Origin: Candidatus Bathyarchaeota archaeon
GTDB taxonomy: Archaea > Thermoproteota > Bathyarchaeia > Bathyarchaeales > Bathycorpusculaceae
Direction of reading: 5' to 3'
NCBI GenBank assembly: GCA_963720565.1
Contig: CAVRFW010000005.1
Location: 64,001 to 128,000 of the forward strand
DNA length: 64,000 bases
Shown here one piece after another: positions 1 through 64,000 of the stretch (position 1 is the first letter of the stretch; each line of letters starts with the position of its first letter). Both the position numbers and the translations under genes were made by a program. The notes beneath the pieces are model-generated. The model did not search any database, was not told the DNA's origin, and saw only the letters and a list, made by a program, of their open reading frames with translations.

Positions 1-20
1 ATTGTTGTAGGCATAAAAGG

Positions 21-1331
21 TTGACTGCAGAGCGAATTTCTTGTATCGTTCGCGACTCTGCAGGTAAAACAGAATTGCAGTATACAACAGGTTCAGAACC
101 CTCGGCTCGAAGGATGTTTGTTCCATCTTTGACAGTGGCTTTTTTCTCAACCATGATTATGGAAACCATAACCAGCATCTTCTTACTGGATGTTACAGCA
201 TCTTTCTTTGGGACTACAAATCCTGTTTCAATAGCGACAACAGGTCAGTTGGTCACTCTCTCAGGTATTGTCTCCATCTTCTTCGGAGTGCTGCTAAGTG
301 TTCTAACGGTCAAGTATGATCATAAGAAACTGCTGCTAGGTGGCGTTCTAGGAATCACATTAGGAACTGTAGGCTGTTTCTTAGCGCCTAATTTCATGTA
401 TCTTCAGGTCTTTTATTCTATGGAGGGAATTGGCACAATAATAGTCAACACAATGGCGTTCGCATTGATCGGTGAATTCTTAGTCTTGAACAAGAGGCCG
501 AAGGCTACTGGATGGGTAATTGCAGGAGCATCAATTGCAGGCATTGCCTCTGCCATTGTGGTTAATTTCTTCTTCTCAGGTGTGGAAGGTTGGCGTTCTT
601 TTCTGCTGTGGTTCGCATTGCCAGTCTCCTTGATTGCTTTGGCTGCTACATTCTTTGGTGTTCCCTCGGCTCCCCAAAAACCGAGTGTGACTACTGGAGA
701 GAGATCTTACTTAAGCAGTTTTAAACAGGTTTTTCTGCAGAAATCGGGTGCTGCCTGCCTGGCTGGCAACTTATTGAGACAAACAGCGGTTGGGTATGTG
801 GTTATCTATTCGGCAACCTTTTTCAGGACGCAGTTTGGGCTGTCCGTTAGCGACGCTGCATTATTCGTATTGGGCATAACTACAGTTTTCACGATAGGTT
901 CCGTCATAGGGGGGCATTTGGTGAACAGAATTGGACGCAAACGTCAACTAGTAGCGGTTTTAATCATAGCTGCTCCCTTTCTGTTAGTCGTGCCCTTTAT
1001 GCCGATTCTGTGGATCGCTGTTGCTCTGCATTACGTGTTCTATTTCATCTTCAGCCTGAGCAATTCTCCTAACATCAGTTTGACTCTTGAACAGGCACCT
1101 GAATCTCGAGGAACGATGATGTCTATGAGCACTATCTTCATAACCATTGGATTCCTCGTGGCAGCTGGTGTGGGCGGAGCTGCCCTTGTCCTGGCAGGCT
1201 GGACAGGAATGATTCTCGTCTTCGTTGCATTGGAACTCATCTCAGCTGCCATCTTCTCCTTCTTAACCAAAGACCCATGCAGAACACAATCAAAAAGATG
1301 GCTCCAGTCGGGAAACCACGCGCGCGTTTAA
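21..1331 (+). CDS. MFS transporter
   Basis: About 12 hydrophobic segments; MFS-like loop motif 'GHLVNRIGRK'; start uncertain (TTG 21 or ATG 114). Confidence 0.85.
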   Translation: MTAERISCIVRDSAGKTELQYTTGSEPSARRMFVPSLTVAFFSTMIMETITSIFLLDVTASFFGTTNPVSIATTGQLVTLSGIVSIFFGVLLSVLTVKYDHKKLLLGGVLGITLGTVGCFLAPNFMYLQVFYSMEGIGTIIVNTMAFALIGEFLVLNKRPKATGWVIAGASIAGIASAIVVNFFFSGVEGWRSFLLWFALPVSLIALAATFFGVPSAPQKPSVTTGERSYLSSFKQVFLQKSGAACLAGNLLRQTAVGYVVIYSATFFRTQFGLSVSDAALFVLGITTVFTIGSVIGGHLVNRIGRKRQLVAVLIIAAPFLLVVPFMPILWIAVALHYVFYFIFSLSNSPNISLTLEQAPESRGTMMSMSTIFITIGFLVAAGVGGAALVLAGWTGMILVFVALELISAAIFSFLTKDPCRTQSKRWLQSGNHARV

Positions 1332-1335
1332 AAAA

Positions 1336-1414
1336 TGGCGGGCCCGCTGGGATTTGAACCCAGGACCTCCGGCTCCGCAGGCCGGTGTCATAATCCGTAC
1401 TAGACGACGAGCCC
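1336..1414 (-). tRNA. tRNA-Arg(GCG), CCA encoded
   Basis: Reverse complement GGGCTCG...CCGGC-CTGCGGA-GCCGG...GGGTTCAAATCCC...CGGGCCC-G-CCA folds as a cloverleaf. Confidence 0.95.
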
Positions 1415-1418
1415 CCAT
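1394..1418. repeat. att-like direct repeat copy 1 (tRNA-Arg 5' end/D-arm)
   Basis: tccgtactagacgacgagcccccat matches 13121-13145 at 22/25, with a 12-nt identical core. Confidence 0.75.
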
Positions 1419-1433
1419 GGATGGACTATGGTA

Positions 1434-1863
1434 CTAACTTCCTAAATATGAAGTTTTTAGTTTTCGGAACAGTTTTGCATCGTCGATTTCGGTGACGTAT
1501 TGGAATCCGGCTTCTATTAGCTGTGTGGCTTCCTCAATTGTCTTTGCTGCTTTGCAGATGTATTCTTCGTTTTGCGGTAGCGCAAGCAATTGAGTATAGC
1601 GCAGGGTCGTTTTTAGGTTTCTGTGCCCGAGGAGTTTTTGGACGTACAGGATGTCTTTGGTTTTGGCGTATTCTGTGGTTGCTTTCCAGTGTCGAAGAAT
1701 GTGGAAGTGGATTTGAGCAGCCTGGGGTTTTGGAGTTTGAATGCCGTTCGTTTCCTCCGTTTTCTAAATGTCCTTTCCACGTTTGTGATCGAGTTGTAAT
1801 TCCAAAGTTTGTCTGATTGGCGCGGTTGTGCTGCGAGCATTTTCATCATACGCTAATTGCTCT
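1434..1863 (-). pseudogene. Tyrosine recombinase/integrase, C-terminal remnant
   Basis: Manual translation: ...RKRTAFKLQNPRLLK/(frameshift ~1712)IHFHILRHWKATTEYAKTKDILYVQKLLGHRNLKTTLRYTQL...*; HxxRH, LLGH and catalytic Tyr present, N-terminal half absent. Confidence 0.88.
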
Positions 1864-2073
1864 GCGCGCGCCTATAGGAACGTAAAGAAGCCAGCCTGGG
1901 CTGCGAGCTTTAGCTCAACTGTTCTCATAAGACTTAGCTTATGAAGTCAGAATAGACATGGCGTCTATGATGATATCACGTCAGTATGAAGGGATTTCGG
2001 TTAGGTTCTGTTTTCCCAAGATGATTTGACATTAGATTGCATTCTGAGGCGCCACACAAGAAAATAGCACGCG

Positions 2074-2166
2074 CTATTTTTTGACCTTCTTGTGTGCTGC
2101 ATAGCTTCTTAGATGATACCACAACAGCTTGTCATCTTCAGCTATTTCCCTTTTTTCTTTCACCAT
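2074..2166 (-). CDS. Putative 30-aa small protein (MVKEKREIAEDDKLLWYHLRSYAAHKKVKK)
   Basis: ATG-to-TAG ORF; stop abuts a CGCG motif; no recognisable family. Confidence 0.3.
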   Translation of the reverse strand: MVKEKREIAEDDKLLWYHLRSYAAHKKVKK

Positions 2167-2292
2167 TATTTACGACCAAGTGTCTTTCAACACAAGCGAG
2201 ATAGAAATGGAAAAATTGTAGATCGCGCGCGTAGGGTTTCAACACGATAAGAGGCCGCGGTTACTTATCCAGGGTCATTTTTGCTTTTGAAG

Positions 2293-2701
2293 TTATTCGC
2301 TTTTTGCCTGCTTTGTATCGTGAAGTGTATGATGCTGAGTCGGGGGTTTTATTTCGTCTTTGTTTGCCCCCTTCTCTAGAAGCTCCCGAATACGTTTTAA
2401 CTCAGCCAAAATTTGAAGATCAACATTTTCTGAAGCTGATGACGGTCTTCTCTGACGGTACTTCTCGGGGATATTCTCTTCGGGGGCGGTCTTCTGTTCT
2501 TGGCGGTCTATTCTTAACCCAGCACTCTGCGCAGTAGACAGGGCGATCTCCTGTTGGCTGGAATGGAACTTCACATTCCTTACCGCAGTCAGCGCAAACG
2601 CTTTTATGCATCTCTCTGGAGCTGCGATCGAAACCTTGCCTACCTCTGGGACCGTGGGAACGATCAGAACTTCGCCTCACTTTATAACCCATTTTGTTCA
2701 C
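2293..2701 (-). CDS. CxxC-x17-CxxC domain protein (probable frameshift ~2455 joining two ORFs)
   Basis: CADC-x17-CAEC with 'EVPFQPTGDRPVYC' and RG-rich flanks; overlapping frame gives a helical tail 'LQILAELKRIRELLE'. Confidence 0.8.
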
Positions 2702-2780
2702 TCCTTTTTTCTTAGGTACACCTAGAAGCTAGCTATCCTTTAAGACTTTGTTAAAACGCGCGCTATTAACGTATGAAGCC

Positions 2781-3341
2781 TTATTCGTAGAAAATGAGGT
2801 TTTGCTCCTCCAACATTACGTGAAGCTTACGCACTGAATCATAAACGTCCTGTTCCTTCTTCGCCCCAGTACAAACAAGGCTCCCGCTCGCGAACACCAG
2901 TATAACCACCTTAGGCTCAGTCATCCGGTAAATCAAACCTGGAAACTGTTCCGGTTCATACATGCAGCTTCCAAGCACAGTCACAGCCTTCTCCAAATCA
3001 ACATTTCCACCCAGACTTGCGGAAGCAACAATGTTCACGACCTCGAAGTCCGGCTTGCCGAGGACTATTATTCCACATTTCTTCAGTTCCTTGACAACTT
3101 TCATAACCGCTCCTCGCGCTTCTTTCCCTGACTTCGCGCCAGTACAAACCATCTTTCCAGTGCTAAAAATTAAAATACCCGTTTTAGGCCTCTTCAACCT
3201 GAAAACTAGCCCAGGAAACTGTTCAGGGCGATATTCCACGCCGGGGTATCCTTTCACAACAGCGTTCAAGTCAATTTTCTGGTTCAGACTTGAACAGGCA
3301 ACAACGTTCTGAATGCTTATTACGGCTTCCGTCTTCGGCAT
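2781..3341 (-). CDS. tbp: TATA-box-binding protein
   Basis: Two repeats YRPEQFPGLVFR / YEPEQFPGLIYR, NVVA/NIVA, GKMVCTGAK. Confidence 0.97.
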   Translation of the reverse strand: MPKTEAVISIQNVVACSSLNQKIDLNAVVKGYPGVEYRPEQFPGLVFRLKRPKTGILIFSTGKMVCTGAKSGKEARGAVMKVVKELKKCGIIVLGKPDFEVVNIVASASLGGNVDLEKAVTVLGSCMYEPEQFPGLIYRMTEPKVVILVFASGSLVCTGAKKEQDVYDSVRKLHVMLEEQNLIFYE

Positions 3342-3482
3342 TTGACACCAGCCTTATAGTGTAGGAGATGCTTAAATAGCCTCTATCAGCGTGTTTGGAA
3401 AATGGAAAGGACTTAATGCGCGCGCTTAAATCTATTGAGAAAGAAGCTCTATTTAGGCAGATTTTGACAATTTACCCATGAA

Positions 3483-3677
3483 TTAGCGCACTTTTCGGTA
3501 TCGTTCTTTCTTGAACTGCAGAGTGAAACTGTGTTTTCCCTGCCTTGAGTAGTCTCTGAACTTGGTTTTGCATTTGTCACATATGTAGGCTTTAACGGTA
3601 AACTGACTGAAATGCCATTTTTTGTCGGGTTTAACAATTTCAGTCTGACAGTTCGGACATTTTGTCACAGCAATCAA
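3483..3677 (-). CDS. Small zinc-ribbon protein, Cren7-like chromatin protein candidate
   Basis: CPNC...KPDKKW...VKAYICDKCKTKFR, basic, 64 aa. Confidence 0.6.
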   Translation of the reverse strand: MIAVTKCPNCQTEIVKPDKKWHFSQFTVKAYICDKCKTKFRDYSRQGKHSFTLQFKKERYRKVR

Positions 3678-3836
3678 GATTTGATTACGTCTTTTTTCAA
3701 TTTAAGATTTTGTGGTGCTAGGGGGCGAAGAGCGCGATTGATCGTCCGTCAGGAACCTGAAGCAATTTGATAGAAATTGCGGCAGCAATATTAGGAGCAA
3801 GAGGTTGTTAATGAATAGACGTGAGGAGGGAATTAT

Positions 3837-5492
3837 GTGGCTTATTTAACGCAAACTCAAAGTGGTCAACCTGTGCTTATTTTGAAGGAGGGGACCTCTC
3901 GAAGCAGAGGGAAAGAGGCCCAAAGAAACAATATTATGGCAGCTCGAGTGATAGGGGAAGTTTTGAAGACAACACTTGGGCCGCGAGGCATGGACAAGAT
4001 GCTCGTTGACAGTTTAGGCGACATAACAATAACAAACGATGGGGCAGCAATTCTAAAGGAAATAGATGTAGAGCATCCAGCGGCGAAAATGATGGTAGAA
4101 ATCGCCAAAACTCAGGATGACATGGTTGGTGATGGAACAACAACAGCCGTGGTTTTGGCTAGCGAATTTCTCAAGAAAGCAGAAGAACTGTTGGACCAGA
4201 ACATTCACCCAACCATACTTGTGAGTGGATACCGCAAAGCAGCCCAGAAAGCCATCGAAATCATAGAGAAGAACGCGGTGCCCATCGACGTCGAAGATCG
4301 AAAAATGATGATGAAAGTTGCTTTAACGTCCATGGGGAGCAAAGCCGTGGGCAGCGCTAAAGAGCGCTTTGCGGAAATAGCCATAGACGCCGTCAAGCAA
4401 ATCGCCGAGAAACGCGGAGACAAGATGATTGCAGACATAGACAATATTCAGCTTGTAAAGAAAACCGGTAAGAGTGTTCTCGAGTCCCAGCTAATTAGTG
4501 GAATAATCATTGACAAAGAAGTTGTCCATCCAGGGATGCCCAAGAAAAAGGAGAACTCGAAAATTGCACTCGTAAATTCTGCATTGGAGATTGAGAAAAC
4601 CGAGATGAGCGCAGAAATTCGTATACGTGATCCGAACCAGATGAAAGCGTTCCTAGACCAAGAGGACAGCATGCTCAAAGACATGGTAAACAAGATCAAA
4701 GCCTCCGGAGCAGACATCGTCTTCTGCCAGAAAGGCATAGACGATATGGTTCAACACTACCTATCGCAAGAGGGCATAATGGCTGCTAGACGAATCAAGG
4801 AGTCAGATATGGAAAAGCTCGCGAGAGCAACTGGTGGAAGAGTAACCTCTAACTTGGACGATTTGAAAGCCGAAGACTTGGGCTTTGCCGGTTTAGTGGA
4901 AGAGCGCAAGATCAGCGAAGACAAAATGATCTTCGTTGAAAAATGCAAAGATCCACATTCGGTGGCCATACTCATACGAGCAGGGCTTGAAAGAATGGTG
5001 GACGAAGCCGAAAGAGCAATAATCGACGCGCTGTCAGTAGTCTCAGACGTCACAGAAAACAATAAAATAGTCGCTGGTGGTGGAGCAGTAGAAATCGAAG
5101 TAGCAAAAGAACTGCGCAGATACGCTAACAAAGTCGGAGGCAGGGAACAACTCGCTGTAGAAGCATTTGCAGACGCAATGGAAATAATACCGAGAGCACT
5201 CACAGAAAACGCGGGATTCCAGCCAATAGACGTGCTAATCGATCTGAGAACAGCACACGATAAAGAAGACGGTAAATACAAAGGCTTAAACGTATTCACT
5301 GGAAAAGTCCAGAACAGTCTCGAAAACGGGGTTGTCGAACCACTCGTTGTTAAAACACAAGCTATAAAATCGGCAGTCGAATCCGCAACGATGATACTGC
5401 GAATAGACGACGTAATAACATCCAAAGCACCCAAAGGCGGACCAAGAGGTCCAGGTGGCGGAATGGGCGGCGGCCCCGAAGGGGAAGAATAG
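3837..5492 (+). CDS. ths: Thermosome (group II chaperonin) subunit
   Basis: [26 protein letters not shown], Gly-rich tail. Confidence 0.97.
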
Positions 5493-5660
5493 ACACCCTA
5501 ATTCCTTTATTGTAATAGCAACGTATACTGCTCTGAGGTTAGAGCACTGTGAGAGACGCAGAAGAAAAATATAGCATCTGGTAACAACCCGGAGAAAACT
5601 GAATTTTCTAAATAACAGAGTCAATTCTCGTGGTTGTTAACACGTTCTCTAACACTGTGG

Positions 5661-7301
5661 TTACATACCGCCGTAACCACCCCCTGGCATTCCGCCAGGA
5701 GGCATAGGCGGAGCTTTCATCTTGCCAGAGGCGATGACGTCATCAACCCTCAGTATCATTGTGGTGGCTTCAGTAGCGGATTTGATTGTCTGTTTCTTAA
5801 CAGCCAAGGGCTCGTAAACTTCGAGTTCTCTCATGTCTCTGATTTTGCCTTCTAAGACGTCAACGCCTGCCCATTTTTCGCCCTTCTCATGGCGGCTCCT
5901 AAGCTCTAACAGAAGATCTATGGGATCAAGACCTGCATTTTCACCCAACGTCAACGGCACAATTTCCATAGCCTCGCCGAAACTCCGAACAGCAAGTTGC
6001 TCCCTGCCCGGTAGAGTTTCAGCATAACCCCTAAGTGCTCTAGCCACTTCCATTTCTGGGGCTCCCCCTCCCGCAACAATTTTGGGCACTTGAACAACAT
6101 CGCGGACTACACATAACGCGTCATGAACCGATCGTTCAGCTTCTTCAAGGAAGCGCTTGTCTGCACCTCGTATTAGAATAGCAACAGACCGCGGGTTCTT
6201 GCATCCTTCAATGAAAGTCAACTTATCATCGCCGATCTTCCTTTCCTCAACAACCTCTGCAAAGCCCAGGTCACTTCTTGAGAGCCCTTCTAAATTGGTA
6301 ACGGCCTTTCCGCCGGTTGCCATAGCTAGTTTCTTCACATCCGACTCCTTAACTCGTTGCACCGCCAAGACCCCCTTCCTAGCTAAGAAGTGCTGAACCA
6401 TATCGTCTATGCCTTTCTGGCAGAAAACGACATTAGCGCCTGAGGAAATTATCTTTTCAACCATTGCTTTGAGCATACCCTCCTCTTCCCGCAAGAAAGA
6501 CGACATCTGTTCTGGACGTTCAATGTTGATTTTAGTATCGAACTCGGTCTTCTTAATTTCAAGTGCACTTTCCAACAATGCTATCTTTGCCTTCTCGACC
6601 CGTTTGGGCATGCCTGAATGCACAACCTCCTTGTCAAGAACCACCCCTTCGATGAGCTCGGTTTCAGACATGGATTCACCGGGCTTCTTCTCCACCATAA
6701 TATCGTCCAAGTCTACCGTGAAGTCTTCTCCAACTTTTCTGGCCACATGCAAAACGGCTTCAACAGCTATTTTGGCAAGTTGCTCCTTGCTCTCAGACAC
6801 CAGCTTACTAGCCATAGAGGTAGCAGCAACCTTCTTCAAGAACTCCTTTCCTGTGGGGTTAATTGGAATCGCAATGTTTTCAAGGGTTTCAAGAGCTTTG
6901 TCAGCTGCTTTACTGTATCCTTCAACGATTACTGTGGGATGGACACCCTTGTTTAACAAGTCTTCAGCCTTTCCTAAGAGTTCACCGGCCAAAATGACTG
7001 ACGTTGTGGTTCCATCTCCCACTTCCGCATCTTGGGTCTTGGCGACTTCAACCATCATCTTAGCAGCAGGATGTTCAATATCCATCTTGTCAAGTATTGT
7101 TCTTCCATCACTCGTAATTATTACGTCACCGGAACTATCCACCAACATCTTATCCATTCCTTTGGGGCCTAACGCGCTTTTGACCGCTTCTGCTATCGTT
7201 TTTGCCGCCATAATGTTATTTCGTTGGACATCTCTCCCCGTAGATCTTTCCGACCCCTCCCTCATAATTAGAACAGGTACACCACCTGTTTGCGTAGACA
7301 A
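5661..7301 (-). CDS. ths: Thermosome (group II chaperonin) subunit, second paralog
   Basis: LGPKGMDKML, GDGTTTS, GGM tail; TTG start at 7301 behind GGAGG RBS. Confidence 0.97.
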   Translation of the reverse strand: MSTQTGGVPVLIMREGSERSTGRDVQRNNIMAAKTIAEAVKSALGPKGMDKMLVDSSGDVIITSDGRTILDKMDIEHPAAKMMVEVAKTQDAEVGDGTTTSVILAGELLGKAEDLLNKGVHPTVIVEGYSKAADKALETLENIAIPINPTGKEFLKKVAATSMASKLVSESKEQLAKIAVEAVLHVARKVGEDFTVDLDDIMVEKKPGESMSETELIEGVVLDKEVVHSGMPKRVEKAKIALLESALEIKKTEFDTKINIERPEQMSSFLREEEGMLKAMVEKIISSGANVVFCQKGIDDMVQHFLARKGVLAVQRVKESDVKKLAMATGGKAVTNLEGLSRSDLGFAEVVEERKIGDDKLTFIEGCKNPRSVAILIRGADKRFLEEAERSVHDALCVVRDVVQVPKIVAGGGAPEMEVARALRGYAETLPGREQLAVRSFGEAMEIVPLTLGENAGLDPIDLLLELRSRHEKGEKWAGVDVLEGKIRDMRELEVYEPLAVKKQTIKSATEATTMILRVDDVIASGKMKAPPMPPGGMPGGGYGGM

Positions 7302-7470
7302 ACAACTTCTCCTCCACGTACAATTACTATGACTTGACACAGTAAAAGGTTTCCCAAATTGCCTTTTTCATGACGTGGAAACCTAAGGAATCGTAACAAT
7401 CCAGTGAGAAACAAAAATATTGCATGAAAAAGTGAGTGAGCAAAAAATGTCACTATACCCACTGTATCAA

Positions 7471-8043
7471 CTATTTCACTGTTACTTTGTGCTTTTTAGG
7501 CGCGGGTGCAATCGTCTTCTTTGGGATGCAAACTTCAAGTAATCCGTCCCTGAATGTGGATTCGGCCTTCTCAGGGATTACTTCTTCTGGGAACGACAGC
7601 TGTTTGTAAACATGCGAGTAAGTGCGTTCTCTGACAACAAAGTTCTTCCCCTTGTCTTCCTTTTCAACATCTGTTTCAGCCGAGATTTCGATACCATCCT
7701 TCGTCAGCGCCACGTCGATCTTGTCTTTTGCTACGCCAGGCAGCTCAGCATGCACTACAAACATTTTTCCCTCATCAACCAAATCTACAGTTGCCTCACG
7801 GACCGGAACAACAGGCTCAGCCCTAATCCAATCCCACGGAAAAGCTATACTTTGAGGAAAAGCTATGCTTTCAATGAAATTTCTGCGAAAATTATCCATC
7901 AAATCGTCAAAGGTCGTCAGAACATGAACTGCAGGGATATGCTTAGCAGGAATATGTTTAGCAGGAAGATGTTTTATAGGTTTTACTGCGATTTCAGTTT
8001 TTGTGACCGCCTTCACCGGCGTCTTTTTTTCTTCTTTACTCAT
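7471..8043 (-). CDS. Hsp20/alpha-crystallin small heat-shock protein
   Basis: AELPGVAKDKI, RER, 'FRDGLLEVCIPK', C-terminal V-x-V motif; GAGGTGA RBS. Confidence 0.92.
   Translation of the reverse strand: MSKEEKKTPVKAVTKTEIAVKPIKHLPAKHIPAKHIPAVHVLTTFDDLMDNFRRNFIESIAFPQSIAFPWDWIRAEPVVPVREATVDLVDEGKMFVVHAELPGVAKDKIDVALTKDGIEISAETDVEKEDKGKNFVVRERTYSHVYKQLSFPEEVIPEKAESTFRDGLLEVCIPKKTIAPAPKKHKVTVK
7931..7975. repeat. 3 x 15-bp in-frame tandem repeat in Hsp20 (KHLPA-KHIPA-KHIPA)
   Basis: gcagggatatgctta / gcaggaatatgttta / gcaggaagatgtttt. Confidence 0.85.
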
Positions 8044-8261
8044 TTTTTTCACCTCAATTAATTTATTATTAGTATTCAGTCTTCCTTATTACGTCTGGAA
8101 AAGGAACTTTTTCAACGCCACATTCTGAAACGGGGGGACCTCAGCTATTAGCCCTCACGCGCTCATAGCCTTTAGGTGTTGAGGGCTGGCTGGCTTTCCC
8201 CTACTGCTTTTTCCCAAAGGGACTTAAAATGGAGTTATTTGGAGATAGCGGGGACGTGGGC

Positions 8262-8405
8262 TTACTCGTTTTTGGCAATCCATGTTTTTACTGCTTCTTC
8301 GACGGCTCGGGTTAAGTCGCCTTTTTTCCCGCTGAACCTCTCGATTGTTTTGAACCTGAGCTGTTTCTCCAGCTCGTCTGGAAGCTCCACGCATATACGA
8401 CCCAT
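8262..8405 (-). CDS. Ribbon-helix-helix (CopG/Arc-like) DNA-binding protein, 47 aa
   Basis: MGRICVELPDELEKQLRFKTIERFSGKKGDLTRAVEEAVKTWIAKNE; GGTGA RBS; below ORF-track cutoff. Confidence 0.7.
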   Translation of the reverse strand: MGRICVELPDELEKQLRFKTIERFSGKKGDLTRAVEEAVKTWIAKNE

Positions 8406-8778
8406 TTTTGTTCACCGATTTTTATTTTATCAAGTTTTTTGTGCACGTTTCGACGTGTCAGATGTTTTTCCAATAAGCGAATTGCCAGATACTAATTTTC
8501 ATGTTTGTTTTTGTAATCATTTTTATTCACCTTATTCGCTTATCCACATAATACATAATGTGCATACTTGCTTATAAGGGTATTGATTTATATGTTTACG
8601 CGTGGCGCGTTTATTGGTTTCCCTACGAGTTTAAGGAACTGTTAGAAGAGATTTACCGGAATTATATGGAAAGGAAATAGGTAGCTTGCTTACTCTTAAG
8701 ATTTTCAATCAAAAAGGACTAAATACTAAAGTTGATAACAGCAGTTAACACAGGCAACCGGAAACAAGTGAGAAAAGA

Positions 8779-9015
8779 TTGACGAAAGAATGCAAATTTT
8801 GCGGATGCGAGTTAACTGAGGAAGAAATCGAAAAATACGGTTGTCTGTCAACCGAGGAAGAGGGCATAAAAATTGACACCCCTATATGCCCCGTTTGCGC
8901 TCTGACCAAAACCAAATTGGGCAAGGCAGTACCTGAAGAGGAACGCGAGAAATTCCTAGAAGAGTGGATACGCAGAAAGGTACCACATGAACCACGCGCT
9001 CCAGCCAGTGAGTAA
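8779..9015 (+). CDS. Hypothetical zinc-binding protein
   Basis: CKFC...CPVC. Confidence 0.55.
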   Translation: MTKECKFCGCELTEEEIEKYGCLSTEEEGIKIDTPICPVCALTKTKLGKAVPEEEREKFLEEWIRRKVPHEPRAPASE

Positions 9016-9034
9016 AATTTTTAAAGCGTGCGCG

Positions 9035-9240
9035 ACATAGATAGTCGATTATTTCTTCAACGAACAAGACATAGGTAACAGTTAATCGCAAGTTTGAAGG
9101 GGGACTTTGACAAATGGTTCACTGTTTATGCGGCAAAGACGCTAACGTGTTCGAGAGCGGCAAGACGGAATGTATTGATTGCTACTTGAAGCGGAAAAAA
9201 AGGCTGTAAACGCGGATAGCTGTCCCGAAATCAGTCGCTT
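9035..9240 (+). repeat. ~205-bp module homologous to 23928-24128
   Basis: Visually alignable throughout, e.g. gttaatcgcaagtttga, acgctaacgtgttcga, ctgtaaacgcg. Confidence 0.85.
9114..9209 (+). CDS. 31-aa zinc-finger micro-protein, paralog 1
   Basis: MVHCLCGKDANVFESGKTECIDCYLKRKKRL; conserved with paralogs at 12532 and 24004. Confidence 0.8.
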   Translation: MVHCLCGKDANVFESGKTECIDCYLKRKKRL

Positions 9241-9338
9241 GCGCGCGCGATTCTGTTCAGCTATTATGTTTTTGCGTTTTTCAATGGGACATAAGTGTTA
9301 AACGGCAAACTAACTTAATGCACATTGGAGGGAATAAT

Positions 9339-9791
9339 GTGTATGAAGAGTTCATTGATAAACTGAAAAAGCGAAAAGAAGAGCGTCAAGAAGACTACGA
9401 TCGACTCAAAGGTATGATAGCAGGATTTCGTTTAACCAATTTCAACCAAACAGAAGAGAGCTTAGTTTTAATTGTTGAGTACGCAATGAACAGTTTCAAA
9501 AATCATCAGGATTCTATTGACGCTCTCAAGGAAGCAACAATCTACTCATTTCAAAGACTTGAAACCTTAGAAAAAGAAATGAAACAGTTGAGAGCCACCT
9601 ATGGCATAAAAGGTGTCGCGCACGCTGAAGAGGCAGGAGGCAAAACGAATGAGGGTGCGGGACAATTGAACAGTGGAAAGAAGAATACAGGAGGGGCAAT
9701 CAAAATTAAGACCAAAACAAAAAACAAACCGAAAAACGAAACAAAAAGCAAAACAAAAAACAAAGGAAAAAAGACGTGGAAGCAGCAGTAA
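9339..9791 (+). CDS. Hypothetical coiled-coil protein with Lys-rich tail
   Basis: ORF with GGAGG RBS before GTG; helical N-part, KTKTKNKPK tail. Confidence 0.55.
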   Translation: MYEEFIDKLKKRKEERQEDYDRLKGMIAGFRLTNFNQTEESLVLIVEYAMNSFKNHQDSIDALKEATIYSFQRLETLEKEMKQLRATYGIKGVAHAEEAGGKTNEGAGQLNSGKKNTGGAIKIKTKTKNKPKNETKSKTKNKGKKTWKQQ

Positions 9792-9830
9792 GAAGAATTA
9801 AAGAAAAATGAGCATAAAGAATAATTTCCT

Positions 9831-9950
9831 ATGACAATATTCTCTGAAGACCTGATAGACCAAATCAAAGAACTGCTTGAAAGAGTGGCAGACCCACACA
9901 TAGTTAAAACAAGAGTTAAGTTCTATTCTTTCAAGGAGTTCCTTCAATAA
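9831..9950 (+). CDS. Putative 39-aa protein (MTIFSEDLIDQIKELLERVADPHIV...)
   Basis: ATG-TAA ORF with amphipathic helix; no family recognised. Confidence 0.3.
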   Translation: MTIFSEDLIDQIKELLERVADPHIVKTRVKFYSFKEFLQ

Positions 9951-9985
9951 CAAGTTTATGTTGCCGTCTGCTCTCTAATTGTAGA

Positions 9986-10396
9986 GTGGTGATAAATGTG
10001 AACGCAAAGCAATTCTTCAGAATCGAAGTCAGCACAAGTTGGGGACATTTGATTAGGGAAAGGAAGACGCTGACTAAAGACGAAGAGAAAGTAAGAGAAG
10101 CAAGAAAGGCTTATCGTGATGGAATCAAAAAAGCATGGGACATTTACACCGAAGACAACATGATAGTAAAGGAAGCAAAGAAGACTCTTGACTCAGCAAT
10201 AGACGAAGCATACAAATCCTGCTTGCCCGAACATGGAGAGAGAATGGCACAAACAGAATATGAACAGGCAACCAAACTTTATTTCAAAACTTTATACAAA
10301 GTTCACCGCAAGTTTGCGGATACGATCGGACCAATTTGGGGTGTTTTCATGAAAGACATGGAGACTTCTCCAAGACTAACCAAGAAAAATACTTAG
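9986..10396 (+). CDS. Hypothetical helical protein
   Basis: 136-aa ORF, protein-like composition; start uncertain. Confidence 0.55.
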   Translation: MVINVNAKQFFRIEVSTSWGHLIRERKTLTKDEEKVREARKAYRDGIKKAWDIYTEDNMIVKEAKKTLDSAIDEAYKSCLPEHGERMAQTEYEQATKLYFKTLYKVHRKFADTIGPIWGVFMKDMETSPRLTKKNT

Positions 10397-10651
10397 AAGC
10401 TAAACCAAAACCCTATTCATTCTCCACAGACTCATTGTGCAAGACCATGCGACTTTCAATGGGTATCCGAAAATATCACTCTAAACTATATAGTGGGGGA
10501 AAACCTTCCCCTCAAAATAATTTCGGGAAAAAAGGATTCGCGAATGACATCTCCACCTAGCTTGGAGTTCATATCCCAGCGCCCCTATTGATTGTCAGTT
10601 GCTTTCCGAGATGACAAGTCTAAAGTATGAAATTGCCCGATAGATGTTCTT

Positions 10652-11425
10652 ATGAAAGAAAGAACCAAAACATTACTGATTCTGGTTGTGCTTCTCATAT
10701 GCTCGTTTCTCCCTGTCTTTACGGCATCGCCTTTTCCCCAACAAGACAGCTCACTTGTCATCAAAGAAGTCCTAATGAAGACCTCAGTCGCATACCTGTG
10801 GCTCAGCCCGATCGTACATGTCATTACTGTGGTACTGTTTATCGTTCTTTACCTTTATGGATCCCGAGTAGGCAGAATTGCCGACGTCTTTTTCGCCATT
10901 CTGTTTTTGTTCATTGCCTTCAGCAATCATATCGCTGTCACTGACACTTATGGACTTGCGGTGGTAACAGGAAACCTGGTTCCAATACTAATCGTAGGGC
11001 TCCTCTGGATTTGGGAGGTTTACAGACCTCAGAACAATTATGCTTTCGAGAGGCTTCCAGCGTGGAGATACTGGGTCTTGCCCTTTGCCTTCTTGGCTTT
11101 CTGGTCTCCAATAAACGCACAGCTAAACCCTGATTTCAATCCGTTGTTGCTTCTAAACTCTTCCTTCGGTGTAATGTACTGTCCCACAACACCAGTCATA
11201 ATCGCCCTACTTACTCTACTCTACCCAAGAGTCAACACAATTGTCCTCAGAGCAACCAGTTTTGTGGGATTAATAATGGGTCTGTTCAATGTCATGTCGT
11301 ATTTCATAATGCCAGGATATACCCTGTGGAATCTGGTTCTTCACACGCCACTCATATTTATTTCCCTGTACGGCTTGCTGATCCCAACCTTAGCAAAGAC
11401 TAACCTCTCGCGGCACGCTCGATAA
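10652..11425 (+). CDS. Hypothetical membrane protein
   Basis: Signal-like N-terminus and ~7 TM segments. Confidence 0.75.
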   Translation: MKERTKTLLILVVLLICSFLPVFTASPFPQQDSSLVIKEVLMKTSVAYLWLSPIVHVITVVLFIVLYLYGSRVGRIADVFFAILFLFIAFSNHIAVTDTYGLAVVTGNLVPILIVGLLWIWEVYRPQNNYAFERLPAWRYWVLPFAFLAFWSPINAQLNPDFNPLLLLNSSFGVMYCPTTPVIIALLTLLYPRVNTIVLRATSFVGLIMGLFNVMSYFIMPGYTLWNLVLHTPLIFISLYGLLIPTLAKTNLSRHAR

Positions 11426-11437
11426 CAGAAAGGGCGG

Positions 11438-11913
11438 TCATTTGGGCAAATCATTAGACTGTGCGCTCGTCTTCTTCTTGTTGTATGAGTACTGATAGTA
11501 CCCGTAGGAACTCATCATGACAAAGAAAGCAATCACAAGCATGCTTCCGTAGAGTCGCGACGTCAGGTATCCGTACCAGTTTAGTCCTATGCTGCCAATG
11601 AAGAGAAGTAACAGGTAGATGATGAGACCTGGCGGCCAGCGTTTGGGGTGATGAAGGGGTTTCTTTCTAGTTATCAATCTGTACCAGAGGTCGTAGACCA
11701 AGTAGATGATTATTGGCAGTTCAGCTAGCAAGCGTCCAGAGTCGTTGCCAAAGAGTAAGTTCAATATCCAAAGCAAAGCAAAAGGAATCAGCTGGGCACT
11801 AAATGCGATTCTCAACTTGAGCTCAAACTTCGAGAGTTCACGAGCACGCAGAAGATACACAACAAACAAGAAGGCATAGAAGACCAGTGCGAAGAAAACT
11901 ACAAGGTTGTCTA
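11438..11913 (-). pseudogene. Membrane protein, 5'-truncated at a (CG)n run
   Basis: Hydrophobic frame (LDNLVVFFALVFYAFLFVVYLLR...) extends to the GCGCGCG run at 11914-11920 with no ATG before an upstream stop. Confidence 0.55.
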
Positions 11914-11989
11914 GCGCGCGGTCGTCATTGTGTGCAAGTTGGAGCTACGCCTATTAGTGAGTGTGTTAGTGTGTGTTGCGGTGATTGGA

Positions 11990-12406
11990 ATGAGGGCTGG
12001 TTTGCTCCTATGTAGATATGAGAATGCAGAGGATTATTCTGTTGGCAGGCGGTTTCGCTTTGCTGTTGTTGATTTGGACAAAGGTAAGAATTATCCATTG
12101 AATTTTGTTTGTATGTTGCCGACGAAAATAGAAGCTGCTGGTAAGTCGCAAAGTGTCTTTCTGCAGATATTTGGAGACAAGAGCGTGGAGCAGGCTAGGG
12201 TATTGTTGACTGGGGCTTTGGAGACCGAGAGTGATCCTGAGGTTAAAGCGGAGATTGAAAGAAGGTTGAAGCTGCTTGAAGTTAAACCAATCAGTTAAAT
12301 CGAATGTAGCGCTTGCAGAAAATTGTTTCAGCTTGGGCGAGTGAGAGGGTTTAAGCAGAAATTCTGTCAAGAGTGTGTGAAGGAAAAGTTCGGCAGTCGT
12401 GAATGA
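11990..12406 (+). pseudogene. Hypothetical protein with C-terminal zinc finger, interrupted by in-frame TAA at 12296-12298
   Basis: Same frame continues IECSACRKLF...KFCQECVKEKFGSRE*; GGTGA RBS. Confidence 0.7.
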
Positions 12407-12531
12407 GAAAACCCTCTAACGCGCCAGAAAGCACATAGTAAAATTGTGGCCAAACCCTTGAAGACTTGGCTTTCGACATATGACAACACACACAAGATGA
12501 TTTAAAATGAGGCATTCAAGAACGTCCTATT

Positions 12532-12627
12532 ATGAACGAGAAGTGTAGTTGTGGTTCTTTCCCGAATGTTTGGGAAAACGGAAAACGCGAATGTTCAGAT
12601 TGCTATTTGAAGCGAATTAAAGGGTAG
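12532..12627 (+). CDS. 31-aa zinc-finger micro-protein, paralog 2
   Basis: MNEKCSCGSFPNVWENGKRECSDCYLKRIKG. Confidence 0.75.
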   Translation: MNEKCSCGSFPNVWENGKRECSDCYLKRIKG

Positions 12628-12767
12628 AATCTGAAAAGGGTTGTTCGGGGATTCTGAACCGTTTCGAGTGTGTAAGAGAGTTTTGTAATCCGTGTTTTAG
12701 ATTGCGGTTTGTTTCGGCGTTGAAAAATCATTAATATCGGTTTTAGTCCAACCAGAGAGGCTTCGAG

Positions 12768-12875
12768 ATGGAATGGAGAGTTTTAAACGAAGAATTAGTT
12801 GACTTTCTATCGTGCAAAAGAAAAAGGCGACTCGAAGTCAGGAGCGTCAGGCTTTTGGAAAAGCTAAGGAAATAG
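12768..12875 (+). CDS. Putative 35-aa basic protein (MEWRVLNEELVDFLSCKRKRRLEVRSVRLLEKLRK)
   Basis: GAGG RBS, ATG-TAG; stop overlaps a GCGCGCG run. Confidence 0.4.
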   Translation: MEWRVLNEELVDFLSCKRKRRLEVRSVRLLEKLRK

Positions 12876-13120
12876 CGCGCGGTTACACGTTACCTAGAAA
12901 AACATCCTGTTGATGCGTCAGGTTTGATTCATGTCGGAATGATACGCCTTGAAGTTGAAGCATACAAACCATTCTCAAAAAGCACGCGTGAAGAAACTCG
13001 ATAAACCTAAAGAAACAACGTATAATCGCCAATTTTTGGATTTATGCCAGAAATGGGAAAAAAGGAGAAAAGGGCTGCGGAGAAAACATTATGCTGGCGA
13101 TATCACCCAAGAATGGTCGG

Positions 13121-13145
13121 TCCGTACTAGACTACAGGCCCCCAT
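13121..13145 (-). repeat. att-like direct repeat copy 2: orphan tRNA 5' fragment GGGCCTGTAGTCTAGTACGGA
   Basis: 22/25 identity to 1394-1418; no anticodon or T arm follows. Confidence 0.75.
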
Positions 13146-13266
13146 ACTTTGAGAAGAAATAACTTGTGCTAAAGGATTTAAGGCTTGTTTATTGCGCGCT
13201 TGATGAGGTTATCTGATTTGCCTTCAGTCATCAGAGGTAACTTGAAAGCATCTTTCTGGCAGCATG

Positions 13267-14424
13267 CTATGGAACATAGGCTGAGTTGTTCCAGAAAATG
13301 TATTTGCTGTAGGTGGCGTCTAATGCCAATCCATCATCATATATTATGTCGAGATTGTTCGGGTATTGATCCATCCAATAGTCTAAGCTCGTGCATATTT
13401 CAAGCGAAAACGCATCTGCTTCCCATAACCCCCAGATCCTATCAGTGGGTCCTCTGAGACCGTACCCGTAGTCTTTCGGAAGGACAAAAGCAACCCTATC
13501 ACTGCTTCTCATGCTTCGGTCAGGATTGGCTTCTATGTACCGCCAGAACCGCTTCAAAGCATCAAAGTGTTCCTGTTGGAGAGTGCCATCCGTGTAGTCT
13601 TCATTGCTGTCAAAGACCAAAACGTACTTCGCGCCGCTATCATACGCCATGACAAGGTTCTCGTAGAGATGCTCGCCCGACGAGAGGTATGGAGGTTCGG
13701 TGTATTTCCAAGTTATCATAACACCCCACTCCCTGTTTTGAATTGTGGCTGCTCCCCTGCAGGCAGCTACATTTAACCTTCTGCTATAGTTAAGCGCGAA
13801 TTCTGCGAAGACAACATCATAGCCTGCTCTATAATCGAACCAGTAAAGGGCATAATCAGATGTGAAAGCTTGAACGCCTTCAATCTCGGTCGCATTCGAA
13901 GTAGAGCTCTCCAGCATTTTTTCCAAGTGAGCAACGAACTGGATGCTCGCGTCCGTATAGTTGTCTGCTTCGCGGACGATTCTATATGTCCATAAGTCCA
14001 GGTTCTTCCCGCCGACCTCGTCAAAAACATACAAACCCAAAAAACGGTCGCCCCATTTCACTTTCGCGTTTTCTATCCATTGTCTCGAAGGCTGAGTGGG
14101 AGGATCATGATCATCTGTGAACACGATAAACGATAATCCTTTATCATAAACGTACTGACAAAGGTCAACGAGTTTTGTCTCATTAAAAGTTATGCCAGTG
14201 CTGCCTATAACGAACAGGTTCGTGTATGAACTGACCTCGTCAATCAAAGCCTTAATCTCGACGACGTCATCGTAAGCCGCATCGATTCCAACGTAAAAAT
14301 CTGTGGACCGGTTTGGTCTTGGCTTTTCAGAGGCTAAAAAGAAATTCGCCACGAGAAGAGAAACAATTAGCAAAGATGACAGAAGAAGCAGGAAGTATCT
14401 GGGTTTCATTTGCACCTTAAACAA
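13267..14424 (-). CDS. Secreted/membrane-anchored hypothetical protein
   Basis: N-terminal hydrophobic anchor, 385-aa globular domain with 'GLYVFDEVGG'. Confidence 0.75.
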   Translation of the reverse strand: MFKVQMKPRYFLLLLSSLLIVSLLVANFFLASEKPRPNRSTDFYVGIDAAYDDVVEIKALIDEVSSYTNLFVIGSTGITFNETKLVDLCQYVYDKGLSFIVFTDDHDPPTQPSRQWIENAKVKWGDRFLGLYVFDEVGGKNLDLWTYRIVREADNYTDASIQFVAHLEKMLESSTSNATEIEGVQAFTSDYALYWFDYRAGYDVVFAEFALNYSRRLNVAACRGAATIQNREWGVMITWKYTEPPYLSSGEHLYENLVMAYDSGAKYVLVFDSNEDYTDGTLQQEHFDALKRFWRYIEANPDRSMRSSDRVAFVLPKDYGYGLRGPTDRIWGLWEADAFSLEICTSLDYWMDQYPNNLDIIYDDGLALDATYSKYIFWNNSAYVP

Positions 14425-14527
14425 TAAGCAAGTCTAAAATAAGGATTTTCCACATTCCTCGTTTAATTCAAAGTACTATTAGTGCACTTTCGCCTTGGAG
14501 TGCCAGAGAAGTACTGAAGGTTTGTGG

Positions 14528-14704
14528 CTACTTGAGGTTTGTTCCGCAGTTGGGACATTTAAGGTAGTCTGTCTTAACTTCCTTAAGCAAATCAGCGCCA
14601 CAGTAAAAACATATGCAAACCTTGCATCTTGGACAGAAGTAGTTGGCGCTTTGGATGGTTTTGTTGCAGACTATGCAAGGTTTGCCCACACATTCATTCG
14701 ACAT
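14528..14704 (-). CDS. Small multi-Cys zinc-finger protein (58 aa)
   Basis: CIVC, CPRC, CFYC, CPNC. Confidence 0.7.
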   Translation of the reverse strand: MSNECVGKPCIVCNKTIQSANYFCPRCKVCICFYCGADLLKEVKTDYLKCPNCGTNLK

Positions 14705-14966
14705 TCTTGAATAGCTCGCTGATAGAAATGGCTTAACACAGCTAATAAGTCTTGAAGAGACAGCATACGCCACAGCGGCAGAAGCAGCGCGTCGCAACTA
14801 ACTACTTTCCTGAGAATTTTCGTCAAAAATAGGATACAGAGTTTCCGAATTTTTTAACTAAACTGCCTTTGCGCGGAAAAAATCCAATGAAGAGGAATAA
14901 TCCACAAACGTTAAATTCACAGCATTGGTAACTTTAACAAATTTCATTGCCAACAGAGCTGATACC

Positions 14967-16888
14967 ATGAAAGTAATCTCTAAAGAAGACTTCAAGGATT
15001 TTGTGAATGCGTTAATCAAAGATGATTCTAGGCACGTCATTGGGGTGAAAGCTCGGGGAAACAAATTCGCCTTCGGCACACTGGAGTCAGCGGATGAGCT
15101 TCGACTTGACTACGACGTTACGCTATTGCCTCCGAAGAAATACTTCTTTCCCCAACGTGAAACGCTTTTCACCTATGATCTTGCAGATGGTTTTTCAGCG
15201 AAAAACCCTGAAGACGCTAAACCCATGTTGATAATAGGTGTTCACCCTTATGACATTGTTGCCCTGCTTCACATGGATGAAATATTCAGGGATACAAAAT
15301 CTGATCCGTACTACTTCAAGAAAAGAGAGATCATCCATCATAATTGGTGTAAACATTCAGAAAATGTCCAAATGGAATTTCTCTTCCTTCATGGGCTGCA
15401 GCGTTATCGACTATGGTTATGACCTCATGCTTACTGATTTAGGCAATAGATACGGAATCAACGTTGGCTCTTCAAAAGGAGAAGCACTTCTACTGAAGTA
15501 CGCAAAAAACATCATGCCGGCGTTGGCACGTGATATCCAAATCGCAGGGCAGAAGAAACAAGAAGTATGGAAGATGGTCCAGCAGAAACTGGATTTTCCA
15601 GCTGAACTGATCCCAGAGTTGCTGGGAGCAAGCTACTCAAGAAGCGGATTCTGGGAGAGCCATTCCGAGAAATGCTTAGCTTGCGGATCTTGCGTGCTGG
15701 TTTGCCCAACGTGCTACTGCTTCGACGTGAAAGATAATCCAGATTTGACCTTGGAGCAGGGTGAAAGAATCAGGACTTGGGATGGTTGCCTGCTCGAAGA
15801 TTTCGCCAAAATAGCTTCAGGAGAAAATTTCCGTGCGACCAGACCAACCCGTTATCGCCACCGTTACTTCAAGAAGGGAAAATACCTGTTCGACAGGTTC
15901 GGCTTCGTCTCTTGCGTAGGATGCGGAAGATGCTCCTCGAACTGTCTTCCAGACATTGCAAACCCCGTTAACTTGTTCAACGACATGTACCATGAAAGCC
16001 AAAACAGCGGAATGCAAATGCCCTCTTCAGCCACCCAGCCAGACGTAAGCATCAGCACCGAAGGAAACATTGACTACGTACCCGAACTCGGAACCATAAT
16101 AAAGAAAGTGCCAATGACGGCCTACGAAACCTTGTTCGAGATTAGACTGGACGATGGTTCAGAGCTTGGACACAAACCAGGACAATTTGTTGAAGTTTCA
16201 GTCTTCGGCATTGGCGAAGCACCCATATCAATTTCATCGTCCCCAACAAAAAAGAAAACGTTTGAACTCTGTGTGCGGAAACTGGGAAACGTCACAACGA
16301 GAATGCATAATCTGAATGTTGGAGCCAAAGTTGGAATAAGAGGCCCGTTTGGCAACGGTTTCGACGTTGAATCCCTGAAAGGAAAAGACCTGCTATTCGT
16401 AGCAGGCGGTTTGGGGATAGCCCCACTAAGATCCCTGTTCAATTTTGTGTTAGACAGAAGAAAGGACTATGGACGTGTCACTCTTCTCTATGGCTGCAAA
16501 GAGCCAAAAGAAATGCTTTTCGGGGAAGAACTTGCCCTGCTCAGCTTCAAGAGATGATGTTGAATTCAAATCCACAGTAAACTGGTGCCCAGAAAACGAG
16601 TTGTGGTCAGGCAACATAGGCGTAATTACAACGCTCATTCCGCTAGTCGAATTTGACCCCGAAAAGACTACCGCGATACTGTGCGGTCCACCTGTAATGT
16701 ACAAATTCGTCATTGCAGAACTAAAGAACCGAAATGTGCCGGACGAGAACATCATCATGTCCCTCGAACGGAGAATGAAATGTGGTGTAGGCAAATGCGG
16801 GCACTGCCAAATCAACCAAATCTATGTCTGCAAGGATGGCCCCGTTTTCAACTATTCCAAGATTAAAGGCGTTCCGGAGGCGCTGTAA
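14967..16888 (+). CDS. NADP-coupled [NiFe]-hydrogenase/sulfhydrogenase beta (4Fe-4S) + gamma (FAD/NAD, 2Fe-2S) subunits, apparently fused; frameshifts ~15330 and ~16545
   Basis: CLACGSCVLVCPTC, CVGCGRCSSNC, RGPFGNGF, AGGLGIAPL, CGPP, MKCGVGKCGHC. Confidence 0.88.
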
Positions 16889-17625
16889 TGAAACCCAAAG
16901 TCGCATTCTTCGACTTCGCAGGCTGTGAGGGAGACCAACTTCAAGTAGCCAATCTAGAAGAAGAACTCCTGACTCTGCTGGGACAAGTTGAAGTCGTCAC
17001 CTTCAGAGAAGTCATGAAAGAGCACAACGACAACTATGAAATAGCTTTCATTGAAGGATCATGCACTCGACTGCAGGATGAAGATAGACTGAAACAGATC
17101 AGGAAGAACGCGAAAATCGTTGTCGCCATAGGCTCGTGTGCAGCTATTGGAGGCATTAATTCACTCAGAAACTACAAAGACCTAGAAGGCGTCAAGAAAA
17201 CCGTCTACGGAGAAAACGCAAAACTTTTCGATAGCTACGCAGCCAGACCGATAGACGCCATAATACCCGTAGACGCGTATGTTTATGGTTGCCCCATAGA
17301 CAGAGACGACTTTCTTCATGTAGTCAAATCGCTCTTGCTTGGAAAAAAACCTGAAACACCCACATACCCAGTCTGTGTTGAATGCAAGAAGAACGAAAAC
17401 ATATGCGCCTTTGAACGCGGCCAATTCTGTGTTGGACCAGTCACAAGGGCAGGCTGTAATTCCTGCTGCGTAAATGAAGGAACAATCTGTTGGGGCTGCC
17501 GAGGCTTTGTGGACAATCCAAACGAGAATGCCCACAAGGAAGTCTTGATAAAATACGGTCTCACAGTTGACGATGCAATAGGCAAGTTTAAGTTATACTT
17601 CGGTTGGCAGGAGGCAAAAAGATGA
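16888..17625 (+). CDS. [NiFe]-hydrogenase small (delta) subunit
   Basis: GCEGD, IEGS, GSCA, GCP, CVEC, CVGPVT, CWGCRG. Confidence 0.92.
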   Translation: MKPKVAFFDFAGCEGDQLQVANLEEELLTLLGQVEVVTFREVMKEHNDNYEIAFIEGSCTRLQDEDRLKQIRKNAKIVVAIGSCAAIGGINSLRNYKDLEGVKKTVYGENAKLFDSYAARPIDAIIPVDAYVYGCPIDRDDFLHVVKSLLLGKKPETPTYPVCVECKKNENICAFERGQFCVGPVTRAGCNSCCVNEGTICWGCRGFVDNPNENAHKEVLIKYGLTVDDAIGKFKLYFGWQEAKR

Positions 17626-18932
17626 AAAACCAAAATATCGAAGTTGCCGTGCACCATGTTACAAGGGTAGAAGGGCACGGAAACATCTACGTGAACATAC
17701 AGAAAGGCGTTGTTGAAAAGTGCGAGTGGAGTATTCCAGAAGCCCCGAGATTCTTTGAAGCAATGGTAGAAGGCAGATCTTGGAACGAGCTACACCATAT
17801 TACTTCACGCATCTGCGGGATATGCTCTATTGGACACTCACTAGCCTCCTTGAAAGCCACCGAAGCAGCTCTGGGCATAACGATTAGTGAACAGGACCTC
17901 AAACTCAGAAAGCTCGCGCTTCACGGCGAGAACTTGCAGAGCCACATTCTACATTTGGGTTTTCTGGTGCTACCGGACCTCATGGGAGTAGGATCCGTCA
18001 TTCCTTTAGCTTCCACAAATTTGCCCGAGGTAAAGACCGTTCTGCGCCTCCACAGACTTGCAAATGAAATGTCAAATCTGGTTTGCGGGAGAACAACCCA
18101 TCCTCAAAGGCTAATCCCTGGAGGATTCTCCAAAATTCCCACAATTAAAGAATTAACTGAGCTTAGAAAGAAGCTCCAAGACTCAATCCCAAGCCTCCAA
18201 GCAGTAGCCGAACTCTTCAAAAGTCTAATGGACAAATTCCCCAAATTCAAAAGAGAAACCGAGTTCATCGCGTTGACAGACCCAAACGAGTACGCACTCT
18301 ATGACGGGCTAATAGCTTCATCAGATACAGGTACAGCTCCCGCGCGAGAATACTTGGCCTTCGCCAATGAATATGTGGTTCCAAGATCAACGGCTAAATG
18401 GGCTAAACACGTGCGCGAATCCTACATGGTTGGCGCTTTGGCTAGACTAAACATCAACTACAAGAGACTTTCACCGATGGCTCGCGAAACATCCGACAAG
18501 TTCAATCTACTGCCAATGTGCCATAATCCATTCATGAACAATATCGCCCAACTTGTTGAAGTAGTTCACGGCTTCGAAGACTCTATTCGCCTGATCAATG
18601 AACTTGAAGCAACAGGTTTGCAGAGTCAACCAGAGTACCACAAACCAGAAATCAAAGTAAAAGCAGGTCAAGGAGTCGGAGCAGTAGAGGTACCCAGAGG
18701 GATACTATTCCACGACTACACCTACAACGCCAAGGGAGTATGTACGAAAGCAAACTGCATAATCCCAACAAACCAAAATCACGCCAACATAGAATTAGAC
18801 ATGAAGGCGCTCCTACCACAGATCATTGAAAAATCACAGAAAGAGATTGAATTAACACTAGAAATGCTTGTGAGAGCATATGATCCCTGTATATCATGCT
18901 CAACTCACGCGGTCAAAGTAAACTTCACCTGA
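17622..18932 (+). CDS. [NiFe]-hydrogenase large (alpha) subunit, group 3b-like
   Basis: RVEGH, L1 RICGIC, EVPRG, L2 DPCISCSTH plus 7-aa cleavable tail. Confidence 0.95.
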   Translation: MKNQNIEVAVHHVTRVEGHGNIYVNIQKGVVEKCEWSIPEAPRFFEAMVEGRSWNELHHITSRICGICSIGHSLASLKATEAALGITISEQDLKLRKLALHGENLQSHILHLGFLVLPDLMGVGSVIPLASTNLPEVKTVLRLHRLANEMSNLVCGRTTHPQRLIPGGFSKIPTIKELTELRKKLQDSIPSLQAVAELFKSLMDKFPKFKRETEFIALTDPNEYALYDGLIASSDTGTAPAREYLAFANEYVVPRSTAKWAKHVRESYMVGALARLNINYKRLSPMARETSDKFNLLPMCHNPFMNNIAQLVEVVHGFEDSIRLINELEATGLQSQPEYHKPEIKVKAGQGVGAVEVPRGILFHDYTYNAKGVCTKANCIIPTNQNHANIELDMKALLPQIIEKSQKEIELTLEMLVRAYDPCISCSTHAVKVNFT

Positions 18933-19052
18933 GCCCAAGTTTCAAAACTCCTTTTCCAGAAAAGTTATCAGACTAAAACATACAATATAGTATCAGCTCC
19001 AATAAAGCTGGCATCTTCAGTACAAAAATCCAGATTTGAGAGGAAAACAGTA

Positions 19053-21725
19053 TTGGGTGTAGAGAACCTCAAACTCTTCTTCAATCCTAAGGCCATTGCG
19101 GTCATAGGAGCAAGCGACCGCGAAGATTCCATAGGAGGAAAAATACTTCGCAACCTGGCCGGACATTATAACGGCATAGTTTTTCCAGTGAACCCCTTCA
19201 GAAGAACTGTAAATGGAGTCACAGCCTTTTCCACCGTTGAAAGACTACCTTCTAAAGCTGACTTGGCAATTATTGCGACTCCGGCCCATACAATCCCTCA
19301 AATAGTTGAAGAATGCGGTAAAGCAGCAATAACAAACATAATTATTGTTTCCGCAGGCTTTGAGAAGAACGTTGCAGAAGTAAAAGATCTTAATCAACGA
19401 ATTTTGGAACTGAAACGGACTTACAATCTCCGAATCATGGGGCCCAACAGTTTTGGAGTAATGAGACCCAAAGCCAATTTGTATGCAACTTTCGGAGACA
19501 AAAAGGCAATACCAGGAAAGATCGCATTCATATCTCAAAGCGCCGCACTCTGTGGATTAGTACTTGACTGGTCTCATGAGACTCATGTCGGCCTGAGTGC
19601 AGTGGTCTCCACAGGCACGTCAATGGACGTTAACATCAGTGACTTAGTTGACTATTTCGGAGAAGACCCTCAAACCAGAGCCATTATGCTCTATTTTGAA
19701 GACTTAAAGAACATACGATCTTTCATGAGTGCAGCAAGAGGATTTGCCAGAACCAAACCAATAGTTCTTGTCAAAGCTAGTCGCTTCACAAGAGAAAGAG
19801 AAAGTTCAGAAGTTAGCACTAATGACTTCACTGATGAAGATGAGATTTTCGATGCCGCATTTCGCCGCGTCGGGGTTGTCCGCGTAGATACAATCACTGA
19901 ACTTCTAGCCTGCGGAAGAACCCTATCGATGCAACCAAACCCCAGTGAAAACTGCTTGACGATAGTTACCAACGCAAGCGGGCCAGGAACAATGGCTGTC
20001 GACGAACTCAGGGCTAGAGGCGGTGAACTCTGGAAACCCAGCGGAAACACGATAGATTTACTGAAAAACATTTTGCCTTACTACTGCAACATCTCGAACC
20101 CTGTCGATGTTTTGGAAGAGGCAGCTCCTGAAAGATTCAGAAGAGTGTTACAGGTTTGCATAGATGATCCCGCGGTAACAAGCCTACTGCTAATCTACAC
20201 ATCTCTCGGCACCACCGAACCTCACAGCATAGCGAACATTGTTATGGAGACAACTGCAAAGAAAGGAAAGACTTTTCTAGCTGTTATAATGGGAGAGGAC
20301 AAAAACTGCCAAGAAGCAAGAAGACTACTGAACTGCAACGGTATTCCTGCATTTGAGACCCCGGAAGAAGCCGTTTCCACATTCATGCACATGTACACGT
20401 ACACGAAAAATCTGCAGTTGCTATATCAAACTCCTGAAGAACTCGAGCTAACCTCAGACGTACCAGCACACCTTAGGGGAATCATACGACGTGCTTTCCG
20501 TGAAGGAAGAAAGTCACTCAACCTGCCTGAAGCGCTAGGTTTCCTAGATGCATACAGAATACCAACTGTGAAATCAATGGTCGCCCGGAACGCAGAGGAG
20601 GCAAAAAACAAGGCTGCTGAAATTGGTTTCCCCGTAAAAATCCAAGCTTTATGTTCAACACCACTCTCTAAACCCATTCAAGAGAACTTCTGCTGCGACG
20701 CAGATTCCCTGTCTGAGGTTGAAACTTCGTATAACAAGATTGCGGAAAAAACGGAAAAGTCTGCCTTAGCAGAGTTTCAGGGAACACTAATTCAGCCAAA
20801 ACCCAGAACAGAGGGGCGCAGCTTGTTTGCTGGGTCAAGAAAAACCCCCAAATTCGGCTCCATTATCCTCTTCGGAAGCAGCAGAGCTGGAAAGACACAT
20901 AAAAGACCTGTCAGCATAGGCTTTCCGCCTCTAAATCAGGTTCTCGCCAAACAGATTGTTGAAAACTCGGATTTCACACAATACGTACGCGCTCACCCGA
21001 ATAATCACAACAAAATAAAAGGCGCTATTGAAGAAACACTGGTGAAACTATCTCAGCTTGTAATAGACTTCCCTGAAATAAGAGAGATCGATGTAGATCC
21101 ATTGATTCTTGAAGACAACTGTGTGTATGCAGCAGATGCTTACATCACTATTGACGGAGATAGACTAATGCGTGAAGCATCTGACCATCATGAGCATCTA
21201 GTCATCTCGCCGTACCCCAAAAAATACGTTGCAGTTCGAACCTTGAAAAACGGGCTACAAGTTAGATTACGACCTATAAAGCCTGAAGACGAGAACCGCT
21301 TCAATACACTTTTCAAGTCTTTGTCTGAGGAAAGCGTCAGACTCCGATTCTTTGAAACCATAAAAGAGCTATCTCACGACACCCTGACTCGATACTGCAA
21401 TTTGGATTACGATCGGGAAATAGCCATAGTAGCTGAATTTCAAGATGACAAGAGAATCATCGGTGTGGTAAGAATAATACCTGACCTTGCGGGAAAAACT
21501 GGCGAATTTGCTATTATGGTTGGAGATGAGTGGCAAGGATTAGGGTTAGGTTCAAAACTCATGGACATAATCTCCGAGGTTGCACAGGATTTGAAGCTGA
21601 TGAAAATTCACAGTTACGTCAGTCGAGCTAACACCAAGATGATCAGGATGTGCACAAAAAAAGGATTTGAGACCGAGCCAATAGACGAATACGTGATAAG
21701 CATGTCGAAAAAGCTATCACCCTAA
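19053..21725 (+). CDS. Acetate-CoA ligase-like/GNAT fusion (Pat/YfiQ-type protein lysine acetyltransferase)
   Basis: IAVIGAS, GPNSFG, SQSA, NPVD, ATP-grasp remnant, C-terminal GNAT 'WQGLGLGSKL'. Confidence 0.88.
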   Translation: MGVENLKLFFNPKAIAVIGASDREDSIGGKILRNLAGHYNGIVFPVNPFRRTVNGVTAFSTVERLPSKADLAIIATPAHTIPQIVEECGKAAITNIIIVSAGFEKNVAEVKDLNQRILELKRTYNLRIMGPNSFGVMRPKANLYATFGDKKAIPGKIAFISQSAALCGLVLDWSHETHVGLSAVVSTGTSMDVNISDLVDYFGEDPQTRAIMLYFEDLKNIRSFMSAARGFARTKPIVLVKASRFTRERESSEVSTNDFTDEDEIFDAAFRRVGVVRVDTITELLACGRTLSMQPNPSENCLTIVTNASGPGTMAVDELRARGGELWKPSGNTIDLLKNILPYYCNISNPVDVLEEAAPERFRRVLQVCIDDPAVTSLLLIYTSLGTTEPHSIANIVMETTAKKGKTFLAVIMGEDKNCQEARRLLNCNGIPAFETPEEAVSTFMHMYTYTKNLQLLYQTPEELELTSDVPAHLRGIIRRAFREGRKSLNLPEALGFLDAYRIPTVKSMVARNAEEAKNKAAEIGFPVKIQALCSTPLSKPIQENFCCDADSLSEVETSYNKIAEKTEKSALAEFQGTLIQPKPRTEGRSLFAGSRKTPKFGSIILFGSSRAGKTHKRPVSIGFPPLNQVLAKQIVENSDFTQYVRAHPNNHNKIKGAIEETLVKLSQLVIDFPEIREIDVDPLILEDNCVYAADAYITIDGDRLMREASDHHEHLVISPYPKKYVAVRTLKNGLQVRLRPIKPEDENRFNTLFKSLSEESVRLRFFETIKELSHDTLTRYCNLDYDREIAIVAEFQDDKRIIGVVRIIPDLAGKTGEFAIMVGDEWQGLGLGSKLMDIISEVAQDLKLMKIHSYVSRANTKMIRMCTKKGFETEPIDEYVISMSKKLSP

Positions 21726-21746
21726 CCTCGTTCCATACGATTGAAC

Positions 21747-22079
21747 CTAAAGATCTAAATCGTTAAGGAATTTCCAGAAATCTTCCACAAATCTGACTAT
21801 CCGAACTTCCAAACAATTTGAACCTGCATACAGATCCTCGTCAGTTTCGCACTTGAAAAATCCGACGGTGTGAGGAAACCCTTCCTGAAACTCGGGGTTT
21901 TCGACCACTTCAAACAGGCAAACAAGTTTGTCCGCAATCTTTCTTTTGCGATCTGAAAAGAAGACCGAGTAGTTTGGGTATTTTTTTCCCCTATTTCCCA
22001 AGTTGGGAAACGTAATTATCCATTCTAACTCTTGAAAACAAAATTTTTTTTCCAACTTTTCAGTAACCTCTGCACCCAA
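21747..22079 (-). CDS. Hypothetical protein
   Basis: 110-aa ORF. Confidence 0.6.
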   Translation of the reverse strand: MGAEVTEKLEKKFCFQELEWIITFPNLGNRGKKYPNYSVFFSDRKRKIADKLVCLFEVVENPEFQEGFPHTVGFFKCETDEDLYAGSNCLEVRIVRFVEDFWKFLNDLDL

Positions 22080-22136
22080 TCGCTGCCAAACTATTGTGAC
22101 GCAAGTTCAAAATAAGATTTGTTGAAAGATGCTTCC

Positions 22137-22625
22137 CTATGACGCTCGCGTTAACGTCACGTGAAACGTGGCTTGTCCGCCAGGCGGAAAAATGAAGAAC
22201 ACAGTGTAGCTTTGAGGTGTCGATCCGCCGAACCCCCTTGTAAAGGGAGTGCTACCTCTTATCTCAGCATCCGCACTCTCTATTTCTTTCAAGATTGGGT
22301 ACAGGTCCTCGGACATGCACTTATTATCAATTCCTTTGTCCCAGTAACCCCTGTAAATGTATACTTCAGTCCAACCGTTGTCTCCGCCAGGCATTTTGGT
22401 GCAGCTTATCGTCAACAAACAATTCTCGTTTGCGCCAGTAGCTACGGGCACATAACAGACTGACACTGTCGCGTTTAGAAACCTGAGGCAGTCATTTGTT
22501 CCGCTAATAATAAAATCGAGTTCTCTCGGGGTGGCCTGAGGCGAAGCCAACGAGAACATAACAAGAAAAACAGCTAAAGCGCAAACAACCACAGAAATAA
22601 TAACTCGAACCCAGAAACCTCTCAT
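22137..22625 (-). CDS. Secreted hypothetical protein
   Basis: Signal peptide/TM then beta-rich domain. Confidence 0.65.
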   Translation of the reverse strand: MRGFWVRVIISVVVCALAVFLVMFSLASPQATPRELDFIISGTNDCLRFLNATVSVCYVPVATGANENCLLTISCTKMPGGDNGWTEVYIYRGYWDKGIDNKCMSEDLYPILKEIESADAEIRGSTPFTRGFGGSTPQSYTVFFIFPPGGQATFHVTLTRAS

Positions 22626-22856
22626 TCTAATGCCACTCCTTCAACCATCTCTATTAAATGCCACATTGTTTGCAGCTGAAGCAAACTTCTCGTTCAACGT
22701 TCCTACAATCCAATTGTTCTTAAATCTTTAGGCTAAGGACACCGAATCCGCCATTAAATCTGAGAAACGAACTTGCGTGTTCCAGACGCGGAACAATTTG
22801 TTCCTTGAGTAGAACTAAATTCAGCATTAACCCTTAGGATATGCGGTGAGCTCTGC

Positions 22857-23897
22857 ATGGGAAAATGGCTTGAAAAATATGCTGATTCAATCAGATTTTG
22901 GATTTTAGTTGTTGTTGTAACCTATTTTGCATACGCCGTCTATTATGCGGCGAGTGGCATGCGTGACAGCTTTGGCATGCTTTCCAATCAGTTCATTTAC
23001 ACTTCGCTGTCAAGTAACCCTTGGTGGTGGATGATTCTCTTCTACGGCAGCGAAGGCCTTTCAGGTTCGATATCAATAATCAGTCGCGCAGTCGCTGGAG
23101 CCTTCGCCGCTTATGCAGCCTTTCTGTTTTGGAGGAAAAAAGACAGGGCAATACCGCAGGTAAAAAGGATTGCATGCAACGCATTGATATTCGAAGCCCT
23201 GTTCTTTCTCGCCCTGATTCCTTCAATTATAGCCGCTGCTGCCTACAACCTGTCAAGCGAAAATCTATTCTATTTCGGCCATACTCCCGGAATACTGCTC
23301 ATCTACGGCACATTAGTCCCAATTCTCGCAATCGTCATAACCGTTCCGCCACTCCTGCTTAAGTTGCGCTCAACAATCAAACACGAGGCATCTGGCCAAG
23401 GAATCATTAAATGGTCAAGCTTGACGGCAGTCGCCTATCTCCTCTTCGTCTTCTGGTTCAATTATACGATGCTGTGGGCAGGTGTCACAGTTCCCTACGC
23501 ACAAGTCTACGAGCAGTGGGGACTGGATTTCGTGCTTCAACCTGCTAACATGGTGAGCTTCTGTCTCACTATCATCGGTCTGCTGGCTTTAACCCTTTCA
23601 GCACTGAAAACAGCGATGCCTACAATCAAAAAACGAACACTAACGCCAAACCTAACCCGTATTGGCACAATTATGACATTGTTTGGAGGCTACTTCGTAT
23701 TCAACGTGTTCTACTACTACCTCACGGGCGGTTACGCTGCACACCCGAGTGTATGGTATGAAGTTATAGGACCGCTGCATAACCCCAACTTATGGGCAAT
23801 AGCTCTAGTCTTCCTTGGGTTACCGCTGATAGCCTATGACAGAAATAAAAGAAGCCTAGAAATGGACAATAAAACTGGGTTGACCCAGACTGCGTAG
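22857..23897 (+). CDS. Hypothetical multi-pass membrane protein
   Basis: ~8 TM segments; GGTGA RBS. Confidence 0.75.
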   Translation: MGKWLEKYADSIRFWILVVVVTYFAYAVYYAASGMRDSFGMLSNQFIYTSLSSNPWWWMILFYGSEGLSGSISIISRAVAGAFAAYAAFLFWRKKDRAIPQVKRIACNALIFEALFFLALIPSIIAAAAYNLSSENLFYFGHTPGILLIYGTLVPILAIVITVPPLLLKLRSTIKHEASGQGIIKWSSLTAVAYLLFVFWFNYTMLWAGVTVPYAQVYEQWGLDFVLQPANMVSFCLTIIGLLALTLSALKTAMPTIKKRTLTPNLTRIGTIMTLFGGYFVFNVFYYYLTGGYAAHPSVWYEVIGPLHNPNLWAIALVFLGLPLIAYDRNKRSLEMDNKTGLTQTA

Positions 23898-23927
23898 TCA
23901 AAAGGTCAAACTTAAAAGGAGTACCCT

Positions 23928-24128
23928 ACATACATAGCTGATGCTTCTTCGAAGAACAAGAGGCCAAAAACGGTTAATCGCAAGTTTGAGGGGACTCTGA
24001 AAATTGGCTCAATGTTCATGCGGCAAAAACGCTAACGTGTTCGAACGCGGCAAAACAGAATGCATCGACTGCTACCTACAACGAAAAAGAAAACTGTAAA
24101 CGCGTATAGCCTTCAAAATAGGTCGCCT
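23928..24128 (+). repeat. Second copy of the ~200-bp micro-zinc-finger module
   Basis: Homologous to 9035-9240. Confidence 0.85.
24004..24099 (+). CDS. 31-aa zinc-finger micro-protein, paralog 3
   Basis: TTG start; MAQCSCGKNANVFERGKTECIDCYLQRKRKL. Confidence 0.8.
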   Translation: MAQCSCGKNANVFERGKTECIDCYLQRKRKL

Positions 24129-24307
24129 AGTTGACATTCGAGATAAGGCAAAGTCGAATATGTACAATACTCAAATTCTATTCTGGAAGCCAAATATCGG
24201 GCAGCTCACTTAAACACGTGTTCTTTCTAATTGGCCTTGGATTGCGCTACGAAGTCTATAGGCTGGACACTCGTGCCGAACTGTAAGATTTAAGAAAAAC
24301 GGGCTTG

Positions 24308-24841
24308 TTAAAGTCGTGGTTTAGTAATGATTTCGCGGACTCTAACATCAAAAAAGTTATTTACGTTGGCTGCTTGCAAAACCAGTGCCGTGTCTGCGCC
24401 TCCGCCGGTTCCGCCTATACTGATTATGTCTTCTTGCACGCTGATTAAGCCCGAGTCTGCAGCCATCAGGGCAATTTCAACCGCTACTTTGGTACCTTGC
24501 CCGAAAATGCGCAGTGTATTAGCGATTAACTCGTCAATCTGGTAGGTGTTGAACTTGTTGCGTACTGCTCTTCCGACTCCGCCAAAGGCGTGAGTAGTAG
24601 TTAAGATTTTTCCGCCGGCTGCAACAATCTTGTCCCTGTTTTCAGGGCAAAGTTCCGCTTTATTTTTTTCTTTGAACCCGTGACTATGGGTAACTACAAC
24701 AACATCATAACCTTTGAAAGCCACTACGGCTTTGAGTCCAGTAGCACCATTGGTACTGGCAACAAGAATGGTTTTGATGCCCAACTCGTCAGCGCGTTTC
24801 CTGACCAAAGGAAAAATATCCACGTCTTCAACTTTGCCCAT
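24308..24841 (-). CDS. Pyruvate-kinase C-terminal-like domain protein (MTH1675/COG1751 family)
   Basis: VASTNGATG, VVTH, LRIFGQGTKVAVEIALMAADSG, GGTGGGADTA. Confidence 0.85.
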   Translation of the reverse strand: MGKVEDVDIFPLVRKRADELGIKTILVASTNGATGLKAVVAFKGYDVVVVTHSHGFKEKNKAELCPENRDKIVAAGGKILTTTHAFGGVGRAVRNKFNTYQIDELIANTLRIFGQGTKVAVEIALMAADSGLISVQEDIISIGGTGGGADTALVLQAANVNNFFDVRVREIITKPRL

Positions 24842-24994
24842 GCAACCTTCTCACTGCGAAAGTGTTATTTAATGATCTATGAGTTGTTTAACATTAAATT
24901 TACCTCTTGCCTAACTATGGAATTTCGAGCCTGTTCCACCTAACCGTGTGCGTAAGAAGAGGTAAGAATAAACCTTGAAATTGCTGTTCTACCT

Positions 24995-25423
24995 GTGGAC
25001 ACCGCACAAGTTGCCGTCGAAGGAGCAAACATTGTTGTTACAACAACGCCTTCAACTAACCCTCTGGTTCTAAATGAATGGGTAGCAAACGGAACACACT
25101 TCAATTGCATAGACGCCGACGCACCAGGCAAAGAAGAGTTGGATCCTGCAATTTTGAAAACGTCAAAAATATTTGTTGATGATTGGAAACAGGCTCTTCA
25201 CAGTGGAGAGATAAACGTCCCAGTATCCATGGGCGTTCTGTTCCGAGAGAACATTTGGGCCGAGCTGGGAGAAGTGGTAGCTGGAATTAGATCTGGAAGA
25301 TCATCATCAAATGAGATAACGGTTTTTGATTCCACGGGTTTAGCTATTCAGGATGCAACAACTGCTGAGCTTGTCTATCAAAAGGCACTTGAAAAGGGAA
25401 TCGGAAGCTTTGTACATCTCTGA
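24995..25423 (+). pseudogene. Ornithine cyclodeaminase/mu-crystallin (alanine dehydrogenase-like) C-terminal fragment
   Basis: TTTPS, DAPGKEELD, HSGEIN, FDSTGLAIQD; N-terminal half missing. Confidence 0.8.
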
Positions 25424-25545
25424 ACTGGATTCGTGAGCGCAACCGAAGCCATTCTTGCAAACATATGTCTGTAGTCCTACTACATACAATCCCAAAAACT
25501 TAAGCACACAAACAGCGTAAGTATAATGGGGGTGGGGTAAGCACA

Positions 25546-26349
25546 TTGGAACCGCAATTTTCAGACCAACAGGTTCTAGTCGATCTCGGACTCACTCCAA
25601 AACAGGCAAGAGTATACTTGGCTCTCGTTCAGTCTGGGCCCTTAAGAATAGCGGGAATTTCCAAAAACGCAGAAGTTGCGCGTCCGGATGTGTATCAGAC
25701 TCTTGAAAGGCTACAACAGGTTGGCCTGGTCGAAAGAATAATCACGTCACCTCTCCAGTACAAAGCAATTCCAATGGATGATGGTCTCTCATTACTCTTA
25801 GAAACAAGAACGAATCAATACGAGAAAGTAAAAGCAGAAACAGAGGTTCTGCGAGCCACAATCAAAACAGAAAAGCCTGACAAGCCGAATGAGGAGGAGA
25901 GCCACGAGTTCGTTTTGATTCCGGGGGGAAGATCAGCAATTGAGAGAATAGGAGAAGCCATCAAGAATGCTCAGCAAAGCATAGATATTATCCTCTCCTG
26001 GAAAAGAATCGCTCATGGAGTAGTTGAAGTGTTTTCTGAAAGCCTAGAGATTGCTTGGGCAAAAAAGGTGAAAGTTCGGTGTATTTCGGAAAAACCCCCA
26101 GAAAACAAGACCTCGGAACAGTTAATAGAGTATTTCAGAGAAAAGCCTTCGAACCAAATGAGGTTTGTCCCGTATCACCCCGCAACGGTCTTTGGAATAT
26201 ACGATGAAAAAGAAATTTCGTTAGCAGTCGTTCCGAAAACGGATTTAGATAGCTCCCCGACTCTCTGGTCAACCAATAAGGCGCTTGTTTCTTTAGCTGC
26301 AGATCATTTTGAAGTACTTTGGCGCTCATCAACGGAGAAAATACAATAG
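25546..26349 (+). CDS. TrmB-family transcriptional regulator
   Basis: LGLTPKQARVYLAL...VARPDVYQTLERLQQVGLVE...P..Y.A. Confidence 0.88.
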   Translation: MEPQFSDQQVLVDLGLTPKQARVYLALVQSGPLRIAGISKNAEVARPDVYQTLERLQQVGLVERIITSPLQYKAIPMDDGLSLLLETRTNQYEKVKAETEVLRATIKTEKPDKPNEEESHEFVLIPGGRSAIERIGEAIKNAQQSIDIILSWKRIAHGVVEVFSESLEIAWAKKVKVRCISEKPPENKTSEQLIEYFREKPSNQMRFVPYHPATVFGIYDEKEISLAVVPKTDLDSSPTLWSTNKALVSLAADHFEVLWRSSTEKIQ

Positions 26350-26612
26350 AAAGCCGAACTCTGAAAAACCTCGAGAACTTAGGCCAAGGCGCCGGTTCAA
26401 CCACTTGCTGTTGAAAGCTAAAGCGCGCGAGAAGTTATTTGTCCGGTAGCAAATCTCGCCTCTGTTCATTGCGTCCATGGCTCAGACGATAGTCCTTCAG
26501 AGCGTGCACAACCAATAATGGCAATTATAAACACGAAAAAATCACTTAGCACCCAATATAATAGAAGGATTAAGGATAGGAACTTAACCCGAACAACAAC
26601 GAATCTGTTTTC

Positions 26613-27095
26613 TCACCGCATCTTCATTTCCAGGTTTACCATATCACCTTTCCTGAAACCCATTGAATGGTAAAATTGTAACAAATCCCAATCACTCCAG
26701 CTCGCAAGCGTGTACACAATATTTACGCCTTCAACCTCCCGTTCTGCGGTTTCGACACTTTCTTGTCTACCGCTTTTCTTGAAGATTTCAATTAGCGCAT
26801 TGAACAACATTCTTCCGATTCCGCGACGTTGGAAAGCGGGATCTACCCCTAACGTGTCAATCCATCCAACGGTATCAGGAACCCCGAACTCCCAGCCGCT
26901 AACGAAGCCCAGTATGAACCCAACAATCTTGCCTTCTACCACGGCGACCAGAGCAGGACGAGGATAGATACCAGCGTAGGCTATCTTCCTTTTCCAAAAA
27001 GACCGCCTCTCCTGTCCCAAAACCCGCCTGTCGATCTCGACCACTGCGTCGAGGTCATTCTCATCTAAAACTCTAATCTTCACTTCCCCAGACAT
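26613..27095 (-). CDS. GNAT N-acetyltransferase
   Basis: GVDPAFQRRGIG, FYHSMGF. Confidence 0.88.
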   Translation of the reverse strand: MSGEVKIRVLDENDLDAVVEIDRRVLGQERRSFWKRKIAYAGIYPRPALVAVVEGKIVGFILGFVSGWEFGVPDTVGWIDTLGVDPAFQRRGIGRMLFNALIEIFKKSGRQESVETAEREVEGVNIVYTLASWSDWDLLQFYHSMGFRKGDMVNLEMKMR

Positions 27096-27252
27096 AATCA
27101 AGAACCCCCAATGATTAGTGGTTTTCAATACAGATAAAACTTGTTAAACAAGTCTTTTGTGCGCACACTCTGACAAACGACAATGCAACGCGCAGAATGG
27201 AATTTCTAGAACTGAGGAAACAATATATCCTACCAATTTTGACTGTTAGGAC

Positions 27253-27798
27253 ATGGTAGAGCAGGCAAAATACGAGATTCTGCGAAAAATCAACAAAGTC
27301 GAGATAAGACTATACCCACATTTAGTAGTTGCCAGGGTTGAGGGCTACGGCGATGCCGGTTTCAACATTCTTTTCCGTTTCATAACAGGCAACAACAGGC
27401 AAAAATCTAAAGTTGAGATGACGGCACCCGTTATTTCGGAAAAGATAGCCATGACTGCCCCTGTCTTTTCGGAAGAGGATTCTTTGGCATTTGTAATGCC
27501 CGACGGGTTTTCGATCGATACGACACCGGAACCGCTTGATAACCGCGTGAAGATTGTCGAGATACCGGAAAGGGCAGTTGCAGCACTTCAGTTTTCTGGA
27601 TCTTGGTCCAGCTCAGTTTTCGAAAAACGGTCAAGAGAACTTTTGGAAGAGCTAGCCAATGAAGGAGTCAGAACAGCTAGCCAGGTTTTTTCTATGAGGT
27701 ACAATGGACCATTTACTCCCTGGTTTCTACGTAGAAACGAAGTAGCCGTAGTTGTAGATGTTAAAGACAGGGCTTACTCGAAGCAACTCTCAAAATAG
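27253..27798 (+). CDS. SOUL heme-binding family protein
   Basis: FITGNN, MTAPV, FVMP, YNGPFTPWFLRRNEV. Confidence 0.9.
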   Translation: MVEQAKYEILRKINKVEIRLYPHLVVARVEGYGDAGFNILFRFITGNNRQKSKVEMTAPVISEKIAMTAPVFSEEDSLAFVMPDGFSIDTTPEPLDNRVKIVEIPERAVAALQFSGSWSSSVFEKRSRELLEELANEGVRTASQVFSMRYNGPFTPWFLRRNEVAVVVDVKDRAYSKQLSK

Positions 27799-27906
27799 GA
27801 TTCTTCTTTTCAGTCTTTGTTAATTCCACAAACACGCTTTTGCCTATGTATTAACACCAGATCCGAATTTAGGAGCTCGCACTATCTCTTATGCTACAGA
27901 AGCAAA

Positions 27907-28362
27907 TCAACTAACGCTGCTGATAGCCTTCAATACCTCTTGAACATGTTGCTTTACATCTACTTTGGGAAAGACAGCTGAAATTTTTCCTTCTTTGCTG
28001 ATTATGAAAGTCACTCGGTGAGTTAGAACTCCCCCGATTCCGAGAACGCCGTATTGCTTAGCTACTTCCTTCTGGTTGTCACTCAACAAAGCAAAAGGAA
28101 GCGTGTACTTCTTTGAAAACTTGGCGTGAGATTCAACACTGTCTACACTCACTCCAATCACCACAGCACCTCTTTCCTCGAAGGCTTTGTATTCATCTCT
28201 GAAGCTACAGGCTTCCTTGGTGCAGCCAGGTGTAAAATCTTTAGGATAGAAGTAGAGGACAACCGTTTTGCTGCCGAGAAAATCCTTCAGTCTAACGGGA
28301 AAACCCCTTTCATCTATCAAACTGAAATCTGGAGCAACATCTCCAATCTTCAACTCAACCAC
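27907..28362 (-). CDS. bcp: Peroxiredoxin (BCP/PrxQ)
   Basis: FYPKDFTPGCTKEAC. Confidence 0.92.
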   Translation of the reverse strand: MVELKIGDVAPDFSLIDERGFPVRLKDFLGSKTVVLYFYPKDFTPGCTKEACSFRDEYKAFEERGAVVIGVSVDSVESHAKFSKKYTLPFALLSDNQKEVAKQYGVLGIGGVLTHRVTFIISKEGKISAVFPKVDVKQHVQEVLKAISSVS

Positions 28363-28563
28363 AAAGTTCACCGGATATTCAGTCGCTAATTCCACTATAA
28401 TAACATGGTGCTCCGCCAACCTCTTCACTGCAAATTTCTTGTTTAACCTCGTTTTGGCTAATCCCGCCAACAAACCAGACAAATATTTAGCGGACTCTCA
28501 AAAAATTGCACACAAGAAATATTAGGCGATCTAGTGGATGATTGAAGTGGTGATATAACTCAA

Positions 28564-28809
28564 ATGAACAAAGGCAAACTAGAGAAAGAGCTTGTAGAAC
28601 CTTACTTACCGAATAAAACTATTCCCCCCGAATACATTAGGGATGTTCTGGATGAAGCTAACAAGGATTTTCCGCTGAGGGATTTTGATTACGAGGTCCC
28701 ACACAAATGGCCACTTGAGGAATACAAGGACAGATACGAGAGATTAGAGCAACAAATGCTCGAGATCATAAGCTGGCGTGTACGCTGGTTTGGGAAGAAA
28801 GAAACGTAG
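28564..28809 (+). CDS. Hypothetical protein
   Basis: 81-aa ORF with GGTGA RBS. Confidence 0.6.
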   Translation: MNKGKLEKELVEPYLPNKTIPPEYIRDVLDEANKDFPLRDFDYEVPHKWPLEEYKDRYERLEQQMLEIISWRVRWFGKKET

Positions 28810-28905
28810 GAGACCACGTTTAAAACCTGTTCACTTCAGCGAGCTTAGACGCTACCAGCAAGAGCCTACGCTATCTATAAGAAAAGGACCGACTGTTATT
28901 ACACG

Positions 28906-29646
28906 GTGATCATAACGCAATCGCGTTTTGGAGATGATTTTCAGAAGGGGACAAAATACCAAAGAGGAGACGTCTGGGCTCCACTGGATTGGGCAGCAAA
29001 ACCTGAAGTCTACAAGACTTATCCATCAAGAAGGCAACTTCAGCTTTCACATCAATTCCAAAACCAGACTCTTCCTTTTGTAGAGGTGCTCAAGAAACGG
29101 AGAAGTATTCGAAGCTACTCACCTGAAGCACTACGCACTTCTGATTTGTCTTTTCTCCTGTGGGCATCTACGGGCATTCAAAGAAAGCAGCATGACCACG
29201 AGTTCCGCACAGCGCCTTCGGCTGGGGCATTGTATCCGATTGAAACTTACCTCGCAGCAAACAACGTTGAAGGATTGGAGAAAGGTCTATATCACTACAA
29301 CATTCCCGCGCATGCTCTGGAAGAGCTGAAAATCGGAGCTCTCGGAGAAGAACTAGCTCATGGTGCTTTGGAGCAGGAGATGTGCGAGGAAGCACCAGTG
29401 GTGTTCGTCTGGACAGCGGTCTTTGGCAGGTCAAAATGGAAATACAAGCAAAGAGCGTACAGGTACGTGTATTTAGACGCAGGCCATATAGCTCAGAACC
29501 TCGCCTTGTCCGCGGCAAGCATTGGCCTTGGATCTTGCCAGATTGGAGCCATCTTTGATGATGAAATAAACAGCATCTTAGGTGTAGACGGAATAGAGGA
29601 AAGCACAATATACCTTAGCGCAGTTGGTTATCCAAAACAAGGTTAG
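28906..29646 (+). CDS. SagB/ThcOx-type nitroreductase-family dehydrogenase
   Basis: RRSIR, RTAPSAGALYP, DAGHIAQNL. Confidence 0.9.
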   Translation: MIITQSRFGDDFQKGTKYQRGDVWAPLDWAAKPEVYKTYPSRRQLQLSHQFQNQTLPFVEVLKKRRSIRSYSPEALRTSDLSFLLWASTGIQRKQHDHEFRTAPSAGALYPIETYLAANNVEGLEKGLYHYNIPAHALEELKIGALGEELAHGALEQEMCEEAPVVFVWTAVFGRSKWKYKQRAYRYVYLDAGHIAQNLALSAASIGLGSCQIGAIFDDEINSILGVDGIEESTIYLSAVGYPKQG

Positions 29647-29709
29647 GCTGATTTCCAATTTTCTATTTTGAATCATAGATCTGAAAACAGAAAAACCAAA
29701 ACAAACCAC

Positions 29710-30063
29710 TCACTTTAAGTATTCACCAAGGTTTGTTTCCCCAACTTCGAAGACTGGAAATACCTGAATCAACTGTTTTGCCATTTCAGACAGGATCTTC
29801 TTAACGCCATCCGTTTTCTCAAATTCGATCTTGGGATACAATCTTATCACAATCCCACCTTCTCTGCCTGTTATCATTGCCAAAAAACTCGTCTTTCTGT
29901 CTGACTGGATAGCTAAAGAATCAATCAGAATAGCGTTCTTGCCACGCTCAAGGTAAATGTCGGTAGTTTTCAGAAGGGTTCTTTCATCTCTAATGAATAG
30001 TGGCTTCAATTCATTGAAAACATTCTCGATACTAACTCGACCCTTCAAAACAACATGCGGCAA
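29710..30063 (-). CDS. Hypothetical protein
   Basis: 117-aa ORF MPHVVL...RLYP...EKTDGVK. Confidence 0.7.
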   Translation of the reverse strand: MPHVVLKGRVSIENVFNELKPLFIRDERTLLKTTDIYLERGKNAILIDSLAIQSDRKTSFLAMITGREGGIVIRLYPKIEFEKTDGVKKILSEMAKQLIQVFPVFEVGETNLGEYLK

Positions 30064-30247
30064 AGCTCTTCCTCCGAAAGAGGATGTTATTCTCCGCTTA
30101 ATATTCAGTTCTACTCAAATCAAAACAGCGTTTATGCATAGCCTTGAAAGAACTAGATGCAAAGAGTAGGTTCGCAAGTTGCGTTATGCCTCAAAATAGA
30201 CAACGCTTAAAAACTTTTTCAGCCATCGAGCTCTTAGGCACAAAACC

Positions 30248-31975
30248 ATGAAGAGCACTAATGCGCGTTTCCTGCTAGCAGTCACTGCCTTACTGCTTTT
30301 CATTTTCGGGACATCAGTTGGTTCAGTTCTGGACTCAAACTTCGGAAAAACTGAAGTCAAATCAATTCTGATTAGCAGCGGCGAGGTAAAACTAAGCGCA
30401 ATATTATATCGCCCGTACTCAGCTTCTCCGGATAATCCCTCTCCCGCGATTGTCGTTACGCATGGAATAAGCAGCTCCAAGGAGATGATGAGCAGCATTG
30501 GACTTGAACTATCCAGAAGAGGCTTTGTGACCCTCTGCTTGGATTTGTATGGGCACGGAAAATCCGGAGGAACCCTTGAAGACGGAGAAGAAGACCCAAG
30601 TTTTGGTTCGTTATCAGCTGTACAGTACATAAAGTCGCAACCATATGTCAACTCATCTAAGATAGGCATGATTGGCCATAGTCTGGGTGCAGGAGCAGTT
30701 AGAGCAGCAACTGTAAAAGATGATCAAATTGGAGCTTTAGTTCTGATAGCAGGAGGGCTAGGAGATTCTGTCGAGCAATTGGATTATGGCCAGTTCAACA
30801 GCACTTTTCCCAAAAATCTTCTTGTAATAGTGGGTAAATACGATGTTCTTTTCAACATAACAGAGGTTACCAAAGAAGAACTGCCGGCAATGTTCGGCAC
30901 CCAGCAAGAAGTGGTTCCGGACGTTACTTACGGGAACTTCCTCTCTCAGACGGCAAGAAAACTGGTCACACCATCAACAACACATCTCTTTGAGCCATTC
31001 GACCCAGCAGCCATTTCCGAAATAGTCACATGGATGCAAAACGCCTTTCCTACAACAGGATCTTCAGAAGCAGTATGCGATGTAAAAATGGTCTACTTCG
31101 AACGGGAAATTTCAATCATGGTCGGCATTATTGGACTTATAGGAATAACTCTTCTCATGTTCTTCCCCGTCTCAAAAGTGGCAAGGCTGAAAATTCCTGA
31201 AGATGCACCTGAAAGTAACAGTCGACCAAAAGCATTGAAGTCGCACGCTGTATGGGGTCTGCTAAACATAGCTTTGTTCCTGCCATTGTTAGCCGTTGGA
31301 TTCGTAATTCCGTTCCCACCATTGCTGTTTGGAAGGTCAATAGCTTGGTGGATGCTCGGCGTGGGCTTAGCCGGGTTGCTCTTGATTGCCGCGAAAATTC
31401 CGAAATCTCTGACCAAGATCAGACTTAAGGAAACACTCAGAGAGGCCATAGGCAAAAAAGAAATAATCGCAGGATTGACACTGTTCTTGTTTCTTTTCAC
31501 AATCGCTAGCTTACTAGAATCAGTGTTCAATGTTAATCTTCGAATAATCACACCAATATTTCGGGCACTAACAGATCCACGGCGAATTTGGGCCTTCCTA
31601 TCATTCCTGCCATTCTTCACAGCATACTTCCTAGCAGAAGGACTATACCTACATGACCCCTACAAACCAAAGCAACAACAAAAACAAGGAAGACCTGCCG
31701 ACCTGCACGAATACTTCAGCGTTGTCATCGGCAAAACCGCTCCCTTCCTGATGGTAATCTGTTTACAATATCTGCCTGCAATAGTCTTTGGCTTCTGGGT
31801 TTTTCCGAGCTTTTCCGGGTTCATCTTCGAGTTTCTCTGGTTGATTGTGCCCATTTTCATAATAACAACAACAAGCTCGTGGTGGTTCTACAGGAAAACC
31901 AGAGGAATCGGGCTGGGAGCATTGTTTAACACGTTAACGATGGCGTGGGTAGCCGCCGCCGTATTTCCATTCTAG
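30248..31975 (+). CDS. Alpha/beta hydrolase with C-terminal membrane domain
   Basis: THG, GHGKS, GHSLG nucleophile, ~7 TMs. Confidence 0.85.
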   Translation: MKSTNARFLLAVTALLLFIFGTSVGSVLDSNFGKTEVKSILISSGEVKLSAILYRPYSASPDNPSPAIVVTHGISSSKEMMSSIGLELSRRGFVTLCLDLYGHGKSGGTLEDGEEDPSFGSLSAVQYIKSQPYVNSSKIGMIGHSLGAGAVRAATVKDDQIGALVLIAGGLGDSVEQLDYGQFNSTFPKNLLVIVGKYDVLFNITEVTKEELPAMFGTQQEVVPDVTYGNFLSQTARKLVTPSTTHLFEPFDPAAISEIVTWMQNAFPTTGSSEAVCDVKMVYFEREISIMVGIIGLIGITLLMFFPVSKVARLKIPEDAPESNSRPKALKSHAVWGLLNIALFLPLLAVGFVIPFPPLLFGRSIAWWMLGVGLAGLLLIAAKIPKSLTKIRLKETLREAIGKKEIIAGLTLFLFLFTIASLLESVFNVNLRIITPIFRALTDPRRIWAFLSFLPFFTAYFLAEGLYLHDPYKPKQQQKQGRPADLHEYFSVVIGKTAPFLMVICLQYLPAIVFGFWVFPSFSGFIFEFLWLIVPIFIITTTSSWWFYRKTRGIGLGALFNTLTMAWVAAAVFPF

Positions 31976-32009
31976 ACAAAACGGAAAGCCCATCTTCAGA
32001 AGATCTTCG

Positions 32010-33614
32010 CTAGCTTTTGGCCAAGGCTCTCTTCAAAGCCTCAATAACGTTCTGCCCTCCCATGGTCAACAGGTAAGGCCCCAGTTTCGGTCCTTGAGGA
32101 ACCCCCAAGAGAATCATATAGATAGTCTTGAAGAAAGCCCTTGGCTGTAACCCGTTTTCTTTTGCAGCGTTGAAAATCGCGTTTTGTATTTTATCTGGGC
32201 TTGTTTCAGTCTCCAGGGCTTCCATCAGAGCGGATAAGGCTCGCCTCTCTTCATTTGACAGACTTATCGGTGTTTCTTTGATTTCCTCAAAGTCTCGAAC
32301 CCAATTGAGCGCGTACTCGATTCTTCTGGCCAATTCAGCGCCAATCGCCCGATTCTCCAGCGGATATCCATAGCTCGCAAGTGTTTCTGAGATGAAGTCA
32401 TTCGCATTGTCTTTGGGAGCCATCTTGGCTAAAAACGCTAACAGATTGTAAGGCACATGCAAACTTGGTTTGGTAGGAGGCTTCATAACCCAACAATACT
32501 CATACAAGCCCCGCAGCTTCAAAAGCTCCTTTTCATCCTTAACTTGCTTCTTGCCAAAAAAAACATCCTCAAGATTATCTAACTCATTCATGTAAGAAGG
32601 AATATCGGAAACGTCAAGCGACCGCGTGCCCACAAAACGTTTCAGCATCAGTAAAAGCAAAGACTGAGGCGAACCATATTGGAACCAGACTTGCGGCGTG
32701 AAAACGTTTCCCGAAGACTTTGAAATTTTCCGCCCACCCTTGTCGAGAAACATCTCATATTTGGCATGAGAAGGCGGCTCGAAACACAGAATCTCCCGGC
32801 TAATCCGATCGTTTGTCCGTACAGAATCAGCAATATCTTTACCATAAGCTTCAAACCGAATATCAAACGCTTTCCAGCGAGCAGCAAATTCAACTTTCCA
32901 TGATAGTTTGCCCGCTCCAGCCAAAACACTTGCTTCCCCCTGATGACCGCAACCCTCAATCAGTTTACCTCTTATCTCTAAGCCTTCGCACTTGTAATGC
33001 ACCCTGTCTGTCTTTGGATCGAATTTCAGGGCTTTTGTGGTATATATTCGTCCGCATTCTTCACAAATCGGAAAGTAAGGCAAGACCTCTGTGTAACGTT
33101 CTTGTCCAACTTCTTCTTTAACAATTTCGCCAACCCTTTGGGCGTTTAACAGTATGGTGCGTATTTCCTCCCGCAACAACCCTTTATCATAAACTTGTTT
33201 TGCAGACATGTAATTGTACTCGATCCCACATTTGTCTAAAGCGTCAAGGAGAAGCGAACTCATGTGGCTTCCAAAGCTTTCGTGACACCCGAACGGGTCA
33301 GGAATGCTCGAAACTGGAAAGCCCAAGTACTTCTCAAGCGATTTCGGCAACCCTGCGGGAACCTTACGCAACCCATCCTTGTCATCGCAGAAAGCTACCA
33401 GCTCAGAATTAACCCCCGCCTCTTTCAAGGCAAGAGTCACGGCGTAGGATCGAACGGCGTCGCCTAAACTGCCGATGTGAGGAAAACCCGAAGCGCCAAG
33501 ACCCATCTCTGTCCTAACTCTATCTAAGCTCCGATTCAGTTTTCGCTCACGATCGATCACCTTCCGCGCCATCATGTCGTACCAAGTACCGTGACCGATT
33601 ACCTCTTCATTCAT
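32010..33614 (-). CDS. lysS: Lysyl-tRNA synthetase, class I
   Basis: GASGFPHIGS, KISKS, GPKLG. Confidence 0.95.
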   Translation of the reverse strand: MNEEVIGHGTWYDMMARKVIDRERKLNRSLDRVRTEMGLGASGFPHIGSLGDAVRSYAVTLALKEAGVNSELVAFCDDKDGLRKVPAGLPKSLEKYLGFPVSSIPDPFGCHESFGSHMSSLLLDALDKCGIEYNYMSAKQVYDKGLLREEIRTILLNAQRVGEIVKEEVGQERYTEVLPYFPICEECGRIYTTKALKFDPKTDRVHYKCEGLEIRGKLIEGCGHQGEASVLAGAGKLSWKVEFAARWKAFDIRFEAYGKDIADSVRTNDRISREILCFEPPSHAKYEMFLDKGGRKISKSSGNVFTPQVWFQYGSPQSLLLLMLKRFVGTRSLDVSDIPSYMNELDNLEDVFFGKKQVKDEKELLKLRGLYEYCWVMKPPTKPSLHVPYNLLAFLAKMAPKDNANDFISETLASYGYPLENRAIGAELARRIEYALNWVRDFEEIKETPISLSNEERRALSALMEALETETSPDKIQNAIFNAAKENGLQPRAFFKTIYMILLGVPQGPKLGPYLLTMGGQNVIEALKRALAKS

Positions 33615-33682
33615 GACGCTTAACCTCTCCACCAATGACTGCAGAATGAAATAGAAAAATGTTTAGAAAGAAAAGGTCGCAA

Positions 33683-34027
33683 CTACTTTTGACGCAATGC
33701 AGTAACGATTGTCAAGACACCGAAAACCAAGAGCAACAGAACCAGCGAGTAAAGCCAACTGAAATGGAATAGGTACAATGCTGCACCTATGGCTATTAAA
33801 AGCAAACCCAAGATCATTGTACTGAAAGCACCGCGATCACTATTATCCGATTTGGAAACTCGGAGTCCAGACACAACCACAAACCAGCATCCGAAAAGCA
33901 CCAGAACCAACGAGACAAGCAGCGACCAATCTGCAATAACATTCAGAGCAAATAGAATCAGACCAACCGCAATTACTAGAAAAAGGACGCCAATCGAAAG
34001 CAAGTCTCTTCTGCTTTGAGCCAACAA
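33683..34027 (-). CDS. Small membrane protein
   Basis: 4 TM segments. Confidence 0.7.
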   Translation of the reverse strand: MLAQSRRDLLSIGVLFLVIAVGLILFALNVIADWSLLVSLVLVLFGCWFVVVSGLRVSKSDNSDRGAFSTMILGLLLIAIGAALYLFHFSWLYSLVLLLLVFGVLTIVTALRQK

Positions 34028-34163
34028 AGCACCTCCTAAGAACGCTCGCTCAGGGGCATTTGATCTTTTGCCTCGGCAAAAAATTCTCTTTTCTCGTTCA
34101 TTTCGATCCCCTACTCATTCGGTTATAGATTATGAGGCACTTTTAAAGTTTCTTAAAGCCCTA

Positions 34164-34908
34164 CTAAAACTTGGCGGCAGGGATATCTCCTTTCAGGGCT
34201 AGCCCTGTGGTGCCGTCAATTATAAGCTGGTATGGCTTACCCTTGTACTCGTATCCTATGAACCACACGGGTGCATGCAAGTAAACAACCTGTCTCACGT
34301 CAAGCTCAACCGCCATCTCAACGATTCTGTCCACATCCTGTTGGAGAAGAAAACGGTTGTGCGCATCTATCTGTTGCTTAGCAAGTTCTGTCGCTTCAGC
34401 CTTATCCATCTCGCTATTCAAGACTTTCGCGAAACCTTCAATTTTCCGGAAATCGTACGGAACCTTGCCACTCAAAGGAATGTCATATTCTCTTGTCGGG
34501 AAACTAGCATGCCTTGCGTGCCAAGACGAGCCAGTTGTACTCTTTCTTGATTTCGCCCTCTTTCACTATTGGAGGCGCAATACGCTCGAAAATGCCTTTG
34601 TATTTTCCTGTTACCCCAACAGAAACAACCCAAATGGGCAGGTAAAGCAGACTCTTTTCCAAAATTCTTGATTTTCTTGCGAGATCTGACGGTTTCAGAA
34701 ACCCAGAACGCATCCAGTTCTGCACAACTGCTTCGATTTGCTCTTCACTAAATTTGTTAAGAAGCATTGAATGCTCGAAACTGAAGGCTTTCCCTGTTTC
34801 AATTACGGTCATGAAGCCGCAGTACGTACAGGTAGCTATTATTTCTCCAGATTTGAATTCTACTGGACCACCGCAGTGTGAACACCTTATGTTGTCAGCT
34901 ACAACCAT
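34164..34908 (-). CDS. Zinc-ribbon-containing hypothetical protein (frameshift ~34505)
   Basis: CSHC/CTYC, YLPIW, IDGTTG; two consecutive ORFs read as one protein. Confidence 0.7.
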
Positions 34909-34910
34909 TG

Positions 34911-36293
34911 TTATGCCTTCAGGTTTTCCCTTTTCATTATTTCCTGGGCAACTATGACTCCTGAAGCTGAAGCTTGAATCAACCCTCGGGTAACGCCGGC
35001 ACCGTCGCCGATGGTAAACATGTTCTGAATCTTGGTTTCTAAAACGTTGCTCAGCTGCAGGTGTGAAGAGTAAAACTTGACTTCGACACCGTAAAGCAGA
35101 GTATCTCTGGATTGCACCCCCGGTGCAATAACATCCAACGCTTGAAGCATTTCTCTTATGTCAGACAAGTAGCGGTAAGGCAACACAAAACTCAAGTCGC
35201 CAGGTGTCGCATTCTTCAAGGTGGGTTCCACAACACTTCGCGCGAGACTCTTAGAAGTCGAACGCCGTCCCGAAAGCAGATCTCCAAGACGCTGGACCAT
35301 CACGCCTCCGCTTAGAAGGTTTGAAAGCCTAGCAATGTATTTGCCATAAGCTGTCGGCTCCTTGAAAGGTTCAGTGAACGAAGTGCTTACGAGGATGGCG
35401 AAGTTGGTGTTTTTAGTTTTTCTCTCCGCATAGCTCTGTCCGTTGACTGTTAAGACACCGTCGTAAGATTCGGTCGTGACTTCTCCGTAGGGCGAAACAC
35501 AGAAAGTTCGCACTTGGTCATCAAAAAGGTGCGAATAATGAACAAGTTTCGGTTCATAGAGTACTTTAGTCAATTCTTCCATAACTGAGGCTAAAACTTC
35601 AACTCTAACACCAACATCAACTGGATTGTTAACGGTTTTCAAACCATGGAACTGAGCTTCAGTTTGAAGCCACTCGGATCCACTTCTGCCCGGAGCAATT
35701 ATAACGTATTTACTGTAGATTTTTTCGCCAGCTACAGTCTCAACACCCTTGACCATATGGTTATCCGTGATAAGAGCTTTGACATCTGTTTTCGGCTGAA
35801 AAGTTATTTTGCTATTAAGTTCCTTTCGCATCTTACGGAGCGTATCTGCACATTTTTCTGTTCCCATATGGCGTACTTCTTGCTTAATTAGTTTCAATCC
35901 CGCCAGCGATGCTCTTCTTTCGATCTCATTTACCTTTTCGGTGTCTCCTCCGTAGACTTGTTCGCTTGCACCATATTTCAAGTAGACGCTGTCAACGTAA
36001 GCAACAAGCGCTTTGAGCTCTTTTTCAGAAATATACTGATTAAGCCAACCACCAACCTCTGTGGACAAGGTCAGTTTGCCGTCACTATATGCACCTGCTC
36101 CGCCCCAGCCTGAAAGGACAGAACAAGGCTCGCAATGATGACATTCTAAGCCTCGACTTGAAGGACACTTGCGCTTGTCAATATCTGGACCTCTGTCCAG
36201 AATTAGTACGCTGAGATGGTTTCTTTCTACTAACTCCAGTGCTGAAAAAATGCCCGCTGGACCCGCACCGACGATGATAACGTCATAGTTCAA
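34911..36293 (-). CDS. FAD-dependent oxidoreductase (COG2509-like)
   Basis: IVGAGPAG, GGAGAYSDGKL, VGVRVE, GDGAGVTRG. Confidence 0.9.
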   Translation of the reverse strand: MNYDVIIVGAGPAGIFSALELVERNHLSVLILDRGPDIDKRKCPSSRGLECHHCEPCSVLSGWGGAGAYSDGKLTLSTEVGGWLNQYISEKELKALVAYVDSVYLKYGASEQVYGGDTEKVNEIERRASLAGLKLIKQEVRHMGTEKCADTLRKMRKELNSKITFQPKTDVKALITDNHMVKGVETVAGEKIYSKYVIIAPGRSGSEWLQTEAQFHGLKTVNNPVDVGVRVEVLASVMEELTKVLYEPKLVHYSHLFDDQVRTFCVSPYGEVTTESYDGVLTVNGQSYAERKTKNTNFAILVSTSFTEPFKEPTAYGKYIARLSNLLSGGVMVQRLGDLLSGRRSTSKSLARSVVEPTLKNATPGDLSFVLPYRYLSDIREMLQALDVIAPGVQSRDTLLYGVEVKFYSSHLQLSNVLETKIQNMFTIGDGAGVTRGLIQASASGVIVAQEIMKRENLKA

Positions 36294-36436
36294 GTGGCAT
36301 TGTCTCCCTGGGAACCCAGAGTTAGATGTAACCACTAGCATATATTTCTAACGAAACGCGAAGATGCAAACACTTGCGCAGACCGAAAACGGATGAAACA
36401 ACACTATAACGTAAACAGAACCCTACGCATCATGAT

Positions 36437-36778
36437 TCATTTTTCGGTATACGGTATGAGACAAAGGAATCTCAAAGCGTCGACACCCGTGTTTCTGAAT
36501 TGATGCAGTTCGTTCGAAGGAACAAAAACAACATAACCAGGTTGAAAGTCAAACGTTTTTTCTCCGTCGGAAACGTTGCCCTCTCCAGATAGTATGAAGA
36601 CCTCATGCTCCCAAGGATGAGTATGTAAGGGGCTATAGCCGCCAGGTTCAATTTCGAAAAGGCGCATAGCAAAGTTATTTGCACCCATTTCTTTCGTTAT
36701 GAGCCATTGTACTTTTGTCTTTATGGCTCCCCCTTCGGCGACCTGCGGGCTTATTGAACTATGGTGAAATACGTTCAT
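36437..36778 (-). CDS. Cupin domain protein
   Basis: HTHPWEHE...HQFRN. Confidence 0.9.
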   Translation of the reverse strand: MNVFHHSSISPQVAEGGAIKTKVQWLITKEMGANNFAMRLFEIEPGGYSPLHTHPWEHEVFILSGEGNVSDGEKTFDFQPGYVVFVPSNELHQFRNTGVDALRFLCLIPYTEK

Positions 36779-36922
36779 TTGTTATAGTTCTCCGTGCCTG
36801 TTGCCTGAGGCTAGTTTGCGCAGGTTAATTTATTAAACTATGCAGCGCCAACTGTCTCCCAAAGATATATCTCGAGAACATTTATATCCCGTAAAACCCC
36901 AAATACACCAGCGGTCACCCCG

Positions 36923-37393
36923 ATGACAAACAGAAGAAATGGAGAAATGGACGGGATAATCTCCGATTTTTCCCGTTTCTACATACTCACGATACTCTAC
37001 GAAGGACCTTCGCACGGCTACCAAATTATCAATCGCTTCAAAAAAAGAGTAAAGAAAGACGTAAGCCCCAGCCTCGTCTACCCGTTCCTTCAACAATTGG
37101 AAGAAAAAGGTTTAGTTACGCACACCACGGAACCGGTAGGTCAGAAACAACGGAAAATCTTCAGACTCACCGAAGAAGGCAGAAAAGTATGTACTGGACT
37201 CTTCAAACGATTCGCTGACCTCATCGCGATTACTATCGAACCGAGCCTCTATGTTTGTGCTCACTGCGGATGCAAAGTCTACGAAAGCGGCTACCGAGAA
37301 ACGATAAACGGCAAAGAAACAGCCTTCTGCTGCATACACTGCGCTAATTCATACAAAGAAATGCTGAAACAAGATAAGGCTGTAAAACAATAG
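36923..37393 (+). CDS. PadR-family regulator with C-terminal Cys-rich (TRASH/YHS-like) domain
   Basis: HGYQI, SLVYPFL, LTEEG; CAHCGC...FCCIHC. Confidence 0.85.
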   Translation: MTNRRNGEMDGIISDFSRFYILTILYEGPSHGYQIINRFKKRVKKDVSPSLVYPFLQQLEEKGLVTHTTEPVGQKQRKIFRLTEEGRKVCTGLFKRFADLIAITIEPSLYVCAHCGCKVYESGYRETINGKETAFCCIHCANSYKEMLKQDKAVKQ

Positions 37394-37779
37394 CTAAAAT
37401 CAAAGCCCGAAGACAAAATAAGCACTTTGCGAGCCTTCACAGCTACTTCGACTTGCAATCACTCTAGATTCTAGCGCCACGGAACTTTTCCTATTCAGCT
37501 TTCAAATCGCAGCCATCAAAAACTAATGGTCATGCACTACTTTCATCGCGCATCAGAATTGAAAGAAGAAAAACACCAAATTCCAGCAGAATAGAACTTT
37601 TTGTTTTTCTTCTAGTCAATAGTTTTTGTTAGTAGAAGAAGAAAGATGAAAAAACAATTGCTCTTCTTCTACTGCTTTGCTTCAAAGCTTATTCTGAAAC
37701 TTGTTAAAGTAGACTTTTAACGCGCTGTAAAAATGCTGATGAAGGGGTTTCAAAAGCCAAAGTAATCTTGTGCTCTAAA

Positions 37780-38058
37780 TTAGTCTTTTATGGCTTCTAT
37801 GAAGCTCATAACGTTCCACAGTTTTACCCGAGTGTAAGGCGGCATATTTGGATCCTGCAATATATCGTCTAGAAGTGAAACAGCGTTTGAAGCTCTAACT
37901 GCAGGCGTGAACTCTGAACCCTGCAACGCGTTAATAGCGTCCTTGGCTGAACGTCTAATATTCCGCGGGGTTGTGCTATCTTCAGAGACGGCGCCAAGCA
38001 CAGCTAACGCTTGCTTTATCTTTCCCTCATACTCTTCTGCCTTTTTCTTTCGCACCAT
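37780..38058 (-). CDS. UPF0147 family protein
   Basis: DSTTPRNIRR, DPNMPPYTR. Confidence 0.9.
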   Translation of the reverse strand: MVRKKKAEEYEGKIKQALAVLGAVSEDSTTPRNIRRSAKDAINALQGSEFTPAVRASNAVSLLDDILQDPNMPPYTRVKLWNVMSFIEAIKD

Positions 38059-38134
38059 AAATAGACCACCTAATCTCCTTTCGCAGTGCTCAAGTTATAT
38101 AAGCATTGATACGTATTTACTTTGGGGTTCTTTA

Positions 38135-38494
38135 TTGCAGGAAAAAACCGACGATAAGCCTATAAAACGTATGGCTGAAATGCTCCTGAAGGGCGCTACC
38201 CTAACCGATTTGTCGTGTCCAGCTTGCAAATCCCCACTCTTCAGATTGAAGGATGGAACACTTTGGTGTGCACAAGACGAAAAGAAGGTAATAGTCGTCA
38301 AAGAAGGAGAAGAGCCCAAACCAAGCAGCAACTCGGCTTATGACAAACTTGAAGCGACACTAATGTCTAAAATCCAGCAGTTGCAGGAAAGAATCCAGAA
38401 CAGCGAAAACGTTGATGAACTTCAGAAGCTGAGTTCAGCACTCTCCGAGCTGCTAAACAACCTTGAAAAAGTAAAGACGATGAAAAAGACCTAA
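38135..38494 (+). CDS. UPF0148/Sjogren autoantigen-1 family zinc-ribbon protein
   Basis: MAEMLLKGATL...CPACKSPLF. Confidence 0.85.
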   Translation: MQEKTDDKPIKRMAEMLLKGATLTDLSCPACKSPLFRLKDGTLWCAQDEKKVIVVKEGEEPKPSSNSAYDKLEATLMSKIQQLQERIQNSENVDELQKLSSALSELLNNLEKVKTMKKT

Positions 38495-38509
38495 AGCGGA
38501 ACGGCGAGA

Positions 38510-39016
38510 ATGTTAGGGTTTTACGACAACTTCCCCGTGAATATCCATCGAGCAGAAAAATTCACGTCTGCACTCTCAAACAGAGCACTACAGCAGAAAC
38601 TCGTTCAGGTTTTCCGAGAAATAAACAGCAAGACCTTCAGTTTTGACGAAATAGTTCACCCAACCCTGCCGGATAGCACCATAATCTTTGAGATGGGCTT
38701 AGCTGAAGGCAATAGCTTCAATTATATAGACAGAAAAGAAACGAAAAAAGTATGCAGTGCCTTGAGGAAGGATGCATTACGTATGATAGATCTGTTCTGC
38801 GCAATACGATACTACAAAAGCATTGCAGAAAAGAAAAGACCTCTGAGATTTGACTATTATATGATACGTATGGCCTTCAGCGGGAACACCGTGGAAATTC
38901 AGGTTTTCCATGAACGAGGCCCGAGATACTTGTCACCCGAAGACATCACCTCATTCTTAGTTAACGAAATCAACAAGACTACAGAACGAAAAACCCTGTT
39001 AGTGCCTGAATCCTAG
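38510..39016 (+). CDS. Hypothetical protein
   Basis: 168-aa ORF co-oriented in operon. Confidence 0.7.
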   Translation: MLGFYDNFPVNIHRAEKFTSALSNRALQQKLVQVFREINSKTFSFDEIVHPTLPDSTIIFEMGLAEGNSFNYIDRKETKKVCSALRKDALRMIDLFCAIRYYKSIAEKKRPLRFDYYMIRMAFSGNTVEIQVFHERGPRYLSPEDITSFLVNEINKTTERKTLLVPES

Positions 39017-39621
39017 TGAGACGCGTTTAGAAAATTCAGCACGACTCTTTGCAGTTCTTCCGCCACCAAGTGTTTTGGCTTGTTGCCGTCGATTCTACTT
39101 AGGTCACCTTTTTCAACGAATTCCAGGTATATCTGCCGAACTCTTTGCTGTGTCTCCAAGTTCTCCATGACAGATTTCACAGGTTTTAGCCTCTGCATAA
39201 CAGCCCGAGGGTCAACGTCTATGAAGATAGCCAGCTCCGGTCGCAGCGCGTATTGATTAATGCTCTGTATCCATTCGATGCTGAGTCCGGCAGCTCCCTG
39301 ATAAGCCAAAGACGAGTAAACGTAACGATCGGATATCACAAGCTTCCCTTGACGTAAAGCAGGGAGGACTTCATTTTCTACATGTTCAACGCGGTCAGCG
39401 GCGAAGAGCAGCGCCTCAGCAAGGCTTGTAGAGCGTTTTTCGCCGTAAAGGATACTTTTTCGTATGAAATCGCCGATTTTGCCGTCGCTTGGCTCTGCCG
39501 TGTACATTGCGTTATAGCTTCGCTGGAGTTTTTCCACAAGCAGTTTCGCCTGAGTGGTTTTTCCACAACCATCCAAGCCTTCGATGCAGACAAATGTACC
39601 CTTCATCGTCATATCTTTCAA
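39013..39621 (-). CDS. tmk: Thymidylate kinase
   Basis: EGLDGCGKTT, LFAADR, DRYVYSSLAYQG. Confidence 0.95.
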   Translation of the reverse strand: MKDMTMKGTFVCIEGLDGCGKTTQAKLLVEKLQRSYNAMYTAEPSDGKIGDFIRKSILYGEKRSTSLAEALLFAADRVEHVENEVLPALRQGKLVISDRYVYSSLAYQGAAGLSIEWIQSINQYALRPELAIFIDVDPRAVMQRLKPVKSVMENLETQQRVRQIYLEFVEKGDLSRIDGNKPKHLVAEELQRVVLNFLNASH

Positions 39622-39697
39622 CTCACGGTGGCTCAGCGTTACACATTATAAGAAGGCACATAGATATAACTTGGCAAACGCGGGTAGCGTGTACAAA

Positions 39698-40978
39698 ATG
39701 CCGAAAGCGTATTGGGGCGAGATTAAAGATCCAGTTCACGGCTTCGTGTACATAACTGAAGCCGAAAAAGCTATGATTGATTCCTATCCTGTGCAGAGAC
39801 TGCGCAGGTTAAGGCAGCTCGCAGGCTCGGAGTACGTTTATCCTGGAGCGAACCACACGAGATTCGAGCACTGCATTGGCGTCATGTACCTAGCGGGCAA
39901 AGTTTCTGAGAACCCCTACATTTCCAGAGTCGCAAACGACGAAGAAACAGACATGATTAGAATTGCAGCATTGCTTCACGACGTTGGGCACGGCCCATTT
40001 TCGCATGTCTTTGAACAACTTTCAATAAAGTACCTAAACAAGACGCATGAAGATACAACATCGTGGATTATCAAGGAAAGCGAACTCGGGGAAAAAGTGG
40101 CTAGAATGGGCTATAGACCTGAGGAGGTAAGTGCCCTTGCAGTAGGAAAACTACACAAGCCCGGCAAAGCCTTTCTGGATCAAGTAATTAGCAGCGCAGT
40201 CGACGTGGACAAACAAGACTACATCGTGAGGGATACATTCCACACCGGGGCGGAGTATGGTTTCATCGATGTGTTCAGACTGATTCACGCCTTGGATGTG
40301 CTGGGAGAGAACTTGGCAGTTGAAGTAGGTGCGCTTTCAGCGTTGGAGGCTTTCATCATCGCGAGAATTGAATCATTTAAGAGCATCTATTTTCACCGGG
40401 TCGGACGAGCAGCGCAGATAATGCTTGCGACTGCAATGGAGAAGGCGAATGGCACGTTAGGATTGACGGCGTTCAAAACGCCTAACGAGTACTTGGAGAT
40501 GGATGATTACTCGGTATGGTCGGCTTTGAAGCGTTGTGAGAAATCGAAGGAAATCATGGCGGATTTAGAGCAGCGTAAGATGCTGAAGTGCGCGTACGAG
40601 AGGACGTTCTATGAGAAAGACACAATGATTTCGAATATATTCGTACGTGAAGCAAGCAGAATACAGATGCAAACGGAGATTGCGAAAGAGGCGGGAGTAG
40701 ACGCGGAGGCAGTCGTGATTGATGTGCCAGCAGTGCCGTCTGTGCCGTATCATCATGCCGTGTTAATGCAAGAGATGGAGATTCCTGTGTTCAGCAGAAC
40801 CCAAGCGGGCGGCAAGGAACTACAAAGACTAAGCGAGATATCGAAGATTTTTGAAACGCTGAAGGGTTTCATCAACATACTCCGGGTTTACACCAACAGT
40901 ACTGACCGCGAACGAGTAGAGAAGGCTTCAGCAAAGATTCTGGGCAAGATTCCGTCAGCCTCAAAGATCTCTTTCTAA
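39698..40978 (+). CDS. HD-domain phosphohydrolase (dNTPase/SAMHD1-like)
   Basis: IKDPVHG, QRLRRLRQL, HTRFEH, LLHDVGHGPFSH. Confidence 0.9.
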   Translation: MPKAYWGEIKDPVHGFVYITEAEKAMIDSYPVQRLRRLRQLAGSEYVYPGANHTRFEHCIGVMYLAGKVSENPYISRVANDEETDMIRIAALLHDVGHGPFSHVFEQLSIKYLNKTHEDTTSWIIKESELGEKVARMGYRPEEVSALAVGKLHKPGKAFLDQVISSAVDVDKQDYIVRDTFHTGAEYGFIDVFRLIHALDVLGENLAVEVGALSALEAFIIARIESFKSIYFHRVGRAAQIMLATAMEKANGTLGLTAFKTPNEYLEMDDYSVWSALKRCEKSKEIMADLEQRKMLKCAYERTFYEKDTMISNIFVREASRIQMQTEIAKEAGVDAEAVVIDVPAVPSVPYHHAVLMQEMEIPVFSRTQAGGKELQRLSEISKIFETLKGFINILRVYTNSTDRERVEKASAKILGKIPSASKISF

Positions 40979-41093
40979 TCCATGACAAAGCAGTCGCTCC
41001 CCTGTTAACAAACAACAGAGCATGTTATTTTTGCTAGCATCATGGTTAAAATAGGCGAGAGCACAAATGGATTAAACGCGACAAACCAAAACG

Positions 41094-41609
41094 GTGGAAA
41101 CGCATTTGGAAAAAAGCGCCAAGAACGTTGAAAGCAGGAAAATCATCAAAGTCAAGATTCCCAAAAAACAGGAGCAGACTGCAGCAATCTTCTCACAGAA
41201 AGAAATAAGACGCTTTGTAGCCGAGTTCGTCGCATCTTGGATCAGAGGCGACATCACAATCCGTTTTCCTACAGCTACCGAATTGGCTAAGAAAGCTCCT
41301 TTGGCCATAGCGTTTCCCACGGACCCATCGGTGGACGCGGAACTGAAAATAAAAGAACACTACATTGATTTGCTGTCAGTCTGCGCTGGCACCAAACCCG
41401 CCACGGCTGAGGAACAAGAAAAAGCCGTGACTGAGACATTCCGGATGCTACTAATGTTCCGCTCTGCAAACAGAATAGAAGGCAAAATAATATCTAACGA
41501 CTTAGAGAAGAGGATTGAAGAGCTTGAGAAGACTACAAAGTCTACGGGTAAGCTCGTAGAACAAATAACAGGATATTTGTTCAAGCCCGCAAAAGACGCA
41601 ACGAAATAG
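41094..41609 (+). CDS. Hypothetical protein
   Basis: 171-aa ORF. Confidence 0.6.
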   Translation: METHLEKSAKNVESRKIIKVKIPKKQEQTAAIFSQKEIRRFVAEFVASWIRGDITIRFPTATELAKKAPLAIAFPTDPSVDAELKIKEHYIDLLSVCAGTKPATAEEQEKAVTETFRMLLMFRSANRIEGKIISNDLEKRIEELEKTTKSTGKLVEQITGYLFKPAKDATK

Positions 41610-41803
41610 TCTCGATGGAAGGCAACGCCCGGGAATCGCACAATCAAGTTTCCAGAGAGGATGCGTCAGGACCGCGCTCGCTAGAGGAAAGTAAATTAAT
41701 GTTTGCCTGATTTGAATACGTGCGCTAAAGCGGAAAATACTCAGTAGCTATATATAGAAAGCAGAAATAGCTTCTGAAGGCTCGGAAAGTAACATATCCA
41801 AGT

Positions 41804-41881
41804 GCTCCGGTAGTATAGTCCGGTCAAGTATTCCGGCCTTTCGAGCCGAAGACCCGGGTCCGAATCCCGGCCGGAGCACCA
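41804..41881 (+). tRNA. tRNA-Glu(TTC), CCA encoded
   Basis: GCTCCGG...CGGC-CTTTCGA-GCCG...CCGGG-TCCGAAT-CCCGG-CCGGAGC-A-CCA. Confidence 0.93.
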
Positions 41882-42080
41882 AAAAAATTCCTAATTCAAA
41901 CAAGTTTTGCCAGTTTAAAACTAGCTTTAACGTTTTCAAAAGACAAGTATTTGTTTCTCCAATACGCGTCGGGTGAATATTTGAAACTTATCAAAACAGT
42001 AACAACGCCTTGACGATATTCCGAACTCTGATTATGCTCGAATAACAGAGAATCAGCAAAGAAAGAAGAAGAGAAGCTGC

Positions 42081-42485
42081 TTATTTCAGTGGAACATACA
42101 TCGAAGACCGTGATGCACCGATACCCGGAGTTCCATGGCGCACGGGTTTGTTTGTTATTGCAAACTCGCCAAGGAAATGGCCAATCATGTCGGGTTTTAT
42201 GTCCACTCCGACAAATTCTTTTCCGTTGTGGACCATGATCTTCGCGCCAACCATCTCCGGAAGTATGATTAAGTCTCGCACATGTGTCTTCAGAGCGTTG
42301 TCTTTGCCTTTTTTGGCAGCTTCGTTTGCTGCTCGCATCTTCTCCAGCAGAATACGCTGTTCGGGCGTCAAACCTCGCTGCAGACTTCGCCTTTGCCTCG
42401 AAGGAAGCAGAGTAATAAACTCATCCATAGACATCGCTTGCAAGCTTTCAAGCGAGTGACCACGATACATGAATTCTTTCGGCAT
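42081..42485 (-). CDS. rps19: 30S ribosomal protein S19
   Basis: [21 protein letters not shown]. Confidence 0.96.
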
Positions 42486-42534
42486 TCTTCACTCAACTCC
42501 TAAACCCAATTCTTCAAATGCTATAAACGTTCCG

Positions 42535-43278
42535 TCACCGAACTATTCTTTTCTTCTTTCTTCCCGCACCTCTGGCAGCAATCAACCCTACTTTCTGCCC
42601 TGGCGGAGCACCGTGAGAAGTCGTCGTGCCTTTCCGTGCGCTACGCTTACTACTACCGTACGGGTGCACGGCAGCAACCATTTTTCTCCCGCTGGTTCTC
42701 GGATACTTGTGACCCTTCGCCTTCATCCAATGAAACATCTCACCGGCTTTCAAGAAAGGTTTCTCTTGACGACCAGAACCAGACACAACGCCCACGGTAG
42801 CCATGCAATAATCGTTAACATATCTAATGCGTCCAGAAGGCAACTTAATCATTGCCCCTTGAGGAGTGTGCCCCACAACGGTAGCATACGCACCCGAAGA
42901 CCGGGCAAGCTTCCCACCGTCACCGGGACGAAGCTCAAGATTACAAACCAAGGTTCCCTCTGGAATCTTTCCCAAAGGTATGATATTGCCAATCTCGGCA
43001 GGGGCTTTACCGCCCAATGCAATCTGTTGCCCCTGAAATGTTCCTTCAGGAGTAACGGTGTAACATGAGGTTCCATTCTGGAATTTCACAAACGCTAATG
43101 GTGAACCACGACCTGGATCATGAACAAGCGCTTCCACAACGCCAATTATTGAGGATTCAAAAGACTCTTTCGGAGTAATAGTTGGCGGATATCGAGCAGG
43201 GGCAACTCTCTTGTGAGTCGACGCCCTATAAGTTGAACCGCCACGACCGCGTCTTTGAACACGAATTCTTTTTCCCAT
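42535..43278 (-). CDS. rpl2: 50S ribosomal protein L2
   Basis: MGKRIRVQRRG, HDPGRG, GDGGKLARSSG. Confidence 0.96.
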   Translation of the reverse strand: MGKRIRVQRRGRGGSTYRASTHKRVAPARYPPTITPKESFESSIIGVVEALVHDPGRGSPLAFVKFQNGTSCYTVTPEGTFQGQQIALGGKAPAEIGNIIPLGKIPEGTLVCNLELRPGDGGKLARSSGAYATVVGHTPQGAMIKLPSGRIRYVNDYCMATVGVVSGSGRQEKPFLKAGEMFHWMKAKGHKYPRTSGRKMVAAVHPYGSSKRSARKGTTTSHGAPPGQKVGLIAARGAGRKKKRIVR

Positions 43279-43300
43279 TAAACCATACCTTCATTAAATG

Positions 43301-43562
43301 TTACAGGATACCAAGTTTTATAGCTACATCTGATGCCTTGATACTCTGGCTTGAGCTTAACGAAGGCTTTCTTCTCTCCGTGCGGAGTTACCAACAAAGT
43401 AACATTGGCAACCTTTACCTCGTAAAGCTGCTCCACCGCCCGCTTGATATCGGCCTTACCGGCCCTGATATCAACAACAAACAATAGCTTGTTGTCTTTT
43501 TCAACCATCAAACTGGCGGATTCCGTCATCAAAGGATAAAATATAACCTCATTTGGATTCAT
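43301..43562 (-). CDS. rpl23: 50S ribosomal protein L23 (1-nt insertion ~43341)
   Basis: [12 protein letters not shown]; corrected end [12 protein letters not shown]. Confidence 0.93.
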
Positions 43563-44356
43563 TACTTGTCTCCGCCCCCACCATAAAGTCTATCCAGTTG
43601 CCCGACTGCGCTGTTAGTCCAAAGTGTCAACCTTCCAGCGTGCGTGCCCGGAGCTAACATTTCCGCATTAAGAGCATCAACCTTGGCCACATCCAATCCA
43701 GGTATGTTGCCAGCAGCGTCAGCCAAACCCTTGTTTTCCCCGATTATGATAAGGGGTCCGACAGCCTGCTTCATTTTTCTCCCTCTGCGTTTGCCCTTGC
43801 CAGCGCGAATACTCGTGCTGTCTCTGACACGAGAAACATCTAGCATTAAGCCCAAGTGCAGGAGGGCTTCCTCCACGTCTTTGGTCTTAGTCAAAGTTTC
43901 GATATCATCTGTGACTACAAGTGGGATTTGAGGGACATCCTCCACTTGGTGTCCTCGTTTGGTCACTGTTTCTTTAGAAGCGGTAGCTGCTATAGCAGAT
44001 CGCAATGCCAAGCGCGCTTCTTTCTTGGGAATATACTTTACTATCTTCTTTTCAATTTTTGGCGGGTGAGCCTGACGTCCACCGACGGTTCCAGGCGCAA
44101 CAGCACCTCTCCCGCTTCCGCCTTTGATGCGCGGTATCCTGGCGATTCCACTGCCTGTGCCCCGTGATTCTGCACTGGTGCGTTTGCCAGCCATTTTGTC
44201 TCTGCCCTGTGGTTGGCGCTTGCGAGATTGAATCGAGAGTACAGCACGTTTTATCACGTCTGGCCTTAGCGGAGTTTTGAAAACCGAGGGAAGCTTTGTC
44301 TTGCCAGTTGCTTTGCCGTTTAAGTCGTATATATTGACGGTTCTTTGTTGGGGCAT
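43562..44356 (-). CDS. rpl4: 50S ribosomal protein L4
   Basis: [29 protein letters not shown]. Confidence 0.96.
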
Positions 44357-44372
44357 AATCTAATCTCCAGAG

Positions 44373-45386
44373 CTATTTTCCTTGGGGCGAATCGAGTGAT
44401 ATATGTGTGATTTGCGGTGCCTGCTCGATTGCTTCTCGAGGCGGGCGCGCGGGATAGCGCAGTCGAATCAAACGTTTTTCAGGACCTGCCACACTACCTT
44501 CGATAACCATGTAGGGTCCTTTAACGGGACCGTACCGGATGAATCCACCCTTAACGGTGATTTCTTTGCCGTCTTTGCCAATTTTCAAAATGCGTTTATT
44601 GTATTCTATACGCTGATGGTAACCCATTTGTCCGGCTCGTGCAACCGAGTACATTATGTGATGCGGATTCCATGGTCCAAGAGTCCCGATGCCGCGCTTG
44701 GTTTTTCTACCTTTGTGTTGGAGTACGCCTACCCCCCAACGTTTAACAGGTCCTTGAAAGCCTTTGCCCGTTGTTATTGCAGCACTATCTGCGTATTGCC
44801 CATCTTTGAAGACCTCTTCCGGTGTAACCGTTTTCCCCAGGAGAGCCTTAGCATATTCAAATTGCTGTGGGATTGTGCCTCCGCCAATTTCGATTTCAGT
44901 AATGTCCGGTTTCTTCTTCGCTATGTTAGTCTGTTTGGGTTGTGTAATTGCGATTACGCGGACATTTGAGGTTTTGTCGAGGTCCTTTTCGAGTTTCTGG
45001 ATCATGTCCTCTGTGTTAAAGTTTTCCGGCAGGACCAATGTCCGGTCGAGATCAGAGGGTGGTTCTTTCATCCAAGCTTCAGTCAGGTGCTGCAAGCCAT
45101 AAGGCGTTTTTGTGTAAGTCCTTATTCCGCATATCAAAATTGGAGGCGTATCCAGAATCGTGCATGCCCGCATGATTTCTTTGCCAAAATTAGGGCTACG
45201 TTTTCGATCTTCTATGGTAAAGACGTAGGTCATACCTGCTTTGAAAGCTGTGAAGCCTAGAAGCCTAGGTTGATCAGCGCTAATTTTTGGCCAGTGACGA
45301 ATTCTCGCGACTGGATTTTTGGCGCGGTGTCTAGGCAAATAAGCGAGTGACCCGCGTCTTGGGGCGTGTTTTTTTCTATGTCCCAT
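44373..45386 (-). CDS. rpl3: 50S ribosomal protein L3
   Basis: PRRGSL, KAGMT, GKGFQGPVKRWG. Confidence 0.96.
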   Translation of the reverse strand: MGHRKKHAPRRGSLAYLPRHRAKNPVARIRHWPKISADQPRLLGFTAFKAGMTYVFTIEDRKRSPNFGKEIMRACTILDTPPILICGIRTYTKTPYGLQHLTEAWMKEPPSDLDRTLVLPENFNTEDMIQKLEKDLDKTSNVRVIAITQPKQTNIAKKKPDITEIEIGGGTIPQQFEYAKALLGKTVTPEEVFKDGQYADSAAITTGKGFQGPVKRWGVGVLQHKGRKTKRGIGTLGPWNPHHIMYSVARAGQMGYHQRIEYNKRILKIGKDGKEITVKGGFIRYGPVKGPYMVIEGSVAGPEKRLIRLRYPARPPREAIEQAPQITHISLDSPQGK

Positions 45387-45650
45387 TGTAATTCCGCTTC
45401 GCGAAGCTTAGCAATGAGAAAATAGAGTTATAAACGTTGCCATCGCCTTTTCTGTTTAGTTTGCTGCGTTTCTCTTGCTAATTTTGAATTCCCTTTAAAA
45501 ATACCGTACGGTAAAAACTTGAACCCTCGCTTAGGCTTAACAAAACCCCAGCGGGGTTTAGAATGAATGTTTGACAGCGTCTCATGTCAAACGCATTGTT
45601 GCTACAGAAGGAATCGGTAAACCTCTCAAAAACTGGCAGGTAAATGTAGG

Positions 45651-46079
45651 CTAAGCGCTGTAGTCTCTCTCTAGCGGCTTGGAACTCGGGGTTTTCGCTT
45701 CAGGTATCTGGGGCAAGGGTATGGGCGGAGGGATGTTCAAGGTCCTTGAAATAAGCACGGATTCTATGAAAACGACGTTTGATATTGACTGCACTATTAT
45801 CGGAGGAGGCGGTTTCTTATCCTCATATTGTTTAAGGATATTGTCAATTTCGTTCTTGTCGCCAGTAGCGTAGGCGCTTCCTTTCAGGCTAATCTGAGCC
45901 AGTGAAGGATTATAGTTAATTGTCAATACAAAAGGAATTTCCAGCGTACCGTCAGACTTCTTCTCCATACTTACAACGTTGATATTAGTGCTTATCTGGA
46001 TAGGCGGAATAGGTTTTCTGATATCCCAGAAACGTTCCGCTGAAATGCTGGATATTGCAACGTTAACTCGCATCATCAA
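45651..46079 (-). CDS. Conserved archaeal hypothetical protein
   Basis: 142-aa ORF ending NIPPPIPLP. Confidence 0.7.
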   Translation of the reverse strand: MMMRVNVAISSISAERFWDIRKPIPPIQISTNINVVSMEKKSDGTLEIPFVLTINYNPSLAQISLKGSAYATGDKNEIDNILKQYEDKKPPPPIIVQSISNVVFIESVLISRTLNIPPPIPLPQIPEAKTPSSKPLERDYSA

Positions 46080-46127
46080 AGGTCATCAATGTAACAACAA
46101 GCGAAGAATTTAAAACTGCTTGTAGCG

Positions 46128-46403
46128 TTAGGCACGCTTGTATCGCGTGAAGCCGCAATGTCCGCAGGTGTATCTATCGTTGTGATCAGCCATGAAGTAT
46201 CCAGGACCGCACCGCTCGCATGTTGGGCGTAGTCTCGTGACTTTGTCGTTTTCCGTCTTGTACATGGCGTGGACGCCTTTCTGCTGTTTTTTCTTCTTTT
46301 CAGTTTTCGGCTTCTCAGATTTCTGAGGTTTAACTTCCGCTTTCTTCTCTTCCTTCTTTGGCTCTGTCGGCTTTTCTTCCTTGCTAACTGCTTTCTTAGA
46401 CAC
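46128..46403 (-). CDS. rps27ae: 30S ribosomal protein S27ae
   Basis: CERCGPGYFMADH...CGHC; K/E-rich N-extension. Confidence 0.93.
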   Translation of the reverse strand: MSKKAVSKEEKPTEPKKEEKKAEVKPQKSEKPKTEKKKKQQKGVHAMYKTENDKVTRLRPTCERCGPGYFMADHNDRYTCGHCGFTRYKRA

Positions 46404-46405
46404 TA

Positions 46406-46726
46406 CTAAGTTGCCTCTTCTTTTGGTTTTTCTGGTGGGCTGTTACGTTTCAGTATGTATTCTGGCTCGATGCGTTTCGCCTGCTCAACAGACTCGTAGA
46501 CATTGGCAAAACCAACAGTAGTATGTGTTCCCGTAAGAGTCTTCATCTTCTTTACTAAAACAAGATCATCGCTTACCTTAAGTTCAATAGCTAAGGCTTT
46601 CTTGACTTCAAGCCTCAGCGGTGTTTTCATTTGTGGTGCCTGTTCTATCTTGAAGTTTACTTCTTTCCGTTTCAGAAGCGGATTCTCTTTCTTTGTGATT
46701 ATTTTGATGTCCATTTGCTGTTTCAC
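46406..46726 (-). CDS. rps24e: 30S ribosomal protein S24e
   Basis: ENPLLKRKE, IEPEYILKRN. Confidence 0.92.
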   Translation of the reverse strand: MKQQMDIKIITKKENPLLKRKEVNFKIEQAPQMKTPLRLEVKKALAIELKVSDDLVLVKKMKTLTGTHTTVGFANVYESVEQAKRIEPEYILKRNSPPEKPKEEAT

Positions 46727-46761
46727 TTGCTTAAGGGTGTTGAGTTCAAACGAGTTTCTTC

Positions 46762-47295
46762 TTATTTAGCTTTTCTAACACTTTTCATGGCTTTTAGAAA
46801 ATCCGCCACTCTGGCTTTTTTCTCCGGAGTCACTTTGACAATCACTATACCCTCTCGGGGTTGCCCATAAACAACCAAGGAATTTTCAGGCGCATAGAGA
46901 ACGGTAATAAGAACCAAGTAAATCTTCTTCCCCTTCGACAATTATCTGGACGCGCTTGCCTTCATCGAACGCCATTCCCTTATCGCTGAAATTGCCTCGT
47001 CAGTTATTGTTCCCCTTGGATTCGACACCTGAATCACGTTTTTCGCAACAGCCTTTGGTGCTATTCTTCGCCTCATACACTTGTTATCGATAATGGACAC
47101 CTGAGGGGGCATCTTGAAATCAACAAGATTTCTCGAGACTCTGTCACCAACAGAAATTATCATGGGGGGCAGTTCTTTCTTCAACAGTTTGGTCATTACC
47201 GCCATGGTTTCAGTATACGAACCCACAACTAGAACGCCAAAAGGCTGCTTAAACCTAATACGCAGTTCCGGCGTAACTCTGTAGGCAACAGCCAT
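46762..47295 (-). CDS. GTP-dependent dephospho-CoA kinase (DUF359), frameshifted ~46920-46970
   Basis: SVGD, IIDNKCMR, NPRGTIT, then VEGEED and YGQP in other frames. Confidence 0.85.
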
Positions 47296-47374
47296 TTTTC
47301 ATTTCAACTCTATAATAAGGCAGTATAGCCCAAAGTGATTACTTTGGAGACAGGTGAATTGAATTTGGGTTTAG

Positions 47375-47560
47375 TCATCTGACTTTTAAGGCATAACGAC
47401 CTTTTTCTTTAATGGTCATGGCTTTTGCAATAACCGAGTCTCCGGGTTCGAACACTATAGCTATTCCGGCGAAGTCTTCACTTAGACTGGTTGACCTGCA
47501 TTTTGGGCAAACGTTTTCTTTGGTTATGAAGTGGCAATTAGTGCATGCTTTTTCGTTCAT
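47375..47560 (-). CDS. spt4: Transcription elongation factor Spt4 (RpoE'')
   Basis: ACTNC...CPKC...GRYALKVR. Confidence 0.93.
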   Translation of the reverse strand: MNEKACTNCHFITKENVCPKCRSTSLSEDFAGIAIVFEPGDSVIAKAMTIKEKGRYALKVR

Positions 47561-47571
47561 CCAAGTCACTC

Positions 47572-48174
47572 CTACGCCGCACTTGTTTCTTCTTTGCTTT
47601 CCGTTGGCTTCTTCTCTGGCGCCTCTTTCTCTTTGGACGTTTCAAGTTTGAGCCAGTCCAGCTTGCCTAGAAAAGGCTGTCTCGCCGTAACCCCAATTTT
47701 CCCAGAGCTCCCAGCTCTACCGAAAGAAACAGCTGTAATTCTCACACGCACCTGATCACCAGCCACGAGTTTTCTCTTTGTCTCCTTTCCCAGCAAGACC
47801 CCTTGTTTCTCATCATAGGAAATATAGTCGTCCATGAGCTGTGATACGTGTAACAAAGCATCCACTGGACCAATTCGCAAAAATGCGCCGAAATCCGCGA
47901 TTTCGACCACGTCTCCCTCCACTATTTCCTGAAGTACAGGAGAAAACGTCAAAAGAGAAAAGTTCACTTTGTGATAAGTAGCACCGTCACCAGGAATAAT
48001 CTTCCCGATTGGGCTCACTTCAACTTTAGTCACCGCTATTACGTAGCCTAATTCTTCGTCCACTAAGCCTTCGTATTTGACCTTGACTTGGTCACGTCCC
48101 ACTTTTTCAAGAGGGTTACCGAAGGTATCGGGTGGAATGCGTATTGTATCCTGAAGAGTTACAAGTTTAAACAT
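47572..48174 (-). CDS. rpo7: RNA polymerase subunit Rpo7 (RpoE')
   Basis: IPGDGA, FGAFLRIGPVDALLHVSQ, RQPFLGK. Confidence 0.95.
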   Translation of the reverse strand: MFKLVTLQDTIRIPPDTFGNPLEKVGRDQVKVKYEGLVDEELGYVIAVTKVEVSPIGKIIPGDGATYHKVNFSLLTFSPVLQEIVEGDVVEIADFGAFLRIGPVDALLHVSQLMDDYISYDEKQGVLLGKETKRKLVAGDQVRVRITAVSFGRAGSSGKIGVTARQPFLGKLDWLKLETSKEKEAPEKKPTESKEETSAA

Positions 48175-48178
48175 CGAG

Positions 48179-48586
48179 CTAGACCATTCCGTCAATCGCA
48201 AGATGCGATTTTTGTCTCACATAAATCACTGGCACACTTATATCTCTTAGCCTCTTCTTAAGCTGCCTATCATTGGTGAAGACTGGAGTGCCCCATTCTT
48301 TGGCTATTCGAGCAATAACGTCATCAACAAGAGAAGGGGGAGCAGCCTCAACGGCAACACATCTGCATTTTTCGGCAAGTTGCAAGGCGTAACGAGCTGT
48401 TTTGCGGAGTTTAGGCGAACGATTAAGAGCCAGCAGTTCCATTTCCTTTTTAACTGGCGAGAGCAAAATCAACTCAAAATTTCTCTGCAATAACTGTTCT
48501 AGTTCGGCAAAAACATCTATTCTGAACTGAAGCGGAACAAACAGGGCATTTGAATCCATAATCACCTTCACGGGTTCTCTTTGCAC
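48179..48586 (-). CDS. PIN-domain protein (Utp24/Fcf1-like)
   Basis: VIMDSNAL, VDD, TNDRQLKKRL; conserved context aIF2g-PIN-rpoE. Confidence 0.85.
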   Translation of the reverse strand: MQREPVKVIMDSNALFVPLQFRIDVFAELEQLLQRNFELILLSPVKKEMELLALNRSPKLRKTARYALQLAEKCRCVAVEAAPPSLVDDVIARIAKEWGTPVFTNDRQLKKRLRDISVPVIYVRQKSHLAIDGMV

Positions 48587-48778
48587 GTGGTTATTCCCTC
48601 CTGAACAATAATCCAACTGGACTGAGATTCTGTACACTCTCTACCGCTTCTCTGTCTGCAAACTTAACTGTTTTCCTCCGAACCTTCATATTTTTCAATC
48701 AACTTAACCGCAGAGTTGCACATCACTTTTAAAGCACCACCGCTTAAATGAGCAGAACAAAAGAAGTGATAAGAGCCT

Positions 48779-49195
48779 GTGTTCCGCGAAAAATCTTGTG
48801 GCGCCGTGGTTTATCTAAAGAAAGACAACACCGTAAACTATCTTCTCCTTCACTACGAAGCTGGACACTGGGACTTCGTCAAAGGAAACGTAGAGCCAAA
48901 CGAAAGCGAAAAAAGCACGGTCCTGCGAGAGCTGCAAGAAGAAACAGGCATAGTTGATGCCCAATTCATAGAAGGCTTCAAAGAGAGAGTAGAATACTTC
49001 TATAGAAGACAGGGAGCAACAATCCATAAAGAAGTAATATTCTACCTCATGGAAACCCACACCGAAAAGGTGGAGTTATCGTTCGAGCATGTGGGATTCG
49101 TCTGGCTGGATTACCAGCATGCAATCGAGAAACTTAACTTTAGTAACGCTAAGAAGGTACTTCAAAAAGCACAAGAGTTCTTGGTTGCTCAGTGA
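48779..49195 (+). CDS. NUDIX hydrolase (Ap4A hydrolase-like)
   Basis: KGNVEPNE...RELQEETG, LSFEH. Confidence 0.9.
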   Translation: MFREKSCGAVVYLKKDNTVNYLLLHYEAGHWDFVKGNVEPNESEKSTVLRELQEETGIVDAQFIEGFKERVEYFYRRQGATIHKEVIFYLMETHTEKVELSFEHVGFVWLDYQHAIEKLNFSNAKKVLQKAQEFLVAQ

Positions 49196-49238
49196 AACGT
49201 TGAGCCCTCGGATTGCGCGTGCTCATCGAGCTTGATTC

Positions 49239-50510
49239 TCACTTGGACTTTTCGATTATAAGACCATAGCCTATGAGCCGCCAGCGCGCCGTAATCTTCC
49301 TGCTAATCGCGACTCTAGCTCCAGGCTGCGCACAAACAGGTCTTGTAAGCTTAACCTTAACTACGTTGCCTTTAACCGAAAGCACTTTCCCTATGTTCAC
49401 CGCGTTGCCCACATGAAGCAGCAACGATTCTTCAAGGTTAATCCTTTCAATTTTTGATAGTTCCTTTGTACCAACTGCTCTCTCTAAAATACGAGTCTCC
49501 AAAGTCAACTCGGTCAAAATTGGCGGCAACAAACCTACCTTTCCCGCTATGTTACCAGTTAAACCGTCAGCTTTTGAAGAGGAAGGATCTAAAAGAGTCC
49601 CAACCCCTACCAAACCGCCACATGAAGCTTCCTTTACGCTTTTCTCGCCCGCGTGCAAACTAACGATTTCGCTAATCAACGGGTCATATACTGTTTTGCC
49701 TTCTCTTTCAGCGCTTATACCAGGGCGTATTTCTATTTCTTCTCCGACGGCAAATTTTCCTTGAGCTATGGTTCCTCCTATGATTCCGCCCTCAAGATCC
49801 TCTATTAAGGTCCCAGGCTTGTTGGTGTCGAAGGAACGAATAATGTACATGAGAGGAGGTTTCGTTTCGTCCCTTTCAGGAGTAGGGATAAGCTCAGACA
49901 TGGCGTGGAGAAGCACATCGACGTTATAGCCGTGCTGTGCCGAAATTGGAATAATGGGCGCGTTTTCCGCTACTGTCCCCTTAACAAAACTTTTTATTTC
50001 CTCATAACTCTTACGAGCTCTCTTCTCATCAACAATGTCAATCTTGTTTTGAACTATAATTATGTTTTTTATTCCGACCACTTCAGCGGCAGCCAGATGC
50101 TCTCTCGTTTGGGGTTGAGGACAGGGTTCATCGGCAGCAATTACGAGTATAGCCCCATCCATTATGGCTGCTCCCGAAAGCATTGTAGCCATCAAAGCCT
50201 CATGACCGGGAGCATCTACGAAACTGACTGCACGCACGAAAACAGCTTCAGAAGCGCAGTTGGGACAAATTGGTGCATTTGAATAATTCTTCGGCGCTTC
50301 GCAATTTGGGCACTTGAAGATGGGCATGTCAGCGTAACCCAGTTTTATGGTGATGCCACGCTTGAGCTCTTCACTGTGGCGAGAAGCCCAAACACCAGTC
50401 AAGGACTGAACTAACGTCGTTTTTCCATGATCAACATGACCTATTGTGCCAATGTTGACCTCCGGCTTTTTCAGCAAAGCTTTACTGGGGTTGCTCATTT
50501 TCTCTTCCAC
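49239..50510 (-). CDS. eif2g: Translation initiation factor 2 gamma
   Basis: GHVDHGKT, RGITIKLGY, DAPGH, QNKID. Confidence 0.97.
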   Translation of the reverse strand: MEEKMSNPSKALLKKPEVNIGTIGHVDHGKTTLVQSLTGVWASRHSEELKRGITIKLGYADMPIFKCPNCEAPKNYSNAPICPNCASEAVFVRAVSFVDAPGHEALMATMLSGAAIMDGAILVIAADEPCPQPQTREHLAAAEVVGIKNIIIVQNKIDIVDEKRARKSYEEIKSFVKGTVAENAPIIPISAQHGYNVDVLLHAMSELIPTPERDETKPPLMYIIRSFDTNKPGTLIEDLEGGIIGGTIAQGKFAVGEEIEIRPGISAEREGKTVYDPLISEIVSLHAGEKSVKEASCGGLVGVGTLLDPSSSKADGLTGNIAGKVGLLPPILTELTLETRILERAVGTKELSKIERINLEESLLLHVGNAVNIGKVLSVKGNVVKVKLTRPVCAQPGARVAISRKITARWRLIGYGLIIEKSK

Positions 50511-50583
50511 AAATGAATTATGAATTATTGAAGAAGTAAATGGCGGGCAGTTAATAAGTTTTAAGCACTCAAAAAGAGAAGGC

Positions 50584-50979
50584 CTAAGCCTCTTGCTTGG
50601 TTGGTTCTACTTTGCGTTCAGCGGGCTTCTTCGGCTTTTCTACAATTTTCGTGTTAATCTGAACAATCTCGTCCGAAATCACATTGCCTCGAACCATCTT
50701 TCGCCTTCGCTGTCCTTTTTCACTAGGTTTGAAGCCTGCTCCACCGCCCAGCACCACGTTTCTACGGACGCCACCATGCACGCTTGGCCTCATGGGAACA
50801 CCGTCTTTGTCAGAACCGCCCATTATCTGCAACTTGTACGCTGGCAAATCCAATGCAGCGCCATCTACGGTTTCCCCAATCTTCCTTCCAATCAACGAAA
50901 CGGCCCGCGCTTCTTCAATCTCAACCACTTTTGAGGTGCCATCGTCCGGGTCTGAAACTATTACCTTGAATTTTGCCAT
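50584..50979 (-). CDS. rps6e: 30S ribosomal protein S6e
   Basis: GGSDKDGVPM, RRRKMVRG. Confidence 0.95.
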   Translation of the reverse strand: MAKFKVIVSDPDDGTSKVVEIEEARAVSLIGRKIGETVDGAALDLPAYKLQIMGGSDKDGVPMRPSVHGGVRRNVVLGGGAGFKPSEKGQRRRKMVRGNVISDEIVQINTKIVEKPKKPAERKVEPTKQEA

Positions 50980-51118
50980 TTGCTGACTAACTCTCCAGCG
51001 GAGTATGAAGTTGGGTATCTCTCTATTAAGGGTTTATGAAAATGTCTTTAACTATTCAGACTGATGTAAATTTTGTCTGCTAAAAGTTTTAATGCTTCAC
51101 TGCAGAAGTCTTGTTGCT

Positions 51119-52312
51119 ATGTGGCGACTCGGGTTCTTTTTCCACGAAATGGCTTTCGGCCTATTATCAGTGTTTATTCCACTATACGTTGTGACCCCAG
51201 CCGTTGGAGGTTCACTATTCGACTTGGGTATAATGACCTCAGTCGCCCTTTTCTTAGCTATACCTGCCTCGTTCTTCTGGGGATACATATGTGACAGAAC
51301 GAGACAGTATAAACTGTACATTCTTCTCTCGTTCATATCGGTTACCATAATCCTCTATCTTTTCACGCTTGCCACCAATATACTCATGTTCACTGTTCTT
51401 TACGCTGTAATGGCAATGCTCCATGTAGCTCATGAAGCACCGAAAAACATTCTCATAGCCGAACATTACTCGCATGAAGAATGGGGAAAATCATATGCAT
51501 GGTATGAAGGCTTTACTGAGATAGGCTGGTTGATTGGTTTGCTCCTGGGATTGTTCACGTCAACCATCGCTTTCAGCCCCAATCACATCTTATTTTTATG
51601 CAGCGGTTTAAATTTGGCTGCTCTGATTTTGTCGATACTCTTCGTGGCTGATCCACTGCTGATTTTTGAGCGGAGGTTAGTGAGCATAGAAAAAAAGATC
51701 GATTACACCTATCGCGGCGTTAATGCGGCCTCAAGATTAATGGAGGGACTACCTATCGGCGAAAAATTCAGAAGCGAGAACTTCGCAGCGTTCAGCTTGG
51801 GGCTGGTTTTGTTCTCCCTTGCTTCGAGTCTATTCTTCACCCCACTGCCGATATTCTTCGCTAAAGATTTAGCCTTTCCTACAAGTTTAGTTTTCATGAT
51901 TTACATGCTGAGCTCTGGAGGATCAGTTGCAGGATACTTCCTGGCTGGAAAGAGATCAGCATCTCCTAACGCAAAAGTCTACATGAAAAGAATCGTGCTT
52001 CTGCGAGGCGTTCTAGTTTTCTCTTTGGTCTTAATCGTAAGTTTTGCTTTCTCTACGATAATACTCGCTCCAGCCATCTTGGTTTTCATGGGATTAGCGT
52101 ATGGGGTGTATCATATCCTGGCGCTTTCTCTGTCAATGGAGGTAATACCGACTGGAAAAACAGGTTTGTTCGATGTCCTCATGGGTTTGGGTGCAGCCAT
52201 TGGCTCGTTCCTTGGGCCTGTTCTCGCTCAAATTCTGGGTTTTCTACCCCAGTTCCTAATAACAAGCGCAATTTTCCTCTCAGCCTATTTGGTGCTTAAA
52301 ATCTTCACGTGA
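51119..52312 (+). CDS. MFS transporter
   Basis: 12 TM pattern, WGYICDR motif. Confidence 0.85.
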   Translation: MWRLGFFFHEMAFGLLSVFIPLYVVTPAVGGSLFDLGIMTSVALFLAIPASFFWGYICDRTRQYKLYILLSFISVTIILYLFTLATNILMFTVLYAVMAMLHVAHEAPKNILIAEHYSHEEWGKSYAWYEGFTEIGWLIGLLLGLFTSTIAFSPNHILFLCSGLNLAALILSILFVADPLLIFERRLVSIEKKIDYTYRGVNAASRLMEGLPIGEKFRSENFAAFSLGLVLFSLASSLFFTPLPIFFAKDLAFPTSLVFMIYMLSSGGSVAGYFLAGKRSASPNAKVYMKRIVLLRGVLVFSLVLIVSFAFSTIILAPAILVFMGLAYGVYHILALSLSMEVIPTGKTGLFDVLMGLGAAIGSFLGPVLAQILGFLPQFLITSAIFLSAYLVLKIFT

Positions 52313-52359
52313 ATAAAAATAGGAAAAAAGAAGAGAAGAATAGGCAGTTTACTAGTATT

Positions 52360-53814
52360 CTATTCCGTGTGTACCCTGAACAGGTCGATGTCTTCTCGCA
52401 TGCTTGGTGTCAGTTCCAGGAAGTCTCTGACGGCACGTTCAATATCTTTTGACTGCGTTACGTATCTTCCGACAATAAGTATGTCTGCCCCTAGTTCTAA
52501 GGCTTCCTTTGCTGTTTCCGGAACTATTCCACCAGCAACAGCAATCAGGAATTTCTTGTTTGGAAAAGCTTGACGAATAAGGCGTATGCGTTCCAGCCCA
52601 CATGTTCTTCCACTTTCCTGGTCTATGCCCCTGTGAAGAATAACTATGTCTGGAAAGTTTTTGAGCGATTGGAGTTTTCCAAGAACGTCTTCGACATTAA
52701 GCATGTCTACTACAGCATATATTCCGAGCCTCTTTGCCTCATGGACGAATGCGTCAAGTGTTTCTGGCGGGGCTAGTCCTGCAGCAACCACTGCGTCAGC
52801 TGTATCTTCGTAGGCTATGTCAGCCTCTACTTTTCCGACATCCAGGGTCTTCAAGTCAGCAACCATGAAACTGTCTTTGGCTACTTGCCTCAATTCACTT
52901 ATGACCCTTGTGCCATAACGCTTTATCAAAGGTGTTCCAACTTCAATAATTATCCTGTCGCTTCCAGGAAGCTGTGTGAGGATCTTCTTAGTTCTATCAA
53001 GATCTGGCGCGTCAAGCGAAATCTGCAGATAAGGCGGTCTCCATAGACGCGGAACCTTGAACCCCATTATCGGATGCTTTGCCCTGTCCTTATCATAGTT
53101 AATCTTCTCAATTGATGGATACTGTTTCAATGCTCTTTGCAAAGCCATTTTTGTAGCACCGTAGTTGTACTGGTATATTTTGCGAAAGTCAGTTGCCTGT
53201 GGATGGATAAAAACACTGCAGATTATCACCCAATCATCAACTTTTTCAATAGGAATAACTCCTTCTTCCACGGAGTCAGCAACAGCTTTTGCAACAGCAG
53301 CCTGCGCCGGTCCAAATATCTTCCCTGTATCTTCCATGTTCTTGACAGTAACTTTCGGCACTAGCAAAGTGTGTGGCTTCGGCGGAAGGTTGGGACGTAT
53401 AACCGCCAGCAAAGGAGTGTGTCCTGCTGAAAGATTCGACAACCCATTGGCGAATGCTTTGCCAACTGGTCCATCCTTATCACCCATCAAGAGGTCAATG
53501 TGTGCAACTTCATTGCCTTCTCCGACAAGAGCTTCACCAATCAAAAAAGTACTTTGGGAATTTACGGCATCCTGAGTTAACTTGAGTGTCGGTATGTCGT
53601 CCAGAACTTCCTTAAAATCGACATCAAATTCCCTCAGCCACGTATGAAGAGTGTCTCTGTGTACGTTAAGCACTTTTGCGGTTCCAGATATTGTCGGTTT
53701 AGATAGTTTAGTTTTCTGGAAAGGCTTATAATCTATTTCTTTCTTGGCAGCTTCCTCCAAAATCCTGACAAGTTCTTCGCGTGTCTCAGGTTTCTTCGTG
53801 TTTGTATCCGACAT
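52360..53814 (-). CDS. fae-hps: Bifunctional formaldehyde-activating enzyme/3-hexulose-6-phosphate synthase with N-terminal HTH-like extension
   Basis: [56 protein letters not shown]. Confidence 0.92.
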
Positions 53815-54051
53815 TTTGTTGCCTCTGCGTTCTCTCTGTGGTATCTTATATATAAAAGTGTCGGATACAGCGAGTTGATTAATAGGTTGTCTTTTAAAGT
53901 GTGACGATAATGTCGGCATTCGATCCAATTATCCAAACAGCGAGCGCGCCAAAGTCATCATCATGCTTGCGTTTTTGCAGGTTTCTACAGGTAACTCTAT
54001 ATATTCTATGCGCGTAGTGAATTCCATCGTCTTCCGACTTGAGGCTCTTCA

Positions 54052-54243
54052 ATGACTTGGATTGACTGGTTATGTTTAGGCATCGTAGCTTTAGGCGTCG
54101 TTTTTTTTCTCTACGGAGCGAACTACTATGATGCAATGATTGGCTGGGCGGGCGTATTTCTTTTCATTGCAGGGGCAGTTTCTTTTCTTGCATTTTCCAT
54201 TTATCGTGAGTTGATAAAGAGAACCCAAGCCCAGAACCTATAG
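54052..54243 (+). CDS. Small membrane protein
   Basis: 2 TM segments. Confidence 0.55.
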   Translation: MTWIDWLCLGIVALGVVFFLYGANYYDAMIGWAGVFLFIAGAVSFLAFSIYRELIKRTQAQNL

Positions 54244-55767
54244 AGAGCACTGTATTTCTCCTGTAAGTAGTGAAGGTATGGTTTGGCGTCCAAGTTTTTC
54301 CCTGTTATTTTCCTGAGCATATCAGCCGTATCATAAAGCTTTCCATAACTGTAGACGTTCGAAGTGAGCCATTCACGCAGATTCTTCAAGCTGCCTTGCT
54401 CCAATTGACTGCGCCAGTTTGGCATATCTTTTGTCAGCTGATTAACTATCTGCCCGCTATAGATGTTCCCTAACGCATACGAGGGGAAATATCCATACAT
54501 TCCGCTTGGCCAATGTGTGTCTTGCATTACTCCTTCGCTGTCATGCAGAATTTTTACTCCCAGGTATTCCTCGTACTTCTGATTCCAGATTACGGGAAGC
54601 TCGTCAACATTGGTTTTCCCATTGAAGAGGTCTTTTTCAATCTGGAAACGCACAACTATATGCAAGTTATAGGTTACTTCGTCAGCTTCAATGCGAATTT
54701 TGGAAGGCTCAACCTCATTTATAGCAAATAGAAAATCGTCTAAACCCACGTTTGAAAGAGCCGGAGCCGTGATTTGCTTTAGTTTCGGCAGATAACATTT
54801 CCAGAATTCTCGCGAACGACCAATGATGTTTTCGCAGAGCCGTGATTGTGACTCGTGAAAGCCCATGGAGCAGTTTGTACCTATTGGCTGATATTTCCAA
54901 TGTTGAGGCAAGTTTTGCTCGTATAGGGCATGTCCCGTTTCGTGAAGTACTGAGAATATTGAGGAAGTGAAATCCTCTGGGTAGTAGTGTGTGGTTATGC
55001 GCACATCATCATAGTATCCTGTGGTGAAAGGGTGCTCAGTCTCGTCAATCCTTCCGCCCGACTTAGGAGTAGTAGTATCATAGCCTAATATCTGACTAAG
55101 AGTTATGGCGATTTTCCGTTGAGCTTCTATTGGAATATTTGTTTTGAGTATTGCACTCTTTGACGTTGTTGACGCGCTTTGGATTTTCGCCAACAGTTTC
55201 CTGAGTCCTGCCTGGAGTGGAGTAAAAATTTTATCTATGGCGTCTGTGGTCATTTTCGGCTCATAAATATCTATCAAGGCATCATAGGGCGTATGAGTAT
55301 TCTTGACTTTCATCAAGATATCCGCTGCCTGGCGATTCAGATTCAGGAGCTTCTCCAGATCGACTTTTAGCATGGAGAAGGAACGCGCAGCTTTTGCCTT
55401 TTTCCAAGTGTTAACTGTTATTGCCTGCTGCTTAGCGGTCTCTGCAACAAGTTTCTCGGGCAATGCTATTTGCTCATCATAATTTTTCTGGGTTAGTTGA
55501 ACGTTGCGTTTCTCCACATCACTTAGTGCACCGTATTGTGAGCTTCCGGTTATTTCATGAAGAAGTCTCCCAATTTCTGGATCAGTAGTTCATCTTATGG
55601 CTAATAATACTGAGCAATGAGAGCTGTTCGCTGCGCAAGTTCACAGCTTTTGGCGGCATCATTGTTTCCATATCCCAGTGGACTATTGCTTCGGTGGAAC
55701 CAAGAACAGCAAGATCCTTAGCCCGGCTCATGAGCCGTTTGTAATCGGAATGGATACTTCCAGTCAT
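54201..55767 (-). CDS. Carboxypeptidase M32 (Taq-type), frameshifted ~55580
   Basis: HWD...MP, HPF, DVRITT, HETGH, HESQ, IRIEAD, GYFPSY. Confidence 0.92.
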
Positions 55768-55957
55768 TCTTCATCTCTTCTGATGCTTCACATTTACCCC
55801 TCATTTATATAATGTTTTGCAGAGTCATACCCCGTGTATTCGAGACAATCGCCACAGAGCATTCAACGCTTACGGTTCGGAATCTTCTCAGAACGACAGA
55901 CAACCTTTAGGGAATAGGTTTTAAAAGAAATGCTTGAAGAACATGGGAAGCATAGGT

Positions 55958-56572
55958 TCAGACTTTTGCTTCTATCAGAACAATTGTTTCAAAAAACGGC
56001 AAGGCACGTTCTGACAATACTCTTGCGTGTAAACAACGTTCTGAGAAGCGCTCTATTGTCTCTTCAACACCGGTGAGGGTCGACTGCATCAAAAGGATCC
56101 GGCCAGACTGCTTCAAGTATTTGGGCGCTTCGAGAATGAAACGGTCAATTATTTTTCGGCCTGTTGGACCACCTGCCCACGCGCGACTCAGCCAAGAGTT
56201 TGCTTCACTTTCATCAACAGGCAAGTAAGGTGAATTGAAGATTATCAGATCAAACTTTGATGTCTCGCTTAAGGCATTGAACAAGTCACCCTGCAGAAAG
56301 GAAATCTTGCCACGCACTTTGTTGAGAATCGCGTTTGCCATTGCACATCGCACGGCGTATGGGTTCACGTCACTTGCTACAACAGTACCTGCCTCTTTTG
56401 CGGCAACCACACTGAGCAGCCCACAACCAGTGCCTATTTCCAAAACCTGTTCCCCAGCTTCTACGGCGAGGTTTTCGGCGAAGAAGAACGAATCCTCAGC
56501 AGGGTCGTATACATTTTCATCAACGAAAAATGCGTAGTTTCCGAAGTAAACGCGTTTATTTTGCGAGTGCAT
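55958..56572 (-). CDS. HemK2/Mtq2-like release-factor glutamine methyltransferase
   Basis: VYDPAEDS, EIGTGCG, FNSPYLP, WAGG. Confidence 0.88.
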   Translation of the reverse strand: MHSQNKRVYFGNYAFFVDENVYDPAEDSFFFAENLAVEAGEQVLEIGTGCGLLSVVAAKEAGTVVASDVNPYAVRCAMANAILNKVRGKISFLQGDLFNALSETSKFDLIIFNSPYLPVDESEANSWLSRAWAGGPTGRKIIDRFILEAPKYLKQSGRILLMQSTLTGVEETIERFSERCLHARVLSERALPFFETIVLIEAKV

Positions 56573-57374
56573 TTGCTAACTCTCCGAAGTCCCTTGGTGA
56601 TAACGTTCTCACGCGCTTATCTCTGAACGCAATAGAAGCAGCTATTCTCTCAGCTTCATCCCTTGTCACTTTATGCATAGTTTTAATAAAGGGCACAATG
56701 GCATTGCAGAGTTTCTTGTTGCGCTGTGTGAAGAGCCATCGAACCATTCGCAGAAAAAGCGTCTTGTCATTGACTGTGAATGGTGCCTGAATCCAAGGAG
56801 TAAGTCGGATGATAACTGAGTCTACCTCTGGTTGAGGAAAGAAGGAGTGTTTTGGCACAGCATCCAAAAGCTCAACTCTTAGACTGTGATAAGCTGCCAC
56901 CGTCAACCAACTGTAGGATTCACTGCCTACCGCTGCAACAAGGCGATCAGCGAACTCCTGCTGAAGAACCCATACCGCGCAATCAACCTTCCGAGTTAGA
57001 AGCCACACAACAAGGCGAGAGGACAAATAGTAGGGCGGGATTGCCACAACCTTGTTGAAGGCAGGCAAGTCGGCCTTTAATGCATCGCCTAAGATCACAG
57101 TCACGTTGTTAGAGTGTCGGAATCGTTCGTGCAGCACATCTGCAACCCGCGAATCCTTCTCCACTGCCAACACGACGCCGCTACTCTCCGAGAGAAAATC
57201 AGTCAGGAAACCAAAACCTGCACCGACCTCTAGCACCGCATCCTTCTTTGACAGATTTGCGTATTGAACAAGTTTGGTGAAAACCGAGGGTTCAACCGTG
57301 AAATTTTGCCCCAACAGCCTGTTCGGAACAATTCGACGAGTTCGAAGAAGGGTCTTCGTTTCTCTAATGCTCAT
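56556..57374 (-). CDS. ksgA: 16S rRNA adenine dimethyltransferase
   Basis: LGQNF, EVGAGFG, IPPY, FFPQPEVDS. Confidence 0.92.
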   Translation of the reverse strand: MSIRETKTLLRTRRIVPNRLLGQNFTVEPSVFTKLVQYANLSKKDAVLEVGAGFGFLTDFLSESSGVVLAVEKDSRVADVLHERFRHSNNVTVILGDALKADLPAFNKVVAIPPYYLSSRLVVWLLTRKVDCAVWVLQQEFADRLVAAVGSESYSWLTVAAYHSLRVELLDAVPKHSFFPQPEVDSVIIRLTPWIQAPFTVNDKTLFLRMVRWLFTQRNKKLCNAIVPFIKTMHKVTRDEAERIAASIAFRDKRVRTLSPRDFGELANALAK

Positions 57375-57384
57375 CGTTTTTGCC

Positions 57385-57951
57385 CTATTGAGCGCGTGTG
57401 AACAATCGATACTTGCTGTCGCCCTCAAGTTCTTCCATGACGCGTTTGGTAATCAGCTTCACAGGACTAGGCAGTTCGGTCCGTTTCTGCAGATCGTCAA
57501 AGCTCAGGAAGGGTTTCCGTTCACGCTCATTAATTACTTGCCACATATACTTTTTCCCAATTCCCGGCACCAGTTCAAGAGCGTGCATACGCGGGGTTAT
57601 AGCCCTTGTTGTGTTGAAAAAGTTGACAAACCATTTTTCACGATTCAGAACTATTCGGTTTATCGCGCTTGGAAGCTCAGCTTTTGCCGCAGCTGTCAAC
57701 TCTTCAAAACCTATGCGACCGATTATGTACGTGACCTCTTCGCGGGCATCTTTTCCAACGTAAACGTGGTCATTGGGCTTGAGAATTAAGCCTTCCTTTA
57801 CTAATGCCTCCAACAGGGTGAAAAACTCTTCACCGATGCATTGGATTAGAGCTCCCGCTCGGTAGCCGGCTCTTCCAGTGGGATGAAACCCTGGCCGACC
57901 GTGCTGCAAAAAGTCTAACACGTAGGCGTACTCTTCGTACCGCTTTTCCAT
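57385..57951 (-). CDS. DUF655 putative RNA-binding protein
   Basis: EEYAYVLDF, FTLLE, RMHALELVPGIGKK. Confidence 0.9.
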   Translation of the reverse strand: MEKRYEEYAYVLDFLQHGRPGFHPTGRAGYRAGALIQCIGEEFFTLLEALVKEGLILKPNDHVYVGKDAREEVTYIIGRIGFEELTAAAKAELPSAINRIVLNREKWFVNFFNTTRAITPRMHALELVPGIGKKYMWQVINERERKPFLSFDDLQKRTELPSPVKLITKRVMEELEGDSKYRLFTRAQ

Positions 57952-58016
57952 GATAGTCCCTAAGCTCCCTTACTCTATAGCCCAGTACTGCTTAAAAATA
58001 CTTTAGCCGAATTCCG

Positions 58017-58355
58017 CTACTTCAGCGTTCTATTTTCGTTTAGAAGAGTCACTATGGCTTCCAACTTGGTGGTTTCGATGATTTTACGACCGCCGACTAG
58101 AAAAACGCGCAGTTCATCAACGGTCTCAGGCATACAATTGATAACCTGAACAGCTTCGAACTCGTCTAGGCCAAACTCTTTCACCAGTTTCCCCTGAATT
58201 TCTTCGACTTTGTCTGCATCCAACTTTGAAAACTTACTCACGTAATCCAGTGTGCGCCGCTGAAATTGATCCAGATTTTCTTCCCCAACGCTCTCGAGCA
58301 CTTTCTTAACCTGAGGCAACGTAAGCTTGCTTTCGCCCAACTCTCTTTTGCTCAT
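58017..58355 (-). CDS. rpo4: RNA polymerase subunit Rpo4 (RpoF)
   Basis: QRRTLDY, INCMPETVDELR; rpl21e-rpoF-DUF655-ksgA context. Confidence 0.9.
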   Translation of the reverse strand: MSKRELGESKLTLPQVKKVLESVGEENLDQFQRRTLDYVSKFSKLDADKVEEIQGKLVKEFGLDEFEAVQVINCMPETVDELRVFLVGGRKIIETTKLEAIVTLLNENRTLK

Positions 58356-58359
58356 ATGC

Positions 58360-58656
58360 TCAACTACCTGTATACTGTTCCAAGTGTTCAGGTCGAACAA
58401 TTATCTGCTTGATTGCGTCTCCTTGAGGTACATTTACTACGTATGCCCTACCGCGACGTTCCACTACTGTTCCAATCTTGCCATGAAAGCGTTTATGAGG
58501 CAGAGTCTTCTGTTCGCTAGAATCCAGTTTTATGATTACCTGAGAACCTGGCGCGTGCTGAATTAACAATCTGCCAAGCTGAGGTTTACCTTTTTCTCTA
58601 GCAGGCTTAGTCAGTAGCTGACGAGCCCCACCGTGATATCCTTTTGAACCTCTCAT
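58360..58656 (-). CDS. rpl21e: 50S ribosomal protein L21e
   Basis: PHKRFHGKIG, RPEHL. Confidence 0.93.
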   Translation of the reverse strand: MRGSKGYHGGARQLLTKPAREKGKPQLGRLLIQHAPGSQVIIKLDSSEQKTLPHKRFHGKIGTVVERRGRAYVVNVPQGDAIKQIIVRPEHLEQYTGS

Positions 58657-58673
58657 CCACAAATTCACCTTTT

Positions 58674-60009
58674 CTATTCATCCAATTTAACGTTCAAAAC
58701 GTCAAGCTTAAGAGGCTTCGCTCTGTTTCCAAGCAAATCCGAAACATTTGGCATAGTTCTTCCCTCGTCACCGGACATCAGCTCCTTTACATAGAGACCT
58801 CCCTGGCAACGAATTTCCAGCTCAGCTCTCTTAGACGACACCTTCTTAACTTTGACCTTATATATGTACCTTTCTCGGATCAAATCCGCCCTGCGATGCA
58901 AAACTCGCAGAGGCGTCTGCTGCTTTACCGAGGCACCTGTGAGTTTTTCCTCCAATAGAAGCAAATTCTCTGCGGACACTGGATGTTCAAACTCAACCAG
59001 CATGCGGTACTCTTTCTGCGCAGATTCCCCCTTCTTCAACCGCCGAACGACGTCCTTATTCGTGAATCGAAGTTTCGACACTTTCACCTTGCCCTTGGCA
59101 CCATCGTTGACTTCAGCCTCAAGCTTCTTTAAATCCAAAAGTCTCTTTCTAGGTTTTGATATTTCAAGCACAAAAGGTCTGCCGGTCCCCAGCATACGAG
59201 CATCGATGTCTTCGCGTCCAGAAGCATGAAAAGCTGTTTTTTCTCCTGCAGCAGCAACCAGCAAAGGCTTTGAAACCAGTTCCTCAACTGACTCAGAGTA
59301 CAATTTGCCACTCCAATTACACTTTACGCAACCTTTTCCGCGACAGCCTGAGCAGAACCACTTTGACTGCGGTATATCCCTTGACTAGCTTCCTATATCG
59401 CCCCCTAACAAAGAGCGGATTAACCTGAACTCGAATCTGCCCAACAAAGGGGTTAATCACCACAACAACTTCAGGCTTCTTGTATTCCACTTCTTTGTTA
59501 GCCCGTTCAGCGATGGTCTTTCCAAGCAATCGTCCGAACTCGTGGCGTATGCTCTCGCCGTAAGCGACTTCAAACGCGGCTTTGAACTCATCCTCACGCT
59601 CTTCCACCGTTACGGGCAATTCAATACCGACAAGAAAAGTGCTGTATTCGTAACTTTCAACCGCCACCAAGGCTTGCTCAACTAAACTTTCAACCAACTT
59701 GAACTTGTCCTCACAAAGAAAACACGTCACAGGATTGCTCTTTCTAATAATCCGCTTCCGCAAGTGCTCGAGAGTACTTTGAGCCTCGCGACAAAAACCG
59801 TTAACCGCAAGAACCCCGAGTTTTTTTACACCTTCGCTTTCTTTTGATGTAAAGAGTGCGTTAGCGTGAAGGGTTAAAGCCAGTTTCAGTGCTTTACCTC
59901 TGGAGTCGTTTTCTATGCCATAACCAAGCAACGCGAATTGCCTTCCGAGGCAATGGTCACAGAGAGGTCGCTTCTCGAGCATTGTCAACGCTTTTTCTAG
60001 AACATCCAT
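58674..60009 (-). CDS. pus10: tRNA pseudouridine(54/55) synthase Pus10 (frameshift ~59380)
   Basis: LCDHCLGR, GRYRK, HASGREDIDARMLG, QQTPLRVLHRR, GGLYVKEL. Confidence 0.93.
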
Positions 60010-60018
60010 AAAGAGAGC

Positions 60019-61353
60019 CTACTTGAACTCTGAGGGAAAACCTTTACCCATGAAAGGCAATCTCTTCTTCCGCTTGAACATTTTCATCATCTTACGCATC
60101 ATTACGTACTGCTTTAGAAGCTCTTTCACTTCCTTATCGCTTGTTCCTGAACCCCTTGCCACACGTCTAATTCTTGAGGAGTTTAAGATTTTCGGATTTT
60201 CTTTTTCCTCGAACCTCATGGACTGAATTATGACACGCCACTTTTCCAAACGCCCCTCAGCCGTGTTAAGCATCTCATCAGGCACGTCGTAAGACATTCC
60301 CGGGAGCATCTTGAAAATCTTCTTGATCGGACCCATACCCTTTACTGCCTCAAACTGTTCATACATGTCCGTCAAAGTGAACTTTCCACTGAGTATAGCC
60401 TTCGCTTTCTTCTCTGGAACTTTTATTTCGGCATCATGGACTTTTTCAAGAAGCGTTTCCAAATCGCCCATGCCCAGAAGGCGTCCAACAAAGCGAGATG
60501 GAATGAATGGCTCGATATCTTCGATCTTTTCGCCTGTGCCAATGAACTTTATCGGTGCCCCTGTGGCTGCAACTGCTGAGAGAGCACCTCCTCCTCGTGC
60601 TGAACCGTCAAGTTTTGTGACGATAATTGCGCCTATGGGAGTGGCTTCATGGAAGGCTTTGGCTTGAATTAAAGCTTGCTGACCGATTGTTCCGTCAATA
60701 ACCATAATAACCTCGTCAGGCTTGACGTGCCTCTCAAGGTTCTTCATTTCTCTAATGAGTTCTTGTTCCTCTTTATGGCGCCCGGCAGTATCCACAATCA
60801 CAAAATCCTTGTCGCTAAAATGCTTCAATCCATCATTTACGACTTTGACAGGATCCTTGGCTTTGGAATCACCAAACACTGGAACGTTTATTCGGGTTGC
60901 CAACTGCTGGAGCTGAGCGAACGCCCCTGGACGGTAGGTGTCCGCACAAATCAGTGCTGGTTTTAGTCCCCTTTTTTGGAAGTATCTAGCGAGCTTAGCC
61001 GCGTGAGTAGTTTTTCCAGAACCTTGAATTCCGACCAGCATTATTATCTTCTTTCTTCCGGGTTCCATCTTGATCGGAACTGGTTTATCTCCAACGAATC
61101 GAGTTAGTTCCTCATAAACGACCTTGATGACGTGTTCACGCCTGGATATTCCTGGCGGCACTTTTTCCTTCAATGCTCTTTCTTCTATTTGCTTGGATAT
61201 TGCGAGAACGAGTTGAACATTAACGTCTGCTTGGAGAAGAGCCCTTTGTAGGTCTCGGACAAGTTCCTTAACAGTAGCCTCATCCACAACTGAAGCTCTG
61301 AATACTTTTTTCAAAGCTTCATAGAGGGACGAACCCAAGCGATCTATTGCCAT
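60019..61353 (-). CDS. srp54: Signal recognition particle protein Srp54
   Basis: GIQGSGKTT, DTAGRH, TKLDG, RVARGSG. Confidence 0.97.
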   Translation of the reverse strand: MAIDRLGSSLYEALKKVFRASVVDEATVKELVRDLQRALLQADVNVQLVLAISKQIEERALKEKVPPGISRREHVIKVVYEELTRFVGDKPVPIKMEPGRKKIIMLVGIQGSGKTTHAAKLARYFQKRGLKPALICADTYRPGAFAQLQQLATRINVPVFGDSKAKDPVKVVNDGLKHFSDKDFVIVDTAGRHKEEQELIREMKNLERHVKPDEVIMVIDGTIGQQALIQAKAFHEATPIGAIIVTKLDGSARGGGALSAVAATGAPIKFIGTGEKIEDIEPFIPSRFVGRLLGMGDLETLLEKVHDAEIKVPEKKAKAILSGKFTLTDMYEQFEAVKGMGPIKKIFKMLPGMSYDVPDEMLNTAEGRLEKWRVIIQSMRFEEKENPKILNSSRIRRVARGSGTSDKEVKELLKQYVMMRKMMKMFKRKKRLPFMGKGFPSEFK

Positions 61354-61628
61354 CTGCGTCTCCAGCCCTTAAGAAAGTTCAAGCGCCTTTTAAATATATA
61401 TTTCAAGTGAACCGTGAATCCCCGAGGATTCTGCAGGAATACTGCCTTTAGAAGGCTCTAAAATTAAGGATCAGATTATTGCCAAATAGAGTAATCTCAG
61501 GAAGCCTCAGTCCCCAATTAGATATCGTCACAATTCAGACGGCTCTTCATGCATCATCGGCTTCTGGGTAAGATGTGAAAAACAAGAAGATAAACTTTGA
61601 CAAAAAGGCAAAGCAGGATGTGCAGGAA

Positions 61629-62021
61629 CTACTTTGCCCGGACAATTTTGATTCTATCAAGTATCTTCCAATACTCAATCTCTGCGCCTGGAATAAGTTT
61701 GGCCTTTAAGTCCTCTTCTTCTGGGAAGGGAGCATCTATATACTCGTACGTTTCCAAGTCCATGATCTGAACCCCAGTTGGGTTAACCGCAAAAACTTGT
61801 CCAGGTCTCTTGTTAATTATGGGAATTTCGGCGTTACTGTCTACGGGCTTAACGAATTGCCTCTTTTGGCCATCGAACACGCCTATAGCAACGATTCTCG
61901 CCTTGGCGGCTCCATGCTTTCCAGGTTTTGATTTAGCTATGTCCACTATATGGCAAGGTTGGTTATCGATGAGCATGTAGCCTCCAACACGTAAGCTTCC
62001 AACGTCAACTGGTCTGCTCAT
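61629..62021 (-). CDS. eif5a: Translation factor aIF5A
   Basis: SKPGKHG hypusine motif. Confidence 0.96.
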   Translation of the reverse strand: MSRPVDVGSLRVGGYMLIDNQPCHIVDIAKSKPGKHGAAKARIVAIGVFDGQKRQFVKPVDSNAEIPIINKRPGQVFAVNPTGVQIMDLETYEYIDAPFPEEEDLKAKLIPGAEIEYWKILDRIKIVRAK

Positions 62022-62104
62022 ATCTTCACCAATTTTAGACTCTAATCAAAGCAATTCACAACAACATGCATATATAGATTAAGGTAACGGTAATAAGCTG
62101 AGCT

Positions 62105-62953
62105 GTGGAAAAAGTGTTCAAAAGCGTGGGAATTGTCGCTCGTTACGATAGAAAACAAGCGATAAAGCTCGCGGAAGACCTTGGAAAGTACCTTAGCAGG
62201 AAGGGGTTAGAAGTCTATATTGAAGACACGCTTGCGGGAAAAATGAACACTGAAGAGAAACTGGTTCCGCTCGCCAACATGAAAACTGATTTCATAATTT
62301 CAATCGGCGGAGACGGCACTATTCTGCGAACCTGTATCACAGTACCCAAACCTGAACCGCCAATACTGTCCATTAACATGGGTGTTAGGGGATTCCTCAC
62401 AGAGGTGGAACCAAATGACGCTTTTAAGGCAACAGAAAAATGCCTAAAGGGCGAGTACGAAATAGAGAAATGCACCAAACTCGCAGTCTCCGCAGACGAG
62501 GCAATATTACCTGACGCCCTTAACGATGTTGTCATTTCAGCAGGAGAACCTTCAAAGATACTGTATGCGCAGATATTCAAAAACGGTAAGCCAATTCTCA
62601 AGTGTCAAGCAGACGGCCTCATAGTTTCTACTCAGACGGGCTCTACGGGCTATTCACTATCGGCAGGGGGTCCAGTTCTCGATCAGGAAGTGGACGCGTT
62701 TGTCCTGACCCCCATCTGCTCCTTAACAGTCTTCCGTTCGTTAGTGTTCCCAGCAGATTCCGAAGTCACAATAAAAACGAGCAGACCAAAGAAAATGCTC
62801 GTCTTAATTGACGGCAACTACAGGCAACTTGCAACTGCAAAAGAACCAACGATAACGGTCACACGGTCCAAAAATCAGACATCTTTCATCAGATTTGAAG
62901 GAGATTTCTACAATCGCCTTCGCTCCAGATTGCTGTTTAAAGGAATGGGATGA
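62105..62953 (+). CDS. nadK: NAD kinase
   Basis: GGDGT, GFL, ALND, ADGLIVST.TGSTGYSLSAGGP. Confidence 0.93.
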   Translation: MEKVFKSVGIVARYDRKQAIKLAEDLGKYLSRKGLEVYIEDTLAGKMNTEEKLVPLANMKTDFIISIGGDGTILRTCITVPKPEPPILSINMGVRGFLTEVEPNDAFKATEKCLKGEYEIEKCTKLAVSADEAILPDALNDVVISAGEPSKILYAQIFKNGKPILKCQADGLIVSTQTGSTGYSLSAGGPVLDQEVDAFVLTPICSLTVFRSLVFPADSEVTIKTSRPKKMLVLIDGNYRQLATAKEPTITVTRSKNQTSFIRFEGDFYNRLRSRLLFKGMG

Positions 62954-63494
62954 AGAATCCAAAAAAACACCACGAGCAAACGGATATTGGTGTTGGATAC
63001 ATCTGCTTTTCTATCAGGTTTCGACCCACTATCTGTGAATGACGATCAATTCACAGTCCCCAATGTAGAACAGGAAATAAGAACCAACACGATTACGTGG
63101 ATACGGTTTAGAACGGCTGTTGAGAGCGGGAAAATAAAAATCAGACCACCAGCCGAAAAATTCTGGAGCAAAATCAAAACCTCGGCAAACAAGGTTGGTG
63201 ACGCTTTCTTCCTGTCGGAAACAGACCTGCAACTCTTAGCTTTGGCTTTGGAGCTTAAAGAATTAGGCCTCGACCCCCTAATAATAACCGATGATTATTC
63301 CATACAAAACGTAGCCACCCAAGTGGAGATTCAATTCGCATCTCTCGTCACCTACGGAATCCGCCGCCTTCTGACTTGGATCAGATATTGTCCCGCTTGC
63401 CATAAGGAGTATGCTGCAGACTACTAGCACCACAAAGTGCACGGTATGCGACACCGATTTGAAGAGGAAGCCGCTAAAATCACGAAGAACTTGA
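62950..63494 (+). CDS. nob1: Nob1-family PIN endonuclease (frameshifts ~62965 and ~63425)
   Basis: VLDTSAF, LSETD, TDDYSIQN, CPAC...CTVC in shifted frame. Confidence 0.88.
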
Positions 63495-63578
63495 AGAATA
63501 CTCAACAATGCTCAATAATCTTCCATCTTAGATAGTGTGCGCCACTATGCACTATTCTGCCAATTAGGGGTTTCTACA

Positions 63579-64000
63579 TTACATAAGGGCTAGGAGAATT
63601 ATCAAACCCAGACCCTCACAACCGAAAATCGGAACAACCGTCTGCTTTGCCCTCTGAAGAGCCTTGTCAACAAGCAGTGACAACGATTCTATTCGTGTCT
63701 TTCCGATAACTCTGACCCCTGGGACTGTAAGGCGTCGGCATCCGGCCTTGCAATTTTCAAGGTTTCCTGCTGCGACTTTCGCAGCTTCTTGGATGTAATC
63801 GATTAGAAGCTCATGGTCCATGACCTCACCCACAGGGTGATATCCCCGCCGTCCAAGTACTACCGCGCTTACGGCGTGTGTATCTGTGGTGAAAACCTCG
63901 CCATCGTGGAAACCGGCAGAGTTCAGCTCTTGCAAGATTTCTTCGCGTAACCCTGTGATCATGTTGTTTCCATCGATGATAACGTATGCTGTTTTCTGCT
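63579..64000 (-). CDS. DUF2070-family membrane protein, C-terminal part (runs off window)
   Basis: IDGNNM, TTDTH, YHPVG, C-terminal TM. Confidence 0.75.
   Translation of the reverse strand, partial: QKTAYVIIDGNNMITGLREEILQELNSAGFHDGEVFTTDTHAVSAVVLGRRGYHPVGEVMDHELLIDYIQEAAKVAAGNLENCKAGCRRLTVPGVRVIGKTRIESLSLLVDKALQRAKQTVVPIFGCEGLGLIILLALM

Follow-up and report, generated by a model that had tools for sequence, protein, structure and literature searches.

Alternating runs of G and C as probable filler DNA at the joints of accessory gene fragments in a Bathyarchaeota genome

In a Candidatus Bathyarchaeota archaeon, an uncultured organism from sediment, an island of accessory genes is punctuated by short alternating runs of G and C. 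We consider it likely that these runs are filler DNA from end joining without Ku, whereby a primase-type enzyme would extend broken ends by (GC)n tails that, being self-complementary, pair with one another. In this archaeon and in some relatives, the runs are located at fusions of unrelated fragments, deletions, and replacements, and the unbroken sequence usually has no run; since unbroken versions so often lack it, the run resembles a patch left by a DNA-repair pathway not described so far, rather than a recombination site for gene cassettes. The stretch of DNA analyzed (hereafter, the window) is 64,000 nucleotides long; its source genome is denoted G000, and the comparison genomes named here are G002, G004, G021, G023, G050, G097, and G127.

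The ten runs listed in a preliminary description of the window, from 1319-1326 to 26423-26429, were each found exactly at the positions given there, and the shorter or interrupted ones were visible as far as 14787, with 4-5 nt of alternation each. Of the ten, those at 1319, 2224, and 2757 read (CG)n and the other seven (GC)n. The clustering was borne out as well; namely, 1318-13199 contains eight runs of at least 7 nt, against a mean of 0.55 and a maximum of 3 in 300 dinucleotide shuffles, and five of at least 8 nt, against a shuffle mean of 0.13 and a maximum of 1. One run of at least 7 nt occurs in 13200-32000 (0.69 expected) and one, inside rpl3, in 32001-64000 (2.14 expected), consistent with the described rarity of long runs in the core half. 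When all of the window is counted, the excess becomes weaker, with 16 matches of GCGCGCG versus a mean of 4.4; one of 100 shuffles reached 16. A wider consensus around the runs was absent, as had been described, and the sole preference is for A as the base directly preceding the run, in 59% of cases on one strand and 50% on the other. Neither hairpin arms nor extended symmetry around the runs was detected beyond one base, and only 19 of the 370 run flanks resemble any other flank.

On the scale of the genome, GCGCGCGC occurs 168 times in G000 (27.5 expected) and is the most over-represented of the 8-mers occurring at least 20 times, while the remaining 8-mers composed of G and C are enriched at most 1.4-fold; no comparable excess tail was found for AT, AC, GT, AG, or CT alternation, and the 4-mers CGCG and GCGC show no excess of their own. 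In nearly all of the genome counts, the last 3.8 kb of contig C9 (~70% GC, nine runs) was excluded as probable contamination. Intergenic DNA, which makes up 20% of the bases, is touched by 140 of the 185 runs in G000. Per 100 kb, intergenic runs of at least 7 nt number 44-46 where little is shared with G002 and 14 in shared DNA, and within genes the figure is 2-5 (2.3 in shared DNA). The runs are thus not equally frequent in accessory and core DNA but about three times denser in accessory intergenic DNA. Among other genomes, the run signature is patchy across the order of the source archaeon (probably Bathyarchaeia), and one genus from a different class shows it strongly.

The enrichment in intergenic regions, holding in shared DNA too (14 per 100 kb versus 2.3 in genes), would suit a protein-binding or regulatory element. 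The runs nonetheless keep no fixed distance to starts or stops of genes and show no orientation bias, all four arrangements of the surrounding genes occur, and the runs destroy genes; an assembly or library artefact, furthermore, is at odds with identical runs, decayed forms included, in other species and samples. We therefore regard a regulatory element or an artefact as highly improbable.

The ends of homology were found near runs about four times as often as by chance in a matched intergenic null: 15 of 289 ends of intergenic repeats (null 3.5; maximum 10 of 1000) and 12 of 482 ends of G000/G002 alignments (null 3.4; maximum 10) fall at runs, while more than 95% of the homology ends have no long run. 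Among the collinear indels between G000 and G002, only four of 29 have a run of at least 5 nt (3.1% in random 40-nt windows). Because neither an equal frequency in the core nor a random placement of breakpoints appeared, the earlier reading of the runs as junction scars is supported by their enrichment in accessory DNA together with the homology ends near them. When 54 junction sides were compared with the intact partner, the run was absent at 23, matched over 1-4 nt at 23, and shared over at least 5 nt at eight. A templated match of 1-4 nt at 23 of 46 sides is above the expected 22% (p 4e-5), and at least 2 nt of the run are templated at ten of the 46. In 13 collinear comparisons, one clear new run was found, the others being conserved, decayed, or chance coding runs; also, of 14 joints seen in other sequencing runs, where uncovered parts were not counted as absence, nine have no run nearby.

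Clean two-sided cases, in which a run arises at run-free ends, number only three, and we infer the direction of each event. In polB2 of G002, an 802-bp deletion is closed by GCGCGCG plus 4 nt; polB2 of G000 and other PolB2 proteins are intact at this site, where the conserved motif cannot encode a run. In a comparison covering ~6 kb of a 93%-identical pair, nine bases, CTGTTTACT, in G097 correspond to CGCGCGCGC in G127, the flanks on both sides being collinear; a further genome resembles G097 at this site. In the window, neither end of a 906-bp block (10494..11399) has a run, and its deletion is closed by CCCGCG in two sequencing runs from different studies (X1 and X7); at this joint, the short side spans 22 bases only, and an inverted match close by could have served as the template for five of the six bases. 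Furthermore, 103 run-free bases are replaced by a 677-bp mosaic in which four pieces and five runs are combined.

It could be argued that pre-existing runs are fragile, by forming Z-DNA or being cut by a restriction enzyme at CGCG or GCGC, or serve as favored microhomologies, so that breaks and joins gather there. Indeed, a run of at least 5 nt is shared with the partner at eight of the 54 junction sides, some pairs part exactly at a shared run, and GC-rich microhomology is used by archaeal microhomology-mediated end joining (MMEJ; PMC12281630). This reading, however, leaves the origin of the excess unexplained; CGCG and GCGC are not in excess by themselves, and a C5 methylase (PF00145) is absent in all five of the genomes searched. 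The preliminary description had offered CGCG-directed cleavage and Z-DNA fragility as alternatives, but either one presupposes that a run was there when the DNA broke. The two-sided cases had none, and this reading is hence contradicted at three junctions. Fragility or microhomology at pre-existing runs may be a secondary effect and is very unlikely to be the primary cause.

The structure of the island is readily followed from its left border. The first run (8 nt, 1319..1326) lies 10 nt past the 3' end of tRNA-Arg(GCG) (1336..1414, minus strand; identified with Rfam, which gave nothing besides the tRNA) and within the last codons of an MFS frame, where the alignment with an MFS paralogue stops at residue 422 of 436; bases 1-1068 have almost no coverage in four other sequencing runs. 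This tRNA is likely the integration site of the island. An att-like repeat at its 5' end (1394..1418, minus strand) has 88% identity to a second repeat, a tRNA 5' fragment (13121..13145, minus strand), at the right border of the 11.75-kb island; a joint from 13090 to 1394 is present in sequencing run X7. Next to the tRNA is a tyrosine integrase remnant of a tRNA-linked family (1434..1852, minus strand; PF00589, E 2.6e-8), which is frameshifted and retains only the C-terminal part. As described previously, it breaks at a run (8 nt, 1864..1871): similarity to intact homologues, which extend 245-313 residues further upstream, begins at 1852, 12 nt from the run. In a one-sided case, an integrase is severed in mid-frame at a run, and eight intact homologues have no run there.

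The next run (8 nt, 2224..2231) is the right end of a block (2057-2228/2234) that is swapped for 51-59 other bases in other strains (joints in X1, X6, and X7). A gene for a CxxC treble-clef zinc finger (2420..2701, minus strand; PF23477) follows, and a 7-nt run (2757..2763) marks where homology to three other TBP modules ends; the accessory TBP gene (2781..3341, minus strand) is found elsewhere in G002, G021, and G023. An 8-nt run (3418..3425) separates the TBP module from a zinc-ribbon module, and the homologues of both sides end within 5-7 nt of it without a run. The label "Cren7-like" given earlier to the latter module was not upheld, its matches being solely sub-threshold zinc-ribbon ones. 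A convergent pair of thermosome genes (3837..7340) is common to G002 and G004, with homology beginning at 3744, 8 nt from a 5-nt run at 3732; a module of Hsp20 and a small regulator (7435..8621, minus strand) has an 86% copy at C10, and its end adjoins the interrupted run 8599-8609. Metagenome contigs L041-L044 (96-98% identity) cover 3503-8891 with no rearrangement.

The 9-nt run at 9241..9249 is inherited, as it is also present in a 94%-identical segment of G002. Of the duplicated module said to be bounded by two runs, the copy does exist (9012-9220 and 23905-24110), but 21 nt separate the end of the module from the 9241 run, through which the G002 homologue continues straight. The description of a membrane gene broken at a run was accurate: the gene (11438..11911, minus strand) lacks its first five codons, present in all ten of the close homologues listed, exactly at a 7-nt run (11914..11920) standing in place of the start. 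No homologue was found for the 7-nt run at 12875..12881; a 6-nt run (13194..13199) lies just beyond the island border, and another of 7 nt (26423..26429) is intergenic and outside the island.

Such an arrangement might suggest that cassettes are exchanged in the manner of integrons or by an integrase, with the runs as crossover cores, any two of which a tyrosine integrase could recombine. Modules common to G002 stand in a different order there, and a weak run-to-run joint (3423 to 11925) is seen in X1; the run length of 7-9 nt would suit the overlap of a tyrosine recombinase. In one subfamily of 310-340-aa integrases, moreover, the stop codon is followed by a conserved tail that terminates in a run at a distance of 70-135 nt (six copies), and the motif count correlates weakly with the integrase count across 61 genomes (rho 0.41). 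The recombination cores tied to an integrase, as envisaged in the preliminary description, are nevertheless not supported: at 46 of 54 partner sides the run is missing or matched over at most 4 nt, and new runs arose where neither parent had one (the polB2 deletion and the G097/G127 replacement). No flanking binding sites surround the runs, which sever genes, integrases included, in mid-frame, and the 310-340-aa integrases occupy fixed positions, tRNA genes among them, where no run is present. Eight genomes with 8-13 integrase matches have 0-7 motifs, while five with 1-3 matches have 11-31. An integrase-driven origin is hence quite unlikely.

We also considered that IS or MITE elements use the runs as targets or leave them as footprints on excision, with IS-driven deletion and subsequent loss of the element. 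Both tips of a 485-bp HTH module, whose ends are inverted, carry runs, once in G000 and twice in G021 with different flanks, and a run also marks the end of a DDE_Tnp_1/DUF772 element in G002 and of a DUF772 remnant in G000. Only ~7 of the 185 runs in G000, however, adjoin such tips, and none does so in the island, a match of the tip pattern at 1319 being spurious; in the survey of IS across genomes, which covered DUF772 (IS1182-like), the domain was found in five of 23 run-rich, 14 of 51 run-poor, and none of 12 genomes of genus g74. Mobile elements are therefore an unlikely source.

If the runs are filler from end joining, the ends of a break would first be trimmed, and a primase-type enzyme would lengthen the 3' ends by adding G and C in turn, in many cases starting from a G, GC, or CG at the terminus and in many cases after A. 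Tails of (GC)n are self-complementary; therefore, any two tailed ends could pair, whatever their orientation, and once gaps were filled and strands ligated, 6-11 bp of (GC)n would be left. The pattern of module, run, and module would represent repeated capture and deletion within a dispensable tRNA-integrated island, and the runs would then be inherited, decay by point mutation, and occasionally be reused by IS-like elements.

As the writer, an accessory PriS-like primase, present or decayed in some run-rich lineages, is a tentative candidate. An extra PriS-like primase was found in seven of 24 run-rich genomes and in none of 56 run-poor ones; in genus g74 it occurs in the top six of 12 genomes, and six of the seven carriers belong to one genus. 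It was not found in G000, G021 (116 motifs), or G050 (68 motifs). A possible but doubtful candidate is the host primase PriSL; PriS (PF01896) is present in all 49 of the genomes searched, run-rich or not. More speculatively, a dedicated mobile PriS-like primase might write a self-complementary (GC)n linker on broken ends and make all ends compatible, so that carrier lineages could take up foreign fragments and rearrange them, needing neither homology nor a recombinase; the primase might later decay while the scars stay, as in the source genome.

Other proteins were considered and set aside. G000 has a second small primase (C5:40625-41410), but the genomes that encode it are mostly run-poor, and it is only 25-33% like the g74 family. 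A PolB2-type polymerase of 760-790 aa was present in 11 of 16 genomes with at least ten motifs versus seven of 45 others among the first 61 genomes but is not required, because it is missing among the PF00136 matches of 12 g74 genomes and intact in two motif-free genomes. Against the filler reading as such, CG repeats are rare among the untemplated-synthesis products of the B-family enzymes tested in one study (PMC13061963). Neither a reverse transcriptase nor a PolX thumb was found in five genomes. The distribution of Ku, ATP-dependent ligases, and PolY does not track the runs; Ku is present in one of 23 run-rich genomes, namely G000, where the ligase gene is frameshifted near its end, and in ten of 51 run-poor ones. 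A model of an AG^CT cut plus insert fits three of ~9 junctions inspected by eye and was abandoned.

To our knowledge, most archaea lack Ku, and how broken DNA is joined without homology in these archaea is largely an open question. With the scars, such joining can be read from sequence and counted genome by genome, and two candidate enzymes can be tested. If a linker renders any pair of ends compatible, this would also explain mosaic islands of gene fragments without integrons, and an enzyme writing a defined palindromic tail could serve as a cloning tool. In the literature searched, mostly open-access main texts, no account of alternating-GC filler at prokaryotic junctions was found.

Among known systems, HIP1 of cyanobacteria is likewise an over-represented GC-rich 8-bp palindrome linked to rearrangement, but HIP1 is frequent within genes and associated with a methylase, whereas the runs are of variable length, are located at joints, and are scarce in genes, and no C5 methylase was found in the five genomes searched. 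Integron arrays and CALINs resemble the island in that small genes of unrelated kinds are lined up with short palindromes separating them and with an integrase gene nearby; here, however, there is no attC structure or common orientation and presumably no attI, gene fragments instead of whole genes are joined, and the run is not in both partners. As in Ku/LigD nonhomologous end joining and N-nucleotide addition, bases at the joint are supplied by neither end; nonetheless, fillers by LigD Pol, TdT, Pol mu, and Pol theta are random or copied from flanks, and just one of the 23 run-rich genomes has Ku. In Haloferax volcanii, MMEJ similarly closes deletions at short GC-rich matches but uses existing homology, and the word "insertion" is not present in the main text of that report (PMC12281630). 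A further likeness is to the PriSL-mediated microhomology end joining (PADT) of Saccharolobus, which is archaeal, Ku-independent, and served by a primase with terminal transfer; in the available sections of the reports, PriSL anneals ends via 2-4 GC pairs and repairs breaks (PMC12019639), and repaired breaks carry C insertions in a G/C context (PMC12019639, PMC3333859). Short G/C microhomology is found at the joints here too (1-4 templated bases at 23 of 46 sides). The run trait is, however, patchy though PriS is universal, and the PriSL-linked indels described in those sections are mostly 1-2 bp with no alternating runs (PMC12019639), events that in our genomes would be indistinguishable from ordinary mutation, whereas the filler here is 6-11 bp, strictly alternating, and self-complementary, and it joins unrelated fragments.

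The ten strictly alternating G/C stretches (here called runs) listed in the preliminary description are all present at exactly their listed positions, and their concentration in the accessory island was borne out: namely, the island stretch (1318-13199) holds 8 runs of at least 7 nt against 0.55 expected (300 dinucleotide shuffles, maximum 3), and the two remaining parts of the window hold one each, at or under expectation. The excess extends beyond the island to the whole genome under study, G000 (draft assembly of 2.09 Mb, 45% GC, 89% complete), whose gene content points to Bathyarchaeia and in which the window is C5:64001-128000. Run lengths in G000 are chance-like up to 6 nt and then form a shoulder at 7-11 nt, which in the same counts is absent from every other alternating base pair. 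GCGCGCGC is the top over-represented 8-mer (168 vs 27.5 expected on both strands, order-3 Markov model), and non-alternating G/C words reach a 1.4-fold excess at most. The runs lie mostly between genes, as had been proposed: 140 of 185 touch intergenic DNA by our own gene calls, which are 80% coding. Where G002, a relative of the same genus, has under half of the surrounding sequence in common, intergenic DNA carries 44-46 runs per 100 kb; where it has more than half, the figure is 14, and inside genes it is 2-5. The sole signal in the flanks is an A just 5' of the run on either strand, in agreement with the claimed lack of a wider consensus, and a search for a fixed run-to-gene distance found none. 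Separately, contig C9 of G000 ends (from ~501500) in ~3.8 kb of 70% GC beside an integrase remnant and a tRNA fragment, which is probably contamination or a mis-join.

Homology breakpoints meet runs more often than chance, yet as a minority. The ends of internal repeats in G000 fall within 6 nt of a run in 17 of 462 cases (null, 2.2), and those in intergenic DNA coincide with runs in 15 of 289 (3.5 under a local intergenic null, maximum 10 in 1000); ends of G000/G002 alignments do so in 12 of 482 (null 3.4, maximum 10). Of 29 collinear indels between the two genomes that were listed without regard to the motif, 4 carry a run of at least 5 nt, compared with 3.1% of random 40-nt windows; most of these indels are old, because the genomes are only ~76% alike. 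Contigs of other strains from four public sequencing runs contain 14 joints; a run or CG filler is involved in 5 of them, at 4 places, short-sided joints being uncertain.

All DNA analysed contains 474 distinct runs, and for 54 flanks a close homologue extends as far as the run. Beyond that point it matches no run base in 23 flanks, one in 13, two in 6, three or four in 4 and at least five in 8; leaving those last 8 aside, 23 of the other 46 sides thus match the run over one to four bases (p 4e-5). As first described, a membrane gene breaks at a run, its first five codons being gone at the 11914 run, and an integrase remnant breaks by one, its similarity stopping 12 nt from the 1864 run. Homology to other TBP modules ends at the 2757 run, and an integrase of the relative G021 is severed mid-frame at a run absent from eight intact homologues. 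Since a one-sided case is possibly a later deletion up to an old run, two-sided cases matter. The polB2 gene of G002 lacks 802 bp from its interior, and GCGCGCG plus four further bases close the gap; G000 and the other PolB2 proteins are unbroken on either side of it, and its left break lies within the conserved polymerase motif, which is unable to encode the run. G097 and G127 are 93-94% alike, and between collinear flanks the nine bases CTGTTTACT of G097 correspond to CGCGCGCGC in G127; G066 shows the G097-like form, and the run is therefore derived. Strains in X1 and X7, sequencing runs of different studies, lack window 10494-11399 and have the ends joined by CCCGCG; neither end of that segment bears a run in the window, and the gene spanning its right end is present in X9. 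G097 also has a 677-bp mosaic of four pieces and five runs in place of 103 run-free bases, and where G000 has ~2.2 kb without runs, G002 has instead a 400-bp piece bounded on both sides by runs (flanks 74-87% alike). Moreover, the 9241 run is common to G000 and G002, i.e., inherited, and decayed forms such as CGCGTGC stand opposite intact runs. Together, the two-sided joints and the inherited or decayed runs exclude an artefact of assembly and speak against a core required in both partners. The proposal of junction scars is thus supported, in that a run marks joints and can arise at them.

Each border of the 11.75-kb island is formed by a 25-bp att-like repeat that matches the tRNA-Arg(GCG) 5' end (1394-1418 and 13121-13145, 88% alike), and the tyrosine-integrase remnant adjoins this tRNA at the border. 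The two tRNA-Arg(GCG) genes (window 1336-1414 and C1:3964-4042) are 95% identical, each less than 400 bases from a run. The cargo comprises a CxxC zinc finger, a third TBP, two thermosome genes, Hsp20 and membrane genes; several modules are repeated at other G000 sites, and several occur in G002 in a different order. The extra thermosome pair, Hsp20 and third TBP (3837-7340 and 2781-3341) behave as mobile accessory modules, and four TBP matches occur in G021. Five A-rich repeats of 12-bp period (9698-9781) lie at the fused end of the ORF 9318-9791, and a sulfhydrogenase-like subunit gene (14925-16557) is in two frames, split near 15240-15420. Repeated breakage and patching of dispensable DNA accounts for the island's likeness to a cassette array; by the tests made, the system does not belong to the integron family.

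Nor did the neighbouring integrase hold up as the source: its family occurs in 57 of 61 genomes, correlates weakly with motif count (rho 0.41; numerous genomes deviate in either direction), and sits at tRNAs and other fixed sites. In short tyrosine integrases (L030, L033, L058, L082; L057, L074; L029), the N-terminal frame overlaps the integration site, namely tRNAs, a transcription-factor-S-like gene, an oxidoreductase gene and what appears from its motifs to be the RNase P RNA gene; several share a conserved 70-135-nt tail. Ku was rejected as the cause (1 of 23 run-rich genomes), as were reverse transcriptase, PolX and C5 methylase (each 0 of 5 genomes), and PolB2 is not required. G000 has a PolB2 gene split by a frameshift (C6:74986-77290) and a Ku-LigD operon whose ligase gene is frameshifted close to its end (C3:159600-162586); G002 has the polB2 deletion and an apparent frameshift in the LigD polymerase gene. 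IS-like elements with inverted ends located in runs explain ~7 of 185. A MITE-like element (C8:7615-8099) that contains one HTH gene and has inverted ends, both tipped by a GC run, recurs at L028:141-625, L024:1355-1837, C12:91132-91611 and L155:18594-18890.

Among 61 relatives, WGCGCGCGCW occurs 0 to 116 times. Across 301 genomes of the phylum, a one-sided excess over the reversed phase reappears in another class, where 8 of 12 genomes of the genus g74 have 20-135 motifs vs 1-7 for the reversed phase. In these, AGCGCGCGCT is the commonest form and concentrates in variable regions. In some other genomes the two phases increase in parallel. Related genomes are not independent in these counts. 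A profile built for an extra PriS-like primase (~280 aa; nearest solved structures archaeal PriS, E 9e-11) strongly matched 7 of 24 run-rich vs 0 of 56 run-poor genomes, the carriers being the six richest of the twelve g74 genomes and G043, with a possible remnant in G182. It is often present as one intact copy plus several fragments (G066, G097, G127, G142, G150, G177), and the profile search did not find it in G000 (89% complete), G021 or G050. This primase may be a candidate writer since lost, or one of several; the host PriSL is an alternative candidate.

We propose that a terminal G, GC or CG would seed the addition of alternating G/C to 3' ends, and that the self-complementary tails would anneal before fill-in and ligation. 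The system works like filler-leaving end joining; by the tests made, it belongs to neither the Ku/LigD nor the HIP1 family. The runs are real and unusual, and probably reflect an undescribed variant of end joining. No report of alternating-GC filler at joints was found in the literature searched, and the available portions of a Z-DNA survey (10.64898/2025.12.30.697008) and a mobile-primase survey (PMC5862659) do not mention this archaeal group. Polymerases can make short repeats untemplated, CG repeats being rare except for Taq (PMC13061963), and Haloferax MMEJ relies on existing microhomology (PMC12281630). The closest known system is primase-mediated end joining in Saccharolobus, in which PriSL has terminal-transfer activity and brings ends together by pairing 2-4 GC base pairs; the CRISPR-made breaks that it repairs end up mostly with indels of 1-2 bp (PMC12019639, PMC3333859).

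Follow-up and report, generated by a model that had tools for sequence, protein, structure and literature searches.

Two short direct repeats in a 64,000-nucleotide stretch of DNA from a Candidatus Bathyarchaeota archaeon (the window) are very probably the left and right junctions of a decayed integrative element, inserted by a tyrosine integrase that recombined in the D-loop of tRNA-Arg(GCG). This confidence extends to the layout of the attachment site, the place of strand exchange, what each junction retains and the state of the integrase. The first bases of the tRNA and the DNA upstream of it are now likely to be element-derived, the intact gene (1336-1414, minus strand) being likely the copy reconstituted at the integrase-side junction. 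Integration via the 5' end and D-arm of the tRNA, as proposed in the original prediction, is borne out by (i) an arm motif at the orphan repeat, (ii) a survey of homologous integrases, (iii) paired junctions and (iv) empty and filled loci in relatives.

The predicted 25-nt repeat with its D-arm core was recovered by a repeat search (1394-1418 and 13121-13145, 22/25 or 88% identical), and its extent holds as an alignment but not as the core, which measures 21 nt and corresponds to tRNA nt 1-21, from acceptor strand to D-loop. The integrase-side copy lies at 1394-1414 and the orphan copy, a displaced 5' fragment, at 13121-13141 (both minus strand; limits from the repeat and from identity over 13 junction pairs). 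Sequence comparison indicates that the four repeat bases before +1 are probably chance matches, as 10-11 of the 13 pairs differ at positions -1 to -4. The intact tRNA, which was found by ARAGORN and matches Rfam RF00005 with 59.2 bits, starts on the minus strand with GGGCTCGTC and the orphan with GGGCCTGTA, after which both continue with GTCTAGTACGGA; inspection confirmed that either start forms a stem with the 3' acceptor strand that includes one G-U pair. The orphan is upstream of the intact tRNA, on the same strand and 11,727 bp away, which fits the Islander fragment criterion (5' fragment upstream, 2-200 kb), and a fragment scan of the window found no further D-arm fragment.

The second component is a tyrosine-integrase remnant (1434-1852, minus strand), detected by tblastn with the homologue P0003 (88% over the last 97 aa), whose stop lies 19 nt before the tRNA. 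The 3' end of the integrase predicted to adjoin the tRNA is thus in place, but the gene is not whole: what is left corresponds to residues 249-388 of an intact homologue (the last 140 of about 388), with one frameshift near 1712-1727. The R-K-HxxR-H-Y set of tyrosine recombinases is complete in homologues (R213, K237, H300, R303, H326 and Y335 are invariant in 28 of them), and the remnant holds the last four only, HxxR, H and Y, the upstream R and K being missing. It matches NCBIfam recomb_XerA_Arch with an E of 3.6e-11, below the cut-off, and P0003 itself falls short of archaeal XerA (92 bits, against a cut-off of 220 for NF040815). An int(N) piece is absent from the orphan end. Of an integrase gene, the interval 1415-13141 holds this C-terminal remnant only, while the corresponding element of the relative G244 has the intact gene; the element in the window would be a relic, or would rely on an integrase encoded elsewhere. 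C-terminal-only remnants occur at 3'-type sites too, a point against the 5' reading.

In relatives, full-length integrase genes adjoin the tRNA on the same strand after integration, and in some members the last codons alone overlap the core, the catalytic domain staying whole. The suggested survey of homologues for a position just before tRNA 5' ends was unanimous, with 57 of the 57 evaluable tail-bearing homologues lying 39-64 nt before the 5' end of a same-strand tRNA (one further homologue is truncated; orientation was read by BLAST against a tRNA library, the query was built from tail-bearing proteins, and near-copies are included, with 53 unique upstream sequences). The targets of this 5'-entering clade are Arg, Pro and Gly tRNAs. 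Viral collections gave one and three matching loci, none tail-bearing, and no sign of a provirus.

Junctions in relatives define the site more closely. Among 38 tail-bearing loci with at least 2.5 kb of upstream DNA, a spacing-free scan revealed an orphan matching 20-21 of 21 positions at four, all with the arm motif 13 nt on as in the window, and none in the available upstream DNA of the other 34. The orphan-plus-arm pattern recurs in 21 of 121 good genomes of the order (control, 0), that is, in about one-sixth of those from a group of abundant sediment archaea. All 13 junction pairs are identical at nt 10-20, with nt 16-18 varying between pairs, and identity ends at nt 20-26, mostly at 21; strand exchange would have taken place inside nt 10-20, because this is the sole stretch that never differs between paired junctions. 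The site next to lysS is empty in G020 (lysS-tRNA) and filled in G416, G244 and G311, in the order lysS-orphan-cargo-integrase-tRNA. In G244 the order is lysS, orphan, a 19.06-kb stretch that encodes a type I restriction-modification system, intact integrase and tRNA, and in G416 the orphan and its arm motif lie ~150 bp past lysS, behind a promoter like that before the intact tRNA of G020. Integrase tail, 5' fragment and arm motif were found joined in G229 and G373. By comparison, the element end reads integrase stop, short spacer, tRNA nt 1-21, 13-nt spacer and 16-bp arm motif.

The arm motif, GGTGATATCGCCAGCA (13092-13107, minus strand), is 16 bp long, starts 13 nt past the orphan core and has its sole exact match in the window there; the genome has nine exact matches (0 for the reversed pattern) and 21 with one mismatch (1 for the reversed pattern). 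It recurs at equivalent junctions in relatives and also behind 3'-type fragments, there on the non-coding strand. That 21 of 21 D-arm sites show a 14-nt spacing is to some extent built in, as many of these loci were retrieved by that very spacing; the spacing-free cases are the window, the four scanned loci and two Arg(TCG) orphans, and the Arg(CCG) orphan of G390 departs from the usual spacing. A further candidate, likely a binding site, lies at 1423-1431 (minus strand), where the 5' D-stem sequence of the tRNA is repeated in degenerate form 21 nt upstream of the D-stem; this corresponds to a lag-21 peak in tail-bearing elements (5.4 of 10 identities, the other 23 lags giving 1.3-3.9).

What lies between the junctions, and beyond them, is less tidy. 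The cargo includes genes for a small treble-clef zinc-finger protein (2420-2701, minus strand; PF23477), an extra TATA-binding protein (TBP; 2781-3341, minus strand; PF00352), with two other genome copies on contigs C3 and C13, two thermosome subunits (3837-5492, plus strand, and 5661-7340, minus strand) and Hsp20 (7471-8052, minus strand). No conjugation genes were found among the scanned cargo proteins, and G+C content is flat (0.44 vs 0.446-0.458). In relatives, and ancestrally, the upstream neighbour of tRNA-Arg(GCG) is lysS; in the window this gene (32010-33635, minus strand; TIGR00467 above cut-off, and synteny) stands 18.9 kb past the orphan, and the fragment scan found no tRNA fragment beside it. 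The empty site that had been expected in relatives, joining the flank from 13146 onwards to an intact tRNA, did not turn up in 110 other genomes of the family or in runs X1-X5; the family genomes gave nine weak short matches and the run contigs break at the core, which leaves absence unproven. In a contig of run X5, the left end of the element (12622-13141) abuts a different upstream sequence, the switch falling precisely at the core. A circular form, to which a 13141-to-1439 joint in run X4 had pointed, was rejected, as X4 has no depth at 13116-13151 (mapped to 12900-13420) and the 27 intervening letters of the joint agree with those at the tail of a regular integrase-tRNA junction (L086).

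These features leave room for a serious competitor, which we consider quite possible if short of probable, namely that both junctions are real but that 1415-13141 is not one mobile unit. Insertions would have been stacked between lysS and the tRNA, with further gene traffic afterwards; 1415-13141 would be the innermost of these layers, and the orphan would owe its promoter to an older element. Such a stack is compatible with 5' integration, and alters boundaries and cargo. It would account for a lysS-tRNA spacing of 30.6 kb here, against anything from about 0.2 to 13 kb in relatives, for a degenerate 3'-type site within the cargo (10539-10585, minus strand; a reversed tRNA T-arm-like piece and half an arm motif) and for copies of cargo pieces, 86-96% identical, on other contigs. 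In G002, of the same genus, the thermosome/Hsp20/TBP block is present in shuffled form on C5:1-53,900, a region that lacks a tRNA gene, an arm motif, an integrase and any convincing fragment, and the cargo may not have come with the element, since this block is shuffled and has neither attachment sites nor integrase. Against a stack, the orphan has a TATA box and spacing like those of the native tRNA promoters of the genome, the window has a single D-arm fragment, and G002 and G004, again of the same genus, have the same genes just downstream of lysS, which implies that the tRNA left lysS before this lineage split.

As for transcription, the host-type promoter remains with the orphan, and the intact tRNA now follows the integrase tail. 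The TTAAAT box noted ~35-40 nt upstream of the orphan was found at 13176-13181 (-40 to -35 from its first G), within a TATA-like box, CTTAAATC (13175-13182, minus strand), that starts at -41 and scores at the 99th percentile; most native boxes begin between -41 and -47. At the other junction, a candidate BRE/TATA-like box among the final codons of the integrase (K-T-S-Y-L; 1443-1460, minus strand) would drive the tRNA, which we regard as somewhat more plausible than its opposite. An 8-mer matrix gives it a score of 4.7 (90th percentile) and a 14-mer matrix one of 10.5 (99.9th percentile), the best-scoring frame being an A-run at -45/-46. Over the whole family of integrase tails, the 8-mer median is 2.9 vs 4.5 for native promoters, and the 14-mer value is 7.0 vs 6.0, with 6.8 for an internal coding control. 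The promoter predicted within the integrase 3' end has native-like scores in its favour; against it stand an internal control that scores equally high and a second tRNA-Arg(GCG) in the source genome.

It is also quite possible, though we would not call it probable, that the integrase-side tRNA is read through from an upstream promoter or is silent, the integrase tail being kept only as a recombinase binding site. Read-through has been proposed for pTN3-like elements in the literature consulted, a second tRNA-Arg(GCG) exists in the source genome, and the box departs from the consensus and, at the commonest spacing, lies just 21-28 nt or so upstream of +1. However, of 10 selected genomes, 7 have their one Arg(GCG) match behind an integrase that has lost its 5' part, and in the longer-spacing class, to which the clade of the window belongs, 82% of sequences (n=11) exceed the random 90th percentile, vs 69% of native promoters. 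Beside the second tRNA-Arg(GCG) there is an integrase-like piece, a resemblance seen by eye and with L025/L041; the A1 profile gave no match in C1:1-6000.

Two further explanations are very improbable. One, a split tRNA whose 5' piece would be the orphan and whose partner would lie elsewhere, might be suggested by the orphan's own TATA box and by a D-loop intron in relatives, and would have undone the original prediction; it is contradicted by the lack of any free copy of nt 22-45, 31-54 or 46-70 outside whole tRNA genes (in a genome that is 89% complete), by downstream RNA that folds no better than shuffles (z 0.16) and by the occurrence of the arm motif behind 3'-type fragments. A chance repeat or assembly artefact, despite the shortness of the repeat and the metagenomic origin of the assembly, is hard to reconcile with an 18/21 match to tRNA nt 1-21 being expected 0.0007 times per window (0.02 per genome), with an arm motif at the family position and with run X1 contigs that cross the left end into the core, carrying the flank at over 90% identity.

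Integration in the D-loop thus being our preferred reading, a broader scenario may be sketched, which we offer tentatively. The 5'-entering group would be derived from, or ancestral to, sister integrases that enter tRNA 3' ends (a tree with distant outgroups, from a quick search, does not fix the direction), and the same geometry could work on either side because, owing to the acceptor stem, a 3' end in reverse complement reads almost as a 5' end does. One Bathyarchaeia integrase family might thereby have flipped at least twice between 3' entry (T-loop, reverse strand) and 5' entry (D-loop, forward strand) through this dyad symmetry, with the attachment layout unchanged. The 5' clade would write a tRNA promoter into its own last codons, making the only tRNA-Arg(GCG) of the host dependent on it, locking in the remnant and leaving the tRNA tens of kb from lysS. 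Were the promoter in the integrase tail, an element could by this route make itself difficult to shed. Close relatives entering by 3' and 5' ends with a common arm motif make the change of integrase sub-site testable with matched enzymes, and island finders that seek 3' fragments only would miss such elements.

The surprise attached to 5' targeting was overstated, since integration at tRNA 5' ends has published precedents (pTN3, Caldiarchaeum, Klebsiella arg2 and 4% of Islander islands). A 2021 review (PMC8371274) describes pTN3-like integrases of Thermococcales as the only archaeal ones to use the 5' half of a tRNA; as there and in PMC5495485, the attachment site here is the 5' part of a tRNA and the restored tRNA is severed from its own promoter, but the pTN3 site is 41 bp long, extends to the anticodon and cuts the integrase gene in two, whereas here the core is 21 bp and ends at the D-loop. 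Nor does the Bathyarchaeia group fit the suicidal integrases of the pTN3-like or SSV type, as its integrase is unsplit and identity ends at nt 20-26, short of the anticodon; pTN3 was not among the best 15 of 869 plasmid matches. In the same phylum-level neighbourhood are the Caldiarchaeum subterraneum insertion at tRNA-Thr(GGU) (PMC3293823) and CalSub-E1 at tRNA-Ser (PMC6563490), with a 5' fragment upstream, a whole tRNA downstream and an unsplit recombinase gene adjoining the tRNA on the same strand. These are single cases, compared by their descriptions, which in the parts consulted give no arm motif, crossover limits or promoter argument. Klebsiella arg2 islands (integrase clade I.d; bioRxiv 10.1101/2020.11.02.365908) likewise occupy an arginine tRNA, at a site from the 5' acceptor strand through D-stem and D-loop, and lie upstream of it, but are bacterial, their integrases being compared by description.

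More generally, Islander islands (PMC4383910; 5' fragment in 159 of 3919) and pNOB8-type unsplit archaeal integrases (PMC3293823) share with this group a whole tRNA, a displaced fragment and an integrase in between, of which the window keeps a C-terminal remnant. The Islander sections consulted name anticodon-loop and T-arm crossover classes only, whereas identity stops here at the D-loop; as in the pNOB8 type, sequence homology to its integrase aside, an intact integrase adjoins the restored tRNA on the same strand in the Bathyarchaeia group. The 3'-targeting Bathyarchaeia sisters have the same PF00589 domain, N-terminal zinc ribbon and arm motif, with the attachment site next to the integrase stop, but they converge on tRNA 3' ends, with a reverse-strand fragment that ends at the T-loop and the arm motif 9-12 nt on. 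What is new is that, where other 5' cases are isolated, a large and unsplit Bathyarchaeia clade appears to enter Arg, Pro and Gly tRNAs at their 5' ends, in mirror-image geometry to sister integrases that enter at 3' ends.

The direct repeat at 1394-1418 and 13121-13145, confirmed to be identical at 22 of 25 positions, overlaps the 5' end of tRNA-Arg(GCG) (1336-1414, - strand), as originally described. Its displaced half holds an orphan copy of tRNA nt 1-21 (13121-13141, - strand) that matches at 18 of 21 positions, with 0.0007 such matches expected by chance in the window. When all tRNA genes shorter than 200 nt are compared with the genome holding the window (2.09 Mb, 89% complete), this orphan is the sole 5' match to tRNA-Arg(GCG) outside called tRNA genes. 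The window is C5:64001-128000 of this genome, whose homologues bear names indicating Bathyarchaeia. Upstream DNA was scanned at 38 tandem loci, in which an integrase precedes the 5' end of a same-strand tRNA and 2.5 kb or more lies upstream; four have a copy of the first 21 nt of the tRNA (20-21 of 21 matching), the other 34 having none within the upstream DNA available for scanning. All four copies are followed, after 13 nt, by the motif GGHGANRTCNCCMGCA (the arm motif), which stands at the same position by the window's orphan (13092-13107), its only exact match in 64 kb. Genome-wide there are nine exact matches versus none for the reversed pattern, the chance figure for this pattern being optimistic because it was fitted with the window's variant in view. 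Fragment and arm motif are found together in 21 of 121 genomes of the order (control, 0), a count that takes in the window's own genome and two genomes seen beforehand. In two genomes (G229 and G373), the C-terminal end typical of these integrases (the tail), the fragment and the arm motif are joined directly.

The likely point of exchange emerges from 13 junction pairs lying 1.5-39.5 kb apart, which include the window and exclude an Arg(GCG) pair with a 1-nt insertion (G416). These pairs have (i) zero mismatches at nt 10-20, (ii) four single mismatches within nt 3-9, of which the window accounts for three, and (iii) an identity that collapses before +1 and beyond nt 21, while nt 16-18 differ between pairs, never inside one pair. 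The pattern is the one expected from a tyrosine recombinase that requires identity in its overlap alone, and it puts the exchange in the D-stem/D-loop. In three relatives (L013 in G001, L014 in G003 and L009 in G014), tRNA-Arg(GCG) has a D-loop intron within the inferred crossover stretch, and in the last of these the intron-bearing gene comes after an integrase tail; the intron could be a block to integration, or could have been brought by an element.

The integrase copy in the window is a relic. Its frame, ending KLFRKLKTSYLGS with a stop 19 nt before the tRNA, corresponds with one frameshift to residues 249-388 of an intact 388-aa homologue (P0003), and the window lacks the N-terminal two-thirds. 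Intact homologues, which fall far below the XerA cut-off, have PF00589, an N-terminal zinc ribbon and an invariant R-K-HxxR-H-Y; among the matches listed, about 35 of 120 (counted by eye) terminate in peptides like GPWSSLD or GPVV, the in-frame reading of tRNA 5' ends. The survey set came from an alignment of 28 tail-bearing proteins, which retrieved 123 loci; 18 distant matches were set aside, and 13 of the other 105 lacked a C-terminal match, leaving 94 integrase ends at 92 loci. In this sample, enriched for the tail and including near-copies (53 unique upstream sequences), 57 of 58 tail-bearing ends stand 39-64 nt before a same-strand tRNA 5' end, best matching Arg(GCG) or Pro(GGG), the remaining one being truncated. 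The 36 tail-less ends comprise 12 convergent on a tRNA 3' end, 15 without tRNA, three truncated and six tandem (one a mislabelled 3' piece). A second survey with less bias, covering 30 loci that are for the most part the top match of each genome, holds 13 convergent, four tandem (the window among them) and 13 without tRNA, so that 5' entry is a minority mode family-wide. A tail-less family member ends 47 bp before a tRNA-His 5' end in the window's own genome (G000:C13:120329-120749), an observation that also takes in L289 and L285. At tRNA-Arg(CCG) and tRNA-Arg(TCG) (L206, L211 and L212) there are 5'-fragment pairs 4-17.6 kb apart, whose integrases are incomplete or more distant (26-56% to P0003).

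Relatives display both empty and filled sites. The lysS gene lies upstream of tRNA-Arg(GCG) in six of them, at ~0.2 to 13 kb. In G020 it is followed by a promoter and the whole tRNA, and in G416 by a promoter very similar to that of G020 ~150 bp on, then fragment and arm motif, 15.6 kb, an integrase remnant and the tRNA; at L110 and L143, fragment and arm motif follow lysS. In G244, 19.06 kb lie between the copies of a perfect 21-bp repeat, and this stretch includes an intact integrase as well as a type I restriction-modification system (L250:2911-10215). The window's lysS (32010-33635) lies 18.9 kb beyond the orphan with no tRNA fragment found beside it, and genes just below it are common to the window's genome, G002 and G004. 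An empty site joining the 13145-side flank to the tRNA, which the original prediction called for, was not found in 110 other genomes of the family or in contigs of five runs, and a joint on a contig of run X4 is not relied on. On a contig of run X5, the left end (12622-13141) is joined exactly at the core to another promoter, which shows that it moves as a unit. That promoter is of the type at a second tRNA-Arg(GCG) of the same genome (G000:C1:3964-4042; 95% identical), with TTTATATT at -35, a type also preceding this tRNA in G007, G021 and G373. Beside the second gene, an integrase-like fragment on the opposite strand reads away and might be an integrase of the split type that uses this tRNA as well. 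Together, the arm motif at the orphan, the survey, the junction pairs and the filled and empty relatives make integration through the tRNA 5' end/D-arm well supported.

Whether the element supplies the promoter of the intact tRNA, within the integrase 3' end, is less clear-cut. The orphan's own box at -41 looks native (99th percentile). At the intact tRNA, the outcome varies with the matrix used, both having been trained on 32 tRNA upstream regions of the window's genome: an 8-mer matrix gives 4.7 (family median 2.9, native 4.5, internal controls 0.8-2.5), and a 14-mer matrix including the BRE gives 10.5 (family 7.0, native 6.0, controls 3.4, 6.8 and 1.5). A-rich codons can explain the 14-mer score, because one control equals the family value. 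Ten genomes picked for having integrase-tRNA junctions have one Arg(GCG) match in eight and two in two (the pattern can miss intron-split copies, and ARAGORN calls a putative second Arg(gcg) at L058), and in seven of the ten the single copy comes after an integrase without its 5' part. Archaea need tRNA-Arg(GCG) for CGC/CGU codons, so that in such genomes transcription must either begin within the remnant or pass across it. The window's genome differs in having a second copy. On balance, we lean slightly towards a promoter inside the integrase end, and promoter capture by the element is plausible rather than proven.

Reversed T-loop fragments, too, are followed by the arm motif, which stands 9-12 nt past the loop at 9 of 11 such sites, neither fragment type being present at 51 of 83 unique arm sites, and in both modes the fragment spans ~21 nt from the first acceptor base. 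The 5' class has a degenerate tRNA-end copy 21 nt upstream (5.4/10 versus 1.3-3.9 at other lags); in the 3' class (12 loci) this signal is weak and falls partly at lags 20-21, partly at 31-32. An unrooted quick-search tree of 45 hand-picked rows (22 5', 14 3', nine without tRNA) places 21 of the 22 5' rows on one side of a branch (SH-aLRT 95), adjoining 3' rows; the His-targeting row stands apart, and the test rejects a single clade holding every 5' row (p-AU 1.5e-5). We infer that acceptor-stem symmetry might explain the flip between 5' and 3' entry.

The element's boundaries are firm, but the genes between them, a putative cargo that may or may not have arrived with it, encode TBP, two thermosome subunits, Hsp20 and small proteins, all with paralogues elsewhere, and G+C is flat across the element. 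A chaperone/transcription block (2781-8052) consists of the extra TBP copy, the convergent thermosome pair and Hsp20; G002 and G004 have the thermosome pair, which same-genus G001 and G003 lack at that identity. In G002 the cargo block has a shuffled order, without tRNA, arm motif or integrase (C5:1-53,900). Next to a degenerate reversed T-arm piece with half an arm motif (10539-10585, - strand), one contig of run X1 lacks 10494-11399, as though a cassette of one gene had come and gone. A weak C/D-box RNA match (1961-2052, + strand; E 0.78, far below the gathering score), in a stretch deeply covered by contigs of one run, has no counterpart in 20 relatives. Five to six A-rich 12-bp tandem units (9698-9781) encode a lysine/threonine-rich tail, and at 5490-5855 the facing thermosome 3' ends and a pair of short, overlapping frames resemble one another in their C-terminal peptide. 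Just outside the orphan lies a putative sulfhydrogenase-like operon (14925-18932), named by its sequence resemblance, with a frame break near 15240-15420.

The feature functions like an integrative element that targets a tRNA and has a 5' fragment, for which precedents appear in the available text of several reports. These are Klebsiella arg2 islands (10.1101/2020.11.02.365908), whose site takes in the acceptor 5' strand, D-stem and D-loop, the islands of the Islander collection with a 5' fragment (159 of 3919; PMC4383910), one 5'-distal case among 39 thaumarchaeal tRNA insertions (PMC6563490), and a Caldiarchaeum tRNA-Thr with a 5' fragment 1.8 kb upstream and an adjacent unsplit recombinase (PMC3293823). 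The accessible portions of PMC10848311, PMC7253208 and PMC11705971 hold no description of this integrase group, and in a literature mostly without subscription papers we found no paper on 5'-targeting integrases in Bathyarchaeia, although supplements may list such sites. As far as the accessible text goes, a review regards pTN3-like integrases as unique in archaea for their use of the tRNA 5' half and has the integrase promoter drive the tRNA (PMC8371274), and pTN3 shares 41 bp and splits its own gene (PMC5495485). Since the window's element has a shorter core and its type of integrase gene is not split, it is not a pTN3-type member.

Follow-up and report, generated by a model that had tools for sequence, protein, structure and literature searches.

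The DNA around the 31-codon gene at 9114–9209 clearly exemplifies a GC junction scar of an undescribed kind and is not a neatly bounded mobile unit. Positions are those of the window, the whole stretch of 64,000 nucleotides that was analysed, which is contig C5 of genome G000 from 64001 to 128000, and a run is a short tract of alternating G and C. The run on the right of the gene is a true junction and seems to be newly written sequence that closes a DNA joint, while the run on the left is, judging from the aligned copies, part of the gene's own promoter, between the TATA-like box and the leader. Such runs occupy breakpoints, and most run-free homologs lack them; they also occur where the insertion sequence (IS) is missing, and the base at their edge is lineage-specific. 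Many such scars point to an undescribed way of rejoining broken DNA. The features of the locus are as follows.

8993–8999, no strand: short alternating run in the last codons of an upstream 78-aa ORF, candidate for the real left junction (alignment with locus L077)
9020–9025, forward strand: TATA-like box of an inferred archaeal promoter, at the same position in 27 of 27 pattern-matching copies
9026–9034, forward strand: left run, a post-TATA promoter segment and no boundary, with 15 variants in 27 copies
9035–9113, forward strand: conserved leader with a purine-rich ribosome-binding stretch at 9096–9103 (aligned among copies)
9114–9209, forward strand: gene of a 31-aa CxC...CxxC microprotein, a predicted treble-clef-type zinc finger (ORF conservation, model)
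9210–9236, forward strand: tail resembling a decayed end of a GC-targeting IS (uncertain)
9241–9249, no strand: right run, joint of the gene's 3' tail and an unrelated downstream piece (run-free relatives on both sides)
9617–9625, no strand: next run, right after which a 96% copy of 9626–10427 in contig C13 begins
12532–12627, forward strand: third, more distant microprotein paralog with a different promoter (tblastn and profile search)
23912–24099, forward strand: paralog with TATA-like box, run-free post-TATA segment, leader and 31-aa ORF (24004–24099, TTG start)

The original prediction had read the two runs as the limits of a moved promoter-plus-gene unit of 205 bp with a second copy at 24 kb, the runs being a target duplication or a product of insertion. 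Much of its description was confirmed: both copies, the quoted start and end words and the runs at 9026–9034 and 9241–9249 are present in the sequence, and the 24-kb copy lacks runs. BLAST aligned 9012–9220 with 23905–24110 at 76.4% identity (E = 8e-36). The homology stops before the right run as claimed, local alignments ending at 9220 or 9238, i.e. 3–21 bases short of it. A start just behind the left run was not borne out. Under four scoring schemes the alignment began at 9012 twice, passing through the left run and the TATA-like box, and at 9053 once, the remaining scheme being too permissive to be informative (it spanned all 900 bases). Since the alignment ends at 9220 or 9238 but starts at 9012, its right end lies at a run and its left end passes through one. 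The pairwise alignment proposed as a check therefore upheld the right end and contradicted the left one, where homology extending through the run is what the prediction itself had named as speaking against it. Collecting the copies and tabulating their flanks, also proposed, yielded promoter variants on the left and a tail cut at four points, each cut ending in a run, on the right. Thus, the idea that the runs delimit junctions survives for the right run, probably created at the joining, and fails for the left one.

A target-site duplication does not fit either, since the two runs differ, only one is new and the other is homologous promoter sequence. Although the homology with the 24-kb copy does end just before the right run, we regard a bounded unit as highly improbable: the left run falls within the homology, no relative is bounded as 9035–9240 on both sides, the 3' boundary varies, and no empty site joining 9025 to 9250 was found among the joints listed for the contigs of four sequencing runs. 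The 205-bp module was also rejected as a transposon or MITE (ends differing among the 27 copies, variable tail, no target-site duplication). The 24-kb copy was rejected as donor, being a diverged paralog with its own relatives (L091, L094 and L095) in the same context.

The function predicted for the TATA-like box is the one known from archaeal promoters. In the promoter table, comprising 27 copies after 31 of the 58 metagenome and other loci were left out (other promoter or too short), the segment behind the box ranges from fully alternating to run-free. The spelling of the window is present in only one copy, and the 24-kb copy has a colinear run-free variant at the position of the left run. 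Alignments with L067, L077, L078, L082, L086 and L091 cross this run ungapped, and those with closer relatives start at 9011–9012 in three of six pairs, otherwise at 8997, 8989 or 8938. The homology between window and L077 reaches back to 8997, and six of 300 shuffles of the upstream sequence extend equally far. The same control with L067 gave 23 of 300, so that support for a junction at 8993–8999 is moderate. Upstream context changes 15–35 bases left of the left run, and L078 has a run just upstream of the promoter. Left contexts were found swapped among haplotypes with the same right allele (L072 vs L075, L073 vs L074), which suggests homologous exchange within the gene.

At the right run, the run-free relative of the left side (L082) continues past the junction and has only one base, G, in common with the run. 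The relative of the right side (L071) matches 9252–9315 at 92%, with no run ahead of that stretch. L067 is identical through the right run and unrelated right after it, indicating that the joint was reused. The length of the right run varies by steps of 2. Among relatives, the 3' tail is cut 11, 24, 46 and 75–78 bases past a common landmark, every cut ending in a run, and in L064, L094 and L095 it continues without one. Genome G002 holds 9015–9594 at 94%, right run and next gene included, and the pieces around this counterpart map to scattered loci of genome G000. The C13 copy of 9626–10427 terminates at another run in C13. For the tail at 9210–9236 there is about an even chance that it is a decayed IS end. 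It scores 16.7 (rank 13 of 4.18 million positions; 24-kb copy −21) with a matrix derived from 33 IS ends found in other genomes, which gave 0 matches above 12 in 1 Mb of shuffled sequence; this score is post hoc, since the stretch was first spotted by eye.

Other joints and fragments were observed in the same part of the window. L068 and one contig of sequencing run X1 lack a stretch of 906 bases (10494–11399) that contains most of a membrane-protein gene; both join 10493 to 11400 through six G/C bases, and the gene's last codons lie beyond the joint. A tRNA-Arg(GCG) and, upstream of the 5' end of this tRNA, a broken tyrosine-integrase fragment (around 1.6–1.8 kb) occupy 1339–1860, with a run at 1863. 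A stretch around 13.12 kb (13110–13145) resembles a tRNA 5' end. Rfam models matched only two tRNAs in the window.

In genome G000, GCGCGCGC is the most over-represented 8-mer (88 vs 14.5). Runs of at least 8 bases lie outside ORFs in 63 of 90 cases, with unrelated flanks; the intergenic count of 63 compares with 5–10 expected, and other dinucleotide 8-mers reach at most about 3-fold. Breakpoints were collected from G000, about 0.8 Mb of G002 and G004 and 58 metagenome loci, and 642 raw breaks were condensed to 104 independent clusters. A run was counted within −8 to +12 bases, and the expectation was taken from locally matched positions. Runs were present at 32 of the 104 breakpoints (21 one-sided, 11 two-sided) compared to 10.9 expected, with a maximum of 27 in 100,000 simulations. 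When 1,889 runs were tested, a run-free homolog was obtained for 58 run sides, 22 of which share no base and 16 a single base with the run. Two findings weigh against reading the runs as filler: 72 of the 104 breakpoints are run-free, and 20 of the 58 sides have at least 2 bases in common with the run-free homolog. The polarity is also ambiguous at many sites, as the run-free homolog may have lost a run.

Both parents are represented for only two junctions, the right run of the window and L078, by relatives of 86–93% identity rather than true parents. L078 is a three-way case in which the tail was joined into a TBP gene with 3–4 new bases and both parents are run-free. A conserved gene on contig C2 (L373, G000:C2:62146–62165) features an in-frame insertion of 12 bases, made up of a 7-base duplication around 5 new G/C bases. 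Direct repeats around runs are not enriched (2 of 194 vs 1.4), and run-only insertions of 4–8 bases were not found among 253 indels; one 4-base indel is located at 11919 in one contig. Alleles differing by 2 bases at the same run account for 15 of 20 run-associated indels.

Across 151 genomes the excess of runs is patchy: they number 0–365 copies, and their ratio to control words exceeds 5 in 23 genomes but stays below 1 in 99. The single-contig genomes G119 and G092 (85% and 90% complete) contain 189 and 111 runs, respectively. In 400 kb of G119, tract length ranges from 6 to 22 and no flanking word is common to the tracts. In G000 a run is followed by T in 62 of 99 cases, in G119 by A in 30 of 53 (P = 3e-6), and this difference between lineages suggests that the process is specified by sequence. 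Another junction motif, consisting of a palindrome around GGAYTAAA..TTTARTCC and TTGG repeats, was seen at 6 of the 72 breakpoints that lack a run and at 7 positions between genes of G000 (sites include G000:C13:126149, C7:98259, C4:38592 and L075).

We consider it probable, with considerable room for doubt, that the runs are GC filler written at rejoined breaks. According to this proposal, broken or cut DNA in these lineages would be rejoined with about 4–10 bases of alternating G/C written into the joint, and the joining would usually lose flanking DNA and use 0–1 base of microhomology. The scars might later serve again as joints, drift by slippage and transitions, and offer landing sites to an IS5/IS1182-like element. 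By analogy with archaeal PriSL, we infer that a host end-joining enzyme, most likely of the primase type, writes the runs. A stronger version, in which a dedicated and possibly RNA-templated, telomerase-like enzyme of some archaeal lineages writes a sequence-specified GC tract, and the scars act as reusable joints and safe IS landing sites that drive gene-by-gene reshuffling, is conceivable but rather doubtful; the lineage-specific edge base is what a template would give.

The IS concerned inserts at GC words. Relatives of an IS found in G000 are almost all named Candidatus Bathyarchaeia, and G000 is accordingly treated as Bathyarchaeia. Among 128 ends called at 80 loci of other genomes, 97 read GCGCGC, and TA is the commonest outer pair (38 of 128); ends were called at 13 of 17 template matches, and a few are probably miscalled. 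Both ends were called at 54 of the 80 loci, about 1.03–1.3 kb apart. The transposase matches DUF772 above the cut-off and has invariant D, D and E columns (label YREK). With these traits and terminal inverted repeats, the element probably works like an IS4/IS5/IS1182-type DDE transposon. Three full-length proteins stayed below the IS1182 family cut-off (NCBIfam NF033551, 270) with 147.7, 82.6 and 107.5 bits, and the best score for the IS5 family was 83.3 (NCBIfam NF033581, cut-off 140 bits). Deviations of the IS ends mostly concern the outer base and are unmatched on the opposite side, which makes a 6-base target duplication unlikely (0, 2 or 4 fit). No empty site was found around two IS copies searched in 26 and 25 genomes. 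According to the available text of the sources, IS1272/TnSha1 of the IS1182 family targets hairpins of 22–30 bases without sequence specificity and replaces them without duplication (PMC5678879, PMC4923244). The clade described here resembles IS1272/TnSha1 and IS5-group elements in its DUF772 and DDE transposase, short terminal inverted repeats and palindromic targets, but differs from IS1272, as far as described there, in sitting in a fixed 6-base word and scoring below the family cut-offs (PMC5678879, PMC4923244). Insertion of IS into existing breaks has been reported, as far as the accessible part of that source goes (10.1101/2024.06.02.596822).

Several minor observations concern this IS. 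A miniature element of about 160 bases with both IS ends is located at G000:C13:64718–64876 and C9:330311–330587, and in its C9 copy another run interrupts the right end, where a second IS end has been joined on. L212 and L221 hold one GC-targeting IS copy with a 1-kb insertion of other DNA near the left end.

The runs might instead be footprints of an IS5/IS1182-like element that brings in GC-rich ends when it inserts, removes adjoining DNA and, once lost, leaves GCGCGC(GC) behind. The prevalence of GCGCGC at called IS ends is what such footprints would give, and G000 contains one broken, run-flanked DUF772-DDE transposase together with about a dozen IS-end-like sites, of which 9210–9236 may be one. 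One G000 IS end sits where a paralog has GC alone. Furthermore, G070, G066 and G207 have in common one left flank that ends in a run; the IS comes next in G070, whereas G066 and G207 continue with unrelated sequences that also differ from each other, and more distant homologs of the flank have no run. IS ends are thereby tied to junction runs, in a way that fits targeting and footprinting alike. Run excess correlates weakly with the presence of the IS (P = 0.04 when judged by the transposase and 0.006 by the ends), kin not being independent. Against this, no DUF772 or DDE_Tnp_1 match was found in any of five run-rich genomes tested, including the single-contig G119 and G092, although these two are incomplete and may once have had an IS that was later lost. 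Among the 23 genomes most enriched in runs, 18 have neither this transposase nor at least 2 IS ends, and the run ratio is below 1 in 9 of the 16 genomes with the transposase. The absence of run-only insertions of 4–8 bases, the 38 of 58 run-free homologs without even the GC that the IS prefers, and the continuous tract lengths in G119 without a common neighbour also argue against footprints, which we regard as improbable. The clade appears to use the runs and not to be their only source.

Slightly more improbable still are fragile sites, i.e. runs born by slippage from chance GCGC seeds that then became prone to breakage or recombination in a Z-DNA-like manner. The 2-base allele differences at the same run and the 11 of 32 run-bearing breakpoints with a run on both sides are consistent with this reading, but tracts of 6–10 bases are short for Z-DNA. 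As stated in the available text of PMC4060949, alternating purine-pyrimidine tracts can form Z-DNA and promote instability, yet are generally suppressed in prokaryotes. Other dinucleotide repeats lack comparable enrichment, and neither the junctions with two run-free parents nor the in-gene insertion on C2 is expected from slippage of seeds. An integron-like or tyrosine-recombinase system that shuffles one-gene cassettes at (GC)n crossover cores was also considered. Gene-sized pieces are indeed ordered differently in G000 and G002, many of the joints having runs, runs of at least 7 are 15 times denser in 1–13300 than in the remainder of the window, and an integrase fragment and a tRNA lie 7 kb off, the broken tyrosine-integrase fragment being the only integrase seen there. 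However, attC-like arms are missing, and beyond a few IS ends no flanking sequence is common to the runs. One and the same tail has been cut at four points, breaks occur within genes, and most junctions are one-sided, while crossover cores need a site on both partners. This recombinase reading is largely refuted and very unlikely. Compared to these alternatives, filler written at rejoined breaks remains the preferred origin of the runs.

Candidates for the enzyme were compared between run-rich and run-poor genomes. Ku was rejected in a test of five genomes of 85–100% completeness, being present in both run-poor genomes (G113, G020) and in one of three run-rich ones (not found in G150 and G119). 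PolX occurs in one of five genomes, a run-poor one, and the LigD phosphoesterase in all five, which is not discriminating. A 261-aa PriS paralog was rejected as it is present in 59 of 151 genomes of the order and in only 4 of the 23 run-rich ones; no conserved GC tract flanks it. Profile and motif scans for primase-like or template-carrying polymerases returned only PriS, this paralog, the LigD polymerase and one mobile primase. The paralog is encoded at L323:1297–2082 (G000:C5:40625–41410), with ferredoxin, superoxide dismutase-like and oxidoreductase genes as its neighbours. At G000:C3:159.5–162.6 kb (L325, L332, L369), Ku is found together with a LigD-type polymerase and an apparently frame-broken LigD phosphoesterase domain.

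Junctional filler is known elsewhere from the N nucleotides of TdT and the LigD polymerase and from telomerase healing of breaks. The scars resemble these in having new bases at the joint with little or no microhomology. They differ from N nucleotides, which are near random, in being alternating G/C, with Ku not tracking runs in the five genomes, and from telomerase healing in that no RNA template was found here. For Saccharolobus islandicus, primase (PriSL)-mediated microhomology end joining has been described (PMC12019639). As in the available part of that work, the process proposed here would be archaeal double-strand break repair with small insertions and deletions, and primase has terminal transfer activity; unlike there, where no fixed filler is reported, the tract is alternating G/C with a lineage-specific edge base (PMC12019639). 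In its available text, PMC11697101 mentions neither repeats nor transposases. The GC scar was not found in the literature searched, which lies outside supplements and subscription journals. If true, a fixed and lineage-specific scar would allow repair events in uncultured archaea to be read from their genomes, its enzyme could be found by profiling run-rich against run-poor genomes, and it would explain the free shuffling of gene-sized pieces in Bathyarchaeia.

The supposed module is best explained as a small gene of the ordinary kind, with promoter, leader and 31-aa zinc-finger ORF, which belongs to a family of patchy occurrence in Bathyarchaeia and lies in a fast-changing region. G000 features five ORF copies, the one at 12532 of the window among them; the 24-kb ORF and a copy on contig C2 encode an identical protein and have 280 bases in common at 90%. 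The ORF shows 0 stops in 33 distinct cores, with 49 synonymous vs 26 non-synonymous differences, and the four Cys are invariant. The microprotein was modelled as a hairpin plus helix (pLDDT 87), a layout predicted to be like that of treble-clef zinc fingers, with putative zinc binding. The best fold match is a B-box (Z 3.9, rmsd 1.2 over 31 residues), too weak for a family to be assigned. Neither Pfam nor NCBIfam gave a match, and weak leads came from PHROG, PDB sequence and atlas matches (E 0.015–0.07, score 0.87). The family is present in 14 of 401 genomes of the order, all of one family, and at 58 metagenome loci, with one weak partial viral match.

By analogy with Brz, the microprotein, whose tail is basic, may act as a small adaptor or regulator that binds zinc, a role that we find about equally easy to accept or to doubt. 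CPxCG-related archaeal zinc-finger microproteins including Brz are defined, in the available text, by at least one CPxCG, CPxCx or CxxCG and a second Cys/His pattern (PMC2253796). The microprotein is like them in its very small size, archaeal origin, two Cys pairs and basic tail, but its first Cys pair is CxC and the alignment has CxCG and CxxCY. Since CPxCG, CPxCx and CxxCG are all absent, it falls outside the definition as given there (PMC2253796). The microprotein is a new, if modest, addition to the small zinc-finger class of archaea, and its locus is valuable as a well-sampled test, one tail being cut at four points and each cut sealed by a run. A sigma-70 promoter scan of the window, with a model that does not cover archaeal promoters, gave no match.

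The window also encodes a thermosome subunit and Hsp20. Some relatives have and others lack a stretch of about 200 bases (8073–8272) that separates hsp20 from a 47-aa ribbon-helix-helix gene; where present, it is 87–93% conserved, with no folding signal. The part at 8095–8225, conserved and containing a CG word, is not taken for a template RNA, its folding being no better than that of shuffles (z = 0.46). Two convergent, mutually similar long ORFs occupy 3837–7340, one of them being the thermosome subunit, and this block is kept at 87% in G002 and G004 in different surroundings.

Follow-up and report, generated by a model that had tools for sequence, protein, structure and literature searches.

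Described archaeal one-domain C(P)XCG micro-proteins include Brz of Halobacterium salinarum (PMC2253796) and HVO_0758 and HVO_2753 of Haloferax volcanii (PMC10716476, PMC11241148). They are stand-alone proteins of fewer than 70 residues with four cysteines, often left unannotated, for which a regulatory role has been proposed; of 14 purified Haloferax C(P)XCG proteins five were without zinc, and AlphaFold2 was unable to separate these from the others (PMC11241148). Small CxxC-motif proteins are also encoded by the HF1-group and Hardycor1 haloviruses (PMC7230728, PMC7911831), and zinc-finger genes by Fuxivirus (PMC10848311). Regulation or virus-host interaction has been proposed for such proteins of archaeal head-tail viruses, and in Hardycor1 a CxxC gene lies directly before terL. 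A third point of reference is the treble-clef group, which comprises GATA, nuclear-receptor, LIM, B-box and RING fingers, uS14 and the N-terminal finger of TtuA, and is defined by the order knuckle, loop, beta-hairpin and alpha-helix, the knuckle supplying one pair of ligands and the N terminus of the helix the other (PMC4999995).

Here we analysed a stretch of 64,000 nucleotides (the window) from the genome of an uncultured Bathyarchaeia archaeon, in which a first-pass annotation had noted a three-member family of 31-residue zinc-finger micro-proteins. The family shares with the C(P)XCG micro-proteins its stand-alone small size, its four cysteines and its lack of annotation, and by prediction it has a zinc core and a positively charged helix like those of HVO_0758. 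However, its knuckles are C-x-C-G and C-x-x-C-Y rather than any CPxCG-like pattern, its members are only 29-37 residues long with the helix at the C terminus, no sequence match joins the two groups, and it occurs as a multi-copy Bathyarchaeia cassette with a viral clade. With the viral CxxC proteins it has in common a cysteine motif, small size and an unassigned function, but again no sequence match, and most family copies are chromosomal with promoter-like signals of their own. The family model contains the knuckle, loop, beta-hairpin and helix of the treble clef, although here the finger is the entire protein and CxC replaces the CPXCG knuckle.

Family copies and their coding status

The three window ORFs were confirmed from the sequence, each with 31 codons plus a stop, the four cysteines and the translation first given: copy 1 of subfamily A at 9114..9209 and copy 2 of subfamily C at 12532..12627, both with an ATG start, and copy 3 of subfamily B at 24004..24099 with a TTG start, all on the forward strand. 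The total of three did not stand, because the genome carries five copies, the fourth (subfamily B) at C2:54362-54457 on the forward strand, with a coding sequence identical to that of copy 3, and the fifth at C2:64850-64945 on the reverse strand. A whole-genome search with copy 1 as the sole query returned copy 3 (E 5.9e-13) as well as copy 2 (E 1.7e-7), and the loose pattern CxCG-x12-CxxC occurred six times in the genome versus zero or one time in each of six shuffles; the similarity among the copies is therefore not due to chance. The ORFs had also been considered to lie below gene-caller cutoffs, which does not always hold for their relatives, since the public protein collection contains members of 31-35 residues, either nameless or labelled 'hypothetical protein'.

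The first-pass annotation had read an excess of synonymous differences as selection on the peptide and proposed dN/dS as a check. Copies 1 and 3 differ at 10 synonymous and 4 non-synonymous positions over the 24-codon core, and across 32 disjoint close pairs we counted 88 synonymous and 61 non-synonymous differences, giving a pN/pS of 0.18, far from 1, whereas the same pairs gave 1.34 and 1.01 when read in the other two frames. The gathering of members by protein similarity biases pN downward, a bias from which the start-codon count is free: an in-frame ATG, GTG or TTG stood two to seven codons before the first cysteine in 82 of 83 distinct loci, versus 11/83 and 26/83 in the other frames. None of 25 cores contained an in-frame stop, while each other frame was interrupted in 9-25 of the 25, and all four cysteines lay in one frame at 105 of 109 loci, two of the remaining four being cut by contig ends. 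These data show that the family ORFs are protein-coding and under purifying selection.

Motif and predicted fold

The family motif is C-x-C-G-x12-C-x2-C-Y-L followed by a basic tail. The four cysteines are invariant across the family cores, as are Val12, Tyr24 and Leu25, position 13 is aromatic, and Glu14 is conserved in 23/25. At least three Lys or Arg residues occur in 36 of 37 distinct C-terminal tails, and the net charge of members is only +2 to +4. Among 82 loci with a start, 80 encode 31-37 residues and the others 24 (at a contig end) and 29; one called protein of 102 residues (P0010) has the finger at its end. The family falls within the size range of CPxCG small proteins (<100 residues, no other domain) and outside the CPxCG definition attributed to Tarasov 2008, with a single residue between the first cysteine pair and a Tyr after the second in 25/25 cores and never a Pro after the first cysteine of that second pair. 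Zinc binding through the four cysteines appears likely from their invariance.

Consistent with the earlier failure to recognise the family, 30 members gave nothing above the Pfam cut-off (best E 0.023, each Pfam family matched by one member) and no NCBIfam or PADLOC match at E <= 0.1; phrog_23822, a family of no known function, was matched weakly by 16 of the 30 (best E 0.002). An ESM Atlas search reached 0.87 with unnamed clusters, which we treat as a lead only. A PDB sequence match to ribosomal bL36m covered 15 residues (E 0.008) in the CxxC-YL half alone and was judged motif convergence. Five class-level matches outside the family (E 0.002-0.006) were dropped as being without the full motif, and genome G596 was dropped as a carrier since its match spans 14 residues within a 568-residue frame.

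An AlphaFold2 model (pLDDT 90, pTM 0.51) has strands at residues 12-14 and 17-19 and a helix at 21-30, and places Cys4 and Cys6 N-terminally and Cys20 and Cys23 at the helix start. Judged by this model, the family would be a minimal treble-clef finger, its elements following the order that defines the fold. Fold-search lists contained mostly treble clefs, namely LIM, uS14, nuclear-receptor and GATA DNA-binding domains, B-box, RING and TtuA, together with A20 and the ClpG N-domain, many of them modules that bind proteins. Foldseek gave a best E of 1.6 and no match at E <= 0.001, and the best VIA match (Z 3.8, rmsd 1.2, 31 aligned residues) was weak, with tied rows. Unrelated families tie with one another at these weak scores, so that no specific treble-clef family can be named. 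A BFVD fold search likewise gave no match at E <= 0.001, the best (E 0.58) being uncharacterised small phage proteins, and prediction of a homodimer with two zinc ions scored 0.09 against a mark of 0.42, a result neutral on binding.

Cassettes, distribution and the viral clade

Copies 1 and 3 have a common promoter-leader cassette, and copy 2 is without this A/B leader. A TATA-like box of copy 1 at 9020..9026, a putative promoter element aligned in 12 A/B leaders, forms the left edge of the block common to the cassettes; the DNA match of the copy 1 region to genome G002, where the counterpart of copy 1 is 97% identical, starts at 9015. The same leader alignment places the candidate TATA-like box of copy 3 at 23912..23918. 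A purine-rich Shine-Dalgarno-like tract probably precedes copy 1 (9096..9103), and a candidate Shine-Dalgarno-like tract precedes copy 3 (23988..23993); a T-rich tract at 9269..9281, conserved in subfamily A, is a possible archaeal terminator. The candidate TATA-like box of copy 2, a copy with orthologues in the metagenome loci L089-L126, lies at 12501..12507, 24 nt before the ATG, a spacing consistent with a leaderless transcript. All these signals are on the forward strand. The evidence for transcription consists of a single short contig from a single study; it comes from RNA library X1, is 151 nt long and spans 23965-24108 (copy 3) with eight differences, one of which gives ATG at the start. 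No contig in the RNA libraries overlapped copy 1 or copy 2, an absence that carries no weight. We claim no regulon motif for a 7-mer that precedes several subfamilies, since the genome contains it 224 times and several copies have an interrupted palindrome; a bacterial promoter scan, ill-suited to archaea, found nothing.

Among 332 genomes of one Bathyarchaeia family, 18 had an intact member; within one genus 13 of 120 did, and in 160 other genomes of the phylum none was found; the spread is narrow, patchy and lineage-specific. By mechanical ORF calls, spurious frames included, 39 neighbour families lie upstream among 60 loci and 36 downstream among 70. No conserved partner was found among the neighbours and no shared function among the downstream families, and only 6 of 271 neighbour clusters of host copies match any of 89 viral loci, the neighbours being mostly non-viral. 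Many host copies are promoter-plus-ORF cassettes with changing neighbours. The two B copies of the genome have ORFs that are 100% identical and leaders that are 73% identical, and each is 91-97% identical to its positional orthologues; host cassettes bear what look like signs of gene conversion between copies. Inspection of the A/B block alignments by eye showed no transposase, terminal inverted repeats or target-site duplication, and no clean empty site was found for the duplications, G001 and G003 being too diverged to align. tRNA-arm (att-like) motifs occurred at 7/109 loci, with nine matches versus about four expected among redundant loci and hence no clear enrichment, and tRNA genes in 5/51 loci.

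Intact members were also found in three IMG/VR contigs (L136, L137 and L138) and in the genome contig L010. In L010, L136 and L138 the gene has start/stop overlaps with its neighbours in an operon that leads to a Myb-like HTH gene and a terminase (Terminase_6N in L010, E 3.9e-12), and in L137 it lies among head and tail genes. A provirus in G001, with capsid, tail tube and terminase by Pfam, carries a truncated copy. In a tree of 54 sequences over 75 nt, the intact viral members, four in all, group together with UFBoot 95, and the position of this clade has support of 54-68. This shows that one clade of the family lies among the head-tail hallmark genes of Bathyarchaeia tailed viruses. These members were seen only with a viral-type alignment and a DNA pattern, the first two viral scans with host-weighted alignments having returned nothing. 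Most related viruses are without the family gene: no further copy was found in 86 other viral loci or in 30 host loci of the Myb-like gene, all counted in partial genomes, and tblastn against 50,697 phage records gave no family match. The Myb-like gene itself is present in 113/332 host-family genomes, in line with frequent debris of these viruses in the hosts. The copies in the window do not lie in a provirus, as proteins of six viral loci had no match anywhere in the window; elsewhere in the source genome, the same proteins match C9:19380-21241 and C5:8689-10308. No CRISPR array emerged from a simple repeat-spacer scan of this genome, and no spacer link to the viruses can therefore be drawn.

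Proposed function

A nucleic-acid-binding or regulatory role is the likeliest function suggested by the treble-clef model and the basic tail. We tentatively favour, at somewhat less than even chance, an accessory treble-clef zinc finger that is exchanged between proviruses and hosts and binds nucleic acid through its basic helix. The family would belong to a mobile accessory gene pool of these archaea and their tailed proviruses. Cys4 and Cys6 in the CxC knuckle and Cys20 and Cys23 at the helix start would hold one Zn2+, Val12, Phe/Trp13, Tyr24 and Leu25 would form a small core, and the Lys/Arg-rich C-terminal helix would touch DNA or RNA, which would make the peptide a small trans-acting regulator or co-regulator. 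The viral form would probably act on late or packaging gene expression, and in the host the peptide would be made from its own promoter. The unit of spread would be a promoter-plus-ORF block about 250-300 nt long, moved by recombination and including neither a transposase nor a terminal repeat, with gene conversion homogenising the copies. The conserved Glu14 and the low net charge would fit DNA binding poorly, and a common fold by itself is no proof of function.

The main rival, unlikely though a serious contender, keeps the fold and the mobility and has the peptide bind proteins, as an adaptor or inhibitor in the conflict between virus and host, acting in counter-defence, superinfection exclusion or interference with packaging or late genes, with host copies as captured decoys or immunity factors. 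The invariant Val12, Tyr24 and Leu25, the aromatic residue 13 and Glu14 could make an interface; the fold matches include B-box, LIM, RING, A20 and the ClpG N-domain, each of which binds proteins; patchy multi-copy spread with a viral clade is typical of conflict genes, and the virus debris is widespread in the hosts. However, no partner gene is conserved alongside, the 30 members have no PADLOC match, the strong purifying selection leaves no rapid change visible, and nucleic-acid contact is the simpler reading of the conserved basic tail. For an A20-like ubiquitin-binding role, the E2 family had no match in the genome, but the control had none anywhere either. It is improbable, in our judgement, that the peptide is a virus-derived immunity factor, which Bathyarchaeia would have repeatedly domesticated from the late or packaging operon of their own tailed proviruses through a host promoter, amplification and gene conversion, and which as a decoy or dominant negative would restrain induction or packaging.

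Slighter still is the prospect of a cis-acting leader peptide (a metal- or redox-sensing uORF) or a portable promoter, either of which would control the gene downstream. The downstream ORF is on the same strand at 48 of 70 loci, a conserved co-oriented gene follows copy 1 after 108 nt, and in the viruses start/stop coupling joins the family gene to the one that follows, but the downstream gene is convergent at the other 22, copy 3 included, the 36 downstream families have no function in common, 12 leaders gave no predicted consensus pair and five loci no Rfam match to a structured RNA or riboswitch, and the sequence conserves the pattern of a folded domain, not a series of sensing codons. A small metallothionein-like metal buffer, or a binder of another metal, has a very low probability: four cysteines in 31 residues, several copies per genome and the presence of other metals in some Haloferax C(P)XCG proteins (PMC11241148) would suit it, whereas the ligands number only four at fixed spacing, hydrophobic and basic residues are conserved too, no metal-homeostasis gene recurs among 88 neighbours scanned, and the viral packaging-operon location is left unexplained. 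Most improbable is decaying viral debris or a non-coding repeat without function in today's host, which the many broken proviral pieces and the defective loci (L043 truncated, L110 frameshifted, L069 without a standard start) would favour but against which stand the low pN/pS of close pairs, the retention of the four cysteines in one frame and the kept start codons and TATA- and Shine-Dalgarno-like signals.

The new observations beyond the first reading are the five copies, the changing neighbours of many host cassettes, the cassette common to copies 1 and 3, and the occurrence in Bathyarchaeia tailed viruses. As known now, this is a new family within a known kind of protein, with a proposed function. 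The archaeal micro-proteome gains with it a validated family, as yet without a name, that, according to the model, would be among the smallest stand-alone treble-clef fingers, and the size of the peptide allows chemical synthesis and NMR. With coupling to a viral packaging operon on the one side and an autonomous host cassette on the other, the family offers a concrete case for studying the origin and spread of archaeal zinc-finger micro-proteins, and raises the question of whether micro-genes of proviruses become regulators or defences of their hosts.

A family of 31-residue Cys4 micro-ORFs

The first-pass annotation had placed a three-member family in the window, and all three ORFs are real, each translating to 31 residues at the claimed place on the forward strand: copy 1 (9114..9209), copy 2 (12532..12627) and copy 3 (24004..24099, with a TTG start codon), one each of subfamilies A, C and B. 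The count, however, was too low, as a six-frame search of the 2.09-Mb genome (13 contigs) revealed five members, the others lying on contig C2 at C2:54362-54457, identical to copy 3 in coding sequence, and at C2:64850-64945. In this genome search copy 1 as sole query retrieved the other members at E values of 4e-13 to 1.7e-7, and a loose spacing pattern occurred six times in the genome versus 0-1 in six shuffles.

Among 25 distinct 24-codon cores taken from genomes, Cys4, Cys6, Gly7, Val12, Cys20, Cys23, Tyr24 and Leu25 (residue numbers of copy 1) are invariant and their codons vary. pN was below pS in 293 of 300 pairs of cores, and no core has an in-frame stop, while the other frames are each interrupted in 9-25 of the 25. 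With metagenome loci added (177 candidate stretches, 83 confirmed, 80 kept), 32 disjoint close pairs showed 88 synonymous and 61 non-synonymous differences, giving a pN/pS of 0.18, where the shifted frames give 1.34 and 1.01; the ratio is thus not near 1, and the selection on the peptide proposed earlier from synonymous differences is borne out as purifying selection. Collecting members by protein similarity biases towards low pN. A sign of coding independent of such sampling came from the start codons: after removal of 5 of 109 loci as cut or broken, and then of duplicates, ATG, GTG or TTG lies in frame 2-7 codons ahead of the first Cys in 82 of 83 distinct loci; the other frames score 11 and 26 of these 83. 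By these sequence measures, the family is protein-coding. A 151-nt RNA-library contig spans copy 3 from leader to stop (8 differences, depth 2.8), a weak hint that its counterpart in a relative is transcribed, weak because it comes from one study, as contigs only and without strand.

Cassettes and neighbouring genes in the host

Copies 1 and 3 and the C2:54362 copy have in common a block running from a TATA-like box to 30-110 nt beyond the stop, in the order TATA-like box, leader of about 85 nt, Shine-Dalgarno-like tract and ORF. Copy 2 has its TATA-like box 24 nt upstream of the ATG, and its transcript may be leaderless; all these TATA-like and Shine-Dalgarno-like signals are putative. For the leader, neither a consensus RNA structure nor a match in Rfam was found. 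In an alignment to another genome (G002), DNA similarity around copy 1 sets in at the TATA region, and the flanking genes are rearranged. The two B copies of the genome are 100% identical in the ORF and 73% in the leader, yet each shares 91-97% ORF identity with its positional orthologues, which is the pattern of gene conversion, with an assembly artefact as another possible source. Mechanically called ORFs beside the family fall into 39 families upstream (60 loci) and 36 downstream (70 loci), the downstream neighbour being co-oriented in 48 of the 70, and no shared function was found among 88 scanned neighbours. Some copies adjoin an archaeal phage integrase and a tRNA 3' end at two loci (L125, L126), a viral ATPase remnant (L090), a tRNA-Ser with att-like repeats (L026) and an IS110 transposase (L033); att-like motifs near copies showed no clear overall enrichment. 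Judged from this sequence context, host copies behave as small cassettes.

Just 5' of copy 2 lies a gene of an unnamed Bathyarchaeia gene family (11930-12406, +) without match in Pfam, PHROG or Atlas, in which an in-frame TAA (12296-12298) splits off a CxxC...CxxC tail; its paralogue on contig C9 (C9:426166-425747) is continuous, and this gene family is associated with subfamily C at 11 loci and with one further member. Immediately 5' of the putative copy 1 promoter is an unannotated-looking 78-aa ORF with two CxxC pairs (8779-9015, +), which has a 39% identical relative at C2:24294-24148. Behind copy 1 lies an unnamed coiled-coil-like gene (9318-9857), which three short contigs from RNA library X1 cover and which comes after subfamily A at 11 loci. 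An unnamed 136-aa gene occurs twice, 95.6% identical, at 9986-10396 and on contig C13 (46874-47284); the C13 copy also contains a stretch like the end of the gene that follows copy 1. Elsewhere, a second conserved unnamed micro-ORF (53-59 aa) lies about 120-400 nt 5' of the finger (as in L004 and L023) and ahead of subfamilies D and E in 11 loci, another subfamily is preceded at 5 loci by a Cys-rich micro-ORF (53-64 aa), and in L037, L038 and L040 a 47-aa CxxC ORF follows. The variable region with copies 1 and 2 adjoins two convergent thermosome (group II chaperonin) genes and then an Hsp20 gene (3837-7340), named from recognisable sequence, Hsp20 via Pfam on an orthologue. In a hydrogenase-like operon (14925-16888) the first genes are split over several frames (ORFs 14925-15422, 15238-16557 and 16469-16888), possibly through frameshifts or assembly errors.

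Viral members and taxonomic range

Intact viral members occur on three IMG/VR contigs (L136-L138) and one genome contig (L010), and form one group in an unrooted tree (UFBoot 95). In L136 and L138 the ORF stop overlaps the start of a Myb-like HTH gene, followed by the terminase large subunit; L010 has one gene between the ORF and the Myb-like gene. In L010 and L138 a winged-helix gene lies ahead, its stop overlapping the ORF start, and in L137 (28.7 kb) the ORF lies among head and tail genes. A truncated copy is similarly placed in a provirus of genome G001 that has genes for capsid, tail tube and terminase. A remnant on contig C9 of the genome of the window is 82% identical to the L136 terminase and 70% identical to that of L138, and 113 of 332 family genomes carry the Myb-like gene, often more than once, so these viruses belong to the host's own group. 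No family copy was found in the partial sequences of 86 other viral and 30 host loci of the Myb-like gene, and copies 1-3 do not lie within a provirus, both of which count against an essential viral role.

The G001 provirus (L045:1800-20000 and L046:1-10300, contig C17) is apparently complete and spans about 28 kb; it includes a TFIIB-repeat gene and an ABC-ATPase/GNAT gene directly after the terminase. The genome of the window carries proviral debris in an orphan Myb-like HTH and terminase pair (C9:19380-21244) and a separate head-tail connector remnant (C5:8689-10395). The presence of the Myb-like gene in 113 family genomes, with up to 11 scored copies in a single one, suggests either a temperate virus group that is very widespread or a module that has been retained.

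The search across archaeal genomes proposed earlier yielded 27 intact copies in 18 of 332 host-family genomes from three genera, the largest of which contributed 13 carriers among 120 genomes, and a truncated copy in one further genome; a 20th match was discarded as spurious. No copy turned up in the other families of a 401-genome class sample or in a phylum sample of 160, both comprising incomplete genomes. All eight named records that carry relatives are titled Bathyarchaeota or Bathyarchaeia, and an unrooted 75-nt tree set several host subfamilies apart, some at support 84-100.

The family also went unrecognised in databases: 30 members scanned reached no cut-off in Pfam, NCBIfam or PADLOC, and phrog_23822 was their sole PHROGs match (best E 0.002). 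A profile search of 1.84 billion representatives returned 15 proteins, all short and with the family motif; ten examined were unnamed or 'hypothetical protein'. The available excerpts of Bathyarchaeia virus and provirus papers (PMC10848311, PMC11705971) do not mention such a family, and their supplementary gene tables may list members as hypothetical genes; large smORF catalogues (PMC11364881) probably contain its sequences, unnamed. The family was not found in literature on Bathyarchaeia small proteins, zinc fingers and microproteins, a search covering few subscription journals.

Fold and possible roles

An AlphaFold2 model from a 30-row alignment (pLDDT 90, pTM 0.51) orders an N-terminal knuckle, a hairpin (12-19) and a helix (21-30), the element order of a treble-clef finger, whose ligands come in pairs, one pair from the knuckle and the other from the helix start (PMC4999995). 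Fold searches returned mainly treble clefs (LIM, uS14, nuclear-receptor and GATA domains, B-box, RING, TtuA, A20), all weak (top Foldseek E 1.6; top Z 3.8). At least three Lys/Arg follow the last Cys in 36 of 37 distinct tails; the remaining one is truncated where its contig ends. We tentatively favour, at somewhat less than even probability, a reading in which one Zn2+ would hold a minimal treble clef, the basic helix would bind DNA or RNA, and the finger would act in trans as a small regulator, a viral accessory in late operons that hosts would express from their own promoters. Zinc binding is not assured: of 14 C(P)XCG proteins purified from Haloferax, 5 contained no zinc (PMC11241148). The earlier observation is confirmed and extended, and its interpretation as a nucleic-acid-binding or regulatory micro-protein is supported in part.

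The conserved hydrophobic and acidic residues and the spread pattern of the family speak for the main rival, an adaptor or inhibitor that would bind proteins in the conflict between virus and host, which we consider rather unlikely. A leader peptide (very unlikely), a metal buffer (still less likely) and debris (least likely of all) each fit worse than a regulator or an adaptor. The boldest reading, a domesticated viral micro-protein turned against the virus, is decidedly unlikely. Whatever its role, the family is new and narrow and of a known protein kind, combining an unusual CxC knuckle and minimal size with a cassette life style that spans virus and host.
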